A stretch of 64,000 bases of DNA from a bacterium (GTDB taxonomy: Bacteria > UBA8248), in assembly GCA_965213625.1 (NCBI GenBank), contig CBDBZU010000004.1, forward strand, positions 2,368,001 to 2,432,000, read 5' to 3'. This document shows positions 1 through 64,000 of this stretch, in pieces. The translations under genes and the position numbers were made by a program. The notes below the pieces were generated by a model. It ran no database searches and was not told where the DNA came from. It saw only the letters and a list, made by a program, of their open reading frames with translations. Numbering within the stretch: position 1 is the first letter of the stretch; each line of letters starts with the position of its first letter.

Positions 1-206
1 TGCTCAACAACCTGCTCGACCATATTCACCATCTTCAGGAAGAGCAGGGAAAAACGGTGCTCATCGTCGAGCACGACATGAACGTCATCATGAATCATTG
101 CGAAAAAGTGTTCGTGCTCGACTACGGCGTGAAGATCGCCGAGGGTCTGCCCGAGAACATTCAGACGAACGAAGAAGTCATCGAAGCATATTTTGGACAC
201 AAATAA
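1..206 (+). CDS. livG: Branched-chain amino acid ABC transporter ATPase, C-terminal part (truncated by window edge)
   Basis: Frame from base 3 reads ...GKTVLIVEHDMNVIMNHCEKVFVLDYGVKIAEGLPENIQTNEEVIEAYFG; TAA 204-206 abuts livF ATG. Confidence 0.85.
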   Translation, partial: LNNLLDHIHHLQEEQGKTVLIVEHDMNVIMNHCEKVFVLDYGVKIAEGLPENIQTNEEVIEAYFGHK

Positions 207-920
207 ATGGCGTTATTAGACCTCAAGGATGTCAACGCGGCGTATGGCCGAATCCAGATACTCCACGACGTGTCGCTCCACGTGAACGAAAAAGAGGTGG
301 TGGCTGTCATCGGGCCGAACGGCGCGGGAAAATCCACGACCTTCAAAATCATCATGGGCTTCATTAACTATCTCGGCGGCGAGATAGAGTTCGACGGCCA
401 GAACATCGTAGGTTTCCGGCCCGATCAGATTCTGGGCCGAGGGCTGGGATACGTGCCGCAGGGCCGCATCGTTTTCAATCAGATGACGGTCAAGGAAAAC
501 CTGGAGATGGGCGCCTATATCGAACGCGATCAGAAGAAAATCGACGAGGCGATGGATTATGTTTTCACGCTCTTCCCGCGCCTCGGCGAGCGGCAGAAGC
601 AGTTGGGAGGCACGATGAGCGGCGGCGAGCAGCAGATGCTGGCGATGGGCCGCGCCCTGATGACGAGGCCCAAGATGATCATGCTCGACGAACCGTCCCT
701 CGGTTTGAGCCCCCGCTTCGTCACGGAAGTGTTCGAGAAAATCGTAAGCCTCGCGAAGGAAGGCCTGACCATCATGCTGGTCGAGCAGAACGCCGCGCGC
801 GCCCTGGAGATATCGGACCGCGGCTACGTGCTCGAACTCGGCAGGAACCGCTATCAGGGCGGCGGCCACGAACTCCTGAACAACCAGGAAGTCAAGATGA
901 TGTACCTGGGCGGCGGCTAG
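207..920 (+). CDS. livF: Branched-chain amino acid ABC transporter ATPase
   Basis: Walker A GPNGAGKST, signature MSGGEQQML, LDEPSLGL, VEQNA. Confidence 0.9.
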   Translation: MALLDLKDVNAAYGRIQILHDVSLHVNEKEVVAVIGPNGAGKSTTFKIIMGFINYLGGEIEFDGQNIVGFRPDQILGRGLGYVPQGRIVFNQMTVKENLEMGAYIERDQKKIDEAMDYVFTLFPRLGERQKQLGGTMSGGEQQMLAMGRALMTRPKMIMLDEPSLGLSPRFVTEVFEKIVSLAKEGLTIMLVEQNAARALEISDRGYVLELGRNRYQGGGHELLNNQEVKMMYLGGG

Positions 921-1099
921 CAGACCAACCCCTTCTTCACCTTGTAATTTCTTTTCTCCTAGCTTGAAAAGCCTCGCGCCCTCTGCTTGATTGAATCCTT
1001 TTCCCTCGTTCCTATATCATTTGGACTGCACCTTTGCGCTAGGCTTGCGCTTCGACTCTGTGCTATAAATGCTTGCTCTGCTCGGGAGGATTCCACGCC

Positions 1100-1750
1100 A
1101 TGATCCGCGTGAAGATTTGTGGGGTGACGACGGTAGAGGACGCGGAATTCGCACTTGATGTGGGGGCCGACGCCCTGGGGCTGAATTTTGTTCCGGGCAC
1201 TCCACGGTGTCTGGAAGTGGAGCAGGCGAGGGAGATTGGAGATGCGCTCCCGCCTTTCGGGACGCGGGTCGGCGTTTTCGTGAACGAGTCCCCCGAGCGC
1301 GTGATGGAAATCGCGCATCAAGTCGGGTTGGATGCGGCGCAGCTTCATGGAGATGAAACGCCTGAGGATTGCCGCTGGCTCATGGAGCGGGGTTTACGCG
1401 TCATCCGGGCTTTAAGGGTGAAAGGGCCCGAGACGGTAGCGCAGATAAACGACTTCCCCGGCTGCGCCATTTTGTTGGACGCCTACGTGAAAGGCGCGCT
1501 CGGAGGCACGGGCGAGACTTTCGATTGGGAGTTGGCCCGGCGGGCGGCCGAAGCGAGACCCATCATCCTCTCGGGCGGTCTTAAGCCCGAGAACGTGGGT
1601 GAAGCCGTGAGGAGCGTTCAGCCCTATGGGGTGGATTCGAGCAGCGGGGTGGAGGGCGCGGTTTTGGCCCGCAAAGACCCCGAGCGGGTCCTGGGATTCA
1701 TCGAAAACGCGCGAGCGGCGATAACAGAACTTGAGGAAATGAGAAGATGA
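1100..1750 (+). CDS. trpF: Phosphoribosylanthranilate isomerase
   Basis: [27 protein letters not shown]; GGAGG upstream of ATG 1100. Confidence 0.95.
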
Positions 1751-2964
1751 GCGAATTGGTCTCCAAGGGAAGGTTCGGTCGGTTCGGGGGGCGCTATGTG
1801 CCTGAAACCCTCATGCCCGCTCTTGATGAACTTGAGGTTGCTTACGAGGAAGCCCGCAGCGACCCAGCGTATAACGAAGAACTCGCCCAGTATCTCAGAG
1901 AATTCGTGGGCAGGCCCACACCGCTGTATCTGGCGGAGCGCCTCTCCGATCATTTGGGCGTACTCAGGGTTTATCTCAAGCGCGAGGATCTCTGCCACAC
2001 GGGCGCCCATAAGATTAACAACACGCTCGCCCAGGTCCTTCTGGCCAGGAGACTGGGGAAAACACGGATCATCGCGGAGACGGGAGCGGGTCAGCACGGA
2101 GTGGCCACGGCGACAGCGGCGGCGCTATTCGGCCTGGAATGCGACGTCTACATGGGCGAGGAGGACATCGGCAGGCAATCGCTCAACGTGTTCCGCATGC
2201 GCCTTCTGGGCGCGCGGGTGATTCCGGTCACCTCGGGCAGCAAGACCCTCAAGGACGCCACGAACGAGACGCTGCGCGACTGGACGGCTTCGGTGCGAAC
2301 GACCCACTACATCATCGGCTCGGTGGTGGGGCCGCATCCTTTTCCAGAGATGATACGCGATTTTCAGTCCGTCATCGGTCGTGAGGCGCGCGCACAGATA
2401 ATCGAGGCCGAAGGCCGGCTTCCCGACGTTTGTGTGGCCTGCGTGGGAGGCGGCAGCAATTCCATCGGCCTGTTCCATCCCTTCGTGGATGACGAAGACG
2501 TCGAACTCATCGGCGTGGAAGCAGGTGGCCGGGGTCTGGACACAGAGGAGCACGGCGCATCCCTGACCGCGGGGCGTGTGGGTGTTCTGCACGGATGCGA
2601 GACGTTCCTGCTCTATGACGACGATGGGCAAATCATCCCGGCGCATTCTGTGTCCGCGGGTCTCGATTATCCCGGCGTAGGGCCTGAGCATTCGTATTTC
2701 AAGGATTCCGGGCGTGCGCGCTACGTTACGGTTGAAGACCATGACGCGCTCAAGTCGTTTCAAAAGCTCTCCGTGCTGGAGGGCATCATCCCCGCGTTCG
2801 AGAGCGCCCACGCGATATCATATCTGGATCGCCTGGCCGAGGAGACGAGAGAGGCGGGCGAGATGAAGACCGTGGTGCTTTGCCTTTCGGGCCGGGGAGA
2901 CAAGGACGTGCATCAGGCGGAAGGGCTTTTGACGGAAATGCTCGATGACGAGGAAGTGCGCTGA
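1747..2964 (+). CDS. trpB: Tryptophan synthase beta chain
   Basis: [15 protein letters not shown] (PLP lysine), [30 protein letters not shown]. Confidence 0.97.
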
Positions 2965-3782
2965 TGGGCGATAGACTGGAAACGTGTTTCAACCGTTTGC
3001 GCACAGAGGGCCGGGCCGGTCTGTTCCCGTTCGTTACAGCGGGCGACCCTGACCTTAGCTTCACTCGTGAACTACTGCCCCTCATGACCGAGGCGGGAGC
3101 GGACGGCTTCGAAATAGGGGTCCCCTTCAGCGATCCCCTGGCGGACGGTCCTACCATCCAGCGCTCGAGCATGCGCTCGCTCGAGGGCGGAACCCGCCTG
3201 AGCGGCGTCCTGGAAATGGTGGGCGAGGTCCGTGCGGATATACCCGATACGCCTCTGGTCCTGATGACATATTACAACCCCATCATCGCCATGGGTCTGG
3301 CGGAGTTCGTACGCGGCGCATCGCAGGTGGGGGCCGACGCCGTCATCGTGCCTGACCTGCCGCCCGAAGAAGCGAGCGCTCTTGTCGAAATAATGAACGA
3401 CTATCCGCTCGAGCCCGTTTTCATGCTCGCGCCCACGAGCACGCAGGAGCGTATCGAGCTGGTGAACGACGTGGGTGGCGGCTTCATCTACTACGTCGGG
3501 CAGATGGGGGTGACCGGCGCACGCGACGCCCTGGATTCGGATTTGGGCGCCACCCTGACTAAGATCAACCGGGTGAAGGATCGGCCCGTACTCGTGGGGT
3601 TCGGCATCAAGACGCCCGAGCAGGCCGCGGAAGTGGCCGGCCATGCCGATGGCGTCATCGTGGGCAGCGCGCTGATAGATGTCATGGAGGCGCAAGCATC
3701 CCGCGATGGCAAGATGCGGTCGGCTTGTGATTACATCGCCTCTTTGCGGGAAGGTCTCGATCGCTCAAAAACGGTTTCTTGA
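2964..3782 (+). CDS. trpA: Tryptophan synthase alpha chain
   Basis: EIGVPFSDPLADGPTIQ, LMTYYNP, VGFGI, GVIVGSA. Confidence 0.97.
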   Translation: MGDRLETCFNRLRTEGRAGLFPFVTAGDPDLSFTRELLPLMTEAGADGFEIGVPFSDPLADGPTIQRSSMRSLEGGTRLSGVLEMVGEVRADIPDTPLVLMTYYNPIIAMGLAEFVRGASQVGADAVIVPDLPPEEASALVEIMNDYPLEPVFMLAPTSTQERIELVNDVGGGFIYYVGQMGVTGARDALDSDLGATLTKINRVKDRPVLVGFGIKTPEQAAEVAGHADGVIVGSALIDVMEAQASRDGKMRSACDYIASLREGLDRSKTVS

Positions 3783-3837
3783 TAATCAAACTCAACATGA
3801 TGCGTAAGAATCTGTAGATCATTTCGAGGGTAATGCC

Positions 3838-5244
3838 ATGTCGAAAAACACGCTGTACGATAAGGTTTGGGATTCCCACACCGTGGCCAAGCTCGATTCG
3901 GGCCAGGACCAGATATTCATCGGCCTGCATCTCATCCATGAGGTCACAACACCCCAGGCGTTCGGGATGCTCAAGGAAATCGGCGCCGGCGTCGCTTTCC
4001 CCGGCCGCACGATGGGGACCGTGGACCACATCATCCCCACGCTCAGCCAGATAAGGCCCTACGAGGACGAGCAAGCCGAGAAGATGATGGCCGCCCTGGA
4101 GCAGAACGTGAACGAGTTCGGCGTCCGCTTTCTGCATCTCGATTCCGGCAAGCAGGGCATCGTTCACGTCATCGGGCCGGAGTTGGGGCTCAGCCAGCCC
4201 GGCATGACCATCGCATGCGGCGACAGCCATACGAGTACGCACGGCGCGATGGGTTCTCTGGGCTTCGGCATCGGCACGACCGAGGTGGGCCACGTCCTGG
4301 CGACGCAGACCCTGGCGCTGAACCGCCTGAAGGTGAAGCGAATCGAGGTCACGGGCGCTCTCAGCCCCGGCGTGACGCCCAAGGACGTGACTTTGCGCGT
4401 CATCCACGATCAGGGCATCAAGGGCGGCCTGGGCTTCGCCTATGAATACGGAGGCGATGTTTTCGATGACATGTCGATGGAAGGGCGCATGACGGTCTGC
4501 AACATGAGCATCGAGGGCGGCGCCCGCATCGGCTATGTGAATCCGGACCAGACGACGTTCGATTATCTCGAAGGCCGCGAGTTCAGCCCCGAAGGAGAAG
4601 CATGGGAAAGAGGGCTGGCGTACTGGAAAGATATCGCCTCGGGCGATGACGCGGAATATGACGATGTCTACGAGATTGCGGGCGAGTCGATCGAACCGAT
4701 GGTCACCTGGGGTATCAACCCGGGGCATTCTGTCGGAATCTCGCAGCCACTTCCCGAGGTTGGCAGCTTCGCGGGCGAGGACAGGAATACGGCGGAACAC
4801 GGCTATGAATTCATGGCCCTCAAGCCGGGCGAGTCGATTCTGGGCACGAAGGTCGATGTCGCCTTCCTGGGTTCCTGCACGAATTCGAGAATCTCCGACT
4901 TGCGCGAGGGCGCGCAGCTGATAAAGGGCAACAAGGTGCACCCAGGGGTCAGGATGCTGGTGGTTCCCGGCTCCCAGCAGGTGAAGCAGCAGGCCGAGGA
5001 AGAGGGATTGCACGAAATTTTCACCGATGCGGGCGCCGAGTGGCGCGAAGCGGGATGCTCGATGTGTCTGGGCATGAACCCGGACAAGCTCGTGGGTGCG
5101 GAGAGAAGCATCTCCACTTCGAACCGCAATTTCATCGGGCGTCAGGGCAGTCCGCGCGGAAGAACACATCTGGGCAGTCCGGCCGTCGTCGTCTCATCGG
5201 CGATTGCGGGCTGCATCGCGGACCCCAGAGAAATGGGAGAATAA
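3838..5244 (+). CDS. leuC: 3-isopropylmalate dehydratase large subunit
   Basis: [47 protein letters not shown]. Confidence 0.96.
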
Positions 5245-5246
5245 GC

Positions 5247-5852
5247 ATGAGCACGAAAAAAATCGAAAAAATCGTCGGCAAGGCCATACCCATGCCGCGC
5301 GACGACATCGATACCGATAGGATAACGCCGGCGCGGTTTCTCAAGTCCATTACCTTCGAGGGCATCGAGAAGGCCCTGTTCTGCGATGAACGCGAGAACA
5401 CGCCCGATCACCCCGTCGACAACCCCGCCCACAAAGGGGCCAACATGATGTTCGTGGGCAAGAACTTCGGTTCGGGCTCCTCGCGCGAACACGCTCCGCA
5501 GGCCCTAAAACGCTTCGGCATCGACGTGCTTGTCGGGGTATCGTTCGCCGAAATTTTTGCAGGCAACTGCTTCGCCATCGGTGTGCCGCTGGGCGTGGCT
5601 TCTTCGGATGACGTGAATGAGCTGATCGAAAAGGCGCAGGAAGAGCCGGAGACGCGCTTCACCGTGGACATCAGGAAATCCACTGTCAGCTTCGGCGATC
5701 GCGTCATACCAATCGACATTCAGGAGACGCGTAAAGCTGCGTTTCTGGCCGGCACTTGGGACATGCTCGCCAATTTGAGAAGCAATCTGCCCCAGGTCGA
5801 GGAGGTGGCGCAGCATCTACCCTACGTCACGAATTTCGAGGGTGAAGCGTAA
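5247..5852 (+). CDS. leuD: 3-isopropylmalate dehydratase small subunit
   Basis: DIDTDRITPARFL, NFGSGSSREHAPQAL, SFAEIF; ATG 5247 just after leuC stop. Confidence 0.95.
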   Translation: MSTKKIEKIVGKAIPMPRDDIDTDRITPARFLKSITFEGIEKALFCDERENTPDHPVDNPAHKGANMMFVGKNFGSGSSREHAPQALKRFGIDVLVGVSFAEIFAGNCFAIGVPLGVASSDDVNELIEKAQEEPETRFTVDIRKSTVSFGDRVIPIDIQETRKAAFLAGTWDMLANLRSNLPQVEEVAQHLPYVTNFEGEA

Positions 5853-5870
5853 TAAGGAGAGGAGTCTTCA

Positions 5871-6959
5871 GTGAGTAGTTATCGGATAGCCGTTTTGCCG
5901 GGCGACGGCATCGGCCAGGAGGTGGTGGCGCAGGCGTGCTCTGTCCTGGAGGCGGCGGGCAATCGTTTCGGTGTGGGTTTCGAGTACGAAGAAGGGCTTT
6001 GCGGCGGTGCGGCTTATGACGCTACGGGAGAACCCCTTCCCGAGGAAACACTCGCCCTCTGCCGCCGGAGCGATGCCGGGCTGTTCGGCGCAGTGGGAGG
6101 TCCGAAATGGGATGAACTCTCGCGCGACAAACGCCCCGAGCAAGCCATCCTGGGTTTGCGGAAAGAGTTGAACCTCTTCGCCAATCTAAGGCCCGCTGTG
6201 ATGTTCGACCCATTGGTGGAAGCATCTTCGCTCAAGCCCGAGGTCGTTCGCGGCCTCGACATGCTCGTAGTGCGCGAGGGCGTGAGCGGCATATATTTCG
6301 GCCAGCCGAGGGGTATCGAGCGGCTATCGCCTGATGAGGAAAAAGCGGTCGACACGATGACGTATACCACGGGCGAGATTCGCCAGATCGTTCGGCTCGC
6401 GTTCGAGTTGGCCTCCGTGCGCGGGAAGAAGCTCTGCTCGGTGGACAAGGAAAACGTACTCGACAACAGCCGCTTGTGGCGCAGGGTCGCTGCAGACGTC
6501 GCCGGGGAATTCCCCGAAATTGAAACCAGCCACATGTACGTGGATAACGCGGCGATGCAGTTGATTCGCGACCCGCTCCAATTCGACGTCATCGTCACGG
6601 GCAACATGTTCGGCGACATACTGAGCGATTGCGCCTCCATGCTCACCGGTTCCATCGGCATGCTCGCATCGGCGAACCTGAACGAGACCGGTTTCGGCTT
6701 GTATGAGCCGGTGCACGGCACCGCGCCCGATATCGCCGGCCAGAACAAGGCGAACCCGATTGCGGCCATCATGTCGGCCGCGATGCTGTGCCGCTATTCG
6801 CTCAAGCGCGTGGACGTGGCCGAAGTTATCGAGGCGGCAGTCGCCGCGGCGCTCGATGAGGGTCTCAGAACGCCCGACATCCATACACCCAGCGCAACGG
6901 CGGTGGGTTGTGAAGAGATGGGCGCGAGAGTCGCCGCTCTGGCGGGAGGAGCGTCGTAA
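5871..6959 (+). CDS. leuB: 3-isopropylmalate dehydrogenase
   Basis: LPGDGIGQEV, NLRP, DKENVL, NMFGDILSD, YEPVHGTAPDIAG. Confidence 0.96.
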   Translation: MSSYRIAVLPGDGIGQEVVAQACSVLEAAGNRFGVGFEYEEGLCGGAAYDATGEPLPEETLALCRRSDAGLFGAVGGPKWDELSRDKRPEQAILGLRKELNLFANLRPAVMFDPLVEASSLKPEVVRGLDMLVVREGVSGIYFGQPRGIERLSPDEEKAVDTMTYTTGEIRQIVRLAFELASVRGKKLCSVDKENVLDNSRLWRRVAADVAGEFPEIETSHMYVDNAAMQLIRDPLQFDVIVTGNMFGDILSDCASMLTGSIGMLASANLNETGFGLYEPVHGTAPDIAGQNKANPIAAIMSAAMLCRYSLKRVDVAEVIEAAVAAALDEGLRTPDIHTPSATAVGCEEMGARVAALAGGAS

Positions 6960-7969
6960 TGCGCGTCGCCGTCGCAGGCGCCACGGGCGCTGTGGGCCGT
7001 GAGATGCTCCGGATTCTGGAGGAACGGAAGTTTCCCTCTGAAGAAGTCGTTTTGCTTGCGAGCGAGCGCAGCGTGGGCCATAAAATTCCGTTTCGGGACT
7101 CGGAACTCACGGTAAGCCAACTTACCGAAGATGCCTTCAAGGGCGTTGATCTCGCTCTTTTCTCCTGCGGCGCTACCCGCTCACTCGAGTTCGTGCCCGC
7201 GGCTGTCAAGGCGGGGGCGGTGGTGGTGGATAATTCCAGCGCATTCCGCATGGATGAGGATGTTCCCCTCGTGGTGCCGGAGGTGAACCCGGATGCGATG
7301 GCCGCGCACCAGGGGGTCATCGCCAACCCGAACTGTTCCACCATCCAGCTCGTGGTGGCGCTCAAGCCACTTCACGACGCCGCTCGCATCAAGCGGATCG
7401 TGGTGAGCACCTACCAGGCCGTGAGTGGGGCCGGACAGGCCGCCATAGACGAGATGCAGGCGCAAGTCGAGGGCGACGCTGCGTCGCCAGAGAAAATGCC
7501 CCATGAGATCGCCTTCAACTGCCTGCCCCATATCGACGTTTTTCTCGAAGGCGGGCATACGAAAGAAGAAAAGAAGATGGTTGACGAGACGCGAAAGATT
7601 ATGGACGCGCCTCACCTGGCCGTCAGCGCCACCTGTGTGCGGGTGCCCGTTTACAACGCGCACTCCGAATCTGTAAACGTGGAGCTTGAAGACACCATCT
7701 CGCCGGATGAAGCGCGATCGTTGCTCTCCCGCGCGCCGGGCGTGGAGGTGGTGGATGACGTAGAATCATTCTCCTATCCCATGCCCAAGGACGCAGACGG
7801 GGAGGATTCGGTGTATGTGGGCCGCATCCGCCGGGACGATTCCCGCGAAAATTCGCTCAACCTGTGGGTGGTGGCGGATAATCTGAGGAAAGGCGCTGCG
7901 CTCAACGCGGTGCAGATAGCCGAAACCTTGATCGAGAAGGGAATGCTCCGGGCCACCCCGGTGAAATGA
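6959..7969 (+). CDS. asd: Aspartate-semialdehyde dehydrogenase
   Basis: GATGAVG, DNSSAFR, ANPNCSTIQ, TCVRVPV..HSE, DNLRKGAALNAVQIAE. Confidence 0.96.
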   Translation: MRVAVAGATGAVGREMLRILEERKFPSEEVVLLASERSVGHKIPFRDSELTVSQLTEDAFKGVDLALFSCGATRSLEFVPAAVKAGAVVVDNSSAFRMDEDVPLVVPEVNPDAMAAHQGVIANPNCSTIQLVVALKPLHDAARIKRIVVSTYQAVSGAGQAAIDEMQAQVEGDAASPEKMPHEIAFNCLPHIDVFLEGGHTKEEKKMVDETRKIMDAPHLAVSATCVRVPVYNAHSESVNVELEDTISPDEARSLLSRAPGVEVVDDVESFSYPMPKDADGEDSVYVGRIRRDDSRENSLNLWVVADNLRKGAALNAVQIAETLIEKGMLRATPVK

Positions 7970-7989
7970 TTGCGAACGAGGTTATCTAA

Positions 7990-8843
7990 GTGTCTGATGT
8001 GAATATCGGAGTCATCGGCGGCAGTGGCCTTTACGAGATGGCGGAGTTGAGCGAGGTCGAAGAACGCGCGCTCGATACGCCCTATGGCGCGCCCTCGGCC
8101 CCCTATATCCTGGGGACGCTCTCCGGCAAGCGAATGGCGTTTCTGCCCCGGCACGGGCGAGGGCACGTATTTCTGCCGCATGAGATTCCCTTCCGGGCCA
8201 ATATCCACGGGTTCAAGCAGTTGGGTGTGGAATGGCTCATATCCGTCAGTGCGGTGGGCAGCCTGAAAGAAGGCATCCATCCGGGCGACATCGTGATTCC
8301 CGACCAGTTTATCGATCTCACGAAAACGCGTGTGAGTACGTTTTTCGGCGATGGCGTCGTGGCGCATGTCTCGATGGCGGACCCGGTATGCGGTGTATTG
8401 AGCGAGGTGCTGATGGGCGCGGCCTTACGTGCGGGCGCTACGGCGCACAGGGGCGGCACGTACGTGTGCATGGAAGGCCCCCAGTTCAGCAGCCGGGCGG
8501 AGAGTTTCCGCTACCGCGATTGGGGCGCTTCGGTCATCGGGATGACGAACATGCCCGAAGCCAAGCTCGCGCGCGAGGCGGAGATGAGCTACGCCACCAT
8601 CGCGCTGGCGACGGACTATGACTGTTGGCATGAGGAAGAAGAGGCGGTGAGCGTTGAGGCCGTGATAGCTCTCGTGAGAAGCAATGCGGCCCTCGCGCAG
8701 GAGATAATCAAGGAAGCGGTTCCCCAGATCGGTGGCGAGAGCCCATTCGCAGGCTCATTGGCGACGGCTCTCATGACCGATCCTGCACGAATGCCGAACG
8801 AGACGAAAGAACGTCTCCGGCACCTGATTGGGAAATACATAGC

Positions 8844-8847
<4 letters not shown>
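7990..8847 (+). CDS. mtnP: S-methyl-5'-thioadenosine phosphorylase
   Basis: GVIGGSG, RHGRGH, EGPQFSSRAES, GMTNMPEAKLAREAE, TDYDCW. Confidence 0.9.
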
Positions 8848-10127
<1,280 letters not shown>

Positions 10128-10162
10128 TCAAAGCAGTTCGCGCGTCTCGGAGCCTGAGCGCG

Positions 10163-10486
10163 ATGAGTAAAGCAGGACGATCATCCACCACGGGCCAATC
10201 GCCTAAAGCCAGACTTTTCTTCTGGCTCTCTGCGGGAATCATTATATTGCTGCTGGGTTCGGCATGGCTTGGTCAGGACGGGTATCTCGCCGTCATCGTG
10301 AACAAAGAGCGCGTGTCAAAGCTCCAAAGAGAAAACGCGGAAATCGAGGCGAGGAACAAGGAGTTGCGATCGGAAATTCGTTCTTTGCGCTCCGATAAGC
10401 AGGCGATCGAGAAAATCGCGCGCGAAGACTTAGGGCTCGTCAAGAAAGGGGAAGTCGTCTATGAGTTCATCCCTTCTAAAAAATGA
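10163..10486 (+). CDS. Septum formation initiator (FtsB/DivIC family)
   Basis: Single TM helix, then coiled coil and IEKIAREDLGLVKKGE motif. Confidence 0.8.
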   Translation: MSKAGRSSTTGQSPKARLFFWLSAGIIILLLGSAWLGQDGYLAVIVNKERVSKLQRENAEIEARNKELRSEIRSLRSDKQAIEKIAREDLGLVKKGEVVYEFIPSKK

Positions 10487-10550
10487 TTCAATGTCGGTTC
10501 CTGAATCCCAATCGAACTTCCCTGGTGTATCTCAAACATACTCCCTCTCC

Positions 10551-10579
10551 TTGACAGAATGTCTATGCGGGAGTAGATA
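10551..10579 (+). promoter_or_regulatory. Candidate sigma70 promoter for the tRNA
   Basis: Perfect TTGACA at 10551, 17-bp spacer, weak -10 (TAGATA), 11 bp before the tRNA. Confidence 0.4.
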
Positions 10580-10590
10580 ACACTTATTGA

Positions 10591-10667
<77 letters not shown>

Positions 10668-10669
10668 AG

Positions 10670-10701
10670 AAAAAATGGCCGCGGAGTCTCCGCGGCTTTT
10701 T
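10670..10701 (+). terminator. Rho-independent terminator after the tRNA
   Basis: GCCGCGGA-GTC-TCCGCGGC followed by TTTTT and preceded by an A run. Confidence 0.8.
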
Positions 10702-10762
10702 ACTTGCCGGATACATTCACGAAGTCATAGAGACGGAATGTTCAAGAGTGAAAGGGACAGGA

Positions 10763-11893
10763 ATGGCGGATAAAAAAGAACTGGGGTTGGCCATCGTAGG
10801 CTGCGGGGTCGTGGGGCGCATGCGGGGCGCATTGGCCAAAGATTTCCCCGGAATCGGCTGGATCGGCCTCTCCGATATGAACGAGAAGGTCGGCAATAAT
10901 CTCAAAGATGACATCGGGGCCGATTATTTCACCACCGATTTCAAGGAACTCCTCGCCAGGCCCGAGGTGGATGCGGCAATCATCGCCACGTCGACCTGGG
11001 CGCACGTCGAACCCACGCTCGCAGCGGCGGAGCGCGGCCTGCCCATGCTGATCGAAAAACCGCTCGCTACGGACGCGCGCGAGTCGGCCTCAGTTCTCGA
11101 GGCGATAGAATCGGCCGGCGTAGACGCCGTGGTCGGCTACACCCAGCGTTTTCGCAGGCGTTTCCTGGCCGTGAAGGACCGCGTCGATAACGGCCAGATC
11201 GGCGATGTCACGGCGGCGGTCACGCGCGCCTTCATGAACCGCATGGCGCCGACAGGTGAAGTGCGGCTTTCCCAGGATCGCCGGTTTCTGACGCCCATGG
11301 TGATTTCGGGCACCCACAGTCTCGATATGTGTCTGTGGCTGATGGGCGACGCCAAGCCCGTCTCCATATTCGCGCGCTCGACCGAGGGGATATTGAGCGA
11401 TCTCGGGACCAAGGACGCCACCTTCGGCGTGTTCACAATGGACAGCGGCGCCATCTGGAGCATGAACATCTGCTGGGCGCTGCCCAAGGAATGGCCCGGC
11501 GCTGTGTATGGGCTCGAGATCGGCATCGTGGGCACCAAAGGTGTAGTGGACATCGAGGACACGCACCGCGACGTGGTGATGGCGTCTGAATTCTCGCAGG
11601 GGCCCGCCTATAATCCGGATGATTTCGAACTGGAAGCGCGGCGCAACGTCGAATTTCTCACAAGCTTCCCCCCGGGCGACATGTATGAGGGGGAACTCTG
11701 GGGGCCGATGCGCGAGGAGACCAACTCCTGGTTCCAGCGCATCTATTCGGACAAGAGTACGCCCCATGCGACCGCCGCCGAGGGGCACCGCAACCTCATG
11801 CTGACCATGGCGATGGACCTCTCGGCCAAGCGCGGCGAGGAGTTGAAGTTGCCAATCAGTCCTGCGGAACTGATGGCGGGTCTCGAGGCGTAG
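10763..11893 (+). CDS. Gfo/Idh/MocA family oxidoreductase
   Basis: GCGVVG Rossmann, IEKPLA, VGYTQRF, GTHSLD. Confidence 0.88.
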   Translation: MADKKELGLAIVGCGVVGRMRGALAKDFPGIGWIGLSDMNEKVGNNLKDDIGADYFTTDFKELLARPEVDAAIIATSTWAHVEPTLAAAERGLPMLIEKPLATDARESASVLEAIESAGVDAVVGYTQRFRRRFLAVKDRVDNGQIGDVTAAVTRAFMNRMAPTGEVRLSQDRRFLTPMVISGTHSLDMCLWLMGDAKPVSIFARSTEGILSDLGTKDATFGVFTMDSGAIWSMNICWALPKEWPGAVYGLEIGIVGTKGVVDIEDTHRDVVMASEFSQGPAYNPDDFELEARRNVEFLTSFPPGDMYEGELWGPMREETNSWFQRIYSDKSTPHATAAEGHRNLMLTMAMDLSAKRGEELKLPISPAELMAGLEA

Positions 11894-11935
11894 GGACGTT
11901 CAAGAGATATTTTAGGCGCGGAGTAGGGCGGATAC

Positions 11936-13093
11936 ATGGCTACGCGGGAGTTGGGAATCATTCTGCACGGGGCGACGGGCGGCATCTGCTCTTTCCAGCA
12001 TCTGAGAAACTCGCTCATACCCATCATCAATGAAGGTGGCCTCGACGCAGGCGGCGAGAGAATCCTGCCGAAGCTCCTGCTTGTCGGCAGGAGCGAGGAG
12101 CGGCTCGCGAAACTGGCGGCCGAACACGGCGACCTTGACTGGACGACCGACCTCGATGCGGCTCTCGGTAACGCTGCCTATTCCGTCTTCTTCGACGCTG
12201 TGTCCACGCATTTACGGGTGAATGTACTCAAGCGCGCCATCGCCGCCGGGAAACACATTTATACCGAAAAACCCGTAGCTCCTACCGTTCAGGAGGGGAT
12301 GGAGCTTCTTAGCGCGGCGCAGGCCAAAGGCCTCAAGCACGGCGCGGTGGAGGACAAGCTCTTCCTTCCGGGGTTCCTGAAACTCAGGCGGGTGGTGGCG
12401 AGCGGTTTTCTGGGCCGCATCATCGGTTTTCAGATTCAATTCGGCTGGTGGGTATTCGACGGAATCGAAGCGGAATGCCAGCGCCCGAGCTGGAACTACC
12501 GAAAGGCGGGCGGCGGCGGTCTTATCTCGGACATGCATCCGCACTGGCGCTACGTCGTCGAGGGAACCTTGGGGCCGATTGCGCGCGTGGCGGCGCTCTC
12601 CTGGACGGGCCAGACCGAGCGCGCCGACGAAGCGGGGGCACGCTTCGATGTCGACGTAGAGGACAACGCGCATACCCTCCTGGAACTCGAAAGCGGCGCG
12701 CGCGGCGCGATTCTAAGCTCCTGGTCCACCAGGGTGCGGCGTGAGGACCTTGTGACTTTCCAGGTCGATGGAACCAAAGGCTCCGCGGTGGCGGGTTTAA
12801 GGCGCTGCTGGAAGCAGGGGACAAAAGACATGCCTTTGGTGCGCGGTTTCCTGATGGGGCGCGACGCGGACACCATGGACGTCTCGGTGGATTACCGCGA
12901 AAACTGGGAGGAAGAACCAGACCCCGAGCCTTATAAGAACCCCTATCGCTATGGTTGGGAGCGCTTTATCCGCCATGTAGCGGGCGATGAGCCATTTTAC
13001 GCCGATCTCACCGCCGGAATCCGGGACGTGAGGCTCGCAGAGGCCTGTCTCCAAAGCGCGCAAGAGGGCGGCTGGGTGGATATGAAGCCGTGA
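11936..13093 (+). CDS. Gfo/Idh/MocA family oxidoreductase
   Basis: HGATGGI, KHIYTEKP, DKLFLPG, QRPSWNYR..GGGLISDM.PHW. Confidence 0.88.
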   Translation: MATRELGIILHGATGGICSFQHLRNSLIPIINEGGLDAGGERILPKLLLVGRSEERLAKLAAEHGDLDWTTDLDAALGNAAYSVFFDAVSTHLRVNVLKRAIAAGKHIYTEKPVAPTVQEGMELLSAAQAKGLKHGAVEDKLFLPGFLKLRRVVASGFLGRIIGFQIQFGWWVFDGIEAECQRPSWNYRKAGGGGLISDMHPHWRYVVEGTLGPIARVAALSWTGQTERADEAGARFDVDVEDNAHTLLELESGARGAILSSWSTRVRREDLVTFQVDGTKGSAVAGLRRCWKQGTKDMPLVRGFLMGRDADTMDVSVDYRENWEEEPDPEPYKNPYRYGWERFIRHVAGDEPFYADLTAGIRDVRLAEACLQSAQEGGWVDMKP

Positions 13094-13117
13094 TGGGTAG
13101 CCTGGATGCTGTAAACC

Positions 13118-13609
13118 TCAGCCTATAGGGTCCTGCCCTCCACCGTGGTTCGTCACTTCCCCTTCATGCAGTTGAACGTAGGCCTGTGCGAGAACGATCG
13201 CGGCTGTGTTGGCGAGGTTGTAGGAGCGTATCGGCCCGGGCATGGGCACGTATATCCGCCGCTCGGGCCAGCGGGCATGCCACGAATCGGGCAGGCCTGT
13301 GTTTTCATTTCCCAGTAGCAGCACGTCTTCGTCCCGATACGCTACCCGGTCAAAACGCGAAGCGCCGAACTTCGTGATGAGCCAGGGCGTTCTCTCGCCC
13401 AGCCAATCGAGGAAGAGGGTTTCGTTCTCGTGGATGGTGAGTTTCACGTCGTGCCAGTAGTCCAGCCCCGCTCTTTTGAGTGAATTGTCCGAAAAATCGA
13501 ATTTCGCAGGTTCGATGATGTGGAGATGCGCATCCATCCCGACACACAAGCGGCCGATGTTTCCGGTGTTCTGCGGAATCGCCGGATGATAGAGAGCGAC
13601 GTGGAGCAT
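13118..13609 (-). CDS. trmL: tRNA (cytidine/uridine-34-2'-O)-methyltransferase, SPOUT
   Basis: PQNTGNIGRLC, RAGLDYW, GNENTGLP, RSYNLAN. Confidence 0.9.
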   Translation of the reverse strand: MLHVALYHPAIPQNTGNIGRLCVGMDAHLHIIEPAKFDFSDNSLKRAGLDYWHDVKLTIHENETLFLDWLGERTPWLITKFGASRFDRVAYRDEDVLLLGNENTGLPDSWHARWPERRIYVPMPGPIRSYNLANTAAIVLAQAYVQLHEGEVTNHGGGQDPIG

Positions 13610-13647
13610 TTCATTCTATTCGAAAGTTGAGGAGCCGAAGCCGATCA

Positions 13648-14961
13648 TTACGAAACGACGCCGCGAACGCTCGCCTTGTCCATCGCGTCGGTGAGGATGT
13701 CCATCGCCTGATCCATCTGCCCTTCTGTCGTCGTGGCCGGCGGCACGAAGCGAAGAACGCTTCCTCCGCGCCGCTGGCTGAAGATGAGGCCGTTCTCGAG
13801 GCATCTGCGGTTGATCTCGCTTCCCTGTCTGGTGGCGGGCGTTTTCGTCCGCCTGTCCTCCACCAGTTCGATCCCCTGCAGAAGCCCCCGGCCTCTGATG
13901 TCGCCCACCATTTCATACTGCTCTCCAAGCCAGGTGAGGCGCTCTCTCAGGTGGGCGCCGATTTTTCGCGCCTTGGCGGGTACGTCTTCCTGTTCGATGA
14001 CGTCGAGGCTAGCCACGCCTGCGGCGCAGGCGAGCGGGTCGTTCGTGTGTGAATGGGTGACGACGAACTCGGTGGACGCTATCTTCTCCTCCACCTCGGC
14101 GCTCGTCGAGACCGAAGAGATGCTCACGCCTCCGCCGAAATGCTTCGCCAGCGTCACGACGTCGGGCACCACCTCGTCCTTCTCGAAGCCGAACATCGTG
14201 CCCAGCTTGCCGAGACCCGTCTGTTCATCGTCCACGATGAGGAGCATGTCGCGCTCCTCGCAGTTTTCTTTGAGCTTCTTGAGCCATCCGGGGGGCGGCT
14301 CCACCACCCCGCCCGCGCTGAACAGGGGCTCGGTGATAACGGCGGCGGGCTTGCTCGTCGTTTGCGCGTCGATGAGCTCGAAACTCGTGTCCAGACAGGC
14401 GATCTCGCAATCGGGGAATTTCTGGGCGAGCGGGCAGCGGTAGCAGTAAGGCGCGACCATGGCCATGCTCCCCGGCGAGAGCGGCCCGTGCCCGCTGTGC
14501 CAGCCCGCGAATGTGAGTGAGCGCGCCGTATCGGAGAGGCCGTGGAAGCTGATGTGGGGGCTCGCGACCTCGAAGCCGTCGGTGTGTTTTCGGGCAATTG
14601 TCACCGCCGCCTCGTTGGCGTCAGCGCCCGATCCGAGAAAGAGGCTTTTCTCGAGCGGGGGCGGCAGCAGCGCGCCGAGCCGTTCGGCGAGAATGATTTC
14701 CTGATCGTTGAAGAAGCTACTGTGCGCGTGAATCAACTCATCACAGCTTTTCTTGATAGCGTCCGTGACGGTGGGGTGGTTGTGTCCCAAGGCGGAGCAC
14801 ATCTGGCCCGAGTTGAAGTCGAGGTATTCCTTGCCGTTCACGTCCTCGACGGTGGAACCCTCGCCGCGAACGAAGACGGGGCCCGAGAAAACCGACTTGT
14901 CCACCCGCCCGCGGAAGCTGTATTTTTTCGCCGAATCGAGCAGGTCTTTTTCGCTTCGCAT
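13648..14961 (-). CDS. Class III PLP aminotransferase, 2,2-dialkylglycine decarboxylase-like
   Basis: DFNSGQMCSALGHNHP, SFHG, EP..SAGG, DDEQTGLG, TLAKHFGGG; start could be 14976. Confidence 0.8.
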   Translation of the reverse strand: MRSEKDLLDSAKKYSFRGRVDKSVFSGPVFVRGEGSTVEDVNGKEYLDFNSGQMCSALGHNHPTVTDAIKKSCDELIHAHSSFFNDQEIILAERLGALLPPPLEKSLFLGSGADANEAAVTIARKHTDGFEVASPHISFHGLSDTARSLTFAGWHSGHGPLSPGSMAMVAPYCYRCPLAQKFPDCEIACLDTSFELIDAQTTSKPAAVITEPLFSAGGVVEPPPGWLKKLKENCEERDMLLIVDDEQTGLGKLGTMFGFEKDEVVPDVVTLAKHFGGGVSISSVSTSAEVEEKIASTEFVVTHSHTNDPLACAAGVASLDVIEQEDVPAKARKIGAHLRERLTWLGEQYEMVGDIRGRGLLQGIELVEDRRTKTPATRQGSEINRRCLENGLIFSQRRGGSVLRFVPPATTTEGQMDQAMDILTDAMDKASVRGVVS

Positions 14962-15214
14962 GGGAATCGCCTCCACGGGTTTGAGAAGTAGGGGTGCTCG
15001 TTGCGCACCTCTCGCAAATACGGTTTTTTCGGCAGAAGCCGCACTCCATGAAACGCTGATAAGCTGATTTATGGTTTAATACTACCGTATATTCATGGAT
15101 TCGGATATGGCTTATCATCGAGCCTTGAGGCGATGGTCTTTCATTGACGGAACGTCCATGAAACTGCGTGATCGCGTGAATCATGGCCCGTGACTTACAG
15201 GAGGGTTGGTTCGA

Positions 15215-16762
15215 ATGAACATGGCGGAGTTTCTGACCCGGGCGGCCAGAGCCTGCGGCGAGCGGCCAGCCATATCCTCGGGCGAGGCGGTTCATTGCAC
15301 GTATGAAACGCTTGCCCGCAGGGTGGGCTCCATGGCGGGTTATCTGCGCGAAGTTCTTGAGATGAAGCCTGGTGATCGCGTGGCCATCACCATGAAGAAT
15401 TGCCCGGCGTTTCTGGAGGTTCTCTACGCCATATGGCATGCAGGGTGCTGTGCGTTGCCCATCAACGCGAAACTCCATCCGAGGGAGATGGCCTTCATCC
15501 TAGAGAATGCGGGTGCGCGCTGCTGTTTCGCCACCTCCGACCTCATGGAGACGGTTGCGCCGCTTGTCGATGAAATTGAGACATTAAAGAGCGTGATGGA
15601 GGTCGACACCCCCGAATATCGGGTGATGCAATCTCGAGAGGCCATACCCATCGAACCACAGGAGCCCGATGATTTGGCCTGGCTCTTCTATACGAGCGGC
15701 ACGACGGGCCGACCGAAGGGCGCCATGCTCACGCATCAGAACCTCCACAGCATGAGCCTGAGCTATTTCGCCGACGTCGATCCGGTCTCTGAAAACGATT
15801 GCATTCTCCACGCCGCGCCCTTGTCCCACGGCTCTGGCCTGTACGCCATACCACACGTCTACAAGGCCGCGAACAACATCGTTCCCGAGAGCGGGGGGTT
15901 CGAGCCCCCGGAGATTTATCGTCTCATCGAGGCCTATCCGGGCCTCGCCATGTTCGCGGCGCCCACCATGGTGACGCGTCTGATTCAGCACGAGGCGCTC
16001 AAGAATGCGGATACACGGAATCTGAAGGTAATCGCCTATGGCGGCGGGCCGATGTACGTGGCAGACCTCAAAAAAGCCATGGATGCACTGGGAAACAAAC
16101 TCGTTCAGGTGTACGGGCAGGGGGAAAGTCCCATGACCATCACGGTTGTCTCCAGGGAGCGGCACGTCGACACTGACCACCCGCGCTATGAAGAACGGCT
16201 CGCATCCGTCGGTGTGCCGCACACCGTGGTCGAAGTGCGCGTGGTGGACGCCGAGGACAACACCCTGCCGCCGGGAGAGACGGGTGAGGTCCTCGTGCGC
16301 GGCGACGTCGTCATGAAGGGTTATTGGAACAACCCCGAGGCCACGGCGAGTGCGCTCAAGGGCGGGTGGCTCCACACGGGCGACGTGGGGGAAATGGATG
16401 AGGATGGATTCCTCACCCTCAAGGATCGCTCCAAGGACCTCATTATCAGCGGCGGGAGCAACATCTATCCCCGCGAGGTGGAGGAGGTGCTACTCCGACA
16501 CGAGGACGTTCTGGAGGTCTCCGTCATCGGGCGACCTCACCCGGATTGGGGGGAGGAGGTCATGGCCTTCGTGGTGCGCAAGGACGGGCGAGGCGTGAGC
16601 GAGGAAGAACTAGACGGCTTGTGTCTCGAACACATCGCGCGCTTCAAGCGCCCCCGGACGTACCGCTTCATCGAGGCCTTGCCGAAGAACAATTACGGAA
16701 AAGTTCTCAAGACGGCGCTTCGCGAGATGGCGGAGCGCGAATCCCGGGAAAGCGAAGGATGA
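15215..16762 (+). CDS. Acyl-CoA synthetase (AMP-forming)
   Basis: YTSGTTGRPKG, YGQGE, HTGD, DRSKDLIISGG.NIYPREVE, PKNNYGKVLK. Confidence 0.9.
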   Translation: MNMAEFLTRAARACGERPAISSGEAVHCTYETLARRVGSMAGYLREVLEMKPGDRVAITMKNCPAFLEVLYAIWHAGCCALPINAKLHPREMAFILENAGARCCFATSDLMETVAPLVDEIETLKSVMEVDTPEYRVMQSREAIPIEPQEPDDLAWLFYTSGTTGRPKGAMLTHQNLHSMSLSYFADVDPVSENDCILHAAPLSHGSGLYAIPHVYKAANNIVPESGGFEPPEIYRLIEAYPGLAMFAAPTMVTRLIQHEALKNADTRNLKVIAYGGGPMYVADLKKAMDALGNKLVQVYGQGESPMTITVVSRERHVDTDHPRYEERLASVGVPHTVVEVRVVDAEDNTLPPGETGEVLVRGDVVMKGYWNNPEATASALKGGWLHTGDVGEMDEDGFLTLKDRSKDLIISGGSNIYPREVEEVLLRHEDVLEVSVIGRPHPDWGEEVMAFVVRKDGRGVSEEELDGLCLEHIARFKRPRTYRFIEALPKNNYGKVLKTALREMAERESRESEG

Positions 16763-18135
16763 TGATGAGGGGCGCAGCACCAGGCGTGGAGGAGATGAAA
16801 TTCTCCAGGCTTCGGCAAGCGTATTCCTCGGGTGAGCAGACGCCTTCGGACGTGGTTCATGAGGTTTATCGGCGAATCGCCGCGCGCGGTGAAGACGGCG
16901 TGTGGATTCGCGTCGAATCTGAGCGTGATTTACTCGCGCGCGCGGAAGAGTTGGAGGCCCGCAAGGCGGATGCACTTCCCCTTTACGGCGTTCCCTTTGC
17001 GGTGAAGGACAACATCGACGTCGCGGGCGTTCCGACGACGGCGGCGTGCCCCGAATACGCCTATACGCCTGAGGAGAACGCTCCCTGCGTGGAACATCTG
17101 CTCGATGCCGGGGCCGTTTTCGTCGGGAAGACGAACTTGGATCAGTTTGCGCTGGGCCTTGTCGGCGTGCGCACGCCCTATGGCGTGGCCCGGAACCCGT
17201 TTCACGCGGACTACGTACCGGGCGGCTCGAGTTCAGGCTCGGCCGTGGCCGTCGCGGCGGGTCTGGTGAGTTTCGCGCTCGGTACGGACACGGCAGGTTC
17301 GGGCCGGGTGCCTGCGGGGTTCAACAACATAATTGGTCTCAAGCCCTCGCGGGGACTGGTGAGTACGCGGGGCGTGGTTCCCGCCTGCCGCACGCTCGAT
17401 TGCGTATCGGTCTTTGCTCTCGAGGCTTCGGATGCGCTTTGCGCCCTCGATACGATGGCCGCCGTGGATGAGTACCCGTACAGCCGTGCTCTTCCGGCGG
17501 GAGTCTCTTTGGAGATAAATGCGGATTTGCCGAAGGGGTTGAAGGCGGGAGTTCCTCTGCCCGGACAAAGAGATTTTCTGGGAGATGGTGAAGCGAAAAT
17601 GGTTTATGAGAGGGGGGTCGAGCGATTCTCTGAGATGGGCGTGGTTATGCAAGAGGTCGATTTCTCGCCTTTTTTCGAGGCGGCGAAACTCCTCTATGGC
17701 GGCCCCTGGGTGGCGGAGCGGCTGGCGGCGATTGAAGAGTTTTTTGGAGCGAAGCCGGATGCCCTCCATCCAGTCACGAGAGAGATAATAGAGGGAGCCT
17801 CCCGGTATACGGCTGTCGACGCTTTCCGGGCATTCTATCGACTGGAGGAACTAAAGCGCGAGGCAAAAAAAGTCTGGGAAGATATTGATATTGTGGCGGT
17901 TCCTACGACGCCCACGACCTATACGATAGACGAGGTGAATGCAGATCCCATCGCTTTGAACTCGAATCTGGGGATGTATACGAATTTTGTGAATCTCTTG
18001 GATTTATGCGCCATCGCCATCCCGAATGGATTTTATGCGAACAAGCTGCCTATCGGATTGACTCTTCTCGCGCCCACCTTCCAGGAGGGACTCTTGTGCA
18101 CGGTGGCGGAGGAGTTTCTGGCGAGGGCGGGTTGA
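16759..18135 (+). CDS. atzF: Allophanate hydrolase, amidase domain only
   Basis: AVKDNIDVAG.PTTAACP, GKTNLDQFA.GLVG.RTPYG, GGSSSGS, GTDTAGSGRVPA, NSNLG.YTNFVNLLD. Confidence 0.8.
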   Translation: MMMRGAAPGVEEMKFSRLRQAYSSGEQTPSDVVHEVYRRIAARGEDGVWIRVESERDLLARAEELEARKADALPLYGVPFAVKDNIDVAGVPTTAACPEYAYTPEENAPCVEHLLDAGAVFVGKTNLDQFALGLVGVRTPYGVARNPFHADYVPGGSSSGSAVAVAAGLVSFALGTDTAGSGRVPAGFNNIIGLKPSRGLVSTRGVVPACRTLDCVSVFALEASDALCALDTMAAVDEYPYSRALPAGVSLEINADLPKGLKAGVPLPGQRDFLGDGEAKMVYERGVERFSEMGVVMQEVDFSPFFEAAKLLYGGPWVAERLAAIEEFFGAKPDALHPVTREIIEGASRYTAVDAFRAFYRLEELKREAKKVWEDIDIVAVPTTPTTYTIDEVNADPIALNSNLGMYTNFVNLLDLCAIAIPNGFYANKLPIGLTLLAPTFQEGLLCTVAEEFLARAG

Positions 18136-18175
18136 AATAGATGAAAACGAGAAAAACTTTAACGGAGGATATCTG

Positions 18176-19075
18176 ATGAAACGATTGGGTTTTGTAGGAG
18201 TCGGAGCGATGGGCGGCCGCATGGTGCCGCATCTCATCAAAGCGGGCCATGAAGTGGGTGTGGTGGACGTCGGCCGCGAGGCTGTGGAGCGCGCCGTGTC
18301 ATATGGCGCTATCGAGGCGTCCGGCCCTGCGGAACTCGCCGCCACGTGCGAAATCGTGCTCACGTCCCTGCCCACGGGAGCCGAGGTGGAAGAGGTCTAT
18401 ATGGGCGAGGGTGGTCTCATGGAAGCAGTCGGCGAAGGCGGCCTGCTGGTCGACCTATCCACCATAGAACCCGACCAGAGCCGCAAACTCGCGGCCGAAG
18501 CGGCGGAGCGAGGCGCCGTTGCGCTCGATACGCCCGTCTCGGGCGGGGTGATGGGGGCGGATGCGGCGAGCCTCACCATCATGGTCGGGGGGCCGAAAGA
18601 GGCGTTTGATACGGCACAGCCCGTTCTGGCGCTTCTGGGGAAAAACATCATCCACGTCGGGGGGTACGGCGCGGGTCAGGTCGCGAAACTCTGCAACAAC
18701 CTCATCGCGGGCGTCACCATGGTGGCGGCGGCGGAGGCGTTCGCCATGGGGAAGGCATCGGGCGTGGACACCAAGATTCTCCACGAGGTGATCCGCACGA
18801 GCAGCGGCGGAAGCTGGGTGATGGAAAAAGACCCGCCTTGTCCCGATCTCATCGAGGGCGCGCCTTCGAGCAAGGATTTCGAGGCGGGCTTTACGGTGGA
18901 TTTGATGCTCAAGGACATGTCCCTGGCCGTTTCCGCCCTCATGTCACTCGGGATTCCGTGCCCTTCGGGCGCTGCCGCGAACCAGGTCTACCGCATGGCT
19001 TCGCGCGATGGTCTGGGGGATCTGGATTTCGCCGCGGTGGCCATGCTGACGGGTGCTGCGGAGCGACCGCAATGA
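18176..19075 (+). CDS. 3-hydroxyisobutyrate dehydrogenase family NAD(P) oxidoreductase
   Basis: GFVGVGAMG, DTPVSGG, LTIMVGG, GQVAKLCNN, F.VDLMLKDM. Confidence 0.88.
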   Translation: MKRLGFVGVGAMGGRMVPHLIKAGHEVGVVDVGREAVERAVSYGAIEASGPAELAATCEIVLTSLPTGAEVEEVYMGEGGLMEAVGEGGLLVDLSTIEPDQSRKLAAEAAERGAVALDTPVSGGVMGADAASLTIMVGGPKEAFDTAQPVLALLGKNIIHVGGYGAGQVAKLCNNLIAGVTMVAAAEAFAMGKASGVDTKILHEVIRTSSGGSWVMEKDPPCPDLIEGAPSSKDFEAGFTVDLMLKDMSLAVSALMSLGIPCPSGAAANQVYRMASRDGLGDLDFAAVAMLTGAAERPQ

Positions 19076-19130
19076 GCGATGCATTGTAGGGATGCGCTCG
19101 AGAACGAAGCGCCCTGATTGGAGGAACAAT

Positions 19131-20471
19131 ATGATGGAAGAGATGAATCCTGTCCAACTGAGCGCCGTTCGCGCCGCAAAGGCGATACGAGAGGGCGAAT
19201 TGACTTCCCAGGAACTCGTCGAGGCGTGTCTGGCCCGCATCGAGGATCAAGAAGAACAGATCGGCGCCTGGGAGCACCTGGACAAGGAATTCGCGCTCAA
19301 GCAGGCGAGGGAGGCCGACCTCGCCAGAGGGGACGGGAGGGCCCTCGGTCCTTTTCACGGGGTTCCCGTCGGAATCAAGGACATCATCGACACGGCCGAT
19401 CTGCCGACCGAGAACGGCTCCATACTTCATGCGGGCCGCCGGCCAACCGAGGATGCGCCACTCGTATCCCTGCTCAAAAACGCCGGCGCCGTCATCATGG
19501 GCAAAACCGTGACGACGGAGTTCGCCGTCTATCACCCCGGCAAGACGAAGAACCCCCACGACCCGAAGCGCACGCCCGGCGGCTCGTCGAGCGGTTCCGC
19601 CGCTTCCGTCGCCTCCCACATGGTTCCCGTGGCGGTGGGGAGCCAGACGAACGGCTCCGTGATACGGCCCGCCTCTTTTTGCGGCGTCTGCGGCTTCAAG
19701 CCCACCCACGGATCGATTTCTCGCTACGGCATGCTTCCGCAGTCAAGGCCGATCGATCACGTGGGCCTTTTTGCGCGCTCGGTCGAGGACATCGCCTTCC
19801 TGGGTGATCAGCTGATGGTCTTTGATGCGCGCGATCCGGATATGCGGCATCGCGCGGCCCCGAGACTGCTGGAAACCGCCGCCTCTGAGCCACCGGTCGC
19901 GCCTCGCTTCGCGTTCGTGAAAACGCCCGTCTGGGATCAGGCCGAAGAGGACGCGCAGGCGGCCTTTGAGGGATTGGCGACGCGTCTGGGCGAGAGGGTA
20001 GTGGAGGAAGTCGAACTGCCCGAGCCCTTCAATAACGCGATCGAATGGCACCAGATCATCCTGGAATCGAACCTCGCGCGGAACTTCGAGACGGAATACG
20101 AACGCGGCAGGGACAAGCTGAGCGATCTTCTGCGAAAGATGATGGAACGCGGCAAAAAGTATCTTGCGGTGGATTACACCCGGGCGGTGGAGAAGGTGCC
20201 CGTGCTGAACGGTTTGCTGGGGGAGATATTCGAGCGTTACGACGCCCTGCTCACACCGCCAGCGCCGGGGCAGGCGCCCCTGGGGCTCGGCGCGACGGGG
20301 AATCCGGTTTTCTGCACCATCTGGACCTTGTGCGGGACGCCGGCCGTGACGCTTCCTCTGCTGCAAGGAGCGGACGGGATGCCGATAGGGGTTCAACTCG
20401 TGGGACCCAAGGGAGACGACGCCAGGCTGCTCCGGACGGCGAGGTGGCTGGAATCCCGGCTCGGCGGGTAG
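19131..20471 (+). CDS. Amidase-signature family enzyme
   Basis: GIKDIID, GKTVTTEFA, TPGGSSSGSAA, GSQTNGSVIRPASFCG; GGAGG upstream. Confidence 0.9.
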   Translation: MMEEMNPVQLSAVRAAKAIREGELTSQELVEACLARIEDQEEQIGAWEHLDKEFALKQAREADLARGDGRALGPFHGVPVGIKDIIDTADLPTENGSILHAGRRPTEDAPLVSLLKNAGAVIMGKTVTTEFAVYHPGKTKNPHDPKRTPGGSSSGSAASVASHMVPVAVGSQTNGSVIRPASFCGVCGFKPTHGSISRYGMLPQSRPIDHVGLFARSVEDIAFLGDQLMVFDARDPDMRHRAAPRLLETAASEPPVAPRFAFVKTPVWDQAEEDAQAAFEGLATRLGERVVEEVELPEPFNNAIEWHQIILESNLARNFETEYERGRDKLSDLLRKMMERGKKYLAVDYTRAVEKVPVLNGLLGEIFERYDALLTPPAPGQAPLGLGATGNPVFCTIWTLCGTPAVTLPLLQGADGMPIGVQLVGPKGDDARLLRTARWLESRLGG

Positions 20472-20568
20472 TTTTACGGAATCCGCGCAATTCACGGCAG
20501 GTGGCGGTTTCGCCACGCTCATCGAAGAGCTTGCCGGGTACAAGGTCTGCGATACAGGTTAGCCTTAC

Positions 20569-20791
20569 GGGGTTGTTGAAAAAGTCCAGATTTCGGGATT
20601 CGGAACGACGGATGTGAAGTTGTAGGGGTCGCATATATGCGACCCTGCCTTTTACGCCTGCCGACTATGGGCCGCATATATGCGGCCCCTACACGACCAA
20701 TCTTACCCACTCGCGCCGAGCCGGCTTCACATCCATCGCTTCGTGACACTCCATACCGCCCGTTCCCAGAGCCGGGTTATTCAACAACCCC
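20569..20791. mobile_element. 223-bp MITE-like element with terminal inverted repeats and a TTAC target-site duplication
   Basis: GGGGTTGTTGAA...TTCAACAACCCC termini; TTAC at both 20565-68 and 20792-95; internal GTAG-type REP doublet. Confidence 0.75.
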
Positions 20792-22183
20792 TTACACGAC
20801 TATCTCCGGATCGCCGTCGCCGAGCCACCCGATGGCAGTCATCGAGACTTCCGTGCCCGCGACGGGCGAGACTTCCGGTATCTGAATGGCCGTGAAGGCC
20901 GGCCTTCGTTTCGGGAAATATCTCTTGAACAAGGGCTCGAGCGCCGATAGGTGAGCGATGTTCTGGAGAAATAGCGTCAGGTGCGTCACCCGGCTCATAT
21001 CGGAATCTGCTGCTTTCATCGCGCTCTCCATCTGATCCAGAATTTCCAGTCCCTGTAGGACTAAATTTCTCGTAGCCGGCGGAGACGTTTTCGGTAGTTT
21101 CCGGCGTAGCGCTCCCTTGAGCTCGCTTCTTCTGCTGATCGGTTCGCCGTCCCCGTTCAGGCCGACGAGGTTCGAGAGGAAGAGTACTCCCCCCGCCGCG
21201 ACGCCCAGGCTCATCTGGGCGCCTGCTCCATCCTCACCCCGAATGACCTCGCGCTTGATCTTGCTTTTGTTCATCAGCGCCGTGGGTTCGATTTCGATTT
21301 TCTCGCCCTTGTGGCCGACTTCCGCCACCTGCATCACCGTAAGTGCTGGCGGGTCTTTTGGGAAAAACCGCTCGTGGATGCGGTGGAAGGTGGGATAATC
21401 GCGCATGTCCCCGAGATAGACGGTGAGGTTCAGGATGTTTTCGAGCGAAGAGTCCGAGCCTTCCAGATGTTTCCGGATGAGGTCGTAGACGAACCACGTC
21501 TGCGCGGCGATGGGGCCGTTTCTGCTGTCCTCGTGGCTCTGCCCGACGGAGAGGAATCTTCCCCTTTTTGGGATGTCGGGATAGTTGCGGATAAGGGGAG
21601 AGCCGGGTTTGGAGGTATCGGTCGGAATCTGCCCGGCGACGAAAAGGTACGGCCCGGCGCCCACGACGTGTGAGAAATGGGCGGCGGCCGAATGGGCCTT
21701 CGAGCCTGCATGCTTCATCCTTTTCCCAAGAGTTTTCGCCGCTTCGGGATTTAAGGCGATGCCGTCGATGTTGAAGCGCACGGAACGCTCGGGGTCGAAC
21801 GCGCCCATGCCCACGGCGGTGCTCGGCGTTGGCGCTTTCGGTTCGTAGTGGCGCCTGATGCTGTCGAACACCGGGAAAAAGCGCTTATCCAGCTGGTAGA
21901 GGTGGAACCTGAGCAGATTCTCAAGCCCCCCGCCATTCGCCACGAGCGTTTCCCCAACGCCTTCATAGGTGGCGATGGCCTGCGCGCCGATGGGCGCTTC
22001 GATCTTGTCGACCCATGGGTAGTTTTTGGTCCGCGCGGGTCCGCTGTTCCCGATTTCGGCGTATCTGGTACAGATGTTCCCCGTTTTCGGGTGCATACCC
22101 ATCTGTCCGCTGAAGAACAGGAAAGGCCCGCCCGAAACGCACCGGGGCCACTTGGCGTGATCTGAAAAGAATTTTCTGGACAT
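20792..22183 (-). CDS. Rid (YjgF/YER057c/UK114) family protein with three tandem domains
   Basis: Three repeats: GPFLFFSGQMG, GPYLFVAGQIP, GGVLFLSNLVG, each followed by S/GLENI/L..LT.Y/FL-like and PA/S.T segments. Confidence 0.75.
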   Translation of the reverse strand: MSRKFFSDHAKWPRCVSGGPFLFFSGQMGMHPKTGNICTRYAEIGNSGPARTKNYPWVDKIEAPIGAQAIATYEGVGETLVANGGGLENLLRFHLYQLDKRFFPVFDSIRRHYEPKAPTPSTAVGMGAFDPERSVRFNIDGIALNPEAAKTLGKRMKHAGSKAHSAAAHFSHVVGAGPYLFVAGQIPTDTSKPGSPLIRNYPDIPKRGRFLSVGQSHEDSRNGPIAAQTWFVYDLIRKHLEGSDSSLENILNLTVYLGDMRDYPTFHRIHERFFPKDPPALTVMQVAEVGHKGEKIEIEPTALMNKSKIKREVIRGEDGAGAQMSLGVAAGGVLFLSNLVGLNGDGEPISRRSELKGALRRKLPKTSPPATRNLVLQGLEILDQMESAMKAADSDMSRVTHLTLFLQNIAHLSALEPLFKRYFPKRRPAFTAIQIPEVSPVAGTEVSMTAIGWLGDGDPEIVV

Positions 22184-24511
22184 TTACGCCTCTATGAAGG
22201 ATGGGGGTTGAAATGCGGTGATCTCGGGGAGTTCTTCCGCGTAGCGTTCCATCTCCACAAGCGCGCTGTGCGCGCTCGGACCCTGGCCGAGGCTGGAGGT
22301 TCCCTTGTCGGGCGTCAGTACGTTGGGGTTTCCGTGCTTGTCGAGAGCCCCGATTCTCCCGGGTTCCTGCGGGTCGTACCAGGCTCCCGTTGAAAGCTGG
22401 ATGACGCCCGGGAGCAGACCATCGGTGATAACGGCGCCTGCGAGAATCGAGCCTCGCTCGTTGAAGATCCTCACGACCTCTCCGCCTGCGATTCCTCTAG
22501 CTGCGGCGTCATCGGGGTGAATCCACACCGGTTCCCTGCCGTGAATCTTGCTTTCGAGACTGGTGGAGCCGTTGTCCATCTGGCCGTGGAGCCTCGTGCG
22601 CGGCTGGTTCGAGATCATGTGCAGCGGGAATTCCTCCGCCACCTCGCTACCCAGCCACTCGCGGGGTTCCAGCCATGCGGCGTGGGGCGGGCAATCGGCG
22701 TACCCGAAGCTCTCGATGCGTTCGGAAAATATCTCGATTTTCCCCGAGGGCGTCTTGAGCGGATTGCTCTCAGGTGTTTCCCTGAACTCGGCGAGATAGA
22801 CGTACGGCGTCTCCGGCGGGGCGACTTCCGTGTGCCCCGTCTCCCAGAAATGCTCGAACGTGTCGAGAACCACACCCTTGGCAGCGGCCTTCTGGCGCGC
22901 TTCCTCATAGATGTGGCGGAGCCATTCCAACTCGTCGCGGTCTTCGGTGAACGCGCTCTTGAAGCCGAGGCGTTCTGCGAGGTCGGCGAAAATGTCGAAA
23001 TCGTGACGGGCATCGCCCACCGGCTCGATCACCTTGTGCATGGCGAGTATGAAGCGATCCCTCGAACTCGAACCGACGTCGTTGCGCTCGAGCGTGGTGG
23101 TGGCGGGCAGCACGATGTCCGCATGGCGCGCCGTGGAGGTCCACCAGGGGTCGTGAACGACGATGGTTTCAGGCCTTTGCCACGCCCTCACCAGCCGGTT
23201 CAAATCCTGGTGGTGGTGGAAAGGATTGCCCCCGCACCAGTACACCATGCGGATGTCGGGGTAGGTGCGGCGCTCGCCGTTGAAGTCGTATTCTTCGCCC
23301 GGGTGGAGCATCATGTCCGCGATGCGGGCAACGGGAATGAAGCTGCCCGTCGGGTTTTTCCCAAAGTTCATTTTGACGGAGGGGATGTCCTCACGCGGCG
23401 TTCCGCGCCCGCCCATACTCCCGTAGCCGAAGCCGAACCCGCCGCCGGGCAGGCCGATTTGCCCGAGCATGGCGGCGAGCGTGATGGTCATCCAGAACGT
23501 CTGCTCGCCGTGATCCCCGCGCTGGAGCGACCAGTTCGTGTTGAGCATGGTTCGCGCGCCCGCCATGCGCCGGGCGAGGCTTCGGATGACGTCCGCCCCG
23601 ATCCCCGTGATGGGAGCTGCCCATTCCGCGCTCTTGGGCCGCCCGTCGGTCTTACCCGACAGATAGGCTTCGAACTTCTCGAACCCCACGCAGTAGCGCG
23701 CGAGGAAGTCCTTGTCGTGCAAATTCTCTTCCCAAAGCGTGTGGGCGAGGCCGAGCATGAGCGCCACGTCCGTATTGGGGCGTACGGCGAGCCACTGAGC
23801 GTCCAGTAAATCGGGCGCATCGTCTTTCAGGGGGCTTACGTTCACGAAATCCACCCCGTTCGCCTTCGCCCTTTCGAGCCAATGTTCCAGGGTGTGCTCT
23901 CCCGCGCCGCCAGCGGCCACTTGCGTGTTTTTGGCCGGGACGCCGCCGAACATGACGAACAGATTTGAGTCCTGCGCGATGCTGTCCCACGTCGTGATGG
24001 GGCCCGAGCAGGCGGTATTGTCCCCCAGGACGTGGGGTAGGATGACGTATCCGGCGGCGATGCTGTAGGTGGTCACCTGATCCGTAAAGCCGCCGAAGCA
24101 GTTGAAAAACCTCTTGACCAGCGTGTTCGCATGGTGAAAGCGGCCCGCGCTCGCCCAGCCGTATGAACCGGCGAAGATGGATTCGTTGCCGTGTCCGGCT
24201 ATGATGCGCCGGATTTCGTCGGCAATAGTCTTGAGGGCAAAATCCCAGGAGACGGGCACGAAAGGTTCGCCGCCACGCCCTTCGGACTTTTTCCCGGGGC
24301 CGCCCTCGAGCCAGCCCGCGCGGATCATAGGCTGGGAGACGCGGCTTTCGTCATAAACGGCATCCTGGATCGAATCGAGAATGGGGGAGGGCGCAGGGTC
24401 TTTGGCGAACGGCTCGAAACCCACCATGCGGCCATCACGTACGTGCGCCCGGAATGCGCCCCAGTGGGAACTGTGGTGACGTTTTTCAATTCCACTTTGC
24501 CCGTCGGGCAT
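22184..24511 (-). CDS. Molybdopterin S/N-oxide reductase (BisC/TorZ/DMSO reductase family), apparently cytoplasmic
   Basis: SSHWG, PMIRAGWL, SYGWASAGRFHH, TYS (Ser ligand), GGNPFHHHQD, HADIVLPATT, RLHGQ; no twin-arginine leader; GGAGG upstream of 24511. Confidence 0.9.
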   Translation of the reverse strand: MPDGQSGIEKRHHSSHWGAFRAHVRDGRMVGFEPFAKDPAPSPILDSIQDAVYDESRVSQPMIRAGWLEGGPGKKSEGRGGEPFVPVSWDFALKTIADEIRRIIAGHGNESIFAGSYGWASAGRFHHANTLVKRFFNCFGGFTDQVTTYSIAAGYVILPHVLGDNTACSGPITTWDSIAQDSNLFVMFGGVPAKNTQVAAGGAGEHTLEHWLERAKANGVDFVNVSPLKDDAPDLLDAQWLAVRPNTDVALMLGLAHTLWEENLHDKDFLARYCVGFEKFEAYLSGKTDGRPKSAEWAAPITGIGADVIRSLARRMAGARTMLNTNWSLQRGDHGEQTFWMTITLAAMLGQIGLPGGGFGFGYGSMGGRGTPREDIPSVKMNFGKNPTGSFIPVARIADMMLHPGEEYDFNGERRTYPDIRMVYWCGGNPFHHHQDLNRLVRAWQRPETIVVHDPWWTSTARHADIVLPATTTLERNDVGSSSRDRFILAMHKVIEPVGDARHDFDIFADLAERLGFKSAFTEDRDELEWLRHIYEEARQKAAAKGVVLDTFEHFWETGHTEVAPPETPYVYLAEFRETPESNPLKTPSGKIEIFSERIESFGYADCPPHAAWLEPREWLGSEVAEEFPLHMISNQPRTRLHGQMDNGSTSLESKIHGREPVWIHPDDAAARGIAGGEVVRIFNERGSILAGAVITDGLLPGVIQLSTGAWYDPQEPGRIGALDKHGNPNVLTPDKGTSSLGQGPSAHSALVEMERYAEELPEITAFQPPSFIEA

Positions 24512-24704
24512 CAGATGATTTCCTCCGCGATATCGGATCGGACCCATGATTTGATGTGCATTAAACGCAGTATATCACGAGTGGGAGACAAGTCCCCCCG
24601 ACCTGGCGTTCCAAGCGTCCAACACTGGTAACGGGATGATTTTAAGGCGAGAATATGCCATTGTTCCACCTTCTGAGTTCAAATTTTCTGATTTGGAGAA
24701 TCTC

Positions 24705-25190
24705 ATGGATTTGCTCACGCGAATGGCCGGTGAAATCGGGCAATTGCTGAAGGATAAGGGACAGACGGTCGCCGTTTCGGAAACGTCTGCCGGTGGCCTG
24801 GTGTCGGCCGCTCTGCTCGCCGTTCCGGGGGCTTCGGCCTACTACATGGGCGGCGGCGTGCTCTACACCTACGATTCGAGGAGCATCCTGCTCGGCTTGC
24901 CCGAGGACGCCTTCGAGGGTATGCGGCCGAGCACGGAGCCCTACGCGGCGAAGCTGGCCGGGGCGATAAAAGACAGGCTGGGGTCGACCTGGGGCGTGTC
25001 CGAAACAGGAGCGGCAGGCCCTGCGGGAAACAGGTACGGGGATGCGCCGGGGCATTCGTGCATGGCGGTTTCCGGTCCGGTGGATATGGTGATGACGCTG
25101 GAGACGGGCAGTGCGGAGAGGGAAGCGAACATGTGGGCGTTCGCGGAGGCGACGCTCGGCCAGCTCAAAGAGGCAATCGAACAAAGCTAA
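24705..25190 (+). CDS. CinA C-terminal / PncC family protein
   Basis: VAVSETSAGGLV, VPGASAYY.GG...Y, SETGAAGP. Confidence 0.85.
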   Translation: MDLLTRMAGEIGQLLKDKGQTVAVSETSAGGLVSAALLAVPGASAYYMGGGVLYTYDSRSILLGLPEDAFEGMRPSTEPYAAKLAGAIKDRLGSTWGVSETGAAGPAGNRYGDAPGHSCMAVSGPVDMVMTLETGSAEREANMWAFAEATLGQLKEAIEQS

Positions 25191-25209
25191 CCATATGGAG
25201 AGATGCGTT

Positions 25210-26196
25210 ATGTTTCGTGCTCTGGTTTTGGAGGAAGCGGACGGGAAAGTCAGTTCAGCGATTCAGGAACTCGATGAGGCGAGTTTGCCGGATGGCGACG
25301 TGACGGTCGCTATCGATTATTCGACGCTCAACTATAAAGACGGGATGGTGCTGGGCGGCATCGGGCGACTGGTGCGAAATTATCCTCACATCGGGGGCAT
25401 CGATTTCGCAGGCACGGTGGAGAAGAGCGCGCACCCGGGTTACAGCCCCGGAGACAAGGTGATACTCACCGGCTGGCGGGTCGGCGAGGCGCACTGGGGG
25501 GGATATTCCCAAAAGGCGCGCGTCAAGGGAGACTGGCTGGTCCATCTGCCGGAGAATATGTCCACGAGACAGGCGATGGCGCTCGGCACGGCAGGCTTCA
25601 CGGCGATGCTGTCGGTTCAGGCGCTTGAAGACCACGGCATGGGCGTGGATGACGGGGAGGTGCTCGTCACAGGCGCCGCAGGCGGGGTGGGTTCGGTCGC
25701 CGTGGCCGTTCTTGCGGGTCAGGGGTATTCCGTCACCGCGTCGACGGGCAGGGAGGAGACCCACGGATATCTCGAATCACTGGGCGCTTCGACCATCATC
25801 GCCCGGAGCGAACTCGCCGAACCCACGAAACGCCCGCTCGATAGCGAGCGTTGGGCGGGGTGCATCGACTCGGTGGGCGGCACGACGCTGGCGCGCCTGC
25901 TCACGCAGATGAAATACAGAAGCTCGGTGGCGGCGGTGGGTCTGGCCGGCGGGAGCGGGCTCGATACGACGGTAATCCCCTTTCTCCTGCGCGGCGTGAA
26001 TCTCCTGGGCATCGAATCCGTCATGTGCCCGTTTGAGCCTCGTAAGAAGGCGTGGGCGCGGCTTGCGGAGGAGATGCCGATGAACAAGCTCGAATCCATG
26101 ATCTCAGAAGCGACGCTTTCCGATCTGGCGGGTCTTGGCGGTGACATTCTGAAGGGTCAGGTGCGGGGCCGCGTGGTCGTGGACGTGAACGCCTAG
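25210..26196 (+). CDS. acuI: Acryloyl-CoA reductase AcuI/YhdH (MDR family)
   Basis: YSTLNYKDG, GIDFAGTV, GTAGFTAM, VTGAAGGVGSVA, PFLLRGVNLLGI. Confidence 0.85.
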   Translation: MFRALVLEEADGKVSSAIQELDEASLPDGDVTVAIDYSTLNYKDGMVLGGIGRLVRNYPHIGGIDFAGTVEKSAHPGYSPGDKVILTGWRVGEAHWGGYSQKARVKGDWLVHLPENMSTRQAMALGTAGFTAMLSVQALEDHGMGVDDGEVLVTGAAGGVGSVAVAVLAGQGYSVTASTGREETHGYLESLGASTIIARSELAEPTKRPLDSERWAGCIDSVGGTTLARLLTQMKYRSSVAAVGLAGGSGLDTTVIPFLLRGVNLLGIESVMCPFEPRKKAWARLAEEMPMNKLESMISEATLSDLAGLGGDILKGQVRGRVVVDVNA

Positions 26197-26645
26197 GCGT
26201 TTCTTTTTTTCGTCAATTCGCGGTCCAAGGCCGCTGCGAATTTATGGCGATCCGCGGTGGCCATGGGCGGCGGGCCGCCCTGAACAAGGCCGCCCGAGCG
26301 CATATCCATCATGAAATTTCGTAAAGACAGCCGCTCACCCACGTTTTCCTCGTTGTAAACTTCTCCTCGCGGGTCGATGGTCAACGCGCCTTTTTCGACC
26401 GCCTTCGCCGCAAAGGGAACATCCGCGGTGATGACGAAATCACCGGCGGCCAAGTGATCGACGATATACTCATCGGCCACGTCCGCCCCGCCGGGGACCT
26501 GAATCATGGAGACAGAGGGAATATCCGGCGTCCTGAGCTTCATGTTGGCCACCAGCACGGTGGGAATATCGAGCCGATCGGCTGTTTTATAGAGAATCTC
26601 CTTGATGTCTTGCGGGCATGCATCGGCATCCACCCAGATTTTCAT
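26193..26645 (-). CDS. YaiI/YqxD (DUF188) family protein
   Basis: MKIWVDADACP, DVADEYI, VITADVP.A, PRG..Y. Confidence 0.88.
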   Translation of the reverse strand: MKIWVDADACPQDIKEILYKTADRLDIPTVLVANMKLRTPDIPSVSMIQVPGGADVADEYIVDHLAAGDFVITADVPFAAKAVEKGALTIDPRGEVYNEENVGERLSLRNFMMDMRSGGLVQGGPPPMATADRHKFAAALDRELTKKRNA

Positions 26646-26765
26646 GTGTTTTCCCTTTCATCGCCCTTAATCCCAGCAATTCCTTTATAGTATGATGCTT
26701 TTCAATCGAGATGCCCAATACGCTAGGCACAAGCGTCTGACATTTGTCTGCAGAAGGGGAAAGAG

Positions 26766-26981
26766 ATGGCGGAAAATCAAGAGGGTCATGAGAAAATTGC
26801 GGCGCGGATAAGCGAGATGGCCGATACAGTCTTTGGCGTGCCCCGGGATGAACTCGGCCTCAAGACGGCGGATGATTGCGCCCGGATGCTCCAGATTCTC
26901 TCAGGCACACCCGTAGAATCCACCGATGAGCCGTTTCTGCCCATGCTCGAAGAGCCGAAGGCCGATGAGGGTGCTAAATGA
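26766..26981 (+). CDS. Small acidic protein, GatC/AtzG-like position upstream of an amidase
   Basis: 71 aa, purine-rich SD region, ATGA overlap with the amidase, C-terminal DEP motif. Confidence 0.55.
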   Translation: MAENQEGHEKIAARISEMADTVFGVPRDELGLKTADDCARMLQILSGTPVESTDEPFLPMLEEPKADEGAK

Positions 26982-28321
26982 GTGAACACTGGCGGCTCTC
27001 ATTGAGTGATGGCTTAAGCAAGATGGAGAAGGGCGATCTCACCGCGACGGAGTGGGTGCGCTCTCTTTTTTCCCGCATCGACGCTTGTGAGGATAAGGTG
27101 AAAGCCTGGGTGCAGGTGGACACGCAAGGCGCTATTGAGGCGGCGAAGGCGATAGACGAGGCCCGAAACGTCGGGGAGGCGTTGGGTCCTCTGGCAGGCG
27201 CGCCTTATGCGGCCAAGGATATTTTCGGCATCCGGGGACTCAAGCTCGAAGCCGGAACGGAGATATTCAAGGGACAGACGGCTGCCGAGGACGCCGCTTG
27301 CGTGGCGCGCCTGCGGAGCGCGGGCGCGATTGCCCTGGGCAAAGCGGTGACGACGCCTTTCGCACAGGGAGACCCCTCCATCGCCCGCAATCCCTGGAAC
27401 ATCGAGCGAAGCCCGGGCGGGTCGAGCAGCGGCTCCGCCGCCGCCGTGGGCGCGGGCATGGTTCCCGCCGCGTTCGGCAGCCAGACGACGGGCTCCACGC
27501 TTCGTCCCGCCGCCTATTGCGGCGTACCGGGCCTGAAACCCACCTATGGACGGATACCCAGGACGGGCGTCATCGAAGTTTCGTGGAATTTCGATCACCC
27601 AGGAATCATCGCGCGCACCGTCGAGGACATCGCCAAAATCCTGGAGGTGGCGGCAGGTCCCGATGGCGCGGATCATAGCGCTGTGGATGCTTCGCCGCCC
27701 TCCGCCAACCAGACGCCCCGTAAGCCGGTGAAAATCGCCTATTTGAAGCATTTGCTCTCGCTTGCCAGCAAGGAAGTCGTCGAGTGGACCGAGCGAGCCG
27801 TAGCCCGAATAAAATCAACAGGTATCGACGTCGACGAGGTGGAGTTGCCCCTGAGCATGGATGAGATAAACGCGGCGCATTTCATCGCCCGGTGCGTGGA
27901 TACCGCAGCCTGCCATGAGGATTTGTACGCGGCGCACAAGGACGAACTGCCGCCTTACGTGCGCAGGAGCATGACGATCGGCTACATGGCGCCTGCTGTT
28001 CACTACGTGAAGGCGCTGCGCGTACGGACGAATTTTACCCGGAAAATGGACGATCTGATGAACCGCTACGACCTGTTCGTGCTGCCGAGTTTCGACGCGG
28101 GGCCGCCACCGTGGGCGGAATCCACCGGTGGGCCGGCCATGTTGCAGCCACTAACCTTTTCGGGGCAGCCCGCGATCACCCTGCCTATTGGACGCGGGGA
28201 CATGAATCTTCCCCTGGGTATCCAGTTCGGCGCGATGCGCTGCGGCGAGGAGAAGCTCCTGGCGATGGCGAAGTGGTTCGAGGACGAGATGGACTGGCGG
28301 GCGGCGTTTCCGGAATTTTAA
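26978..28321 (+). CDS. Amidase-signature family enzyme
   Basis: AKDIF, GKAVTT.FA, SPGGSSSGSAAAV, GSQTTGSTLRPAAYCG. Confidence 0.9.
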   Translation: MSEHWRLSLSDGLSKMEKGDLTATEWVRSLFSRIDACEDKVKAWVQVDTQGAIEAAKAIDEARNVGEALGPLAGAPYAAKDIFGIRGLKLEAGTEIFKGQTAAEDAACVARLRSAGAIALGKAVTTPFAQGDPSIARNPWNIERSPGGSSSGSAAAVGAGMVPAAFGSQTTGSTLRPAAYCGVPGLKPTYGRIPRTGVIEVSWNFDHPGIIARTVEDIAKILEVAAGPDGADHSAVDASPPSANQTPRKPVKIAYLKHLLSLASKEVVEWTERAVARIKSTGIDVDEVELPLSMDEINAAHFIARCVDTAACHEDLYAAHKDELPPYVRRSMTIGYMAPAVHYVKALRVRTNFTRKMDDLMNRYDLFVLPSFDAGPPPWAESTGGPAMLQPLTFSGQPAITLPIGRGDMNLPLGIQFGAMRCGEEKLLAMAKWFEDEMDWRAAFPEF

Positions 28322-28363
28322 GACTGCATACATTATTGAGTTCTTGACATTGAGGGGCCTGAA

Positions 28364-29509
28364 ATGAACGAGACGGGACTTGAAACGGCGGCGCAAGAAA
28401 CGACGGATGAGGTGAAGCTCAAAATGATAGATGCGGACATTCATCCGCGGATGAACGGCATGTACCAGCTTCACCCTTATCTTTCCGAGTCGTGGCGCAA
28501 GCGCATGGGCGTGGCGCCGCTCAGTTCCGCCAAAGACCCGACGACCGCGCGAAACGTCTTTTCGATACCCAAGCGCTGGTACTACCATCCCCACGGCGCG
28601 GAGCGTCCCGACGCCCTGCCGCCCGACGGCGGGAGACCGGGTTCCAGCCTCGACATGCTGCGCTCCCATCATCTGGACAAATACGGGGTCGACACCGGCA
28701 TTCTCATCGCAGGCGATCTGTTCGGCATCGGGGGACTGCCGGACGCCGACATGGCGGCTGCGTTCATCGCGGCGAACAACGACTGGCTGCTCCACGAGTG
28801 GTGCGAGCCGGAACCCCGGCTCAAGCTCGCGATTCACGTCGGCCCGCGCGACCCGGGGCTCGCCGTCAAGGAAATCGAGAGACTCGGCGCGCATCCCGCC
28901 GTGGTGCAGGTGCAGATTCCGCAGATGGACGTGCTGCTGGGAAACCGCCACTACTATCCCATCTACGAAGCCGCAGAAGCCATGGGGCTGCCCATCGGGA
29001 TGCACGGCGCGGGAGAGGGGGCGGGCGTGAACACGCCCATGAACCCCACGGGAATCCCCGCCTATTACATCGAGGTGCACACGGGCGCGGTGACGATTGC
29101 GCAGGCCCAGGTCATCAGCCTGGTGTGTGAGGGTGTGTTCGTGCGCTTCCCGAAGCTCAAGGTCGTTTTTCAGGAGATGGGCTACGCCTGGCTGCCGAGC
29201 ATCATGTGGCGCTTCGATCAGGAATGGCGCTCGCTGCGCGCCGAGGTGCCCTGGCTGGAGCGCCCGCCGAGTGAATACATCGTCGACCACATCCGGTTGA
29301 CCACGCAGCCCATCGCGGAGCCGCCCACGAACGAGGACCACCGCCAGATTCTCAGGATGGCGAAGGCGGAGAAGACGTTGCTGTTCGCGTCCGATTATCC
29401 GCATTGGGATTTCGACAATCCCCGGCAGGTTTTTCAGGAAGTCTCGGATGAACTCAGACGGCGCATCTACCACGAGAGCGCCGAGGAGCTCTACGGCCAC
29501 AAGCTATAG
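28364..29509 (+). CDS. Amidohydrolase_2 fold protein, probable dinuclear oxygenase (AibH/PtmU3-like)
   Basis: IDADIHP, YYPIYEAA...GLPIGMH, VFQEMG..W, LTTQP, FASDYPHWDFD. Confidence 0.8.
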   Translation: MNETGLETAAQETTDEVKLKMIDADIHPRMNGMYQLHPYLSESWRKRMGVAPLSSAKDPTTARNVFSIPKRWYYHPHGAERPDALPPDGGRPGSSLDMLRSHHLDKYGVDTGILIAGDLFGIGGLPDADMAAAFIAANNDWLLHEWCEPEPRLKLAIHVGPRDPGLAVKEIERLGAHPAVVQVQIPQMDVLLGNRHYYPIYEAAEAMGLPIGMHGAGEGAGVNTPMNPTGIPAYYIEVHTGAVTIAQAQVISLVCEGVFVRFPKLKVVFQEMGYAWLPSIMWRFDQEWRSLRAEVPWLERPPSEYIVDHIRLTTQPIAEPPTNEDHRQILRMAKAEKTLLFASDYPHWDFDNPRQVFQEVSDELRRRIYHESAEELYGHKL

Positions 29510-29550
29510 TCCAAAGGCCGCGAATGCCGACCAAAGAGAGAGAAGATATT

Positions 29551-29960
29551 ACTCCTCCCTTGAGGGGTCGGGCTTCCCGAGGGGAAAGCCCGAAGAAAAA
29601 GACCCCTTTTTAGGGGGTAGAGGCGATGCCCCCCGACAAGGGGGGTCGGGGGGTTACTCCCTTGAAAAAGCCCTTGCCGTCTCATCCTGAGTAGCGGTGA
29701 AGCCGCGTATCGAAGGATGCCCTCTCGCCCGACGCGAGGCGTTCGACTCTCCTCGCCCTTCGATATAAACGCTCCTTTATCAGTCGCGTTTTACCTTCGG
29801 CGGCTACTCAGGGTGAAGATAGAGGTGTTGGCGGTTGTAGGGACAACCCTCCGAGGTTGTCCTTTTCCAGGATGGTTGCAATCAGGACAGGCACGGAGGC
29901 CTGTCCCTACGGGATCATCACATCGCCGACCGGGGGATACATGGACTTTTTCAACAGATC
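29551..29960. repeat. Composite intergenic repeat cluster
   Basis: CCCTTGAGGGG half-element, CCCCGACAAGGGGGG fragment, TTGAAAAAGCCC...GGACTTTTTCAACAG shell, TCATCCTGAGTAG...CTACTCAGGGTGA palindrome, GTAGGGAC...GTCCCTAC REP doublet. Confidence 0.75.
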
Positions 29961-30012
29961 TTAAATGGGTGGGGCTTTCAAATGGCTGAATGGCCGGTGA
30001 TGCCTGCCGGTA

Positions 30013-31107
30013 TTACAGATCGAGGCGGAATTTGTGGACCGCCTCCTCATTCACTTCCACGCCCAGGCCCGGACCCTCGGGAACCTTGACGACCCCGCCT
30101 TCCGCCACGAAGCCGGTGACGATGTCCTCATCGTGCCAGGCGGGGGCCTTGCCGGATTCGTTGTAGACGATTGATGGGGTCGAGGCGAACAGGTGCGCGC
30201 AGGCGGCGTCGTTCAGCGCGCTGTGGATGACGCTGCCGCAAATGCCCTCGATGCCGTGAATCTCGATGAGGGCGGCGGCCTTTTTTGCGTGCAGCAGCCC
30301 GCCCTCGCGGTTCACCTTCAAATTCACGATATCGGCGGCGCGCCTGCGGGCGATTTCGGCCAGATAGTCGGGCCGGAACGACTCGTCCGCACAGATGGGT
30401 ATGCGCGTGTTCTTGTTGACGAATTCCAGGCCGTCGAGATCGTTGCCGGGCACGGGCTGCTCAAGCATGGTGATGCCGTACTCCTCGATGCGCGCGCACA
30501 TCTGCACGGCGAGTTTGGGCGTCCAGCTCATGTTCGCGTCGACGACGATGTGGGCCTCATCCCCGGCCGCCTCCCTGGCCGCCGCGACGCGCGCGATGCT
30601 TGTCTTCGTGTCGCGATTCATCTTCACCTTGAACGAGGTGATGCCCAGAGCCATGGATTCCGCCGCGAGTTCGGCGGTTCGCTCGGGTGATTCCAAGGGC
30701 AGGATGTCGAAGGCGGGCATTTCGTCCCTGATTTTTCCGCCCAGCAGATCGTAGACCGGGCAGCCCAGCAAGCGCCCGATGAGATCGTGCACGGCGCAGT
30801 CGATTGCCGCTTTGGGGGAATAGTGGAAGGGAATGGCCTTTTCCATCTTGTGGACAATGAGTTCCCTATCGAAGGGGTTGCAATCGGCGACTGCGGGAAC
30901 CAGGTATTCATCGAGAATCTGATACGCGCTCTTGAGCGTTTCCCCGGTGGGAAACGAGCGCAGCGGCGCCCCTCCCCAGCCGGAAACGCCGTCGCAGGTG
31001 ATTTTTACGACGATGTCTTCTGAATGCGTCGCCATGCGCGTGGCGCTCTTATAGGGGTGGTTCAAGGGGATGGCGACGGGGAAGAGTTCTATTTTCTCGA
31101 TTTTCAT
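30013..31107 (-). CDS. Enolase superfamily (muconate cycloisomerase / dipeptide epimerase-like)
   Basis: KAAIDCA.HDL, FKVK, DAN..W, EQP, ADES, NLK, PEGPGLG. Confidence 0.88.
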   Translation of the reverse strand: MKIEKIELFPVAIPLNHPYKSATRMATHSEDIVVKITCDGVSGWGGAPLRSFPTGETLKSAYQILDEYLVPAVADCNPFDRELIVHKMEKAIPFHYSPKAAIDCAVHDLIGRLLGCPVYDLLGGKIRDEMPAFDILPLESPERTAELAAESMALGITSFKVKMNRDTKTSIARVAAAREAAGDEAHIVVDANMSWTPKLAVQMCARIEEYGITMLEQPVPGNDLDGLEFVNKNTRIPICADESFRPDYLAEIARRRAADIVNLKVNREGGLLHAKKAAALIEIHGIEGICGSVIHSALNDAACAHLFASTPSIVYNESGKAPAWHDEDIVTGFVAEGGVVKVPEGPGLGVEVNEEAVHKFRLDL

Positions 31108-31135
31108 TTGCGCTTCAGGCTCCTGTGGCGGGGAA

Positions 31136-31534
31136 TCACACGTGCAGCATCACCAGATCTTTTTCGAGCGTGACCTCATACGTTTCGATGGAGGGGTCTT
31201 CTTCCGCCTCGAGCGTGACCTCATAGGTTTTGACGCGCATTTTGTGGGGGTTGAAGACCGAGCGCCCGTTCGTGATGTCGAACTCCCAGCAATGCCAGGG
31301 ACACACGAGTACCTGCTCGTCCATCACGTAGTCATAGGTATGGGGCCTGGATGACTTCATGGTCCCCTTGACCTTGCCCAGGCAAAGCGGCGCGCCCTGG
31401 TGCGGGCAGGAGTTCCTGACCGCGTAGAGGGAATTCTTGATGTTGAACACGCCGATGGAGCGACCCTCGACCTCGACTATCTTCCGCTCACCGGGGGGCA
31501 AGTCCGATATTTTGCACACCATGTGTTTCGCCAT
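31136..31534 (-). CDS. Rieske [2Fe-2S] protein
   Basis: CPHQGAPL...CPWHCWEF; duplicated TYEVTLE at the C-terminus. Confidence 0.9.
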   Translation of the reverse strand: MAKHMVCKISDLPPGERKIVEVEGRSIGVFNIKNSLYAVRNSCPHQGAPLCLGKVKGTMKSSRPHTYDYVMDEQVLVCPWHCWEFDITNGRSVFNPHKMRVKTYEVTLEAEEDPSIETYEVTLEKDLVMLHV

Positions 31535-31551
31535 TCGCGATTCGCCCCGAC

Positions 31552-32379
31552 TTAGTTCCCGGCCGCTGCGGCCGCCGCTTTTTCTCTCAGCATCTCCTCG
31601 AGCTTCGGCATGGCCCGCACCGACGCATAGCGCGCATGCTGGCCGCTCTGTGTGGAAAGGTTGCGCTTCGAGCCTTTGGGGATATGGATGATGGAGCCGG
31701 GACCCGCTTGCTGGTGATCGTCGTCCACCTGTGCGTCGATGACTCCCTTGATGACGTAGACGAATTCCTCGTGCGCGTTCTCGGCTGTCTGGTCCTCATG
31801 GCCCTCGGGAATCTCACCGTAGCCGAACGCGAGGCGCTCGCCTTCGATCCATACGGTGTGGCGTCCCGAAGATGCGGGCGCGTCCAGGGAGGGGAGTATC
31901 GGGTAATAGGAGTTGTTCAGGCCTTCGACGATGATTTCCGATCGCTCGGCGTCTCTTTCGAATTCTTCCGCAGTGCCTTCCTCGTACCGCTGGTTGATTT
32001 CCTCAACGGTAAGCGCCTTGTCCGGCACAACCTGGTCTCTATCCAGGCCCACGACCGTCCAGGAGCGGTCCTTCACGTAGAGGTAGTCCATGTCGCCGTC
32101 TTCGGTGGCGCCCATCTGATGCTGCGCGTAAGGGGGAACGTGCACGAAAGTGCCCGGCGTGACGACTCTTCTGTCCTTACCGACGAGGGCGTTGATTTTA
32201 CCGCTGATGGGGAAAATCATGAGCTCGTTGGGGTGGTAGTGTATCTGCGAGCCCGTGCCGGCCACCTTGCTGACCTGGCAGAAATACATGTATTCCCCCT
32301 CGATGATGGAACCCTGGCCCGAGGAGAGATGGGGCGTAACGGCTTTTTTCTCTATTTCATCGAAACGATGGAACGGCAT
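31552..32379 (-). CDS. Bicupin protein
   Basis: HYHPNE...HVPPYAQH in domain 1; second, degenerate cupin (AHEEFVYVIKG...IIHIPKG). Confidence 0.8.
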   Translation of the reverse strand: MPFHRFDEIEKKAVTPHLSSGQGSIIEGEYMYFCQVSKVAGTGSQIHYHPNELMIFPISGKINALVGKDRRVVTPGTFVHVPPYAQHQMGATEDGDMDYLYVKDRSWTVVGLDRDQVVPDKALTVEEINQRYEEGTAEEFERDAERSEIIVEGLNNSYYPILPSLDAPASSGRHTVWIEGERLAFGYGEIPEGHEDQTAENAHEEFVYVIKGVIDAQVDDDHQQAGPGSIIHIPKGSKRNLSTQSGQHARYASVRAMPKLEEMLREKAAAAAAGN

Positions 32380-32620
32380 CCGGTAAACTCCTTTGTTGAC
32401 GAATATATCCCTGCTTTGGTTTTCGGTGATTCAAGGCAATTCGCCGCCGAGAATCAAAATATTTTGTTATCAGGTTTGTTGAACCCAAGGGGCGAATGTT
32501 ACCCTTTCCCGTCGCGTCTGACAATTTATGTACGACAAAAAATGAGGCGTTCCTTGGCGTTTTTCGCGATGGACGCTGACGTGGATTTCAAGGCATACAC
32601 CAAACTTAATGGAGGTAGTT

Positions 32621-33622
32621 ATGGCGGATGAAAAAGTACGGTTGGCGTCCATCGGTCTGGCCAACTGGGGAACGATGCTGGGGAATGCCGCGAAAAGGGC
32701 GGGGAACGTGGAGATTACCCGATGCTTCACGAGAACCGAATCTGCGCGCGAGGAATTCGCGGAGAAATTCGGTTGCCGCCCGGCGGCGTCTTTCGAAGAA
32801 GTGCTGAAGGACAGCGAGGTGGAGGGAATCCTCATCGCCACGCCGCACTCCACGCATACGGACCTGATTACGCAGGCGGCATCCGCAGGCAAGCACGTTT
32901 TTGTGGAAAAGCCGCTCACGCTGACGGTGGCCGATGCGGACAAGTGCATCGACGCCACTGAAAAAGCGGGCGTTACGCTACTGATCGGGCACCACAGAAG
33001 GCGGCAGGGAGCGAACCGCAGGATACGGGCGATGATAGACGAGGGCGCGCTGGGCATGGTTCACGCCCTGGAGGCGAACCTCTCCAACCCGAACGGGCAA
33101 AACCCGAGAAGCGGCTGGAGAAACGACCCGGCGGAATGCCCGGCGGGGGGAATGACGGGGCTGGGCGTCCATATGGTGGACAATCTCCAGTACCTGGCCG
33201 GCCCCGTGAAGCGGGTGAGCGCGTTCAGCAAGCAACTGTTCGCTGCGGGTAATCTCGATGACGTGACGAACATCATTCTCGAATACGAGAGCGGCCCGCT
33301 CGGCTACATCACCACCTGCTACGTTACGCCCAAGCAGTGCACGACATCGGCCCACGGCACGGAAGGCTCCGCATGGAGCGAAGACGAGGGGGAGAAGCTC
33401 TATCTCCAGAAGAAAGGCGAGAATGAAAGGAGTGAGCTCTCCGTGGACGGCGGCGATGCGCTTGCGGAAGAAATACAGGAGTTCGGCAAGTGCATCCGGG
33501 GTGAAGCCACGCCCGAGACGGACGGCCAGGCCGCGCGGGAAGTCGTGGCCGTTCTGGAATCTATCGTCGAAAGCGCCAAGAGCGGGCGCGTGGTCGATGT
33601 TTCCGATATTAGAGGAAATTAA
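32621..33622 (+). CDS. Gfo/Idh/MocA family oxidoreductase
   Basis: IGLANWG, ATPHSTH, KHVFVEKPL, GVHMVD; GGAGG SD. Confidence 0.9.
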   Translation: MADEKVRLASIGLANWGTMLGNAAKRAGNVEITRCFTRTESAREEFAEKFGCRPAASFEEVLKDSEVEGILIATPHSTHTDLITQAASAGKHVFVEKPLTLTVADADKCIDATEKAGVTLLIGHHRRRQGANRRIRAMIDEGALGMVHALEANLSNPNGQNPRSGWRNDPAECPAGGMTGLGVHMVDNLQYLAGPVKRVSAFSKQLFAAGNLDDVTNIILEYESGPLGYITTCYVTPKQCTTSAHGTEGSAWSEDEGEKLYLQKKGENERSELSVDGGDALAEEIQEFGKCIRGEATPETDGQAAREVVAVLESIVESAKSGRVVDVSDIRGN

Positions 33623-33624
33623 GT

Positions 33625-34644
33625 GTGAGTCGAGAATCATGGGAAATCGGGGGCGTGGAAGTGGCCGCAGGCTCCTATGAATATGTGAAAATACCGGTGG
33701 CGCGAATGCTCACCGGCTCAGAGACGGGTCTGCCCGTGCATTGCGTGAGAGGCGAGAAGCCCGGCCCTACGCTTTCCGTACTCGCTTGCGTTCACGGGGA
33801 TGAACCGCAGCCGATTCGTGCGTTCCAGAACGTGCTGGCGCAAATCGACCGGAAAGAATTGAGCGGCGCCTTGCTGGTGGTTCCGGTGGCGAATCCGTTC
33901 GCCTTTGCGAATTTCTCGCGGCAATCGCCCGATCAGCACGAGCAGACGAACTTGTGGGGCGCTTTTCCGGGTTCGGCCAAGGGGACGCTGACGCAGCGCT
34001 ACGCGCACAAGATTCGCGAACTCCTGATTGGGGGTGCGGATTATCTCGTGGAATGTCATTCCGGCGGGGCGGCGGGGAGAATCCAGAGGCGCGTCGATAT
34101 GGACCCGGACATCGAGGGTGCAGCAGGTGAGAAATCGCGCGAAATGGCGATCGCATTCGCCAGCGGAGGGGCGGGTCTGGTGCACGGCGTGCCCTTCAGC
34201 AAATCGAGCGCCTCGGGCCATGCGCTCGCGCAGGGGATACCGGCCGTAAGCGTGGAGATTGGCGGCGCATATCTGCCCGAATGTGAGGAAAACCTCTACC
34301 GGGACAACCTGGAGAACGGTTTTTTGAACCTCCTCGTTCATCTCGGGATGATGCCCGGGGAGGAGAAGAGATTGAGGATCAACTATTTCGATTTCGCTCA
34401 TCGCGCCGAGGCCAACCCTTCGAGCGGCGGATATCTCATCTCGCGAAAAACGCATTTTGCAGACCTGGGCGCGAAGGTGAGCGAAGGCGAAATTTTAGGG
34501 GAAATGCTGGATCCGTTCTCCTTGGAGGTTGTGGAGGAGTTGCGCAGTCCCGCCGACGGGGTGCTTTTCTTCAGCAGGTGCAGCGGGCCGTTCGAAGTGG
34601 GGAACAAGGGGTTCGCAGTCGCCACCGAATACCGGGAAATATGA
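33625..34644 (+). CDS. Succinylglutamate desuccinylase/aspartoacylase (M14) family hydrolase
   Basis: HGDE, VPVANP, FPG..GTLTQ, ECHSG, VEIGG, SPADG. Confidence 0.85.
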   Translation: MSRESWEIGGVEVAAGSYEYVKIPVARMLTGSETGLPVHCVRGEKPGPTLSVLACVHGDEPQPIRAFQNVLAQIDRKELSGALLVVPVANPFAFANFSRQSPDQHEQTNLWGAFPGSAKGTLTQRYAHKIRELLIGGADYLVECHSGGAAGRIQRRVDMDPDIEGAAGEKSREMAIAFASGGAGLVHGVPFSKSSASGHALAQGIPAVSVEIGGAYLPECEENLYRDNLENGFLNLLVHLGMMPGEEKRLRINYFDFAHRAEANPSSGGYLISRKTHFADLGAKVSEGEILGEMLDPFSLEVVEELRSPADGVLFFSRCSGPFEVGNKGFAVATEYREI

Positions 34645-34712
34645 CAAACCGCGCGCAAGCGCAAATCTATTGATGGGTTTTTGAACAACTTATTTGGAGG
34701 AAACGCAAGAAA

Positions 34713-35147
34713 ATGCCTTTTTACGAACCCGAATCGATGGAGCAAAGACTGGCGGGGGCGAGCTACAGCACCTCCGAGGGCGTGTGGGTCGATGGCGAGC
34801 GCGTCATTTTCGGCATCATCAACAAGCCGGCGGGCACGGGCAGCAGGCCCCATCGCCATGCGAACGAGCAGTTCATTCTCGTTCAGCAGGGCAGCCTGCA
34901 GGCGATGATCGACGGCGAGCGGAAAACGGTCGGCGCAGGGGGCATCATTCACATACCGGCGAATTCGCTCCACAGCATGGTGGCCACCGATGATGAGGAC
35001 GTCATTTTCATCGTCGCGAAGGATACGGCATGGCAGATCGAGGGCGTCCCCGAGGATGATTCGACCTACGGGGCATATATCGGCGAGGGCGCTGATGATA
35101 GCGTGGCTGCGCGTTTTCACGAGATTTCCGAAAAAGGCTCCGAATAA
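34713..35147 (+). CDS. Cupin domain protein
   Basis: PHRHANEQ...HIPANSLH. Confidence 0.85.
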   Translation: MPFYEPESMEQRLAGASYSTSEGVWVDGERVIFGIINKPAGTGSRPHRHANEQFILVQQGSLQAMIDGERKTVGAGGIIHIPANSLHSMVATDDEDVIFIVAKDTAWQIEGVPEDDSTYGAYIGEGADDSVAARFHEISEKGSE

Positions 35148-35387
35148 GCGATAATCGGCGCGGGCTGACGAAAGCGCCGGGAGGCGAACAGTTCGCGCGC
35201 CATATCAAAAACGTGCAAATCTTTGGCGTAAGATTTTGACTTGGGAATCTATTTTTGCAAGAATGCCCGAAATTCGGACCGAAGCCGCAATGAACCATAT
35301 AGAACAGACGGGATAATTCCATGGCTCCGGCCATGAGCGCATTGTGAATGTAATGCTTTGAAATTCGCATGATTTGGGAGGCTGTTG

Positions 35388-36254
35388 ATGGCGACGGCGA
35401 GTGAAGTCAGAAGGGATGAAGTAAAACTACCTGACGAGTACACCAAGCAGGAAAGAGTCTGGATGTGGCTCAAGGACAACGTCCCGAGCTTCATCGCGGT
35501 GCTCGTCATATGGGAGTGCATCGCATTTTACGTGAGTGAGCCCGCGCTGTTCCCGCGCGTATTTCCCATTGTCCACCGATTTTACGAGGTCACCTTCCTG
35601 AAGTCCGGTGAGACCACGTGCGTCTTGTGCGTGCACTCCTACCATACCGCCTGGCGGATCATGATAGGAATGCTCATCGCCGGCTTCGTGGGGATTGCCA
35701 TCGGCATCGCTATGGGGCGCATCGGCTGGTTCGAGAAGTTCATGATCCCCATCCTGAGCATGCTCCTGCCCATACCGGCCCTGGCCTGGAGCCCGATTCT
35801 CGTCCTGTGGTTCGGTCTCGGCAACACGACGATGATCTTCATCACCGCGTTCGCCGCGGCGCTCCCGGCCATATCATCCACGTGGACGGGGGTGAAGACC
35901 ATTAACCCCATCTGGATACGCGCGGCGCAATCGATGAACGCCGAGGGGATGACCCTGTTCTGGAAGGTCATATTTCCCGGCTCGCTGCCGTTCATTCTCT
36001 CGGGCATCCGTATCGGCCTCGCGCGCGCATGGCGCGCCGGCATCGCAGGTGAGATGGTGGCCGCGAGCGACTGGGGTTTGGGTTACGCTATCTTCGACAG
36101 CCGCGAAGACCTCGACACCGCCTTCATGCTGGTGGGAATCGCGGCCATCGCCCTGGTCGGCTTCGTGATGGAGAAGTTCATATTCGAGAAATTCGAAAAA
36201 GTGACCGTCGTCAAGTGGGGCATGATGGAAGAGGTCGGCGGACAGCGCCAGTAA
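35388..36254 (+). CDS. ABC transporter permease (TauC/SsuC/NitT family)
   Basis: PIPALAWSP, WFGLG, RAAQSM, P.SLPFILSGIRIGLARAW, EM.A...GLG. Confidence 0.9.
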   Translation: MATASEVRRDEVKLPDEYTKQERVWMWLKDNVPSFIAVLVIWECIAFYVSEPALFPRVFPIVHRFYEVTFLKSGETTCVLCVHSYHTAWRIMIGMLIAGFVGIAIGIAMGRIGWFEKFMIPILSMLLPIPALAWSPILVLWFGLGNTTMIFITAFAAALPAISSTWTGVKTINPIWIRAAQSMNAEGMTLFWKVIFPGSLPFILSGIRIGLARAWRAGIAGEMVAASDWGLGYAIFDSREDLDTAFMLVGIAAIALVGFVMEKFIFEKFEKVTVVKWGMMEEVGGQRQ

Positions 36255-36276
36255 CGGATAATAACAGACAGGCCAT

Positions 36277-36312
36277 AAAAAAGGCCGGCTCCCTCGGGGG
36301 GCCGGCCTTTTT
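36277..36312. terminator. Bidirectional intrinsic terminator between convergent genes
   Basis: AAAAAAGGCCGGCTCC-CTCG-GGGGCCGGCCTTTTT. Confidence 0.85.
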
Positions 36313-36339
36313 GTTTGTATATCAGATGCAGAGGTGAAG

Positions 36340-37092
<753 letters not shown>

Positions 37093-37223
37093 GTTTTTCG
37101 GTCCTTATGAGATATCTGATAAAACGTGATTCCACATTTTGTTTTTCACGATGAACCCGAAAAATAACGCAGATGATCCGCCCCCGTCAATTCCGTCAGT
37201 CCTCGCGCTTCGTTTCGCAAAAA

Positions 37224-37982
37224 TCAGAAAAAAGCGGCGAGTCCCCCGAAGTTCATCACTACGAGGAGAGCGCCCATAATGAACAGAATGATCGTGACAA
37301 TCCGGAAGAACAGCTGATCCGTAAAAATGTTGTATATCTTCGTGCCCACGAAGAATCCGAGCAGCACGGGCGTCGTCAGGATGAGGATGAGCCACAGGGC
37401 CGTCTCGCCGATGTAGCCCGCCGCCGCGATGGAGGCGATGGCCGCGACCCGGAGCACCACCTGGCTCGCGCTCAGCACGAAGAGGTAGCGCTCTTTCGAG
37501 ATTTTCATCCCCGTTAAGTAGGAGGCGATGACGTGGGAGGGAATGTTGATGGTGCCCAGCATGAGTCCTGCGACTGCTCCCATGCCCAGCGAGCGTTTCA
37601 GGGAATCCTCGGGCGCGGGCTTTTCGTGCTGATACCATTGCCAGACGATCTGGCAGATCAAGAAAGCGCCCAGGATGAATTTCATCAGGCGCGGATCGGT
37701 ATTCAGTAGAATTGTCAGGCCGACGGCCAAGCCAACCAGGCTCATCGAGAAAAAGGGAACGAAGGGCCGCAAGCCCTCGTGAACGGCCGCGCGCGTTCGC
37801 CAGGCGTTCATGAGGCTCGTGCACAGGGTGGGGATGGAGATGACGGCGATGGCCGTCGGCACGTCCCAGAAAATGGCCACGGTGGGCGTCGTGAGAGTGG
37901 CGAAGCCGAACCCGCCCACCGCCTTGAGACCCGAGCCGACGAATGCGGCGCAAAAAACCAGAATATAGACCAGAGGACTCAA
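37224..37982 (-). CDS. Sulfite exporter TauE/SafE family membrane protein
   Basis: About eight hydrophobic segments, N-terminal GFGF motif, two-fold internal repeat. Confidence 0.75.
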   Translation of the reverse strand: MSPLVYILVFCAAFVGSGLKAVGGFGFATLTTPTVAIFWDVPTAIAVISIPTLCTSLMNAWRTRAAVHEGLRPFVPFFSMSLVGLAVGLTILLNTDPRLMKFILGAFLICQIVWQWYQHEKPAPEDSLKRSLGMGAVAGLMLGTINIPSHVIASYLTGMKISKERYLFVLSASQVVLRVAAIASIAAAGYIGETALWLILILTTPVLLGFFVGTKIYNIFTDQLFFRIVTIILFIMGALLVVMNFGGLAAFF

Positions 37983-38247
37983 ATTGACCCCGTCAAAAAA
38001 GAATGATTACGCCAGGCGAGATGAGGCTGAAAGCGACACTCGAAGACGTGAACGGCTCATTGCGAGAAATCCGCAAACATGACGCTGAACCTTGACGCCG
38101 CTGCGAATATATCGGCATTATAGCCGCCAATCTCGAGTACGGGAAATCTCACAGGCTTGTTTCATCATCATGTGTCGGATGCCCCTTCGACACCTGAAAG
38201 GGAGCCGTCAACCACGGCTTCGGCGCGCCGGATTTGAGGATTTTTGA

Positions 38248-39318
38248 ATGGATTTTTCCTTATTTTATATCCTGTATCGTCCCGAAGATATGACCGAGGC
38301 GCAGGTCCATGAGGATATGTTCGAAGAGAGCATTCTGGCGGACGAGTTGGGCTACTCTTGCGTCTGGTACGCAGAGCATCACTTCTCCTGCGTCGGGATG
38401 ATCCCCGACCCGCTGCTCATCTGCGCCGCCGTCGCGCAAAAGACGAAAAAAATACACGTGGGCACGGCCATTTCCATCATGTCGTTTCACGATCCCATTC
38501 GGCTGGCCGAGCAGGCCGCCATGGTGGATCTCCTGAGCGGCGGCAGGCTGGAACTGGGCATCGGGCGCGGCTCCCAGCCCAAGGAGTTCCAGGGATTCGG
38601 CGCAAGGCCCTCGGAAAGCCGAGAGCGCTTAAAAGAAGGGCTCCACATTCTCTCCCGCCTTCTCGAAGGGGAGAAGGTGACGTTCGAGGGCCGGCATCAT
38701 CAGTGCGCGGACGTGGAAATCTTCCCAAAGCCCCTGCAAAAGCCCAGGCCCCCCATCTGGCTGGCAGGAACGAGCCCCGAAACCTACACCTACGCTGGGG
38801 AAAACGGCTTCAAGGTGATGGCCTCGGCCGGCTTCACGGGCCCGGAAGTTTATAAGGAAAAGTTCGGGCTTTATGAGGGCGCTATCCGAAAATCGGGCGG
38901 CGACCCCTCCGGTATCGACAGGCCCCTGGTTCACCACATCCACGTCTGCGATGCGGAGGATGCGGAGGAATGCTTCGACCTCACGGTAGAAGGGGAGGGC
39001 GAGTACCTGCGCTACCGGGCGAAGATGAACGAGGTGGAAATGCCCGAAGATGAGGCGATGCACCTGAAGCGCAACTGGAGTTATGAACTGGACGTCGCCG
39101 AGATCGTCAGGGGCGGCGGCATCATCGCCGATCCGGGAGCCGTGGCGGAGGATATTTGCAGGCTGCGTGATGATTACGGGGTCAATCACGTCATCCTGGC
39201 GCCGTGGCGCGGGCCGGACCACGCCGCGGTGATGCGCTCGATCGAGAGTTTCGTGCGCGACGTCATGCCGCTTGTGAACGCCACCGCGCCCGTCGCTTCG
39301 AATGGAAACAACTCTTGA
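38248..39318 (+). CDS. Luciferase-like (LLM) flavin-dependent oxidoreductase
   Basis: WYAEHHFS, HDPIRLAEQ.A.VDLLSGGRLELGIGRG, PKPLQKPRPPIW. Confidence 0.9.
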   Translation: MDFSLFYILYRPEDMTEAQVHEDMFEESILADELGYSCVWYAEHHFSCVGMIPDPLLICAAVAQKTKKIHVGTAISIMSFHDPIRLAEQAAMVDLLSGGRLELGIGRGSQPKEFQGFGARPSESRERLKEGLHILSRLLEGEKVTFEGRHHQCADVEIFPKPLQKPRPPIWLAGTSPETYTYAGENGFKVMASAGFTGPEVYKEKFGLYEGAIRKSGGDPSGIDRPLVHHIHVCDAEDAEECFDLTVEGEGEYLRYRAKMNEVEMPEDEAMHLKRNWSYELDVAEIVRGGGIIADPGAVAEDICRLRDDYGVNHVILAPWRGPDHAAVMRSIESFVRDVMPLVNATAPVASNGNNS

Positions 39319-39366
39319 TGCCTTGATGTTTTCTTTTTTGTCTTAGATTTTGGGAGGCGCTTATTC

Positions 39367-40347
39367 GTGGGTATGAGCTTTAGTTTGCATTTGGTGCCGG
39401 ATGACATCCGGGTCGTGGCGGAGCGTTCGAAATACGCCGAGGACAACGGTTTCGAGCAGGTGTGGATTGCGGAGAGCCACCTCACCTGCCGGGATCACAA
39501 CATCGCGCTCGCTCTGGCGATCGAGAAAACCTCGCATGTGAAAATCGGCCCCGGCGTGACGAACCCGGTTCTCCATGACGACAGCGTCGCGGCGAGCGCC
39601 ATCGCCACACTCGATGAGCTATCGGGCGGCCGGGTGCTGTTCGGCATCGGCTCGGGCGACACGCCCGTCTATACACTGGGCAAGAAGATGGCCCGGCTCG
39701 CCCGGATGCGTGAATCCATCGCGGCCATACGCGCGTTTACGCGCGGCGAGACGGTGGAATACGCCGAGGGCGTGAACGTGAACATGTGGTGTGAGCGGGA
39801 TATCCCCATCTATACATCCGCCGAGGGCCCCAGGACGCTCTCCATGTCGGCCGAAGTCGCGGACGGCGTCATCGTGGGTTCGGGCGTCTACCAGGAGACG
39901 GTGGACTGGGTGATGAAGTACCTGAACGAGGGGATGGCGAATCGCGACGCCTCGCTGGGCGAGATGGACATTATTTTCGGCGCGGTCGTCTCGGTGGATA
40001 CCGACAGCGTGCGCGCGCGCGAGAAGGTGCGGGCGCGGGTTGCGAACCGGGCGCACCATAATTTCCGCATGACGCTCGACTCGGTGCCCGACCAATACAA
40101 GCCCGAAATCAAACACCTTCTGGACAATTTCGACGTGAGCAACTGGCGTGACCCAAAGCACGTGCCCCTCATCACCGACTACATCCTGGACCGTTTCACC
40201 ATCACGGGAACGCCCGAGGAGTGTGTCGACCGCATTCAGGAGATCGAGTCCTACGGGGTCAAGAGCATCATGATCGACCCCCCGAACCAGGATTTCGACG
40301 AATCTCTCAAAATGTTCACCGAAGAGGTTTTGCCCAAGTGCGTCTAA
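39367..40347 (+). CDS. LLM oxidoreductase, Mer-like (possibly F420-dependent)
   Basis: IGPGVTNP, ATLDELSGGR..FGIGSGD, GPRTL..SAEVADGV, GTPEEC. Confidence 0.85.
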   Translation: MGMSFSLHLVPDDIRVVAERSKYAEDNGFEQVWIAESHLTCRDHNIALALAIEKTSHVKIGPGVTNPVLHDDSVAASAIATLDELSGGRVLFGIGSGDTPVYTLGKKMARLARMRESIAAIRAFTRGETVEYAEGVNVNMWCERDIPIYTSAEGPRTLSMSAEVADGVIVGSGVYQETVDWVMKYLNEGMANRDASLGEMDIIFGAVVSVDTDSVRAREKVRARVANRAHHNFRMTLDSVPDQYKPEIKHLLDNFDVSNWRDPKHVPLITDYILDRFTITGTPEECVDRIQEIESYGVKSIMIDPPNQDFDESLKMFTEEVLPKCV

Positions 40348-40395
40348 TCGCATAGTGGACATAATCGACCGCCTTTTTCATAAGAGGAACCCAAA

Positions 40396-40794
40396 ATGGC
40401 GCTGATTCCCGATTCTCATGCCGGCATTCTCGACACAAAGGCCCTCCTGTATCTGGGCACCCAGAACAAGGACGGCTCCCCCCAGGTCTCTCCCGTATGG
40501 TTCGGCACCAACGGCGACATCATCGAGGTCAATTCGGCCAAAGGCCGCCTGAAGGACCTGAATATGCGCGCGCGCCCCAAGGTGTCGATGGCCATCGTCG
40601 ACCCCGAAAACGCCTACAGGTGGGTGGGGTTACAGGGCACGGTGGTGGAGATCACCGAAAACGGGGCGGAAGAGCACATCGACGCCCTGGCGAACAAGTA
40701 TCTGGGCGTGGACAGCTATCCGAACCGACAGGCGGGGCAGGTGCGCGTCATCTACCGCATCCGGGCGGACAAGGTGTTCACGATGGGCGCATAA
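40396..40794 (+). CDS. PPOX-class (split beta-barrel) probable F420-binding protein
   Basis: T.N.DGSPQVSPVW, GRLK..N.R.RP.VS...DPEN.YR, HIDALA.KYLG...YP. Confidence 0.85.
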   Translation: MALIPDSHAGILDTKALLYLGTQNKDGSPQVSPVWFGTNGDIIEVNSAKGRLKDLNMRARPKVSMAIVDPENAYRWVGLQGTVVEITENGAEEHIDALANKYLGVDSYPNRQAGQVRVIYRIRADKVFTMGA

Positions 40795-40839
40795 GCCGCC
40801 CTGCGCACACGATATTTGTAAGTGATGGAGACCGGAAAG

Positions 40840-41895
40840 ATGAAGTTTTCGCTATTCTATATTCCTGCATGTCAGGAGGGGGAGAGCTACAAACACGAGT
40901 TCGATCAGTTGATCGAACAATGCGAGGTGGCCGACGAACTCGGCTATGAGGCCGTGTTCCTGGCCGAGCACCACTTCTCCCGCGTGGGCATGTGCCCCGA
41001 CGCCCTGATGGTCGCGCTCGCCATCGCGCAGAGAACCAGGAAGATACGGATCGGCACCGCCATCTGCATCATGCCGTTCCATAACCCGGTGCGCCTGGCC
41101 GAACAGGCCGCCCTGGTCGACGTGCTGAGCGGCGGGCGTCTGGAGCTGGGCGTCGGGCGGGGTTCCCAGCCCAAGGAGTTTCAGGGCTTCAACATCTCGC
41201 CCAGTGAGAGCAGGGAGAAGATGCAGGAGGGCCTCGAGGTGATGACCCGCCTGCTGGAGGGGGAATGCCTCACCTTCCACGGGAAGCACTACAGCTGCAT
41301 CGACGCGGAGATTTTCCCGAAACCCATACAGAAGCCGCGCCCTCCCATCTGGCTGGCCGGCACGAGTCCCGAAACCTACGTCTTCGCCGGCAAGAGGGGG
41401 TACAACATCATGGCGTCGGGCACCTTTAAGGGACCCGAGGTGTTTCTGGAGAAGATGGCGCTCTTCCAGGAAACCGTGCGCAACCGGGGCGGCGACCCGA
41501 GTGTTTATCCCTCCCTCATGGCGCACCACGTCCACGTGTGCGACGACCCCGAGCACGCCTGGAAGCAAATCGAACCCTCGGAATCGTGGTATCTCTCCTA
41601 CCGCAGCGCGGTGAATTCCATCGAGATGCCGCTTGAGGAGAAAGAGGCGCTCAAGCGCAACTGGAGCTACGACGTCGACATCCGCCAGGTTATCGAGGGG
41701 GGCGGCGTCATCGGCCCGCCGGATAAAGTGATCGCCGATCTCAAGCGGCTCCAGGCGGAGTTCCAGGTGAATCACATCATGATCTTCGTGCTGCGCGGCA
41801 TCGCACAGGACGAGGCGATTCAGTCGATAGAGCGGTTTGCGAAAGAGGTGATGCCCGCGTTCGCCGAAGAGCGCGCGGCGAGTTCAAGCGAATAA
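40840..41895 (+). CDS. Luciferase-like (LLM) oxidoreductase, paralog of 38248-39318
   Basis: FLAEHHFS, HNPVRLAEQ, GRGSQPKEF, PKPIQKPRPPIW; start could be 40822. Confidence 0.9.
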   Translation: MKFSLFYIPACQEGESYKHEFDQLIEQCEVADELGYEAVFLAEHHFSRVGMCPDALMVALAIAQRTRKIRIGTAICIMPFHNPVRLAEQAALVDVLSGGRLELGVGRGSQPKEFQGFNISPSESREKMQEGLEVMTRLLEGECLTFHGKHYSCIDAEIFPKPIQKPRPPIWLAGTSPETYVFAGKRGYNIMASGTFKGPEVFLEKMALFQETVRNRGGDPSVYPSLMAHHVHVCDDPEHAWKQIEPSESWYLSYRSAVNSIEMPLEEKEALKRNWSYDVDIRQVIEGGGVIGPPDKVIADLKRLQAEFQVNHIMIFVLRGIAQDEAIQSIERFAKEVMPAFAEERAASSSE

Positions 41896-41919
41896 CATCG
41901 GTATCGAGGAGAACGGAGA

Positions 41920-42519
41920 ATGTGGATATCCCCATTAAGGCTGAATGACGCGCAAGAACCCGCACGCGGCATACTCGAGGGCATCCGGGCGAAACGGGGC
42001 GCCGTGCCCAAGCTGCTGCTCACGATGGCGCGGCGCCCTAAGGTGCTGAACGGACGCCAGACGATGAACATGGCCGTCCACGGCGGCAATTCGACGCTGG
42101 GCCAGAGGCGCGAGGAGTTGATATCCTACTATGTCGCCACCATCGGCGGTTGCTATGGCTGAACGATGAACCATGGCCAGGCTTTCCGTGCTGAAAGCGG
42201 CGACGACGTAACGCTGGCCGACGTGGCCACCGTGGTGATGGACAGGGACAATTCCCCGGTTCTCGACGATGCGGACAAGGCGATGCTCGCCTTCGCCGAA
42301 AAACTCACGTTCGACCACTACGCCATGAGCGAGGCGGACCTGGACGAGCTGCGCGAGGTGGGCTTCAGTGATGAGAACGTGCTGGACATCATAGGCTCCG
42401 TCTCGTACCGGAACATGAGCAACCGGCTGAATCTCGCGCTCGGCCTCGATGCCGTCGAACCAGAAGGCCCAGACGAGTTGATGGAGGTAGTGCGCTTCTC
42501 CCGGACTGCGCGGGCGTAA
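41920..42519 (+). CDS. AhpD/CMD-like peroxidase-related protein, probable selenoprotein (TGA 42160-42162 = Sec, codon 81 of 199)
   Basis: Two ORFs in the same frame joined by a single TGA giving RREELI...GGC-Y-G-U-TMNHG; C-terminal half has AMLAFAEKLT, LREVGFSDE.V.DI, NMSNR; SECIS-like hairpin follows. Confidence 0.85.
42175..42201 (+). promoter_or_regulatory. Candidate bacterial SECIS element
   Basis: GCC-AG-GCTTTC[CGTGCT]GAAAGC-GGC; loop starts 24 nt after UGA and has GU at loop positions 2-3. Confidence 0.7.
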
Positions 42520-42638
42520 AAACGTACATCCATTTGCCGGCCGAGCAAGTCCGGGCCGGTGATTATCAGGCAATTGATTGCCACCGTTGATTTGCGGCCC
42601 GAAGCGGCCGCGAAACAAAGCAGAAAGGAAGAGATTCC

Positions 42639-43409
42639 ATGTCAGAGCTCACCATCCGTCCGCTGAACTGCGGCACCATTCACACGGATTACTCCAATAT
42701 GGTGTATTGGACGAACTTCGGGACGAAACTCGAGATTCCCTCGTTCATCTACATGATCGAGGGGGCGAAGGACCACGACGGCAAGGACGTGAAGGTCGTG
42801 GTCGACACCAGTTTCCTGGACCCCGAGCGCGGCGGCGCCCCGTGGCCCGCGAGCCGGGAACCCGGCCAGGGCGTTCGCGAGCAGTTAGAGGGCGCGGGCT
42901 GGAAGCCCGAGGATGTGGACATCCTCATCCTCACGCACCTCCATTGGGACCATTCCCAGAACTGCGACCTGTTCACCAACGCCATCAAATACGTGTGGGC
43001 GGAGGAGCTTCAATACTCCATGTGCCCGGTCGCGCTGCAGTCGAAACCATACGACGCGCCGATCCACCCCAACACGCGCTGGCCGGTGATCGCGCAGCAG
43101 GGCATCATCTTCGAGCCGATCTGGAAGGATAATTTCGAGATCGTGCCGGGCGTCACCTACTTCCACACGCCAGGCCACACGCCGGGGCATTGCTCGGTGG
43201 CCGTCGAGACGCGCGTGGGAACGTACGTCATCGCCGCCGACGTGATCCAGATTAACGAAGGCCTCGAGCGCCGCGTTCCCGCCGGCCAGATGTCGAGCAT
43301 GCGCGACGCGATGGACTCCATCCATAAGTGCATCGAACGGGCCACGAAGGAGGAGTACATTCTGCCCGGCCATGAGATTTCGGTGCTGGAGAAGGAAGTC
43401 TACCCGTAG
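42639..43409 (+). CDS. Metallo-beta-lactamase fold hydrolase, N-acyl homoserine lactonase family
   Basis: VDT, THLHWDHS, TPGHTPGH, AAD, LPGHE. Confidence 0.88.
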   Translation: MSELTIRPLNCGTIHTDYSNMVYWTNFGTKLEIPSFIYMIEGAKDHDGKDVKVVVDTSFLDPERGGAPWPASREPGQGVREQLEGAGWKPEDVDILILTHLHWDHSQNCDLFTNAIKYVWAEELQYSMCPVALQSKPYDAPIHPNTRWPVIAQQGIIFEPIWKDNFEIVPGVTYFHTPGHTPGHCSVAVETRVGTYVIAADVIQINEGLERRVPAGQMSSMRDAMDSIHKCIERATKEEYILPGHEISVLEKEVYP

Positions 43410-43463
43410 GAAGGGAAAATCCGGGCGCGGCGGCTGCGCGCCTTTGTTCAGGGAGGATTCACG

Positions 43464-43841
43464 ATGGCGATGAGCGAGCGGGGCAGGGCCTTGTACGAGG
43501 AGATGAAGGCGGCGCGCGGGTTTATCTACCCGGCGTATGAACTCCTGTGCGAGGTGGACCCCGAGTTATTGGAGAACTACGAGAACCTCAAGAACCACAT
43601 CATGAAGAAACAGGGCCCCTTTCATGAGAAATACAAGGAGCTCTTCATCGCGGTGGCGAGCGCCTCGCGCAACCCCTCCGATTTAGAGAGCATTAAGAAC
43701 CACCTGAAAAAAGCGCTGCAACTCGGCGCGACCGTCGAGGAGGCGACGGAGGCCCTCGAGTGCATGCTGCCCCCCTGCGGCATGACGGCGCTCGTGGCGG
43801 GCTGCACGCAGCTCAAAGAGGTGATCGACGAGGGATATTAG
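43464..43841 (+). CDS. Carboxymuconolactone decarboxylase (CMD) family protein
   Basis: DPELLE.Y, KYKELF, H...AL.LGAT.EE..EALE; GGAGG SD. Confidence 0.8.
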   Translation: MAMSERGRALYEEMKAARGFIYPAYELLCEVDPELLENYENLKNHIMKKQGPFHEKYKELFIAVASASRNPSDLESIKNHLKKALQLGATVEEATEALECMLPPCGMTALVAGCTQLKEVIDEGY

Positions 43842-43862
43842 GGCAGGACTGGAAGCATTCGA

Positions 43863-43897
43863 CCGGGGGAGCCTGAAAACTCCCCCGGGTTTTTTGT
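43863..43897 (+). terminator. Rho-independent terminator closing the LLM operon
   Basis: CCGGGGGAG-CCTGAAAA-CTCCCCCGG followed by GTTTTTTGT. Confidence 0.85.
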
Positions 43898-43949
43898 TGT
43901 GTGAGGGATGCCTTGCGAGCATGGAGTGACAGCTCCTCCTCGGGGTTGT

Positions 43950-44412
43950 CCCACAGACCTGCGTGTCCGCCCTACAGGATCATTTATCTCATCGCCCCGT
44001 GATATGGCGAAGACAAAAATCGGGCGGACACGCAGGTCCGCCCCTACACCATCATTTAGGTTCAAGGGCCACAGGGACAGGTCGCGATCTTGGACAGGCA
44101 CAGGGGCCTGTCCCTGCCGGCTCTCCCTTTTGGGGCTGTTGAAAAGGCCCGGTAAGCGAATTTGGGTTGCGCGCATGCCCTTGAAGTTCACTCCCCCCTT
44201 GAGGGGGAGTCAGCGCGGCAAGGACAATGTCCGCCGCCGCGCTGGTGGGGGGTAAAACGCGTTTATTGCCATTTCGAATTATACCCCCCACCGAATCGCT
44301 TTCGGGCTTACGCCCTCAGCTCTTCGTCGGCTTTCCCCTCGGGAAGCCGACCCTCAAGGGGGGAGTGAATTTCCTATCTCATTGGATTGTAATGACTCTC
44401 AAGGGGGGAGTG
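43950..44412. repeat. Composite intergenic repeat cluster
   Basis: REP-like ...CCCTAC hairpins, GGGGCTGTTGAAAAGGCCC end, CACTCCCCCCTTGAGGGGGAGTC...CTCAAGGGGGGAGTG palindromic element (44189-44367). Confidence 0.8.
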
Positions 44413-44490
44413 ATAAAAGCCTGCGCCAGACAACATCACAACACTAACCTGTCTCTTGTATTTCCTCCGGGAGTTGCGTGGTTATCATAA

Positions 44491-44513
44491 AAGATGTATA
44501 TTATATATATAAT
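44491..44513 (+). promoter_or_regulatory. Candidate NsrR operator
   Basis: AAGATGTAT-N5-ATATAT in a strongly AT-rich patch just upstream of the Rrf2 gene; left half matches GATGYAT, right half is degenerate. Confidence 0.55.
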
Positions 44514-44531
44514 ATATGGGAGAAACACTCG

Positions 44532-44972
44532 ATGAGGCTGACCGTTCAGACAGACTACGCTCTCAGGATGCTGATGCACCTGGCCTGCCGCGCCGATGCG
44601 CTGGTGACGATCCACGAGATTGCCGAGCGGTACGCGATATCGAAAAACCATCTGATGAAGGTCGCGCACGGGCTGGGCCGCGCGGGGTTCATCGAAACGG
44701 TACGCGGCCGCAGCGGCGGACTCAGGCTCGCACGGCCGGCGGAGGAGATTCCCGTCGGAGCCGTGGCGAGACGAACGGAGCGCGCCAGCGTCCTCGTCGA
44801 ATGCTTTCCGGGCGGCAACGGGGGGTGCCTGATTACGCCGCACTGCCGGCTCAAGAGCGTTCTGGAAGAAGCGCAGGAAGCCTTTTTCCGTGTTCTCGAC
44901 CGCTATTCCGTCCACGACTTGGTGAAACGCAATCCCGCGCTGCTCGACTTGCTCGTTGGAGACGCCGCATGA
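44532..44972 (+). CDS. nsrR: Rrf2 family regulator, NsrR-like
   Basis: MRLT..TDYALR.L, IS.NHL.KV, RGRSGG, three Cys in ECFPGGNGGCLITPHCRL. Confidence 0.8.
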   Translation: MRLTVQTDYALRMLMHLACRADALVTIHEIAERYAISKNHLMKVAHGLGRAGFIETVRGRSGGLRLARPAEEIPVGAVARRTERASVLVECFPGGNGGCLITPHCRLKSVLEEAQEAFFRVLDRYSVHDLVKRNPALLDLLVGDAA

Positions 44973-45418
44973 ACACGAATCATCTCAAAATCGTGGGAGA
45001 ACGACGGGCCGGAATCCAGGCGAAAGCCGCCGCGATGGGGATCGATGAGGCGTACGTCTCCGAACTCGTGAATACCTTCTACAGCCGCATCCGGGAAGAC
45101 CGGCTCCTCGGGCCGATTTTCGATGAGGCCATTGGCGACAGATGGGGGCTTCATCTCGAGAAGATGAAGGATTTCTGGGCGACGGTGGCCTTGGGCGCCG
45201 GGCGCTACTCGGGAGAACCGATACCGGCCCACAAGAAACTCGTGGAAGTCCGGCCCCGGCATTTCGACGACTGGCTCGAACTGTTCGAGGAAACCCTGAA
45301 GGACACGGCGCCGACGCCGGAGGCTGTCGCCTATTTCATGGGGCACGCCAGGCAGATAGGGCGAGGGCTGCAGATCGCGATGTTCGGCGCATCAGGTCTC
45401 GGGAGGGCAGGCGCATGA
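44969..45418 (+). CDS. Group III truncated hemoglobin (trHbP)
   Basis: LV.TFY..IR.D.LLGPIF, W..HL.KM.DFW, Y.G.P...H, F..WL.LF; ATGA overlap with Rrf2. Confidence 0.88.
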   Translation: MNTNHLKIVGERRAGIQAKAAAMGIDEAYVSELVNTFYSRIREDRLLGPIFDEAIGDRWGLHLEKMKDFWATVALGAGRYSGEPIPAHKKLVEVRPRHFDDWLELFEETLKDTAPTPEAVAYFMGHARQIGRGLQIAMFGASGLGRAGA

Positions 45419-45708
45419 GCGAGAGCATTCCTGAAGGATTCGTCAAATACTACGAAAGCATAATCTTCACCGAGGCGACCGTACCCGAAAAACTTCTGAC
45501 CCTGCACGATACGAAACCGGGCGTCTGGGCGCGAATCGTGGTTCTCGAGGGCAGCCTCGACTATGTCATCCCGGGTGCGCCCGAGCGGAACCGCCGCCTG
45601 GATACCGGAGATGTCGGTATTATCCGGCCCACTGAGGCGCACCGCGTGGAACTCCTCGGAATGGTGCGGTTCCAGGTGGAGTTTTACCGGCCCGAGGAAG
45701 AGGGCTAG
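45415..45708 (+). CDS. DUF1971 (YeaR/TehB N-terminal-like) cupin protein
   Basis: FTE..VP..L...HDTKPGVW..I.V.EG.L.Y, P...HRV, FQVEFY. Confidence 0.8.
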   Translation: MSESIPEGFVKYYESIIFTEATVPEKLLTLHDTKPGVWARIVVLEGSLDYVIPGAPERNRRLDTGDVGIIRPTEAHRVELLGMVRFQVEFYRPEEEG

Positions 45709-45751
45709 CAGGGGCGGCGCGTGAACCGCCCTTACAGACCCAACCCTTCAC

Positions 45752-46957
45752 TCACCCGTTGCAATGCGCCACTGTGGCGGTGGCGAACATGCCGGCGGCA
45801 TCGACGAGGTTCTGAGCGGGCACGCGCTCGTTCGGCAGATGGGCCTCCGAGATGAACTCGCCGGGGCCGAAGAAAACGCCCGGAACCCCGTTCTCGATGA
45901 AGAGCCTGAGCGCGCCCGGAGACTCGATACCGGGCAGGAATTCGTTCGGCGTCCCCCGCACGGCGGGGACGACTCGCTCCATGAGCTGCACGACGGGCTC
46001 ATCCTCGGCGATTTCCGTGACTTCGCGCGCGCCGCTCGGCATGATCTCCACCGACGCGTCGAATTCGGGGTCGTCCGCCGCGAGTTCTGCGAGAATACCC
46101 TCGAGCTTCTCCTTGACGCCCGCTGAGGTCTGTCCGGGCAGCATGCGCACGTCGAAGGTGGCGCTGCAGCGACCGCCCACGACGTTCACCGCGGAACCCC
46201 CGTTGATGGTGGAGAAAGCCAGCGTGCCCGGACCCAGGAAAGGATGCGGCGGAGGCGCGATGCGTTCTGCCTTGAAGGCGTCGATGATTTTCGCCATCTT
46301 CTCGATGGCGTTGACGCCCTTATCGGGCACGCTTACGTGGACGGAGCGGCCCTGCACCTTGACCTCGAAGAACACCCGCCCCTTGAAGGAGCGGATGATG
46401 TTGTTGCCCGTCGATTCGGTGTAGAGCACCATGTCGCCGCCCAGTTCCCTGAAAACGCCGTTGTTCACGAGTGATTGCGCGCCGTAGTAATCGCCCTTCT
46501 CGCCGTCCGATAGCAGGACCCAGGTGAGGGTGCCGTTTATGGTGATGTTCTCATCCTTGAGCGCTTTCAGCGCGCCGATGGTCGAGGCCAGCGCGCCCTT
46601 CATATCGGCGGCGCCGCGCCCCCAGATTTCGCCGTTTTTGAGTTCGCCGCTGAAGGGGGGAACCTCCCATGCGTCCACTTCTTCTGGGTGGACGGGCACG
46701 GTGTCCATGTGGCCGCCGATGACGAAGTGACCGCCCGGGCCGCCGTCTCCCGTGCGGATGATGAAGTTGGGCATCCCCGACTCGTATTCGTAGGTGGTGA
46801 TATCACCTGCGCCGATGGCTTTGAGCTCCGCGAGGATGCGCTCGGCCATGTCGGAGCAGTCGCCGGGCGGGTTTTCCGCGGGTATGCGAATCAAATCCTG
46901 CGCGAGACTGACGACGTAGTCCCCATCCACGGGAACGGGGGTGATGGCGTTACTCAT
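45752..46957 (-). CDS. M20 family (ArgE/DapE-like) amidohydrolase
   Basis: GHMDTVP, GRGAADMKG, DGEKG, FDVR.LPG, AHLPNE. Confidence 0.88.
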   Translation of the reverse strand: MSNAITPVPVDGDYVVSLAQDLIRIPAENPPGDCSDMAERILAELKAIGAGDITTYEYESGMPNFIIRTGDGGPGGHFVIGGHMDTVPVHPEEVDAWEVPPFSGELKNGEIWGRGAADMKGALASTIGALKALKDENITINGTLTWVLLSDGEKGDYYGAQSLVNNGVFRELGGDMVLYTESTGNNIIRSFKGRVFFEVKVQGRSVHVSVPDKGVNAIEKMAKIIDAFKAERIAPPPHPFLGPGTLAFSTINGGSAVNVVGGRCSATFDVRMLPGQTSAGVKEKLEGILAELAADDPEFDASVEIMPSGAREVTEIAEDEPVVQLMERVVPAVRGTPNEFLPGIESPGALRLFIENGVPGVFFGPGEFISEAHLPNERVPAQNLVDAAGMFATATVAHCNG

Positions 46958-47032
46958 GAAAAACTCCTTTCCAATCGAAAAATTCATTCACACAAAGCTC
47001 CGAGGGACGAGAATGTCCGCCCGGGTCGCAAT

Positions 47033-48217
47033 CTACAAATTGAGCGCCAGGCGGCTCACGGTGATTTCGGTTTCCTCCAGAATTTCCGCCCGCGTCGTTT
47101 TTCCGCTCAGAACGGCCGTCAACTCCTCGTGCAGGAGGCCCACGGCTTGATCCTTGGATATCTCGCCGCGCATGACGCCGCTGATGTCGAGATCGGTGTT
47201 CTCCGCCATGCGCGCCGCCGTCCGGGGATTGGCCGTCACCTTGATGGTGGGGGAGACGGGGTGCCCGATGGGGTTTCCATTGCCTGTGTTGAAGACGATG
47301 GCCTGCGACCCGCACGCGGCCAGCGCCGTGACGTTCTCGACCCCGGCGCTCGGCGCGTCGAGGAACACGCAGCCGCGCTCCTTCGTCAACTCGCCGGGAA
47401 CGATGACGTCGGCGATATCGCGCGTACCCGCTTTTTTCACCGCGCCCAGGCTTTTTTCTTCAATCGAGGAGAGACCGCCCTGAATGTTGTCCTCGGTCGG
47501 GTTGCAGCCGATGATGTCCATGCCCATCTCATGCGCGTAGTCCATCGTGCGCGCAACCGCTCCCAGGAGTTTTTTGCGCACCTTGGCGCTCGCCGCCCGC
47601 TTTGCGAGAAGGTGCTCCGCGCCGACGATCTCCATGGTCTCTGAAAATAGCACGACGCCGCCCGCGTCCACGATCCTGTCCGCCAGGACGCCGGTGACCG
47701 GGTTCGCCACAAGGCCGCTCGTGGTGTCCGAGCCGCCGCATTCAGTGCCCAGGGTGACCTCGGACAGATTGCACCTTTGCCGCCTCGCCGCGCTCAGGTG
47801 GCCGTACAGCTTCTGGGCGATCTCCACCCCCCGGCTCGCCGTCTGGAGCGTGCCGCCCGTCTCGTGGATGGTCAAGGTCTCGATAGGCATCCACGGCGAG
47901 GCTTCCGCCGCCACGTCGGCCAGGTCCTGTGCGCTCTTGGGCTCCAGGCTCACGACGATGGCCGCGCCCACGTTCGGGTGACCCGCCGTGCGGCCCATCA
48001 CCCGGTAGTGCTGCCTCTCGTCCTCGCCGAACAGGTTTCTGCCAAAGGTGGTGTTCACGACGACCGCCTCGCGCACGAGTTTCCCGATACGCCGCGCGAG
48101 GGGGTTGGCGTTGTCCATCGCGCTCACGATGACGAGGTGGTTCCGCGCACCGGGCGGCCCGCTCGGACGCCTGAAGCCCATGAAGGTGTTGCTCGGCTTT
48201 TTTCTCGGCAATCTCAT
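47033..48217 (-). CDS. UxaA/SuyB-family hydro-lyase large subunit
   Basis: GFRRP.G..GARN, HPNVGA, ECGGSD..SG..ANP, FSET.E..GAE, GGLSSIEEKSLG. Confidence 0.85.
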   Translation of the reverse strand: MRLPRKKPSNTFMGFRRPSGPPGARNHLVIVSAMDNANPLARRIGKLVREAVVVNTTFGRNLFGEDERQHYRVMGRTAGHPNVGAAIVVSLEPKSAQDLADVAAEASPWMPIETLTIHETGGTLQTASRGVEIAQKLYGHLSAARRQRCNLSEVTLGTECGGSDTTSGLVANPVTGVLADRIVDAGGVVLFSETMEIVGAEHLLAKRAASAKVRKKLLGAVARTMDYAHEMGMDIIGCNPTEDNIQGGLSSIEEKSLGAVKKAGTRDIADVIVPGELTKERGCVFLDAPSAGVENVTALAACGSQAIVFNTGNGNPIGHPVSPTIKVTANPRTAARMAENTDLDISGVMRGEISKDQAVGLLHEELTAVLSGKTTRAEILEETEITVSRLALNL

Positions 48218-48255
48218 TCTCCCGTATTGGTGTAAAAGCCTTGGAGCCGTGCTCT

Positions 48256-49095
48256 TTAATCGTCAAACGGCGCTGGGCGGTGGTGTACGTTCACCTCGCG
48301 CGTCTTGATGTATTCGATGACGCCGATGAGACGTTCCACCACGGCCTCGTGGAAGGCGCGCCCTTTCTCCGGGGTGGCTTGGGTCGGGTCGCCGGATTGT
48401 CCCTGATCGCCGATCTCGGCCCGGTATTCGCTCACCGTCTTGGGGTAGAAAAAGCGCGGCGCGTCCACCGCCGGGTCCGAAATATGGTGCCCCGTCATCC
48501 ACTCGGGGTTGGGGTTCGAGTTCTTAGGCTCAGCTTTTTCCATGTCGACCAGGTGGGGATACATGTGGAGCGCGTGCGAGGCTTCCAGCTCGCACGCGTG
48601 GCCCTGTCCGCCGGGGGGCGTGGTCCTGATATCCGCAATCCTGTCGAAGGCGATGATGCCGACGTCCACGATGGCGAGCGCCGCTCCCGTTTTCTGCCGC
48701 ATCTGGTTCACGGCGATCTCGAGCGGCGCCAGGTTGGCCCGCCTGTGTCCGTTCACCAGGATCACGCGGTTGAAGCCGTGGTAGAGGAGGCTGCTCATGA
48801 TATCGGTCACGACGGCTGTCAGGGTCTCGGGTCTCAGCGTAACCGTGCCCTTAAGCGCCATGTGGTTGTTGGTCCAGCCGTACCAGAGGGTGGGGTAGAC
48901 CAGAACGCCCGCCCGCTGCCCTGCGTCCTGCGCGACGTGGTGGGCGGCGAGCGCGTCGTGGCCCATGGGCATGTGCGGGCCGTGCTGCTCTATGCTACCC
49001 ACGGGCAGGATGACCAGATCGTTTCCCGAATCCAGGTAATCGCGCACCTCGCGCCAGCTTTTCTCATGCGCCCAGGGAGTTTCGGCGGTATCCAT
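48256..49095 (-). CDS. Creatininase / mycofactocin MftE-like family amidohydrolase
   Basis: LPVGSIEQHGPH.P...D, NGH..N, GHACELEAS, GDP..AT.EKG. Confidence 0.88.
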   Translation of the reverse strand: MDTAETPWAHEKSWREVRDYLDSGNDLVILPVGSIEQHGPHMPMGHDALAAHHVAQDAGQRAGVLVYPTLWYGWTNNHMALKGTVTLRPETLTAVVTDIMSSLLYHGFNRVILVNGHRRANLAPLEIAVNQMRQKTGAALAIVDVGIIAFDRIADIRTTPPGGQGHACELEASHALHMYPHLVDMEKAEPKNSNPNPEWMTGHHISDPAVDAPRFFYPKTVSEYRAEIGDQGQSGDPTQATPEKGRAFHEAVVERLIGVIEYIKTREVNVHHRPAPFDD

Positions 49096-49115
49096 GGCTT
49101 TTCTCCTCTCGTGTG

Positions 49116-49406
49116 GGGGTTATTGAAAAACCCCTCGTCGGGTTTCCCTGCAATACAGCCTTCCCGTCTCCCTCATCCTGAGTAGCGGCCCCTCGACTTC
49201 GCTCGGGACAAGCTCCGCCCCCACCTTCCTCATCCTGAGTAGCCGCCGAAGGTGGCGTATCGAAGGGTGCCTTCTCGCTTGTCACGAGGCGCCTCCCATC
49301 CTTCGATACGGCGCTTGCGCGCCTACTCAGGATGAGGCTTTGTTGCGGCGTGCGCCGCGTGCCCCGTCATATGTCCGATCTCGAAACCGGCTTTTTCAAC
49401 AACCCC
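49116..49406. mobile_element. MITE-like shell carrying TCATCCTGAGTAG palindromes
   Basis: GGGGTTATTGAAAAA...TTTTTCAACAACCCC termini; two CTCATCCTGAGTAGC copies and CTACTCAGGATGAG; no clear target duplication. Confidence 0.7.
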
Positions 49407-49417
49407 CTGGGGTTTCA

Positions 49418-49750
49418 CTAAAACAAAAGGCTCCGCAAGCCCGGAAACAGCATGAATACGCAAACGCCCGCGCCGAGGCCCGCGAGCAGGTTTTTTCCCG
49501 CAGCATAGAAGACGCCCACGCAGACCGCCAGCCCCGCGAGGCGGTCGATGAGGTGTGATTCCGCGAGGGCGCCGCCGGGCAGCAGGATGATCTTCATCAT
49601 CAGGCCGGTGGCGATGGCGTAGGCCACGCAGGTCACCCACTCGAAGATGGGGCTGTCGTCCTCAATCCGGCCCGCGATGAGGACGCCCATCCACCGCCAC
49701 GAATAGGTGCAGACGATGGCGATTCCCAATAAAATCGCGGCGTCAGGCAT
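49418..49750 (-). CDS. AzlD-like membrane protein
   Basis: Small and hydrophobic, TY.WR..G motif, overlaps the AzlC-like gene. Confidence 0.75.
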   Translation of the reverse strand: MPDAAILLGIAIVCTYSWRWMGVLIAGRIEDDSPIFEWVTCVAYAIATGLMMKIILLPGGALAESHLIDRLAGLAVCVGVFYAAGKNLLAGLGAGVCVFMLFPGLRSLLF

Positions 49751-50468
49751 CCTTCTTCCTCATTCTCCCGAACCAGAAGGCGAGCGTTCCGGCCAGGACG
49801 CCGCCCGTGAGGAGCCCCCAGTCGGTGGAGACCGTATACCCCAGCGGCACGAGAACGCAGCCGAGCACCACCGAGGTCAGAACTGAGCGCTGGCTGCTCC
49901 GGGCGGCCAGCAGCAGCATGAAGAGCGGCGTGATGAGCATGAGCGCCCGCGCGATGAGGCCGGGCATCCTGGAGGCCATCGTGTATCCGAACGCGGTGCC
50001 CAGAAGCCCCATGGACATGCAGGCGGTCGTGAAGCCGAAGAAATAAGCCGTGCGCAGGCGCTTCTCCTGGACGTGGCGGCACATCTCGACGATCTGGACG
50101 AAGGAGGTGACCGAGTTGACGTGGGCCATCCAGAAATGCGCGGTCTCTACGCCCGGCCGTTTCCGCAGCAAGGGCATGGTTGCGATGGTGAGCGGGAACA
50201 TCCGCACGTTGGCGATGGTGACCGAGGCGATGAGCGCGACACCCCCGACGCCTGTGGCGAAAAGCTCCACGAAGGCCACCTGGCCCGGCGTGCTCCACAT
50301 GCCGCCCGTCATGCCCAGTGCGATCAGGAGCGAGACGCCGCTGTCCCTGGCGAGTGCGCCGAAGCCCGACATGGCGGCGAAAAGCCCGATGCCGGGCGCC
50401 TGGGTGCAATGTTTCGCCCCCTGGCGGAAATACGCCCCCCAGGTTTTTTCGGTGCGTCGAAAATCCAT
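49743..50468 (-). CDS. AzlC family membrane protein
   Basis: GFGALA..SG, W..PGQV, N.R.FP; TGATG overlap with the threonine synthase stop. Confidence 0.8.
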   Translation of the reverse strand: MDFRRTEKTWGAYFRQGAKHCTQAPGIGLFAAMSGFGALARDSGVSLLIALGMTGGMWSTPGQVAFVELFATGVGGVALIASVTIANVRMFPLTIATMPLLRKRPGVETAHFWMAHVNSVTSFVQIVEMCRHVQEKRLRTAYFFGFTTACMSMGLLGTAFGYTMASRMPGLIARALMLITPLFMLLLAARSSQRSVLTSVVLGCVLVPLGYTVSTDWGLLTGGVLAGTLAFWFGRMRKKDA

Positions 50469-51601
50469 CAGGTGCTCATGATCTTTTCGAGCTTGTCGGC
50501 GGCCTTCAAGCCGTGGCCCGTCACGGGAACGACCACGATGTCCGACTGCTTGACCTTCCCTTGCTCCTTCAAAAGAGCGAGAGCGGCAAAAGCGACGGCG
50601 CTCGTCGGCTCCATCAGGATGCCGTTCGCGCCGAACTCCCGGAGGAGGGGAGGGATGGTTTCGTCCCGGGTAGCGACGAAGCATCCCCCGCTTTCTTGGA
50701 CGGCCTCGCGCATCTGCTTCCAGCGGACGGGCGTTGCGATGGAGATGCCCTCCGCGAGCGTGTCCTCCGGGATGATCTCCGGCACGGCGTCGAGGTTTTC
50801 CTCCCACATCCGCACCATCGGCGCGCAATTCGCCGCCTGGGCCGCGAAGATTTTAGGTAGCTCATCGATATAACCGGCGCGTAAGAGTTCCTTGAACCCC
50901 AGGTACGCGCCGAGCAGGGCCGAGCCGTGCCCGGCGGGGGAGACGACGGCGTCGGGCGCGCGGAAGCCCAGTTGCTCCCACACCTCGAACGCCCAGGTCT
51001 TCGTGCCGTGGTTGAACCAGGGGTTCCAGAAATGGGAGGCGTAGAAGCGCTCTTTGGCCGCCTCCATCGCGACGGCGGTGGATGCGGCCCGGGGACCGGG
51101 GATTTTCTTGAGGTTTGCGCCGTAGGCGGTGATTTGCGCGCACTTGGCCGCGGAGGTGGAGGCGGGCGCGTAGATGTCACATTCGATTCCGGCGCGCGCC
51201 GCGTAGGCTGCGACGGCGGCGGCGGCGTTGCCCGAAGAATCCATGAGCACCTGATCGAGGCCCCACTCCTTCATCTTGCTCATGAGCACGGTGGCGCCGC
51301 GGTCCTTGAACGAGCCGGTGGGGAAGAGGAAATCGAGCTTGCAGAGGATTTCCATTCCCGAGAAAACGAGGGGGACGAGCGGCGTCATACCCTCGTTCAT
51401 GCTGACGATGTTCTCATCCTTCTCGACAGGAATCGCCTCTCTATAGCGCCACAAGGTGGCGGGGCGTTTTCCGAGGGACTCGCGGGTGAAGACGGCGTTC
51501 GGCACCACCTCCAGGGGCCCGCCGCAATCGCACCGCCAGCGGGGTTCACTCGGGGGGTACTTCTCCCCGCAGTCGATACAGGCGAATTCCACGTCACTCA
51601 T
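50468..51601 (-). CDS. Threonine synthase-like PLP enzyme
   Basis: N-terminal CxxC...CxCGG, EG.TPL, PTGSFKDRG, DSSGNAA, T.AEGI, EPTSA, TGHGLK. Confidence 0.88.
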   Translation of the reverse strand: MSDVEFACIDCGEKYPPSEPRWRCDCGGPLEVVPNAVFTRESLGKRPATLWRYREAIPVEKDENIVSMNEGMTPLVPLVFSGMEILCKLDFLFPTGSFKDRGATVLMSKMKEWGLDQVLMDSSGNAAAAVAAYAARAGIECDIYAPASTSAAKCAQITAYGANLKKIPGPRAASTAVAMEAAKERFYASHFWNPWFNHGTKTWAFEVWEQLGFRAPDAVVSPAGHGSALLGAYLGFKELLRAGYIDELPKIFAAQAANCAPMVRMWEENLDAVPEIIPEDTLAEGISIATPVRWKQMREAVQESGGCFVATRDETIPPLLREFGANGILMEPTSAVAFAALALLKEQGKVKQSDIVVVPVTGHGLKAADKLEKIMST

Positions 51602-51825
51602 TTTCCGCCGCCGATTCATCCGTTATAGTGAGGGTAAATGACGTTCAAGGCTAAATGATTCCGCGCGTCGGCGTCCAGTCGCGCGGGGGAGATTCGGGGG
51701 GGAGGGATGGAGGTACTCCTTTCTGGAGGGAGTTGTTGTCAAGGTCCTGATATTCTGATTCGAGGTATGGAACTGAGTGAGGTGGGGGAAATACAATATT
51801 TCCCCCATGCAGAATGCTAACCAAA

Positions 51826-52030
51826 CACTCCCCCCTTGAGGGGGAGTCGGCAAGGCGAGGACGGAGTCCGAAGCCGCGCCGGTGGGGGGTATAATTCGGA
51901 ATGGCAATAAAACGCATTTTACCCCCCACCGAATCAGCCTTCACCTGTCGGTTCGGCTTCCTCGACTCCCCCTCAAGGGGGGAGTGAATTTCCCCTCTAC
52001 TTGGGTAGTAGTGATCCTCAAGGGGGGAGT
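51826..52030. repeat. Palindromic element, second copy of 44189-44412
   Basis: CACTCCCCCCTTGAGGGGGAGTC...GGTGGGGGGTA core TACCCCCCACCGAATC...CTCAAGGGGGGAGT (twice). Confidence 0.8.
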
Positions 52031-52127
52031 AGTTCTCTTCTCTCTCGTGGATTGGCGATGCTGTTCGAAGAAGTCGTCAACATAAACGTATAATCCACAT
52101 TCGAATTGATAATTTCAGGAGATTTTC

Positions 52128-53429
52128 ATGGTAACGGACCCCAGGTTTTTCCCCAGAGACGGTCGCACGGGCGACGCGGCGGCTGCGTTTTCTACGGAGG
52201 AGCGCGACAGGCGGTGGAACGCGGTGCGCGCCGCCATGGACGAGCGCGGGCTCGACTGCCTCATCGTCATCGGACGCGGCTCGAACGGCAACGGCGACAC
52301 CCGCTGGCTCGACGGGGGCGATTACGGGGAGCGCAGCATGGTGTTTCCGAGAAAGGGCGCGCCCGTCACCTTCTGGCTCCTGCAGAACTGGGGCAAGTGG
52401 TACACCGAATCGTGCTTCGAGGGGGTTCGCTACCGGGGGCACGAAGGGAAGGTGAGCATCGTGGCGGCCGACGCCATCAAGGAGCTGGGGTATGAGAGCG
52501 GGCGAATCGGCATCGTCGGCCTGATCGGCGGGGGATACGGTTCCGAAGGCGCGATTCCCTACATGACGTACCAGAACCTGAAAAGGCTTCTGCCGGACGC
52601 GGCGTTCGCGGACGCTTCGGACATCCTCACGCGCCTCCGCATGTTGAAGAGCGATGAAGAGGTCGCGATGCTCGAGAAGGCGGCCGAGATGGTGAACATC
52701 GAGATAGACGCCGTGCTCGGCTGCTGCCGACCGGGCGTGCGGGAGAGCGAGGTGTATGCGGCGCTGTTCGGCGCGAGCCTGCGCGCGGGGGCGGAGCCGG
52801 GGCGCGACAGCTGGCTCATTATGTGTTCGGGGAAGGGCTATCCGGTGAACAGAAGGCCCACGGACAGGATTCTGCGCACGGGCGACATGATGTGCATCGG
52901 CTATTATGCGCGCTACGGGGGCTACTGGAGCCATCCGCACACCTCGATGTCGCTGGGCCCGATGGATGAGGAATACAAACCGATTCGAGAAGCCGTGCGC
53001 GAAAGCCTGCACGCCGCGCTCGAAGCCTTGAAGCCGGGCACGCCGTGGAGCGAGGTGGACCGCGCATCGAACGAGGCGATCTTAAAAGCCGGGTACTACC
53101 ACGAGATTCCCCAGGTGCACGGGGTGGGAATCGACGGCATCGAGCCGCCCATGACGACGATATGCGCGGGCGAAATTCCGCGAAAATTCGCGTGGCGCGA
53201 GCCTTTCGTCGAGGGGAGCCTGGCCGAGAACCCCGAATGGCGCGAACTCGCGGGGGACCGCTACGGATTTCTGGCGGATTTCGAGGTCGAGGCGGGCATG
53301 TGCCTCGCCGTCGAAATCAAGGCCGCGCACGAGGACAGGATATTCATGGTCTTCGGTCCACAGGTGATCGTGGAGGAGAGCGGCCCGCGGATTCTCACGC
53401 CCGAGGCGATGGACGTGATCGAGTTGTAG
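52128..53429 (+). CDS. M24 (Xaa-Pro peptidase/creatinase) fold protein
   Basis: FS.EE..RR, R..KS.EE, PGV.E.E, GY, HGVG, EPP, GM..AVE. Confidence 0.8.
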   Translation: MVTDPRFFPRDGRTGDAAAAFSTEERDRRWNAVRAAMDERGLDCLIVIGRGSNGNGDTRWLDGGDYGERSMVFPRKGAPVTFWLLQNWGKWYTESCFEGVRYRGHEGKVSIVAADAIKELGYESGRIGIVGLIGGGYGSEGAIPYMTYQNLKRLLPDAAFADASDILTRLRMLKSDEEVAMLEKAAEMVNIEIDAVLGCCRPGVRESEVYAALFGASLRAGAEPGRDSWLIMCSGKGYPVNRRPTDRILRTGDMMCIGYYARYGGYWSHPHTSMSLGPMDEEYKPIREAVRESLHAALEALKPGTPWSEVDRASNEAILKAGYYHEIPQVHGVGIDGIEPPMTTICAGEIPRKFAWREPFVEGSLAENPEWRELAGDRYGFLADFEVEAGMCLAVEIKAAHEDRIFMVFGPQVIVEESGPRILTPEAMDVIEL

Positions 53430-53471
53430 TTCGAGCACGACCGATGCGGGAGGGTTCAACGCGACCAATGC

Positions 53472-53695
53472 GGGGTTGTTGAAAAAAGTCCCCTTTTCAG
53501 GGGATGGAGGGGACGTACTTATCGACTGGAAAACCAACCCCCCCTACCCCCCCTTGTCAGGGGGGTAAAAAAGGCGATGCACCCCAGCCGGGCAGAGGGG
53601 GTTTTGCTTTTTCTTGCCCCCCTGACAAGGGGGGGTAGGGGGGGTTGGTTTTATGGGGTTGCCGTTACCCACTCAAGGACTTTTTCAACAGTCCC
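53472..53695. mobile_element. MITE-like shell carrying a perfect 36-bp inverted repeat
   Basis: GGGGTTGTTGAAAAAAGTCC...GGACTTTTTCAACAGTCCC termini; arms at 53530-53565 and 53617-53652. Confidence 0.75.
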
Positions 53696-53908
53696 ATCAA
53701 GGAGGGAGTGAATCTTTACTCTGCTCGGTCCGGTTTAACCTCCGAGGGGAGAGTGATTTCCCTGCCAACTCGGGAGTCATTGCACCCGTATTTGCCCGCA
53801 TTTGCGGCAGGGGGGCAATGGAGAAAGATTCCGGGTATGTCGGCGCTGTGGTCCGGCCCCACTGGAGCTTATGGAATTTCCGAAATTTTCGATCGCGGCG
53901 TAAGCGCG

Positions 53909-54682
53909 TCAGCGCGACTTCGGTACCACCAGGGTCTCGGGGCGGCGTTCCTGGGCCGTCTTGAAGAGCGTGAAAGTCTGGTTCACGAAATTCACCACTC
54001 CGGAGATATGTTCGAGATAGGCGTCGAGCTCCGGCGTGCGCTCGGCCTCGACGAGTTGAACGGGCCGATCCTGAGGCGTCGTTTCGAACTGGCAATAGAA
54101 AAGCGGCTCGCCCCGGGTGAGGCGCAGCGCCTTGTCGACGTCATGCCACTCGAACGCCCACATCAGGGGTCTCGGCCACACGTCGATGGGAAAGCGGCCG
54201 CCGAAAATCGTGCCTGGCCAGGGTTCCTTCTGGTAGTGCATGAAGGGCGCAATCTGGGATATATAGACCGGTTCGTCCGCGATGAACACGTAGGGAAGCG
54301 CCATCTGGATGGTGGGGCGGTCCGGATAACGCCATTCCGCTTCGGGCGTGATGTGAAGAAAGGAAGAGAGTTGCTTCGTGCGAACCGGTGACTTCTGGCC
54401 CAGGAGGTTCCGCAGAGCCGGCTTGCCGTTCTTGTTCCGGGTGAAACCGAGATGCAGGTCGAAGGGGCATTTCACTTCGAAGTAACGGCTCTCTAAGTTG
54501 AGTATCGCCGGGCAGCGGGAGGCCGATTTTGCGTGGCGCTTGCTCATCTCCGCAGAGCGCACGCGTGTGGGCGCGTCATAAATTGCGCCGCCGCGCTCTT
54601 CGGTCAGCAGCCAGCCGATTTTCACCGGGCCCGATCCCGGGCCTTCGCCCGGCAACTCATGGGTGACGTGAATGTCCATCAT
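53909..54682 (-). CDS. Hypothetical protein, aromatic/Pro-rich, with CPA...CPFD motif
   Basis: 257-aa ORF with AGGAG SD, co-oriented downstream of the T1SS genes; family not confidently recognised. Confidence 0.7.
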   Translation of the reverse strand: MMDIHVTHELPGEGPGSGPVKIGWLLTEERGGAIYDAPTRVRSAEMSKRHAKSASRCPAILNLESRYFEVKCPFDLHLGFTRNKNGKPALRNLLGQKSPVRTKQLSSFLHITPEAEWRYPDRPTIQMALPYVFIADEPVYISQIAPFMHYQKEPWPGTIFGGRFPIDVWPRPLMWAFEWHDVDKALRLTRGEPLFYCQFETTPQDRPVQLVEAERTPELDAYLEHISGVVNFVNQTFTLFKTAQERRPETLVVPKSR

Positions 54683-54801
54683 CTCTCCTTATTATATGAA
54701 AGCAGTGAACGCCGACGACTCATGAGGCATCGCGCCGGGTATCGTCCGCTACTATTTCGAACCCGCAAGCGCGGCGCTGGAGAGTGAACGCGGTTTGGCA
54801 T

Positions 54802-55266
54802 TCAATAATCCGGGTCATGCTCGACGTCCGTCTCCGCCTCGAAGGCTTCGTGCGTTTCCTTCGACATGATCAGGATATTGCATTCATTTTTCCGTTGGTA
54901 TTCGATGCTGTCCATCACCTGGTTCACAAGGAAAAGGCCGAGCCCGGCCAAGAGTTCTTCGCCTTCTTCCGGTGACCCATCACCATCGGCCGTTACCGAC
55001 AAATCGAACGATGCGCTGTTGTCCACAATTTCGACGATGAGTTGGCTTTCCTCCACACGCAGGATGATTTCGATTCGATGTTGTTCGTCATCATCGTATC
55101 CATTGCTGATCCTGTTGGTGAGAACTTCCTCTATCGATAGGTTGACCGCATAACCGATCTGCGGCGCGTAGTTCCGCTCCGCGCAGAATTCGTCGATCTG
55201 CGCGGCGACGCCGGCTATTTCCCTCAGGTCGTTAACGAGCGAGATTTCAAGGGTGTCTTCTTCCAT
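54802..55266 (-). CDS. RsbW-like anti-sigma factor / HATPase_c_2 protein
   Basis: L..EE..TN.I..GY, I.D....FD, GLGL.LV...MD. Confidence 0.8.
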   Translation of the reverse strand: MEEDTLEISLVNDLREIAGVAAQIDEFCAERNYAPQIGYAVNLSIEEVLTNRISNGYDDDEQHRIEIILRVEESQLIVEIVDNSASFDLSVTADGDGSPEEGEELLAGLGLFLVNQVMDSIEYQRKNECNILIMSKETHEAFEAETDVEHDPDY

Positions 55267-55298
55267 GATATCTCCTCCCTTCGAAAAAGGCGCGTCGC

Positions 55299-56732
55299 CT
55301 ATTCCTCTCTCATGGAGCGGCTGTAAAAATCCGTTATCGGCTTGGCGAGATAACTGATTAGCGAGCGTTGCCCGGTTTGTATGTGCACCTCCACAGGCAT
55401 GCCGGGCGTGAGGGCCAGTCGACCGAGCAGCGCTTTCGATCCCAGCCGCTCATTTGTCGATTCAGCGGAAGAGTCGGCCTCTTCTGAAGAAGTTCCCGTC
55501 ATCCAACGAATAAAATCAATGAATGAGTCTTTTGTATCGACGGCTTTTTTGGTTGCGCCATCCGCTCCGTTCGGGTTCTCGCCCATGGAGAGATCGATTT
55601 CGTACCACGAAAGGCCGCTTCTCGGGTCGGTCACCGCATCTACCGAAACGCGAATCACGTGTCCGGGGAATTCCGGCGTCACTCGCGCAGGGAAGGAGGA
55701 AAACCGAAGCCGCGCCTCCTGCCCTGGGTACACCTGATCCACGTGAATCGGATTGAGCCTGGCCATCACCACCAGACCAGAGTCCTCCGGCACCACGTAG
55801 AGAATCGGCTCGCCCGAGCGCACGACCTCGCGCGGAGCGACAACCTTCATGCCGAACACTCTGCCGGAGACCGGCGCGCGCACCTCCGTGCGGCTGAGAC
55901 GCCCCCGCACCGATGCGAGTCGCTCGAAAATCTGGTTCTCCTGGGCTTTCGCCTGGCGGACCAACTGCTCCGCTTCTTCGATCCGGCGCGTATCGACCCG
56001 GAGTATCTGGATCTCCAACTCCGAGATGCGGCCCCTGGCGCTGGCGATGGAGGCGTCGTTCGTACCCGTCAGTCCATCGATGTTCTTCGCGGCGCGCTCG
56101 AGCGCAAGGAGCCTGTCGAGCGAGGTCAGCCCCTGGTCGAACAATTTGCGATACGCCTTGAGTTGGCGAAAGATGAGTTCTTTTTGTTCCTCCAGCGATA
56201 AGGCCCGCGCTTCGAGTCCCTGGATCTCCTTACGCGTCTGGTCGATGCGCTCACGAAGCTGCGACACCTCGCCGCTTCGCGACGCCGCCCGCGCGCGGAA
56301 GAGCCTCTCATGACCGTCGAGTATTTCCCGCACACGCACGTCGCTCGCAGCGAGTTCGGCGATATCCTTCTCCCAGGCGATCGCGTCCGCACCCTTAAGT
56401 TCCGCTTCCAGTCGGTTGCGCCGGGCCACGAGCTCGGCGTATTCCGATGCGAGGATCGCCTCCTCGGAACGCAGAAGCGAGGCATCGAAGCGAAGCAGAA
56501 TGTCGTTTTTCTTCACGGCATCGCCGTCTCGAACGTAAATCCGGCTCACCGTGCCGCCGTCGATATGTTCAACCACCTGGTTGTGGCTCTCGACTCCGAG
56601 GCGACCGGAAGCGATTACGGCGCCCGAGAGCGAGGCGAATACACTCCAGCCGACGAGCCCGCCTCCCATCAAAATCATCGTCATGAAACCCATGTAGAGC
56701 GCCTTGCGCGGCGAAAATCGCTTATTGCTCAT
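55299..56732 (-). CDS. Type I secretion membrane fusion protein (HlyD/PrtE)
   Basis: LSGAVIASG, V.H.DGG.V, RAPVSG.V, LTPGMPVEV.I.TG.RS..SYL.KP. Confidence 0.9.
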   Translation of the reverse strand: MSNKRFSPRKALYMGFMTMILMGGGLVGWSVFASLSGAVIASGRLGVESHNQVVEHIDGGTVSRIYVRDGDAVKKNDILLRFDASLLRSEEAILASEYAELVARRNRLEAELKGADAIAWEKDIAELAASDVRVREILDGHERLFRARAASRSGEVSQLRERIDQTRKEIQGLEARALSLEEQKELIFRQLKAYRKLFDQGLTSLDRLLALERAAKNIDGLTGTNDASIASARGRISELEIQILRVDTRRIEEAEQLVRQAKAQENQIFERLASVRGRLSRTEVRAPVSGRVFGMKVVAPREVVRSGEPILYVVPEDSGLVVMARLNPIHVDQVYPGQEARLRFSSFPARVTPEFPGHVIRVSVDAVTDPRSGLSWYEIDLSMGENPNGADGATKKAVDTKDSFIDFIRWMTGTSSEEADSSAESTNERLGSKALLGRLALTPGMPVEVHIQTGQRSLISYLAKPITDFYSRSMREE

Positions 56733-58993
56733 GACGCATTACCCTGATTCGCCGGATTGCCGGAAACATCCCCGCTCGTCTGCGGCGCGGGGCTTGCATC
56801 CGTATCTCCACCAGTATTATCGTCCGGAGGTTCAGCCGAGCCGCTCACCCGCTCAACGGCTTGAGCAATCAGTTCTTCACGCCCACGACCGGATCGAGAA
56901 ACCTTGCCGGGGGGAGCAGGTCCGGGCGAGGGAGTTTGCTGTCCATCACGCGCACCTGGACGCATATGCGCGCTCTGATCCCGCTCGATAGGCGCCCGCG
57001 GCGTTTCGCTTTCATCCGGGTTTTTGGGAGGAGTTGCTTCCCTCACCCGCGCGATGGCGCCGGCGATTTGCTCTTCGCGCCCACGAACGATACGCACGGA
57101 CGGAGGCTGGTTTTTTCCCCCTCCAGGCGCAGGACGCGCCGGAGCTCTTTTACCCGCCGGCGGAGCCTGGCGCGCAGGCCGTCCTTCTCTTTGTTGTGCG
57201 CTGCCTCTCGCGGGAGGCAGCGCCGGTTGCCGTCCGGGCGCGGCCTGCTGCGCGCCTTGGCCTTGACTCCGGGGTTTTTGCTGCTCGCCGCCCGCCTGCA
57301 GTTGGCGCACTGGCGCAGAGCGGCCCTTATCTCCTCCCGTCGCCGGGACGGGCCGCCCGTTCTCCATCACGTACACCGTGTCGCATTGAGCGAACGCGCC
57401 GTGGCGATGCGCCACGATGAGGGCCGTTCCGCCGCGTTTTTTCTGGTTTTCGACCGCGCGGGCGAGGGCCATGGTGCCGTCGGCGTCGAGGTTGGAGTCG
57501 GGCTCGTCCATCACCACCACGGCGGGGGAGCCGTAAAATGCCCGGGCCAGCGCGATCCGCTGGCGTTGCCCGCCTGAGAGGGCGCCGCCGCCGGCGGACA
57601 CCTGGAAATCGTACCCGCCCGGGAGTTCGAGTATCATCTCGTGCGCTCCGGTGCGCTTCGCCGCGTCGACGATGTCCTCGTCTTTCGCGCCGGGTAAGAA
57701 GCGGGAGATGTTCTCCGCCACGGTCCCGTCGAAGAGAACGACCTCCTGGGGGAGATAGCCGACATAGTTGCCCAGATCTTCGCCGTACTGTTCGAGTTCC
57801 GCACCGTCGAGGCGCACCGAACCCGCAATGGGCCGCCAAACGCCTGCGAGCGCGCGCGCGAATGTGGATTTGCCAGCCGCGGAGCGGCCTGCGATTCCCG
57901 CCGCCTGTCCCGGTTCAAGGCGAAGCGCCGCGCCGCGCACAGCCGCCACTTTCGCACCCGGCGCAGCGACCATAAGGCCCTCCGCTTCGAGTATTGCGCG
58001 AGGAGCGGGCAGCTTGGTGCGTTCGATATCGGGCGGCATGTCGGCCAGAAGGGCGGCGAGCGAACGCCATGCGGCAATTGCGCGCTGGAGCGTGGGCCAG
58101 TGGCCCACCGCCTGATCGATGGGCGCGAGCGCCCGGCCCAGCAGAATGGAGCCCGCAATCATCACGCCGGGCGTGAGTTCGCCATAAATCACGAGCATCG
58201 CGCCGAGCCCGAGCATCATCGACTGGAGGAACAGGCGCAGCGTCTTCGACAACACGCTGAAAAAACCGTTTCTGTCCGAGGCCGCCAGCGTCCTGTCGAG
58301 AACGATGTCGCGCAACCCGGCCGAGCGCGACACGATGGCGCTCTGCATGCCGAGCCCCTGCACGGTTTCACCGCCCGCGCGCATCTGTTCGATGAAGGTG
58401 GCGGAGCGGGCGCTCGCCTCACCGACCTCGAGCTGGATGCCTGACGTTCCCGCCTGATTGAGGAGTGCGATTCCGCCGAGCAAAACGCCCGAGAAAACTG
58501 CCAGGAGTCCAAGCATCCAGTGGAACGAAAACAGCACGAAGAGGAACACCGGCGTCCATGGCGCATCGAAGAAGGCGAAGGGCCCCGAACCCGAGGCGAA
58601 GCGCTGAATCGCCTCGAGATCGCGAAGCCCCGTCGCTGGCCGCGAGCGTTCTGCGGGAGAGACCGAGCGGGAGAGAATGGCTCTTAGCACGCGCGAATCG
58701 AGACGCGCCTGCAGCCGCGCGCCCACCCGGGCGAGAACCCTGCCCCGCGCGTGGTCGAGCACGCCCATAATCAAGAAGAGGAACGCCACGATGACGACCA
58801 GCGCCACCAGCGTCGCCATGGAGCGCGAGCCGAGCACCCGGTCGTAGACCTGGAGCATGAACAGTGGGCCCGTGAGCATCAACAGGTTCACGATCACGCT
58901 GAAAAAGCCGCATGAGATCAGAAGCCAGCGGCTCTCGGTGAGCACGGCGCGGATCTCTTTTTCGCCGGTTTTGCCCTGCGCCATTCCAGCCAC
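56729..58993 (-). CDS. Type I secretion ABC transporter (PrtD-like) with a long low-complexity C-terminal tail
   Basis: NLLMLTGPLFMLQVYDRVL.SRS, FDAPW, GRALAPI, LSGGQRQRIALARA.YG.P, DEPDSNLD. Confidence 0.9.
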   Translation of the reverse strand: MAGMAQGKTGEKEIRAVLTESRWLLISCGFFSVIVNLLMLTGPLFMLQVYDRVLGSRSMATLVALVVIVAFLFLIMGVLDHARGRVLARVGARLQARLDSRVLRAILSRSVSPAERSRPATGLRDLEAIQRFASGSGPFAFFDAPWTPVFLFVLFSFHWMLGLLAVFSGVLLGGIALLNQAGTSGIQLEVGEASARSATFIEQMRAGGETVQGLGMQSAIVSRSAGLRDIVLDRTLAASDRNGFFSVLSKTLRLFLQSMMLGLGAMLVIYGELTPGVMIAGSILLGRALAPIDQAVGHWPTLQRAIAAWRSLAALLADMPPDIERTKLPAPRAILEAEGLMVAAPGAKVAAVRGAALRLEPGQAAGIAGRSAAGKSTFARALAGVWRPIAGSVRLDGAELEQYGEDLGNYVGYLPQEVVLFDGTVAENISRFLPGAKDEDIVDAAKRTGAHEMILELPGGYDFQVSAGGGALSGGQRQRIALARAFYGSPAVVVMDEPDSNLDADGTMALARAVENQKKRGGTALIVAHRHGAFAQCDTVYVMENGRPVPATGGDKGRSAPVRQLQAGGEQQKPRSQGQGAQQAAPGRQPALPPARGSAQQREGRPARQAPPAGKRAPARPAPGGGKNQPPSVRIVRGREEQIAGAIARVREATPPKNPDESETPRAPIERDQSAHMRPGARDGQQTPSPGPAPPGKVSRSGRGREELIAQAVERVSGSAEPPDDNTGGDTDASPAPQTSGDVSGNPANQGNAS

Positions 58994-59729
58994 CTGATAG
59001 TCACCTCACGTTATCGTCGACGGAATCGGCGCCTTTTCCCCACGCGAACCGCCGCCACCCCGGAAGTGTCAAAACCTCGAGCGCCCCGGTCGAGCCGCCC
59101 GGCTATTCGAGTTTCCTCCGGGTTCTCGCGGACCGAACCAATGGGATCAACCCGGTTCGTGATGTTTCGCGAACGCACCGCGATTCACTCGTGTCAATCT
59201 ATCAAAGGAAGGTTTTCAGCTTCCCTATGCCTCGTGTGTGCCATCTTCGTCGCAACTTTAGTAAAAGCTTAACAAGGATACTTAATAAATACCAGAAATC
59301 TTCGTGGAAGTTGACGGGTTTATTCCCGGTGAGGGTCGTTCATCTTCGCTTAGTGGATCGTAAATTGCGCAACCGGGAAGAAATCAGACGTCGGTCCGAC
59401 CCGGTCGCCCGGGGGTGGCGGGAGTTTTCATGAATGTGCTTTCGGTGAGATTGAAGATTTTGGAATGCGGATTCCGGGAGGGAGCGGAGAAATAATCAGC
59501 CGGTGAATTTCCACTGCTCACGGGAGCGGATCGGTTCATTAAAATTTCGATAAATATCGCTAAAATTCGATAAATTCACGGGGTATTTCTGTAAATTAAC
59601 GGGAGGAAAATCGGCGGGATCAGTTACCCGCGCGAGACGCACCATACCGCGTCCAGGTAGGCTCCCAGGCATCGCAATTGCGGGCAGATGCGCCCGAATA
59701 GAAGAAGAAAAAAGGTTAGGTATATAGAT

Positions 59730-60263
59730 TTATCGTACTGTATTCATATTAGTTAGGCGTTTCTTTAAGGCGGGAAGAAAACCGCCGAGCTCGACGATCT
59801 CTCGCAGCGCCTCCGGCAGCGGCTCCGAAGCGCAGGTTACGCCTCGGGTCAGGTTCTCGACCTCTCCTGTACCGAAGTCGACGCGGAGTTCATCCCCGTC
59901 CTCGACATACGCGCCTATATCATTGAAAAAAGGGAGGGTAGGCAACCCTGCCGCTACGATCATCCGGTAGGTGAAATGGGGAACGCTCTCCGCGATGAGG
60001 CCGACTCCCAGGCCGGCCATGCCCAGAAGGCCGTATATGTGAGGGTTCCCCTGGCCGAACCGCTTTCCCGCCACCACGATGTCGCCCGGTTTCGCGCGCT
60101 CGGGGAAATCGGGGATAATGTTCGTAAATACATGTATTTTCAGGTATTCCGGGTCCGAAACGCGCACGCCCTCAACGAAGACCTTAGCGAATTCGAGGAT
60201 GTCGTCGTCGAGAGAGAGGTTGTCCCCGAATTTCCAGCAGCGCCCCTGCATCGTCCAGTTCAA
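59730..60263 (-). CDS. Aconitase-family small (swivel) subunit, LeuD-like, divergent
   Basis: G..WKFGDN, PGDIVVAG..FG.G, AES, GD.L.VD...G...NLTRG, GG. Confidence 0.85.
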   Translation of the reverse strand: MNWTMQGRCWKFGDNLSLDDDILEFAKVFVEGVRVSDPEYLKIHVFTNIIPDFPERAKPGDIVVAGKRFGQGNPHIYGLLGMAGLGVGLIAESVPHFTYRMIVAAGLPTLPFFNDIGAYVEDGDELRVDFGTGEVENLTRGVTCASEPLPEALREIVELGGFLPALKKRLTNMNTVR

Positions 60264-60273
60264 GATGCGCTCC

Positions 60274-61533
60274 TCATGCGAGATAATCCCTGGGGTCCGC
60301 TATCTCGCCCCTCACGGCAGAGGCCGCCACAGTGGCCGCGCTGGCGAGGTAGATACGGGCCTCACGACTACCCATCCTCCCCACGTCGTTTCGCGTCACC
60401 GTGGCGATGCAGGTTTCCCCGTCCGCCAGCGGTCCTCCCCTGCCGATGGCGCAGGGGCCGCATCCGGGCGGGCCCACCATGGCGCCCGCCTCACAGAAAA
60501 CGTCCATCAAACCATCTTCTACGCAGCGGGCGAGCACCTCCTGGCTGCCGGGCGTCACGATCATCCTCACGCCAGGCGCGAGCTTTTTCCCGCGCAGAAT
60601 CCGGGCGGCTTCGGCCATATCCTCATACTGGTCCGCCGCGCACGACCCCAGATATGCGGCATGAATCGGCATCCCGAGTGCCTCTCCCAGCGGGGCCACG
60701 TTCTCGGGTCTCGGCGGAAGCGCTATGGTGGGCTCCATCCCGGAGAGGTTGAACGCGTAAGTTTCTGTAAATGCGGCGTCTGGGTCGCTTCTCGTGGCTT
60801 CAAAGCCGTCTATATTTCTCTCGCGCATCCATGCCGCGACGACGTCATCGGCGGGGATGATGGCGCTTTTCGCACCGATCTCTATCGGCAGGTTGCAGAG
60901 CTTGACGCGCGCGTCGACTCCCAGATGGGCGAGAGCCTCCCCGGTGTACTCGAAGACGCGGTAATCGGCTGTATCCGGGCCGATTTCGTGAATGATGTGG
61001 GCGGCGGCATCGCGGATTCCCACACCCGGCGGGAGTTTTCCGCTCAGATCGATTCGAATCGTCTCGGGCGCCTTGAGCCAATGGCTACCGGTAGCGAGTA
61101 CGGCAGGGAACTCGAAGACGAGCGCGAGGCCGAGACAACCCACCGCGCCATAGTTCGTGACGTGGATGTCATAGGCCAGTACACATTCACCGGGTTTGAT
61201 AAGGCCGATTTCCATAGGAAAAACATGGCCTTGCCCGCGGCCCGGCCCGAAAAAATACTTCACCCCCCAGCGTTTGACGATCCCTCTTATCTGCTTGGCG
61301 CGATTCGCGACGGCGACGGTTTGCGGGATCGTGTCGTGATCGAAGCATACGAACACGCGCTCCGGGTCCCAGGGGCGTTCCACGCCGAGTTCGGTAAGTT
61401 GGCGGTCGGCTTCCACGACATAGAGGTCGTGAATCGTCGCCAAATCGGCCTCCGGGTAGACGATTTCCCCAGCGCGCAATTCGTCTCGGCCCGAGGCTTT
61501 GGCCATGATTTTTTCTGTCAGGGTCATGCCCAT
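60274..61533 (-). CDS. Aconitase-family large subunit, LeuC/HacA-like, divergent
   Basis: MTLTEKI, DH, PETI, EY.G, CN...E.GAK, GSC, PGCGPC, RN..GRMG, YLAS..TVAASA..G. Confidence 0.88.
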   Translation of the reverse strand: MGMTLTEKIMAKASGRDELRAGEIVYPEADLATIHDLYVVEADRQLTELGVERPWDPERVFVCFDHDTIPQTVAVANRAKQIRGIVKRWGVKYFFGPGRGQGHVFPMEIGLIKPGECVLAYDIHVTNYGAVGCLGLALVFEFPAVLATGSHWLKAPETIRIDLSGKLPPGVGIRDAAAHIIHEIGPDTADYRVFEYTGEALAHLGVDARVKLCNLPIEIGAKSAIIPADDVVAAWMRERNIDGFEATRSDPDAAFTETYAFNLSGMEPTIALPPRPENVAPLGEALGMPIHAAYLGSCAADQYEDMAEAARILRGKKLAPGVRMIVTPGSQEVLARCVEDGLMDVFCEAGAMVGPPGCGPCAIGRGGPLADGETCIATVTRNDVGRMGSREARIYLASAATVAASAVRGEIADPRDYLA

Positions 61534-61719
61534 GGCGAATCCTGTCCCTAAATGGAGAGAAACGAGACTAGCACCGGCCTGGAACGCGGACAAGGATGAA
61601 TCATCCTGCCCAGCCGCGCAATAAGAGGCGGAATTTGTTACAATGATTTTTTTTGCGATCAAAGCAAATTATGTGGATATGATTGATAAACGAAGAGTTT
61701 TCGGTTTGGAGGAAATGGC

Positions 61720-63615
61720 ATGGGTTACGCAGAAGTTCACGGTCGCTCCCTCTCGGATGCGCAGGCGTTCTGGGCGGAGGTCGCGGAGGATATCCATTGG
61801 TACAAGAAGTGGGACAAGGTGCTCGATGACTCGAACCCGCCCTTTTACCGCTGGTTCTCTGGAGGCGAGGTCAACACCTGCTACAACGCTGTCGATAGGC
61901 ACGTCGAGGAGGGACGCGGGGATCAACTCGCCCTGATATACGACACACCCATCACGGGTGAACCCACTCAGAAGATTACCTACGGGGAATTGCAGCACAA
62001 GGTGGCGCATTTCGCCGGCGCTCTCAAGGCCCAGGGGGTGGAAAAGGGTGATCGCGTCATCATCTACATGCCGATGGTGCCCGAAGCCGCCATCGCCATG
62101 CTGGCCTGCGCGCGCATCGGCGCGGTGCACTCGGTCGTTTTCGGCGGATTCGCGCCGAACGAACTGGCCACACGCATCGAAGACGCGAAACCCAAGCTCA
62201 TGATATCCGCCTCGTGCGGGGTCGAACCATCGGGCGTCATCGCCTACAAGCCCCTGCTCGATGAAGCGATTAACTTATCCAGCACGAAGCCTGAAAAGTG
62301 CATCATCTTACAGCGCTCCCAGGTAGAGGCGGAACTCATCGAGGGACAAGACATCGAGTGGAGCGATTCGCTCGAAGGCGTAGAGCCTGCGGACTGCGTG
62401 CCCGTCGCCGCTACGGATCCGTTGTATATCCTCTACACCTCGGGCACGACGGGCGAGCCCAAGGGCGTGGTGCGGGACAACGGCGGCCACATGGTGGCGC
62501 TCAAGTGGTCGATGAGAAACGTGTACGACGTGTCGCCGGGTCAGGTGTTCTGGGCGGCGTCCGACGTCGGCTGGGTGGTTGGGCATTCCTATATCGTATA
62601 CGCGCCGCTGGTGCATGGCTGCACCACTATCCTCTTCGAAGGCAAGCCCGTGGGCACGCCCGACGCAGGCGTATTCTGGCGAATCATCTCCGAGCACGGT
62701 GTGGAAGTCTTCTTCACCGCGCCCACGGCGTTCCGTGCGATCAAGCGAGACGACCCCGACGCCGAACTCATGAGAAATTACGACCTCAGCCGTTTCCGCA
62801 TTCTTTTCCTGGCCGGGGAGCGCTCGGACTCGGATACCATCCAGTGGGCGGAGGAGCATCTCCAGGTGCCGGTCATCGACCATTACTGGCAGACGGAGAC
62901 CGGCTGGCCGATGCTGGCGAATCCCATGGGTATCGAGCACATGCCCGTCAAGTACGGCTCTCCTTCGAAGGCGGTGCCCGGCTATGATTTCAAGGTGCTC
63001 GACAGCGAGTGCCGCGAGCTGGGCGCGGGAGAAATGGGCGCGCTGTGCGTCAGTCTTCCCCTGCCACCCGGGTGTCTGCCAACGCTGTGGAACGCGGACG
63101 ACCGCTACATCGACTCCTATCTGAGCGAATACCCGGGCTTCTACAAGACGGGCGATGCCGGATACATGGATGCGGAGGGCTACGTCTACGTGATGTCGAG
63201 GACGGACGACATCATCAACGTGGCGGGCCACAGGCTCTCCACGGGCGCGATGGAAGAGGTCCTCTCGACCCACCCCGCCGTGGCCGAGTGCGCAGTCATC
63301 GGCGTGAAGGACCAGCTCAAGGGCCAGCTCCCGCTTGGCTTCCTGGTGCTCAAGGCGGGTGTGGAGAAGGAAAACGAAGAAATCGTCACCGAGGTGGTGC
63401 AACTTGTTCGAAGTCAAATTGGCGCGGTGGCCTCCTTCCGCCAGGCGACGGTGGTGAAACGCCTGCCCAAGACGCGCTCGGGCAAGATTCTGCGGGGAAC
63501 GATGTCGAACATCGCCGATGGCGAGGAATACAAGATGCCGGCCACAATCGACGACCCGGCCATCCTGCCCGAGATAACAGAAGCCCTCGCCGGGCTGGGG
63601 TATCCCTTCGACTAG
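61720..63615 (+). CDS. prpE: Propionyl-CoA synthetase
   Basis: HSVVFGGFA..ELA.RI, YTSGTTG.PKGV.RD.GG, WQTETGW, INVAGHRLSTG, PKTRSGKILR. Confidence 0.9.
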   Translation: MGYAEVHGRSLSDAQAFWAEVAEDIHWYKKWDKVLDDSNPPFYRWFSGGEVNTCYNAVDRHVEEGRGDQLALIYDTPITGEPTQKITYGELQHKVAHFAGALKAQGVEKGDRVIIYMPMVPEAAIAMLACARIGAVHSVVFGGFAPNELATRIEDAKPKLMISASCGVEPSGVIAYKPLLDEAINLSSTKPEKCIILQRSQVEAELIEGQDIEWSDSLEGVEPADCVPVAATDPLYILYTSGTTGEPKGVVRDNGGHMVALKWSMRNVYDVSPGQVFWAASDVGWVVGHSYIVYAPLVHGCTTILFEGKPVGTPDAGVFWRIISEHGVEVFFTAPTAFRAIKRDDPDAELMRNYDLSRFRILFLAGERSDSDTIQWAEEHLQVPVIDHYWQTETGWPMLANPMGIEHMPVKYGSPSKAVPGYDFKVLDSECRELGAGEMGALCVSLPLPPGCLPTLWNADDRYIDSYLSEYPGFYKTGDAGYMDAEGYVYVMSRTDDIINVAGHRLSTGAMEEVLSTHPAVAECAVIGVKDQLKGQLPLGFLVLKAGVEKENEEIVTEVVQLVRSQIGAVASFRQATVVKRLPKTRSGKILRGTMSNIADGEEYKMPATIDDPAILPEITEALAGLGYPFD

Positions 63616-63836
63616 GCGGCGCCGAGGATTTATGAATGCACAGCCGTCAGGGTGACGTTCCCCAGTCACCAGGTTTTTTCGCCGGATGCGTTTTCGTGCG
63701 CCTGCACCAGGATCGGCCGGAATCAATTCGCGGGTAATTCTCTGGATTTCGGGTTCAGCGCGAGGGGGAGAGTGGGTGTGATACTCGCCCCCGGCTGCCG
63801 TATCGCGCAGCGCCGCTCGCACCTTCCTTTTGTGGG

Positions 63837-64000
63837 GTGATTTTGCTCAAATCCTTAGACCCGAACCTCCTGTCTTTCATCGCGGCGTTTTTCGTCGCCA
63901 TCTCTCAGGTATTCTATCGAAAAGCGTTGATCCACATCGGACCCGCGATTGCGGCCATCGCGATGAACGTTCTCTCCGCGATGTTGGCGAGCGTGCTCTA
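63837..64000 (+). CDS. Probable DMT/EamA family transporter, N-terminal part (truncated by window edge)
   Basis: Open hydrophobic frame ...LLSFIAAFFVAISQVFYRKAL.HIGP..A...MN. Confidence 0.55.
   Translation, partial: MILLKSLDPNLLSFIAAFFVAISQVFYRKALIHIGPAIAAIAMNVLSAMLASVL

Follow-up and report, generated by a model that had tools for sequence, protein, structure and literature searches.

An operon of uncharacterised oxidative enzymes with a predicted selenocysteine-containing AhpD-like protein in uncultured marine and sponge-associated bacteria

Described systems closest to the locus

A family of AhpD-like proteins with selenocysteine (Sec) has already been described under the name 'AhpD-like 1' (COG2128 / TIGR01926, CxxU). 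The protein that we discuss here (Sec-AhpD) shares its HMM class, the CxxU at the redox centre and a marine occurrence, but differs in context: it is fixed in an operon with luciferase-like (LLM) enzymes, a lactonase-type hydrolase and a protein of the CMD family, whereas the accessible part of the family's description contains no such context. NCBIfam models TIGR04027 and TIGR04030 presumably rest on a conserved neighbourhood of LLM, AhpD-domain and CMD-domain genes, and our operon likewise combines genes for these three folds; however, the operon proteins score far below cut-off (110-114 of 413 bits for TIGR04027 and 54 of 233 for TIGR04030), and our CMD protein matches no NCBIfam model.

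In the Rut pyrimidine pathway the LLM enzyme RutA makes a peracid, which downstream enzymes reduce and hydrolyse. Our locus has this logic of an LLM oxygenase, a dedicated enzyme for the peroxy intermediate and hydrolases, but the Rut partners (isochorismatase, RidA, alpha/beta hydrolase, nitroreductase and RutF) are absent from the operon. The beta-ketoadipate pathway contains the gamma-carboxymuconolactone decarboxylase PcaC and an enol-lactone hydrolase; there too a CMD-family gene lies next to a lactone hydrolase gene, but that hydrolase is of the alpha/beta type whereas the one encoded here is MBL-fold, and the structure that our CMD protein matches (2q0t) is itself only a 'putative' decarboxylase. 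AiiA, AttM and 4-pyridoxolactonase share fold, HxHxDH-type metal site and length with our hydrolase, which nevertheless scores 72-78 bits against their cut-offs of 325-390 and falls in a separate clade.

The type II Baeyer-Villiger diketocamphane monooxygenases, or 'ketolactonases', are two-component FMN-dependent LLMs according to the accessible part of their description (PMC6352141). Operons of the LuxA/SsuD type resemble ours in the TIM-barrel LLM with an AEHHF motif, in a reductase that is not necessarily encoded alongside and in an oxygenase step that precedes cleavage of a ring or ester. 3,6-Diketocamphane monooxygenase, however, is matched over residues 7-120 only (E 1e-8), all subfamily models score below cut-off, and in no operon did we find the partner set of Sec-AhpD, MBL-fold hydrolase, CMD protein and F420-type PPOX protein. 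Among F420-dependent enzymes, the FDOR-B/PPOX class (TIGR03618; 3f7e) is the one for which our PPOX protein exceeds the cut-off, and Mer is the one to whose structures the second LLM protein aligns over its full length, yet below the Mer cut-offs. The preliminary description had recognised no characterised pathway in this gene combination, and our literature and database searches likewise found none that matches it.

Organisation and distribution of the operon

Within the window, by which we mean the whole 64,000-nucleotide stretch of contig that was analysed, the list of open reading frames contains seven co-oriented genes on the + strand at 38248-43841. In order they encode LLM1, LLM2, a PPOX protein, LLM3, Sec-AhpD, the MBL-fold hydrolase and the CMD protein, with successive intergenic gaps of 48, 48, 27, 24, 119 and 54 nt. 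An intrinsic terminator follows at 43863..43897 (+ strand), its stem (43863-43888) having nine pairs, eight of them G-C, followed by GTTTTTTGTT. The architecture first described, of seven co-oriented and tightly spaced genes (gaps of 24-119 nt) ending in a terminator, is therefore borne out, and we regard the seven-gene operon of uncharacterised oxidative enzymes as confirmed. Upstream of LLM1 lies a sigma-70-like promoter at 38092..38121 (+ strand; TTGACG, 18 nt spacer, CATTAT), both hexamers of which are invariant in 5/5 aligned genomes of the genus while the flanks vary; across the region, three sites of this kind were found against 2.9 expected, which is not above chance. The third codon positions of the seven genes have a GC content (GC3 of 0.77-0.87) similar to that of the adjoining genes, and no break in composition was detected. 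In RNA libraries from runs labelled sponge metagenome, contigs with about 91.5% identity to the window cover 39691-41723 and 41705-43799, thereby crossing every junction from LLM2 through CMD. We stress that these contigs are weak evidence and not proof of one transcript, and that the libraries may contain carried-over DNA. Catabolic hydrolases and oxidoreductases abound in the window, which encodes three amidases, an amidohydrolase, a creatininase, a creatinase-type M24 peptidase, a Rieske protein, cupins and an MR_MLE (mandelate racemase/muconate-lactonizing-type) protein of the enolase superfamily.

Comparison across the 51 genomes of the phylum revealed LLM3, Sec-AhpD, the MBL hydrolase and the CMD protein together in 3 of 15 genera: that of the window (g1) and its sister genera g22 and g20. 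LLM3 has orthologues in 22/22 other genomes of the genus at 84-97% identity, in g22 at 66% and in genome G048 at 69%. At 80% identity or more, orthologues of the MBL hydrolase are confined to g1 (21/22), g22 (4/4) and g20 (2/2), and the CMD gene is always directly 3' of it in these genera; relatives at 78-82% identity turned up only in g20, g22 and unnamed metagenome proteins, beyond which identity falls to 47% or less. In one genus, as seen in G048, the core cluster has a different setting: AstE and M20 lie about 6 kb away, and the cluster is flanked by an Opp-type ABC system at one end and by fumarase and aconitase at the opposite end. Since the core is adjacent in three genera and differently placed in G048, we conclude that its four genes move as a unit.

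The remaining three genes are add-ons. Of the 22 other genomes of the genus, 17 have LLM1, at about 2.5 kb upstream of LLM3, and four lack it (G021 being in neither count); LLM1 is absent from four of the eight fetched loci of the genus. LLM2 was found in the cluster in g1 only, and PPOX adjoins LLM3 or an LLM1-type gene in g1, g22 and g2 and accompanies the core in two genera, but was not present in the G048 cluster. Parts of the operon can also exist apart, because genome G047 retains only an AhpD remnant, MBL and CMD, and G023 has only an LLM1-type gene and PPOX at the operon site. The gene-neighbourhood search that had been suggested thus shows the genes to be syntenic in other genomes, but the seven do not form the single conserved unit that was first supposed.

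In g1 and g22 the entire block from AstE to M20 is syntenic, the flanks as much as the operon. No partner genes were found near distant MBL homologues at 76/76 genome loci and 77/79 metagenome loci, and no cluster was found outside the family among these loci. The operon is limited to a single family of uncultured bacteria, marine and sponge-associated. Clustering is seen only within this family, and there much of the synteny is accounted for by common ancestry.

Predicted activities of the gene products

Pfam and NCBIfam profile searches upheld all family assignments made earlier. Sec-AhpD (41920-42519, + strand) has an in-frame TGA at 42160-42162, the second redox position of this AhpD-like gene, so that the segments 41920-42162 and 42166-42519 form a 199-residue frame if the TGA is read as Sec. 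The read-through frame scores 111.3 bits on TIGR01926, above the cut-off of 81.8, and its motif E66-X11-C78-Y-G-U81-X3-H85, i.e. a C-x-x-Sec centre, aligns with AhpD of known structure (PDB 6k40). One in-frame TGA is listed for 27/27 orthologues of at least 60% identity, the C-Y-G-TGA placement is seen in the 13 loci examined, and the protein flanking the TGA is conserved at 60-97% identity. The genome also encodes the Sec machinery, with SelB (388 bits) and SelA (564 bits) both above cut-off and a tRNA-SeC(tca) identified by ARAGORN. On the strength of the TIGR01926 score, the conserved C-Y-G-TGA and this machinery, the earlier reading of the gene as a predicted selenoprotein holds. A candidate SECIS hairpin lies at 42172..42190 (+ strand), starting 10 nt after the UGA (CAYGG, 9-nt loop, CCGUG). 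Its 5-bp consensus fold is kept in 12/12 orthologues and paralogues, without a double compensatory change, its single-sequence fold is no better than that of shuffles (z -0.51), and the nucleotides 3' of the TGA are unusually conserved among the orthologue loci.

The three luciferase-like enzymes of the preliminary description are all recognised by PF00296 (Bac_luciferase; 199 bits for LLM1, 173 for LLM2 and 214 for LLM3), but they differ in type, LLM1 and LLM3 being LuxA-like and LLM2 alone Mer-like, of the F420 type. LLM1 (38248-39318, + strand, 356 aa; accessory) and LLM3 (40822-41895, + strand, 357 aa; core) are 53% identical, and both contain the AEHHF motif. The LuxA model NF052254 aligns with LLM3 end to end (110.9 bits) and with LLM1 likewise. 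FMN-type structures are the top structural matches of both proteins, those of LLM3 reaching 125 bits (7bip), whereas the top-scoring F420 enzyme reaches 63 bits. From these comparisons LLM1 and LLM3 look LuxA-like and of the FMN type. Both are below the cut-off for every NCBIfam subfamily and pass only the superfamily model PF00296; on TIGR04020 (MupA/Atu3671 family), which is the top NCBIfam match of LLM1, they score 146.2 (LLM1) and 164.5 bits (LLM3) against 244.45. LLM1 and LLM3 may use F420, since the F420 family TIGR03619 (126 of 167 bits) comes about as near its cut-off as the FMN family TIGR04020 (164 of 244).

LLM2 (39367-40347, + strand, 326 aa; accessory) is probably a Mer-like, F420-dependent oxidoreductase. 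It aligns over its full length with the Mer structure 8qq8 (E 4e-40), and of its 12 best NCBIfam matches 11 are named F420-dependent families and one is the Mer model NF002619. It scores 204.9 of 276 bits on that model and 177.5 of 348.7 on TIGR03555, and Mch (PF02289), a marker of the H4MPT pathway, was not found in the genome (96.6% complete) by a search that detected the controls in three archaea. Therefore, we reject LLM2 as a methylene-H4MPT reductase.

The PPOX / FDOR-B-type split-barrel protein (40396-40794, + strand, 132 aa) matches PNPOx_N (47.9 bits), exceeds the cut-off of TIGR03618 (98.3 bits against 79.05) and resembles the MSMEG_3380-like structure 3f7e (E 1.6e-15), so that it looks to be of the F420 type and of the TIGR03618 class. 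A check for F420 biosynthesis genes had been proposed; CofD (314 bits), CofE (281) and CofH (392) are all above cut-off and clustered at C4:1649281-1654985, giving the genome the capacity to make F420. The reported absence of a flavin reductase from the operon was also corroborated, and five reductase genes (four of PF01613, one of PF03358) are present elsewhere in the genome.

The MBL-fold hydrolase (42639-43409, + strand, 256 aa) scores 61.6 bits on PF00753 (Lactamase_B; cut-off 22.7) and is similar to the AiiA structure 4j5f (E 3e-16); across 16 sequences, L101, H102, W103, D104 and H105 of its metal site, as well as D201 and H245, do not vary. We assign it, by sequence, to a separate clade of MBL-fold hydrolases of the lactonase type. 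It is not an AiiA, AttM or 4-pyridoxolactonase equivalog, its scores (77.6 of 375, 74.3 of 390 and 71.8 of 325 bits, respectively) being far below the cut-offs. The small CMD-family protein (43464-43841, + strand, 125 aa) matches PF02627 (36.8 bits), lacks the CxxC motif and matched no family in the NCBIfam profile search; its structural relative 2q0t, a putative gamma-carboxymuconolactone decarboxylase subunit, is found at E 1.6e-17.

Possible pathways

From the predicted families we tentatively hypothesize a catabolic module that processes a ring or lactone oxygenatively, encoded by an operon whose assembly, by gain and loss of genes, is still under way. The first step would fall to LLM3, with LLM1 where present: using reduced FMN and O2, it would form a flavin C4a-peroxide and oxygenate a small substrate, probably a cyclic one, in a Baeyer-Villiger-type or hydroxylating reaction. 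The lactone or ester so formed would be opened by the MBL hydrolase, leaving a product for the CMD protein to decarboxylate or isomerise. Sec-AhpD, as a thiol/selenol peroxidase, could clear the H2O2 or organic (hydro)peroxide that the oxygenase produces, while the F420-type add-ons, PPOX/FDOR-B and LLM2, might carry out reductive side steps or recycle cofactor. The supplier of reduced FMN may be one of the five reductases whose genes lie outside the operon or, speculatively, PPOX. The oxidative pathway originally envisaged is thus supported in its architecture, selenoprotein and F420 capacity, but not as a single seven-gene unit or as organosulfur metabolism.

It is also conceivable, though we think it unlikely, that the operon serves redox or electrophile detoxification instead of catabolism, with Sec-AhpD, CMD and a glyoxalase-II-like MBL protein handling peroxides or reactive carbonyls and the LLM and F420 enzymes reducing oxidised metabolites in a host-associated niche that is exposed to oxygen. 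AhpD-like proteins are indeed peroxidase-related (TIGR01926; PDB 6k40), and the in-frame TGA of nearly every AhpD-like homologue in the phylum suggests that these bacteria invest heavily in Sec redox proteins. F420 enzymes are tied to stress defence in actinobacteria, and some MBL homologues are annotated as 'glyoxylase-like metal-dependent hydrolase'. However, the best family matches of the MBL protein are lactonases and not glyoxalase II, LLM3 has a LuxA-like motif indicative of an oxygenase, and the operon is located among catabolic genes with no stress-response regulator nearby.

The preliminary description linked the operon to organosulfur compounds through its divergent neighbours. A TauE/SafE-family membrane protein (37224-37982; PF01925, 75.5 bits) and a NitT/TauT-type ABC ATPase (36340-37092; ABC_tran, 114.5 bits) are both on the - strand as stated, but the partner permease (35385-36254) is on the + strand, convergent with the ATPase, with a bidirectional terminator (36278-36312) between them. 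In such a pathway SsuD/SfnG-like LLMs would desulfonate a substrate imported by the TauBC-like ABC system, and TauE would export sulfite. TauE is divergently adjacent to the operon in g1 and g22, TauC (for the permease) and TauB (for the ATPase) are among the two best NCBIfam matches, and an additional LLM paralogue elsewhere in the genome (locus L039), 60% identical to LLM1, lies beside a similar ABC system. Against this, LLM1 and LLM3 score 67-82 bits on alkanesulfonate monooxygenase models with cut-offs of 510-518 (TIGR03565, cut-off 518: LLM3 81.2, LLM1 66.6) and 51-53 bits on SfnG with a cut-off of 383 (TIGR04021: LLM3 51, LLM1 53.3), scores on which we reject them as SsuD/SfnG equivalogs. 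In the NCBIfam profile search neither TauE nor the ABC genes matched a family at cut-off (the ATPase reaching 253.4 of 360 bits on SaoA and 244 on TauB), and no gene for a substrate-binding protein was seen among the window ORFs scanned. The 20-kb G048 core locus contains neither a TauE match nor an orthologue of the ABC system, and the ATPase is inverted between genera, being on the opposite strand in g22. These neighbours belong to the wholly syntenic block and are absent beside the G048 cluster, which makes the organosulfur idea weak, and we consider it improbable; membership of TauE in the system is doubtful, and the ATPase is probably unrelated to the operon. As a Sec-assisted organometallic (SAO) transporter the ABC system was likewise rejected (SaoA 253.4 of 360, SaoP 137.6 of 295), TauB and TauC scoring nearly equally.

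We give very little weight to the view that these are co-transcribed but unrelated genes kept by descent in a slowly rearranging region: gene content does vary between genera, synteny in g1 and g22 is as strong in the flanks as in the operon and no cluster was found outside the family, yet the four core genes remain together in the new neighbourhood of G048, the gaps are tight (24-119 nt) and promoter and terminator are shared. Least probable of all is a quorum-quenching or lactone-signal module, with the MBL protein as an acyl-homoserine-lactone lactonase and the LLMs and CMD as modifiers of the acyl chain or ring; AiiA and AttM are the best named relatives of the MBL protein, N-acyl homoserine lactone hydrolase is the annotation given to many of its homologues and relatives occur in RNA libraries labelled sponge metagenome, but the other operon genes give no pointer to such chemistry, the scores on the AiiA and AttM models reach about one fifth of the respective equivalog cut-offs and the 4-pyridoxolactonase model scores the same.

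Gene organization and a conserved four-gene core

The preliminary description placed seven co-oriented open reading frames and a terminator on the forward strand, with a TauE-type gene and an ABC ATPase gene on the other strand, and this arrangement was found exactly as described. The series comprises the luciferase-like genes LLM1 (38248-39318) and LLM2 (39367-40347), a PPOX gene (40396-40794), a third luciferase-like gene, LLM3 (40822-41895), an AhpD-like frame (41920-42519) whose sole interruption is a TGA at 42160-42162, and the MBL (42639-43409) and CMD (43464-43841) genes. The intergenic gaps are 48, 48, 27, 24, 119 and 54 nt, and in the terminator (43863-43897, +) G-C pairs make up 8 of the 9 bp of the stem, with a run of T behind it. 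The divergent TauE and ABC ATPase genes lie at 37224-37982 (-) and 36340-37092 (-). Upstream of LLM1, on the forward strand, a sigma-70-like site (38092-38121) has two hexamers that are unchanged in five genomes of the genus, within intergenic flanks that are variable. GC3 is 0.77-0.87 in the seven genes and similar in their neighbours, with no break in base composition across the region. An Rfam scan of 35000-45500 found no riboswitch or leader; its three matches, far under the gathering score, all fall at a terminator at 36.2 kb.

RNA-library contigs labelled as sponge metagenome cover 39691-41723 and 41705-43799 (run X21) and 40115-40897 (run X22). Their identity to the window, about 91.5%, places their source in a related species; they cross all gene junctions between LLM2 and CMD, and stop shortly before the terminator. 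A second RNA study yielded short contig pieces. The positions without cover, 37886-38166 and 39291-39571, permit no inference, and contig depth cannot rank the genes. Co-transcription from LLM2 to CMD gains weak support from these contigs, since they fall short of demonstrating one transcript and could reflect carried-over DNA. Contig depth is high downstream of the operon because a dispersed repeat lies there: an intergenic element of about 80-220 bp just 3' of the terminator (44120-44420), with 131 blastn matches in the genome, itself included, at 73-94% identity, and another copy near 51826-52030. Beyond it, a 300-residue open reading frame (44516-45418) with low GC3 (0.60) and, in the C-terminal half, a weakly scoring bacterial-globin domain (24 bits) was found in only two of the 12 loci of the genus examined (L035, from genome G002, and L044), and may not be a real gene.

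We compared 51 species-level genomes of this phylum, representing 15 genera. Within the genus of the window (g1), LLM3 orthologues occur in all 22 other genomes, and LLM2, PPOX, LLM3, AhpD, MBL and CMD are all present in each of the eight loci fetched, four of which (G001, G007, G009, G019) lack LLM1. MBL orthologues of at least 80% identity are found in three of the 15 genera, including 21 of the 22 g1 genomes (the remaining genome is 79% complete), and CMD orthologues lie directly downstream of MBL in the same genomes. In a second genus, g22, represented by four genomes each about 2 Mb in size, and in metagenome contig L122, the cluster consists of PPOX, LLM3, AhpD, MBL and CMD, with LLM1 and LLM2 absent. 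Since the entire block bounded by the AstE and M20 genes is syntenic in g1 and g22, this synteny is weak evidence of coupling.

In genome G048, from genus g20, the cluster is reduced to LLM3, AhpD, MBL and CMD. It is separated from AstE and M20 by about 6 kb and lies between an Opp-type ABC system and the fumarase and aconitase genes; its 20-kb locus has no match to PPOX, TauE or the TauBC-like ATPase and permease. Another g20 genome, G047, keeps MBL and CMD plus a C-terminal remnant of AhpD. In genus g2, G023 has only an LLM1-type gene and PPOX between fragments of AstE and M20, and none of the five genomes has an MBL orthologue. On this distribution of genes among g1, g22, g20 and g2, the putative unit held together by selection is the four-gene core of LLM3, AhpD, MBL and CMD, and the remaining genes are presumed accretion. 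The strongest sign that the core genes are functionally coupled is their relocation in G048. The expectation that the operon would be syntenic in other genomes is thus borne out, with the restriction that only these four genes are common to g1, g22 and G048.

Two further arrangements were observed. A small contig of G014 (C3:27372-32122) carries a second partial cluster, in which LLM1, LLM3 and AhpD are accompanied by half of MBL; this copy reflects either a real duplication or redundancy in the assembly. Comparison of the window (35385-37092) with locus L202 (4823-6526) indicates that the ABC ATPase is inverted relative to its permease (35385-36254, +) in g1, where the two genes converge across a bidirectional terminator (36278-36312, 16-bp stem); in g22 they are co-oriented and adjacent.

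Searches further afield recovered little of this gene set. Among 80 genome loci listed for MBL homologues, none of the 76 from outside the genus had two or more partner genes, and three had one weak luciferase-like match. Among 80 metagenome loci listed, the cluster was found only in L122, and two of the 79 others, both distant, had a CMD-like neighbour. LLM3, MBL or CMD orthologues accompany none of ten AhpD paralogue loci, and three of six CMD paralogue loci have only a luciferase-like match of 24-29% identity nearby. Three contexts of distant plasmid genes annotated as 'peroxidase-related enzyme' were read; one gene adjoins an amino-acid ABC system, another a hydantoinase, and the third follows hsaACDB. 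A luciferase-like, MBL or CMD neighbour is present in none of the three. The combination had not been recognised as a characterised pathway, and none with this gene set was found in searches of the main text of the literature. We conclude that this is a real, lineage-restricted operon, now refined to a four-gene core, and that the selenoprotein family inside it is already known. It does not amount to a novel type of system: all its parts belong to known superfamilies, and in the loci surveyed the cluster is limited to one bacterial family.

The AhpD-like selenoprotein

Read through the TGA, the AhpD-like frame scores 111.3 bits against TIGR01926 (cut-off 81.8). It contains E66-X11-C78-Y-G-U81-X3-H85, which we take to be the proton-relay and redox signature of AhpD, after the mycobacterial enzyme, and the redox motif aligns with the CxxC of AhpD structure 6k40. 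C-Y-G-TGA is present in all 13 orthologous loci inspected, some genomes being counted twice, and a phylum search found exactly one in-frame TGA in each of 27 AhpD orthologues of at least 60% identity. Of 17 matches in a word-index search of the protein collection, 14 are C-terminal pieces of 109-154 residues, the form in which callers of open reading frames split TGA-containing genes; they gave no usable seed for distant loci. The genome encodes adjoining SelA and SelB, and tRNA-Sec. Nucleotide conservation is much higher 3' of the TGA than 5' of it, and all 12 sequences compared retain a 5-bp hairpin that begins 10 nt after the UGA. Since the hairpin has no compensatory changes and a single sequence folds no better than its shuffles, we regard it as a candidate SECIS element only.

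The AhpD-like CxxU selenoprotein family is already described: a study of ocean metagenomes includes 'AhpD-like 1, COG2128, CxxU' with 299 members (PMC2398784), and a table in a 2026 review has 'AhpD-like protein, TIGR01926, CxxU' (PMC13188914). In the available text of that review the family is given only as CxxU, with one Sec, and UxxU only for other families. A paralogous TIGR01926-type gene of the same genome (C4:604733-605299, +; locus L206, 9731-10303), also seen in loci L205 (G024) and L207 (G023), has two in-frame TGA codons, one for each redox position, which gives a UxxU motif (G-G-U-Y-G-U), and is 44-51% identical to the copy in the window. The phylum search returned 24 AhpD-like matches with two TGA codons across genera g1, g2 and g3. 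By its sequence, this paralogue may be a diselenide variant of AhpD. Across the 51 genomes, down to 25% identity, nearly all AhpD-like homologues have an in-frame TGA and a handful do not; this suggests systematic use of Sec in this family across the lineage.

Probable cofactors of the luciferase-like and PPOX proteins

LLM1 and LLM3 are 53% identical, share an AEHHF motif and start like the luciferase alpha subunit; the LuxA model can be aligned with LLM3 from one end to the other (110.9 bits). The best matches of LLM3 are of FMN type (TIGR04020, 164.5 bits; PDB 7bip, 125 bits, a code named in a paper on rishirilide biosynthesis), whereas the top-scoring F420 enzyme structure reaches 63 bits. 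Because LLM1 and LLM3 reach no subfamily cut-off, and the F420 family TIGR03619 comes about equally close to its own, we go no further than to regard FMN use by both as likely. The label 'Nitrospinae bacterium' is attached to only two relatives of LLM3, one 56% and the other 38% identical to it, and a first look at the genome gave about 43 candidate luciferase-like paralogues.

The 12 best NCBIfam matches of LLM2 comprise 11 families named as F420-dependent and the Mer model NF002619, and it aligns over its full length with Mer structures (E 4e-40). We rejected its identification as Mer: it scores under the Mer cut-offs, and Mch, the marker of the H4MPT pathway, was not found in the genome. 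On these grounds LLM2 is predicted to be a Mer-like enzyme with another substrate. PPOX passes TIGR03618, an F420-dependent PPOX class (98.3 bits; cut-off 79.05). A genome check for F420 biosynthesis genes had been proposed, and CofD, CofE and CofH were found above cut-off, clustered at C4:1.649-1.655 Mb, which makes F420 synthesis likely. NADPH-dependent F420 reductase (TIGR01915) was not found in the genome (best match 20 bits), and FGD, the F420-dependent glucose-6-phosphate dehydrogenase (TIGR03554), had no match at 1e-30, a negative that carries no information because the control matched in no genome either.

The operon lacks a flavin reductase, as had been noted; four PF01613 genes and one PF03358 gene occur elsewhere in the genome. 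Outside the window, at C4:2709250-2712121, about 2 kb separate a PF01613 flavin reductase gene from a further AhpD-like gene, which has an in-frame TGA and is 28% identical to the window copy. The terms 'flavin reductase', 'FMN reductase' and 'Baeyer' are absent from the available main text of a review of F420 (PMC8498797).

Possible pathway and genomic setting

The MBL protein has intact metal ligands and resembles AiiA, AttM and 4-pyridoxolactonase, with scores about one fifth of their cut-offs. The CMD protein lacks a CxxC motif and falls in no NCBIfam family; among known structures it is most like a putative gamma-carboxymuconolactone decarboxylase subunit. We hypothesize that LLM3 would carry out an O2- and flavin-dependent oxygenation, that the MBL protein would open a lactone or ester, that the CMD protein would decarboxylate or isomerise, and that the Sec-AhpD protein would remove peroxide, while F420-linked reductive or recycling steps would be later additions. 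The earlier suggestion of an organosulfur substrate looks weak: the luciferase-like proteins are far from SsuD and SfnG, and the TauE and ABC genes fall under every family cut-off and are missing beside the G048 core. It is quite improbable that the four genes form a novel oxygenase system dependent on selenium, linking F420, FMN and selenium and acting on a host- or seawater-derived cyclic substrate. In such a system the LuxA-like protein would, like RutA, form an organic peroxide or peracid; the C-x-x-Sec AhpD-like protein would be its dedicated reductase, and PPOX an F420H2:FMN oxidoreductase feeding reduced FMN to the oxygenase, with MBL and CMD completing ring opening.

A compact, conserved four-gene unit with an internal selenoprotein lends itself to expression and to screening of substrates, and gives a first functional context to an abundant, uncharacterised AhpD-like family. 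Similar expansions of luciferase-like enzymes are reportedly under discussion in marine organisms that break down recalcitrant organic matter, and to our knowledge almost no paralogue in such expansions has a known substrate.

The catabolic genes of the window include amidases, an amidohydrolase, a creatininase, a creatinase-type peptidase, a Rieske protein, cupins and an MR_MLE enolase-superfamily protein, and the setting fits small-compound catabolism. Genes for the catabolism of amides and nitrogen compounds are dense around the operon, at 16546-29509 and 45752-53429: three amidases, an Amidohydro_2 protein, the creatininase, a creatinase-type M24 peptidase, the M20 and AstE-like deacylases, a protein with a double RidA domain and a molybdopterin oxidoreductase.
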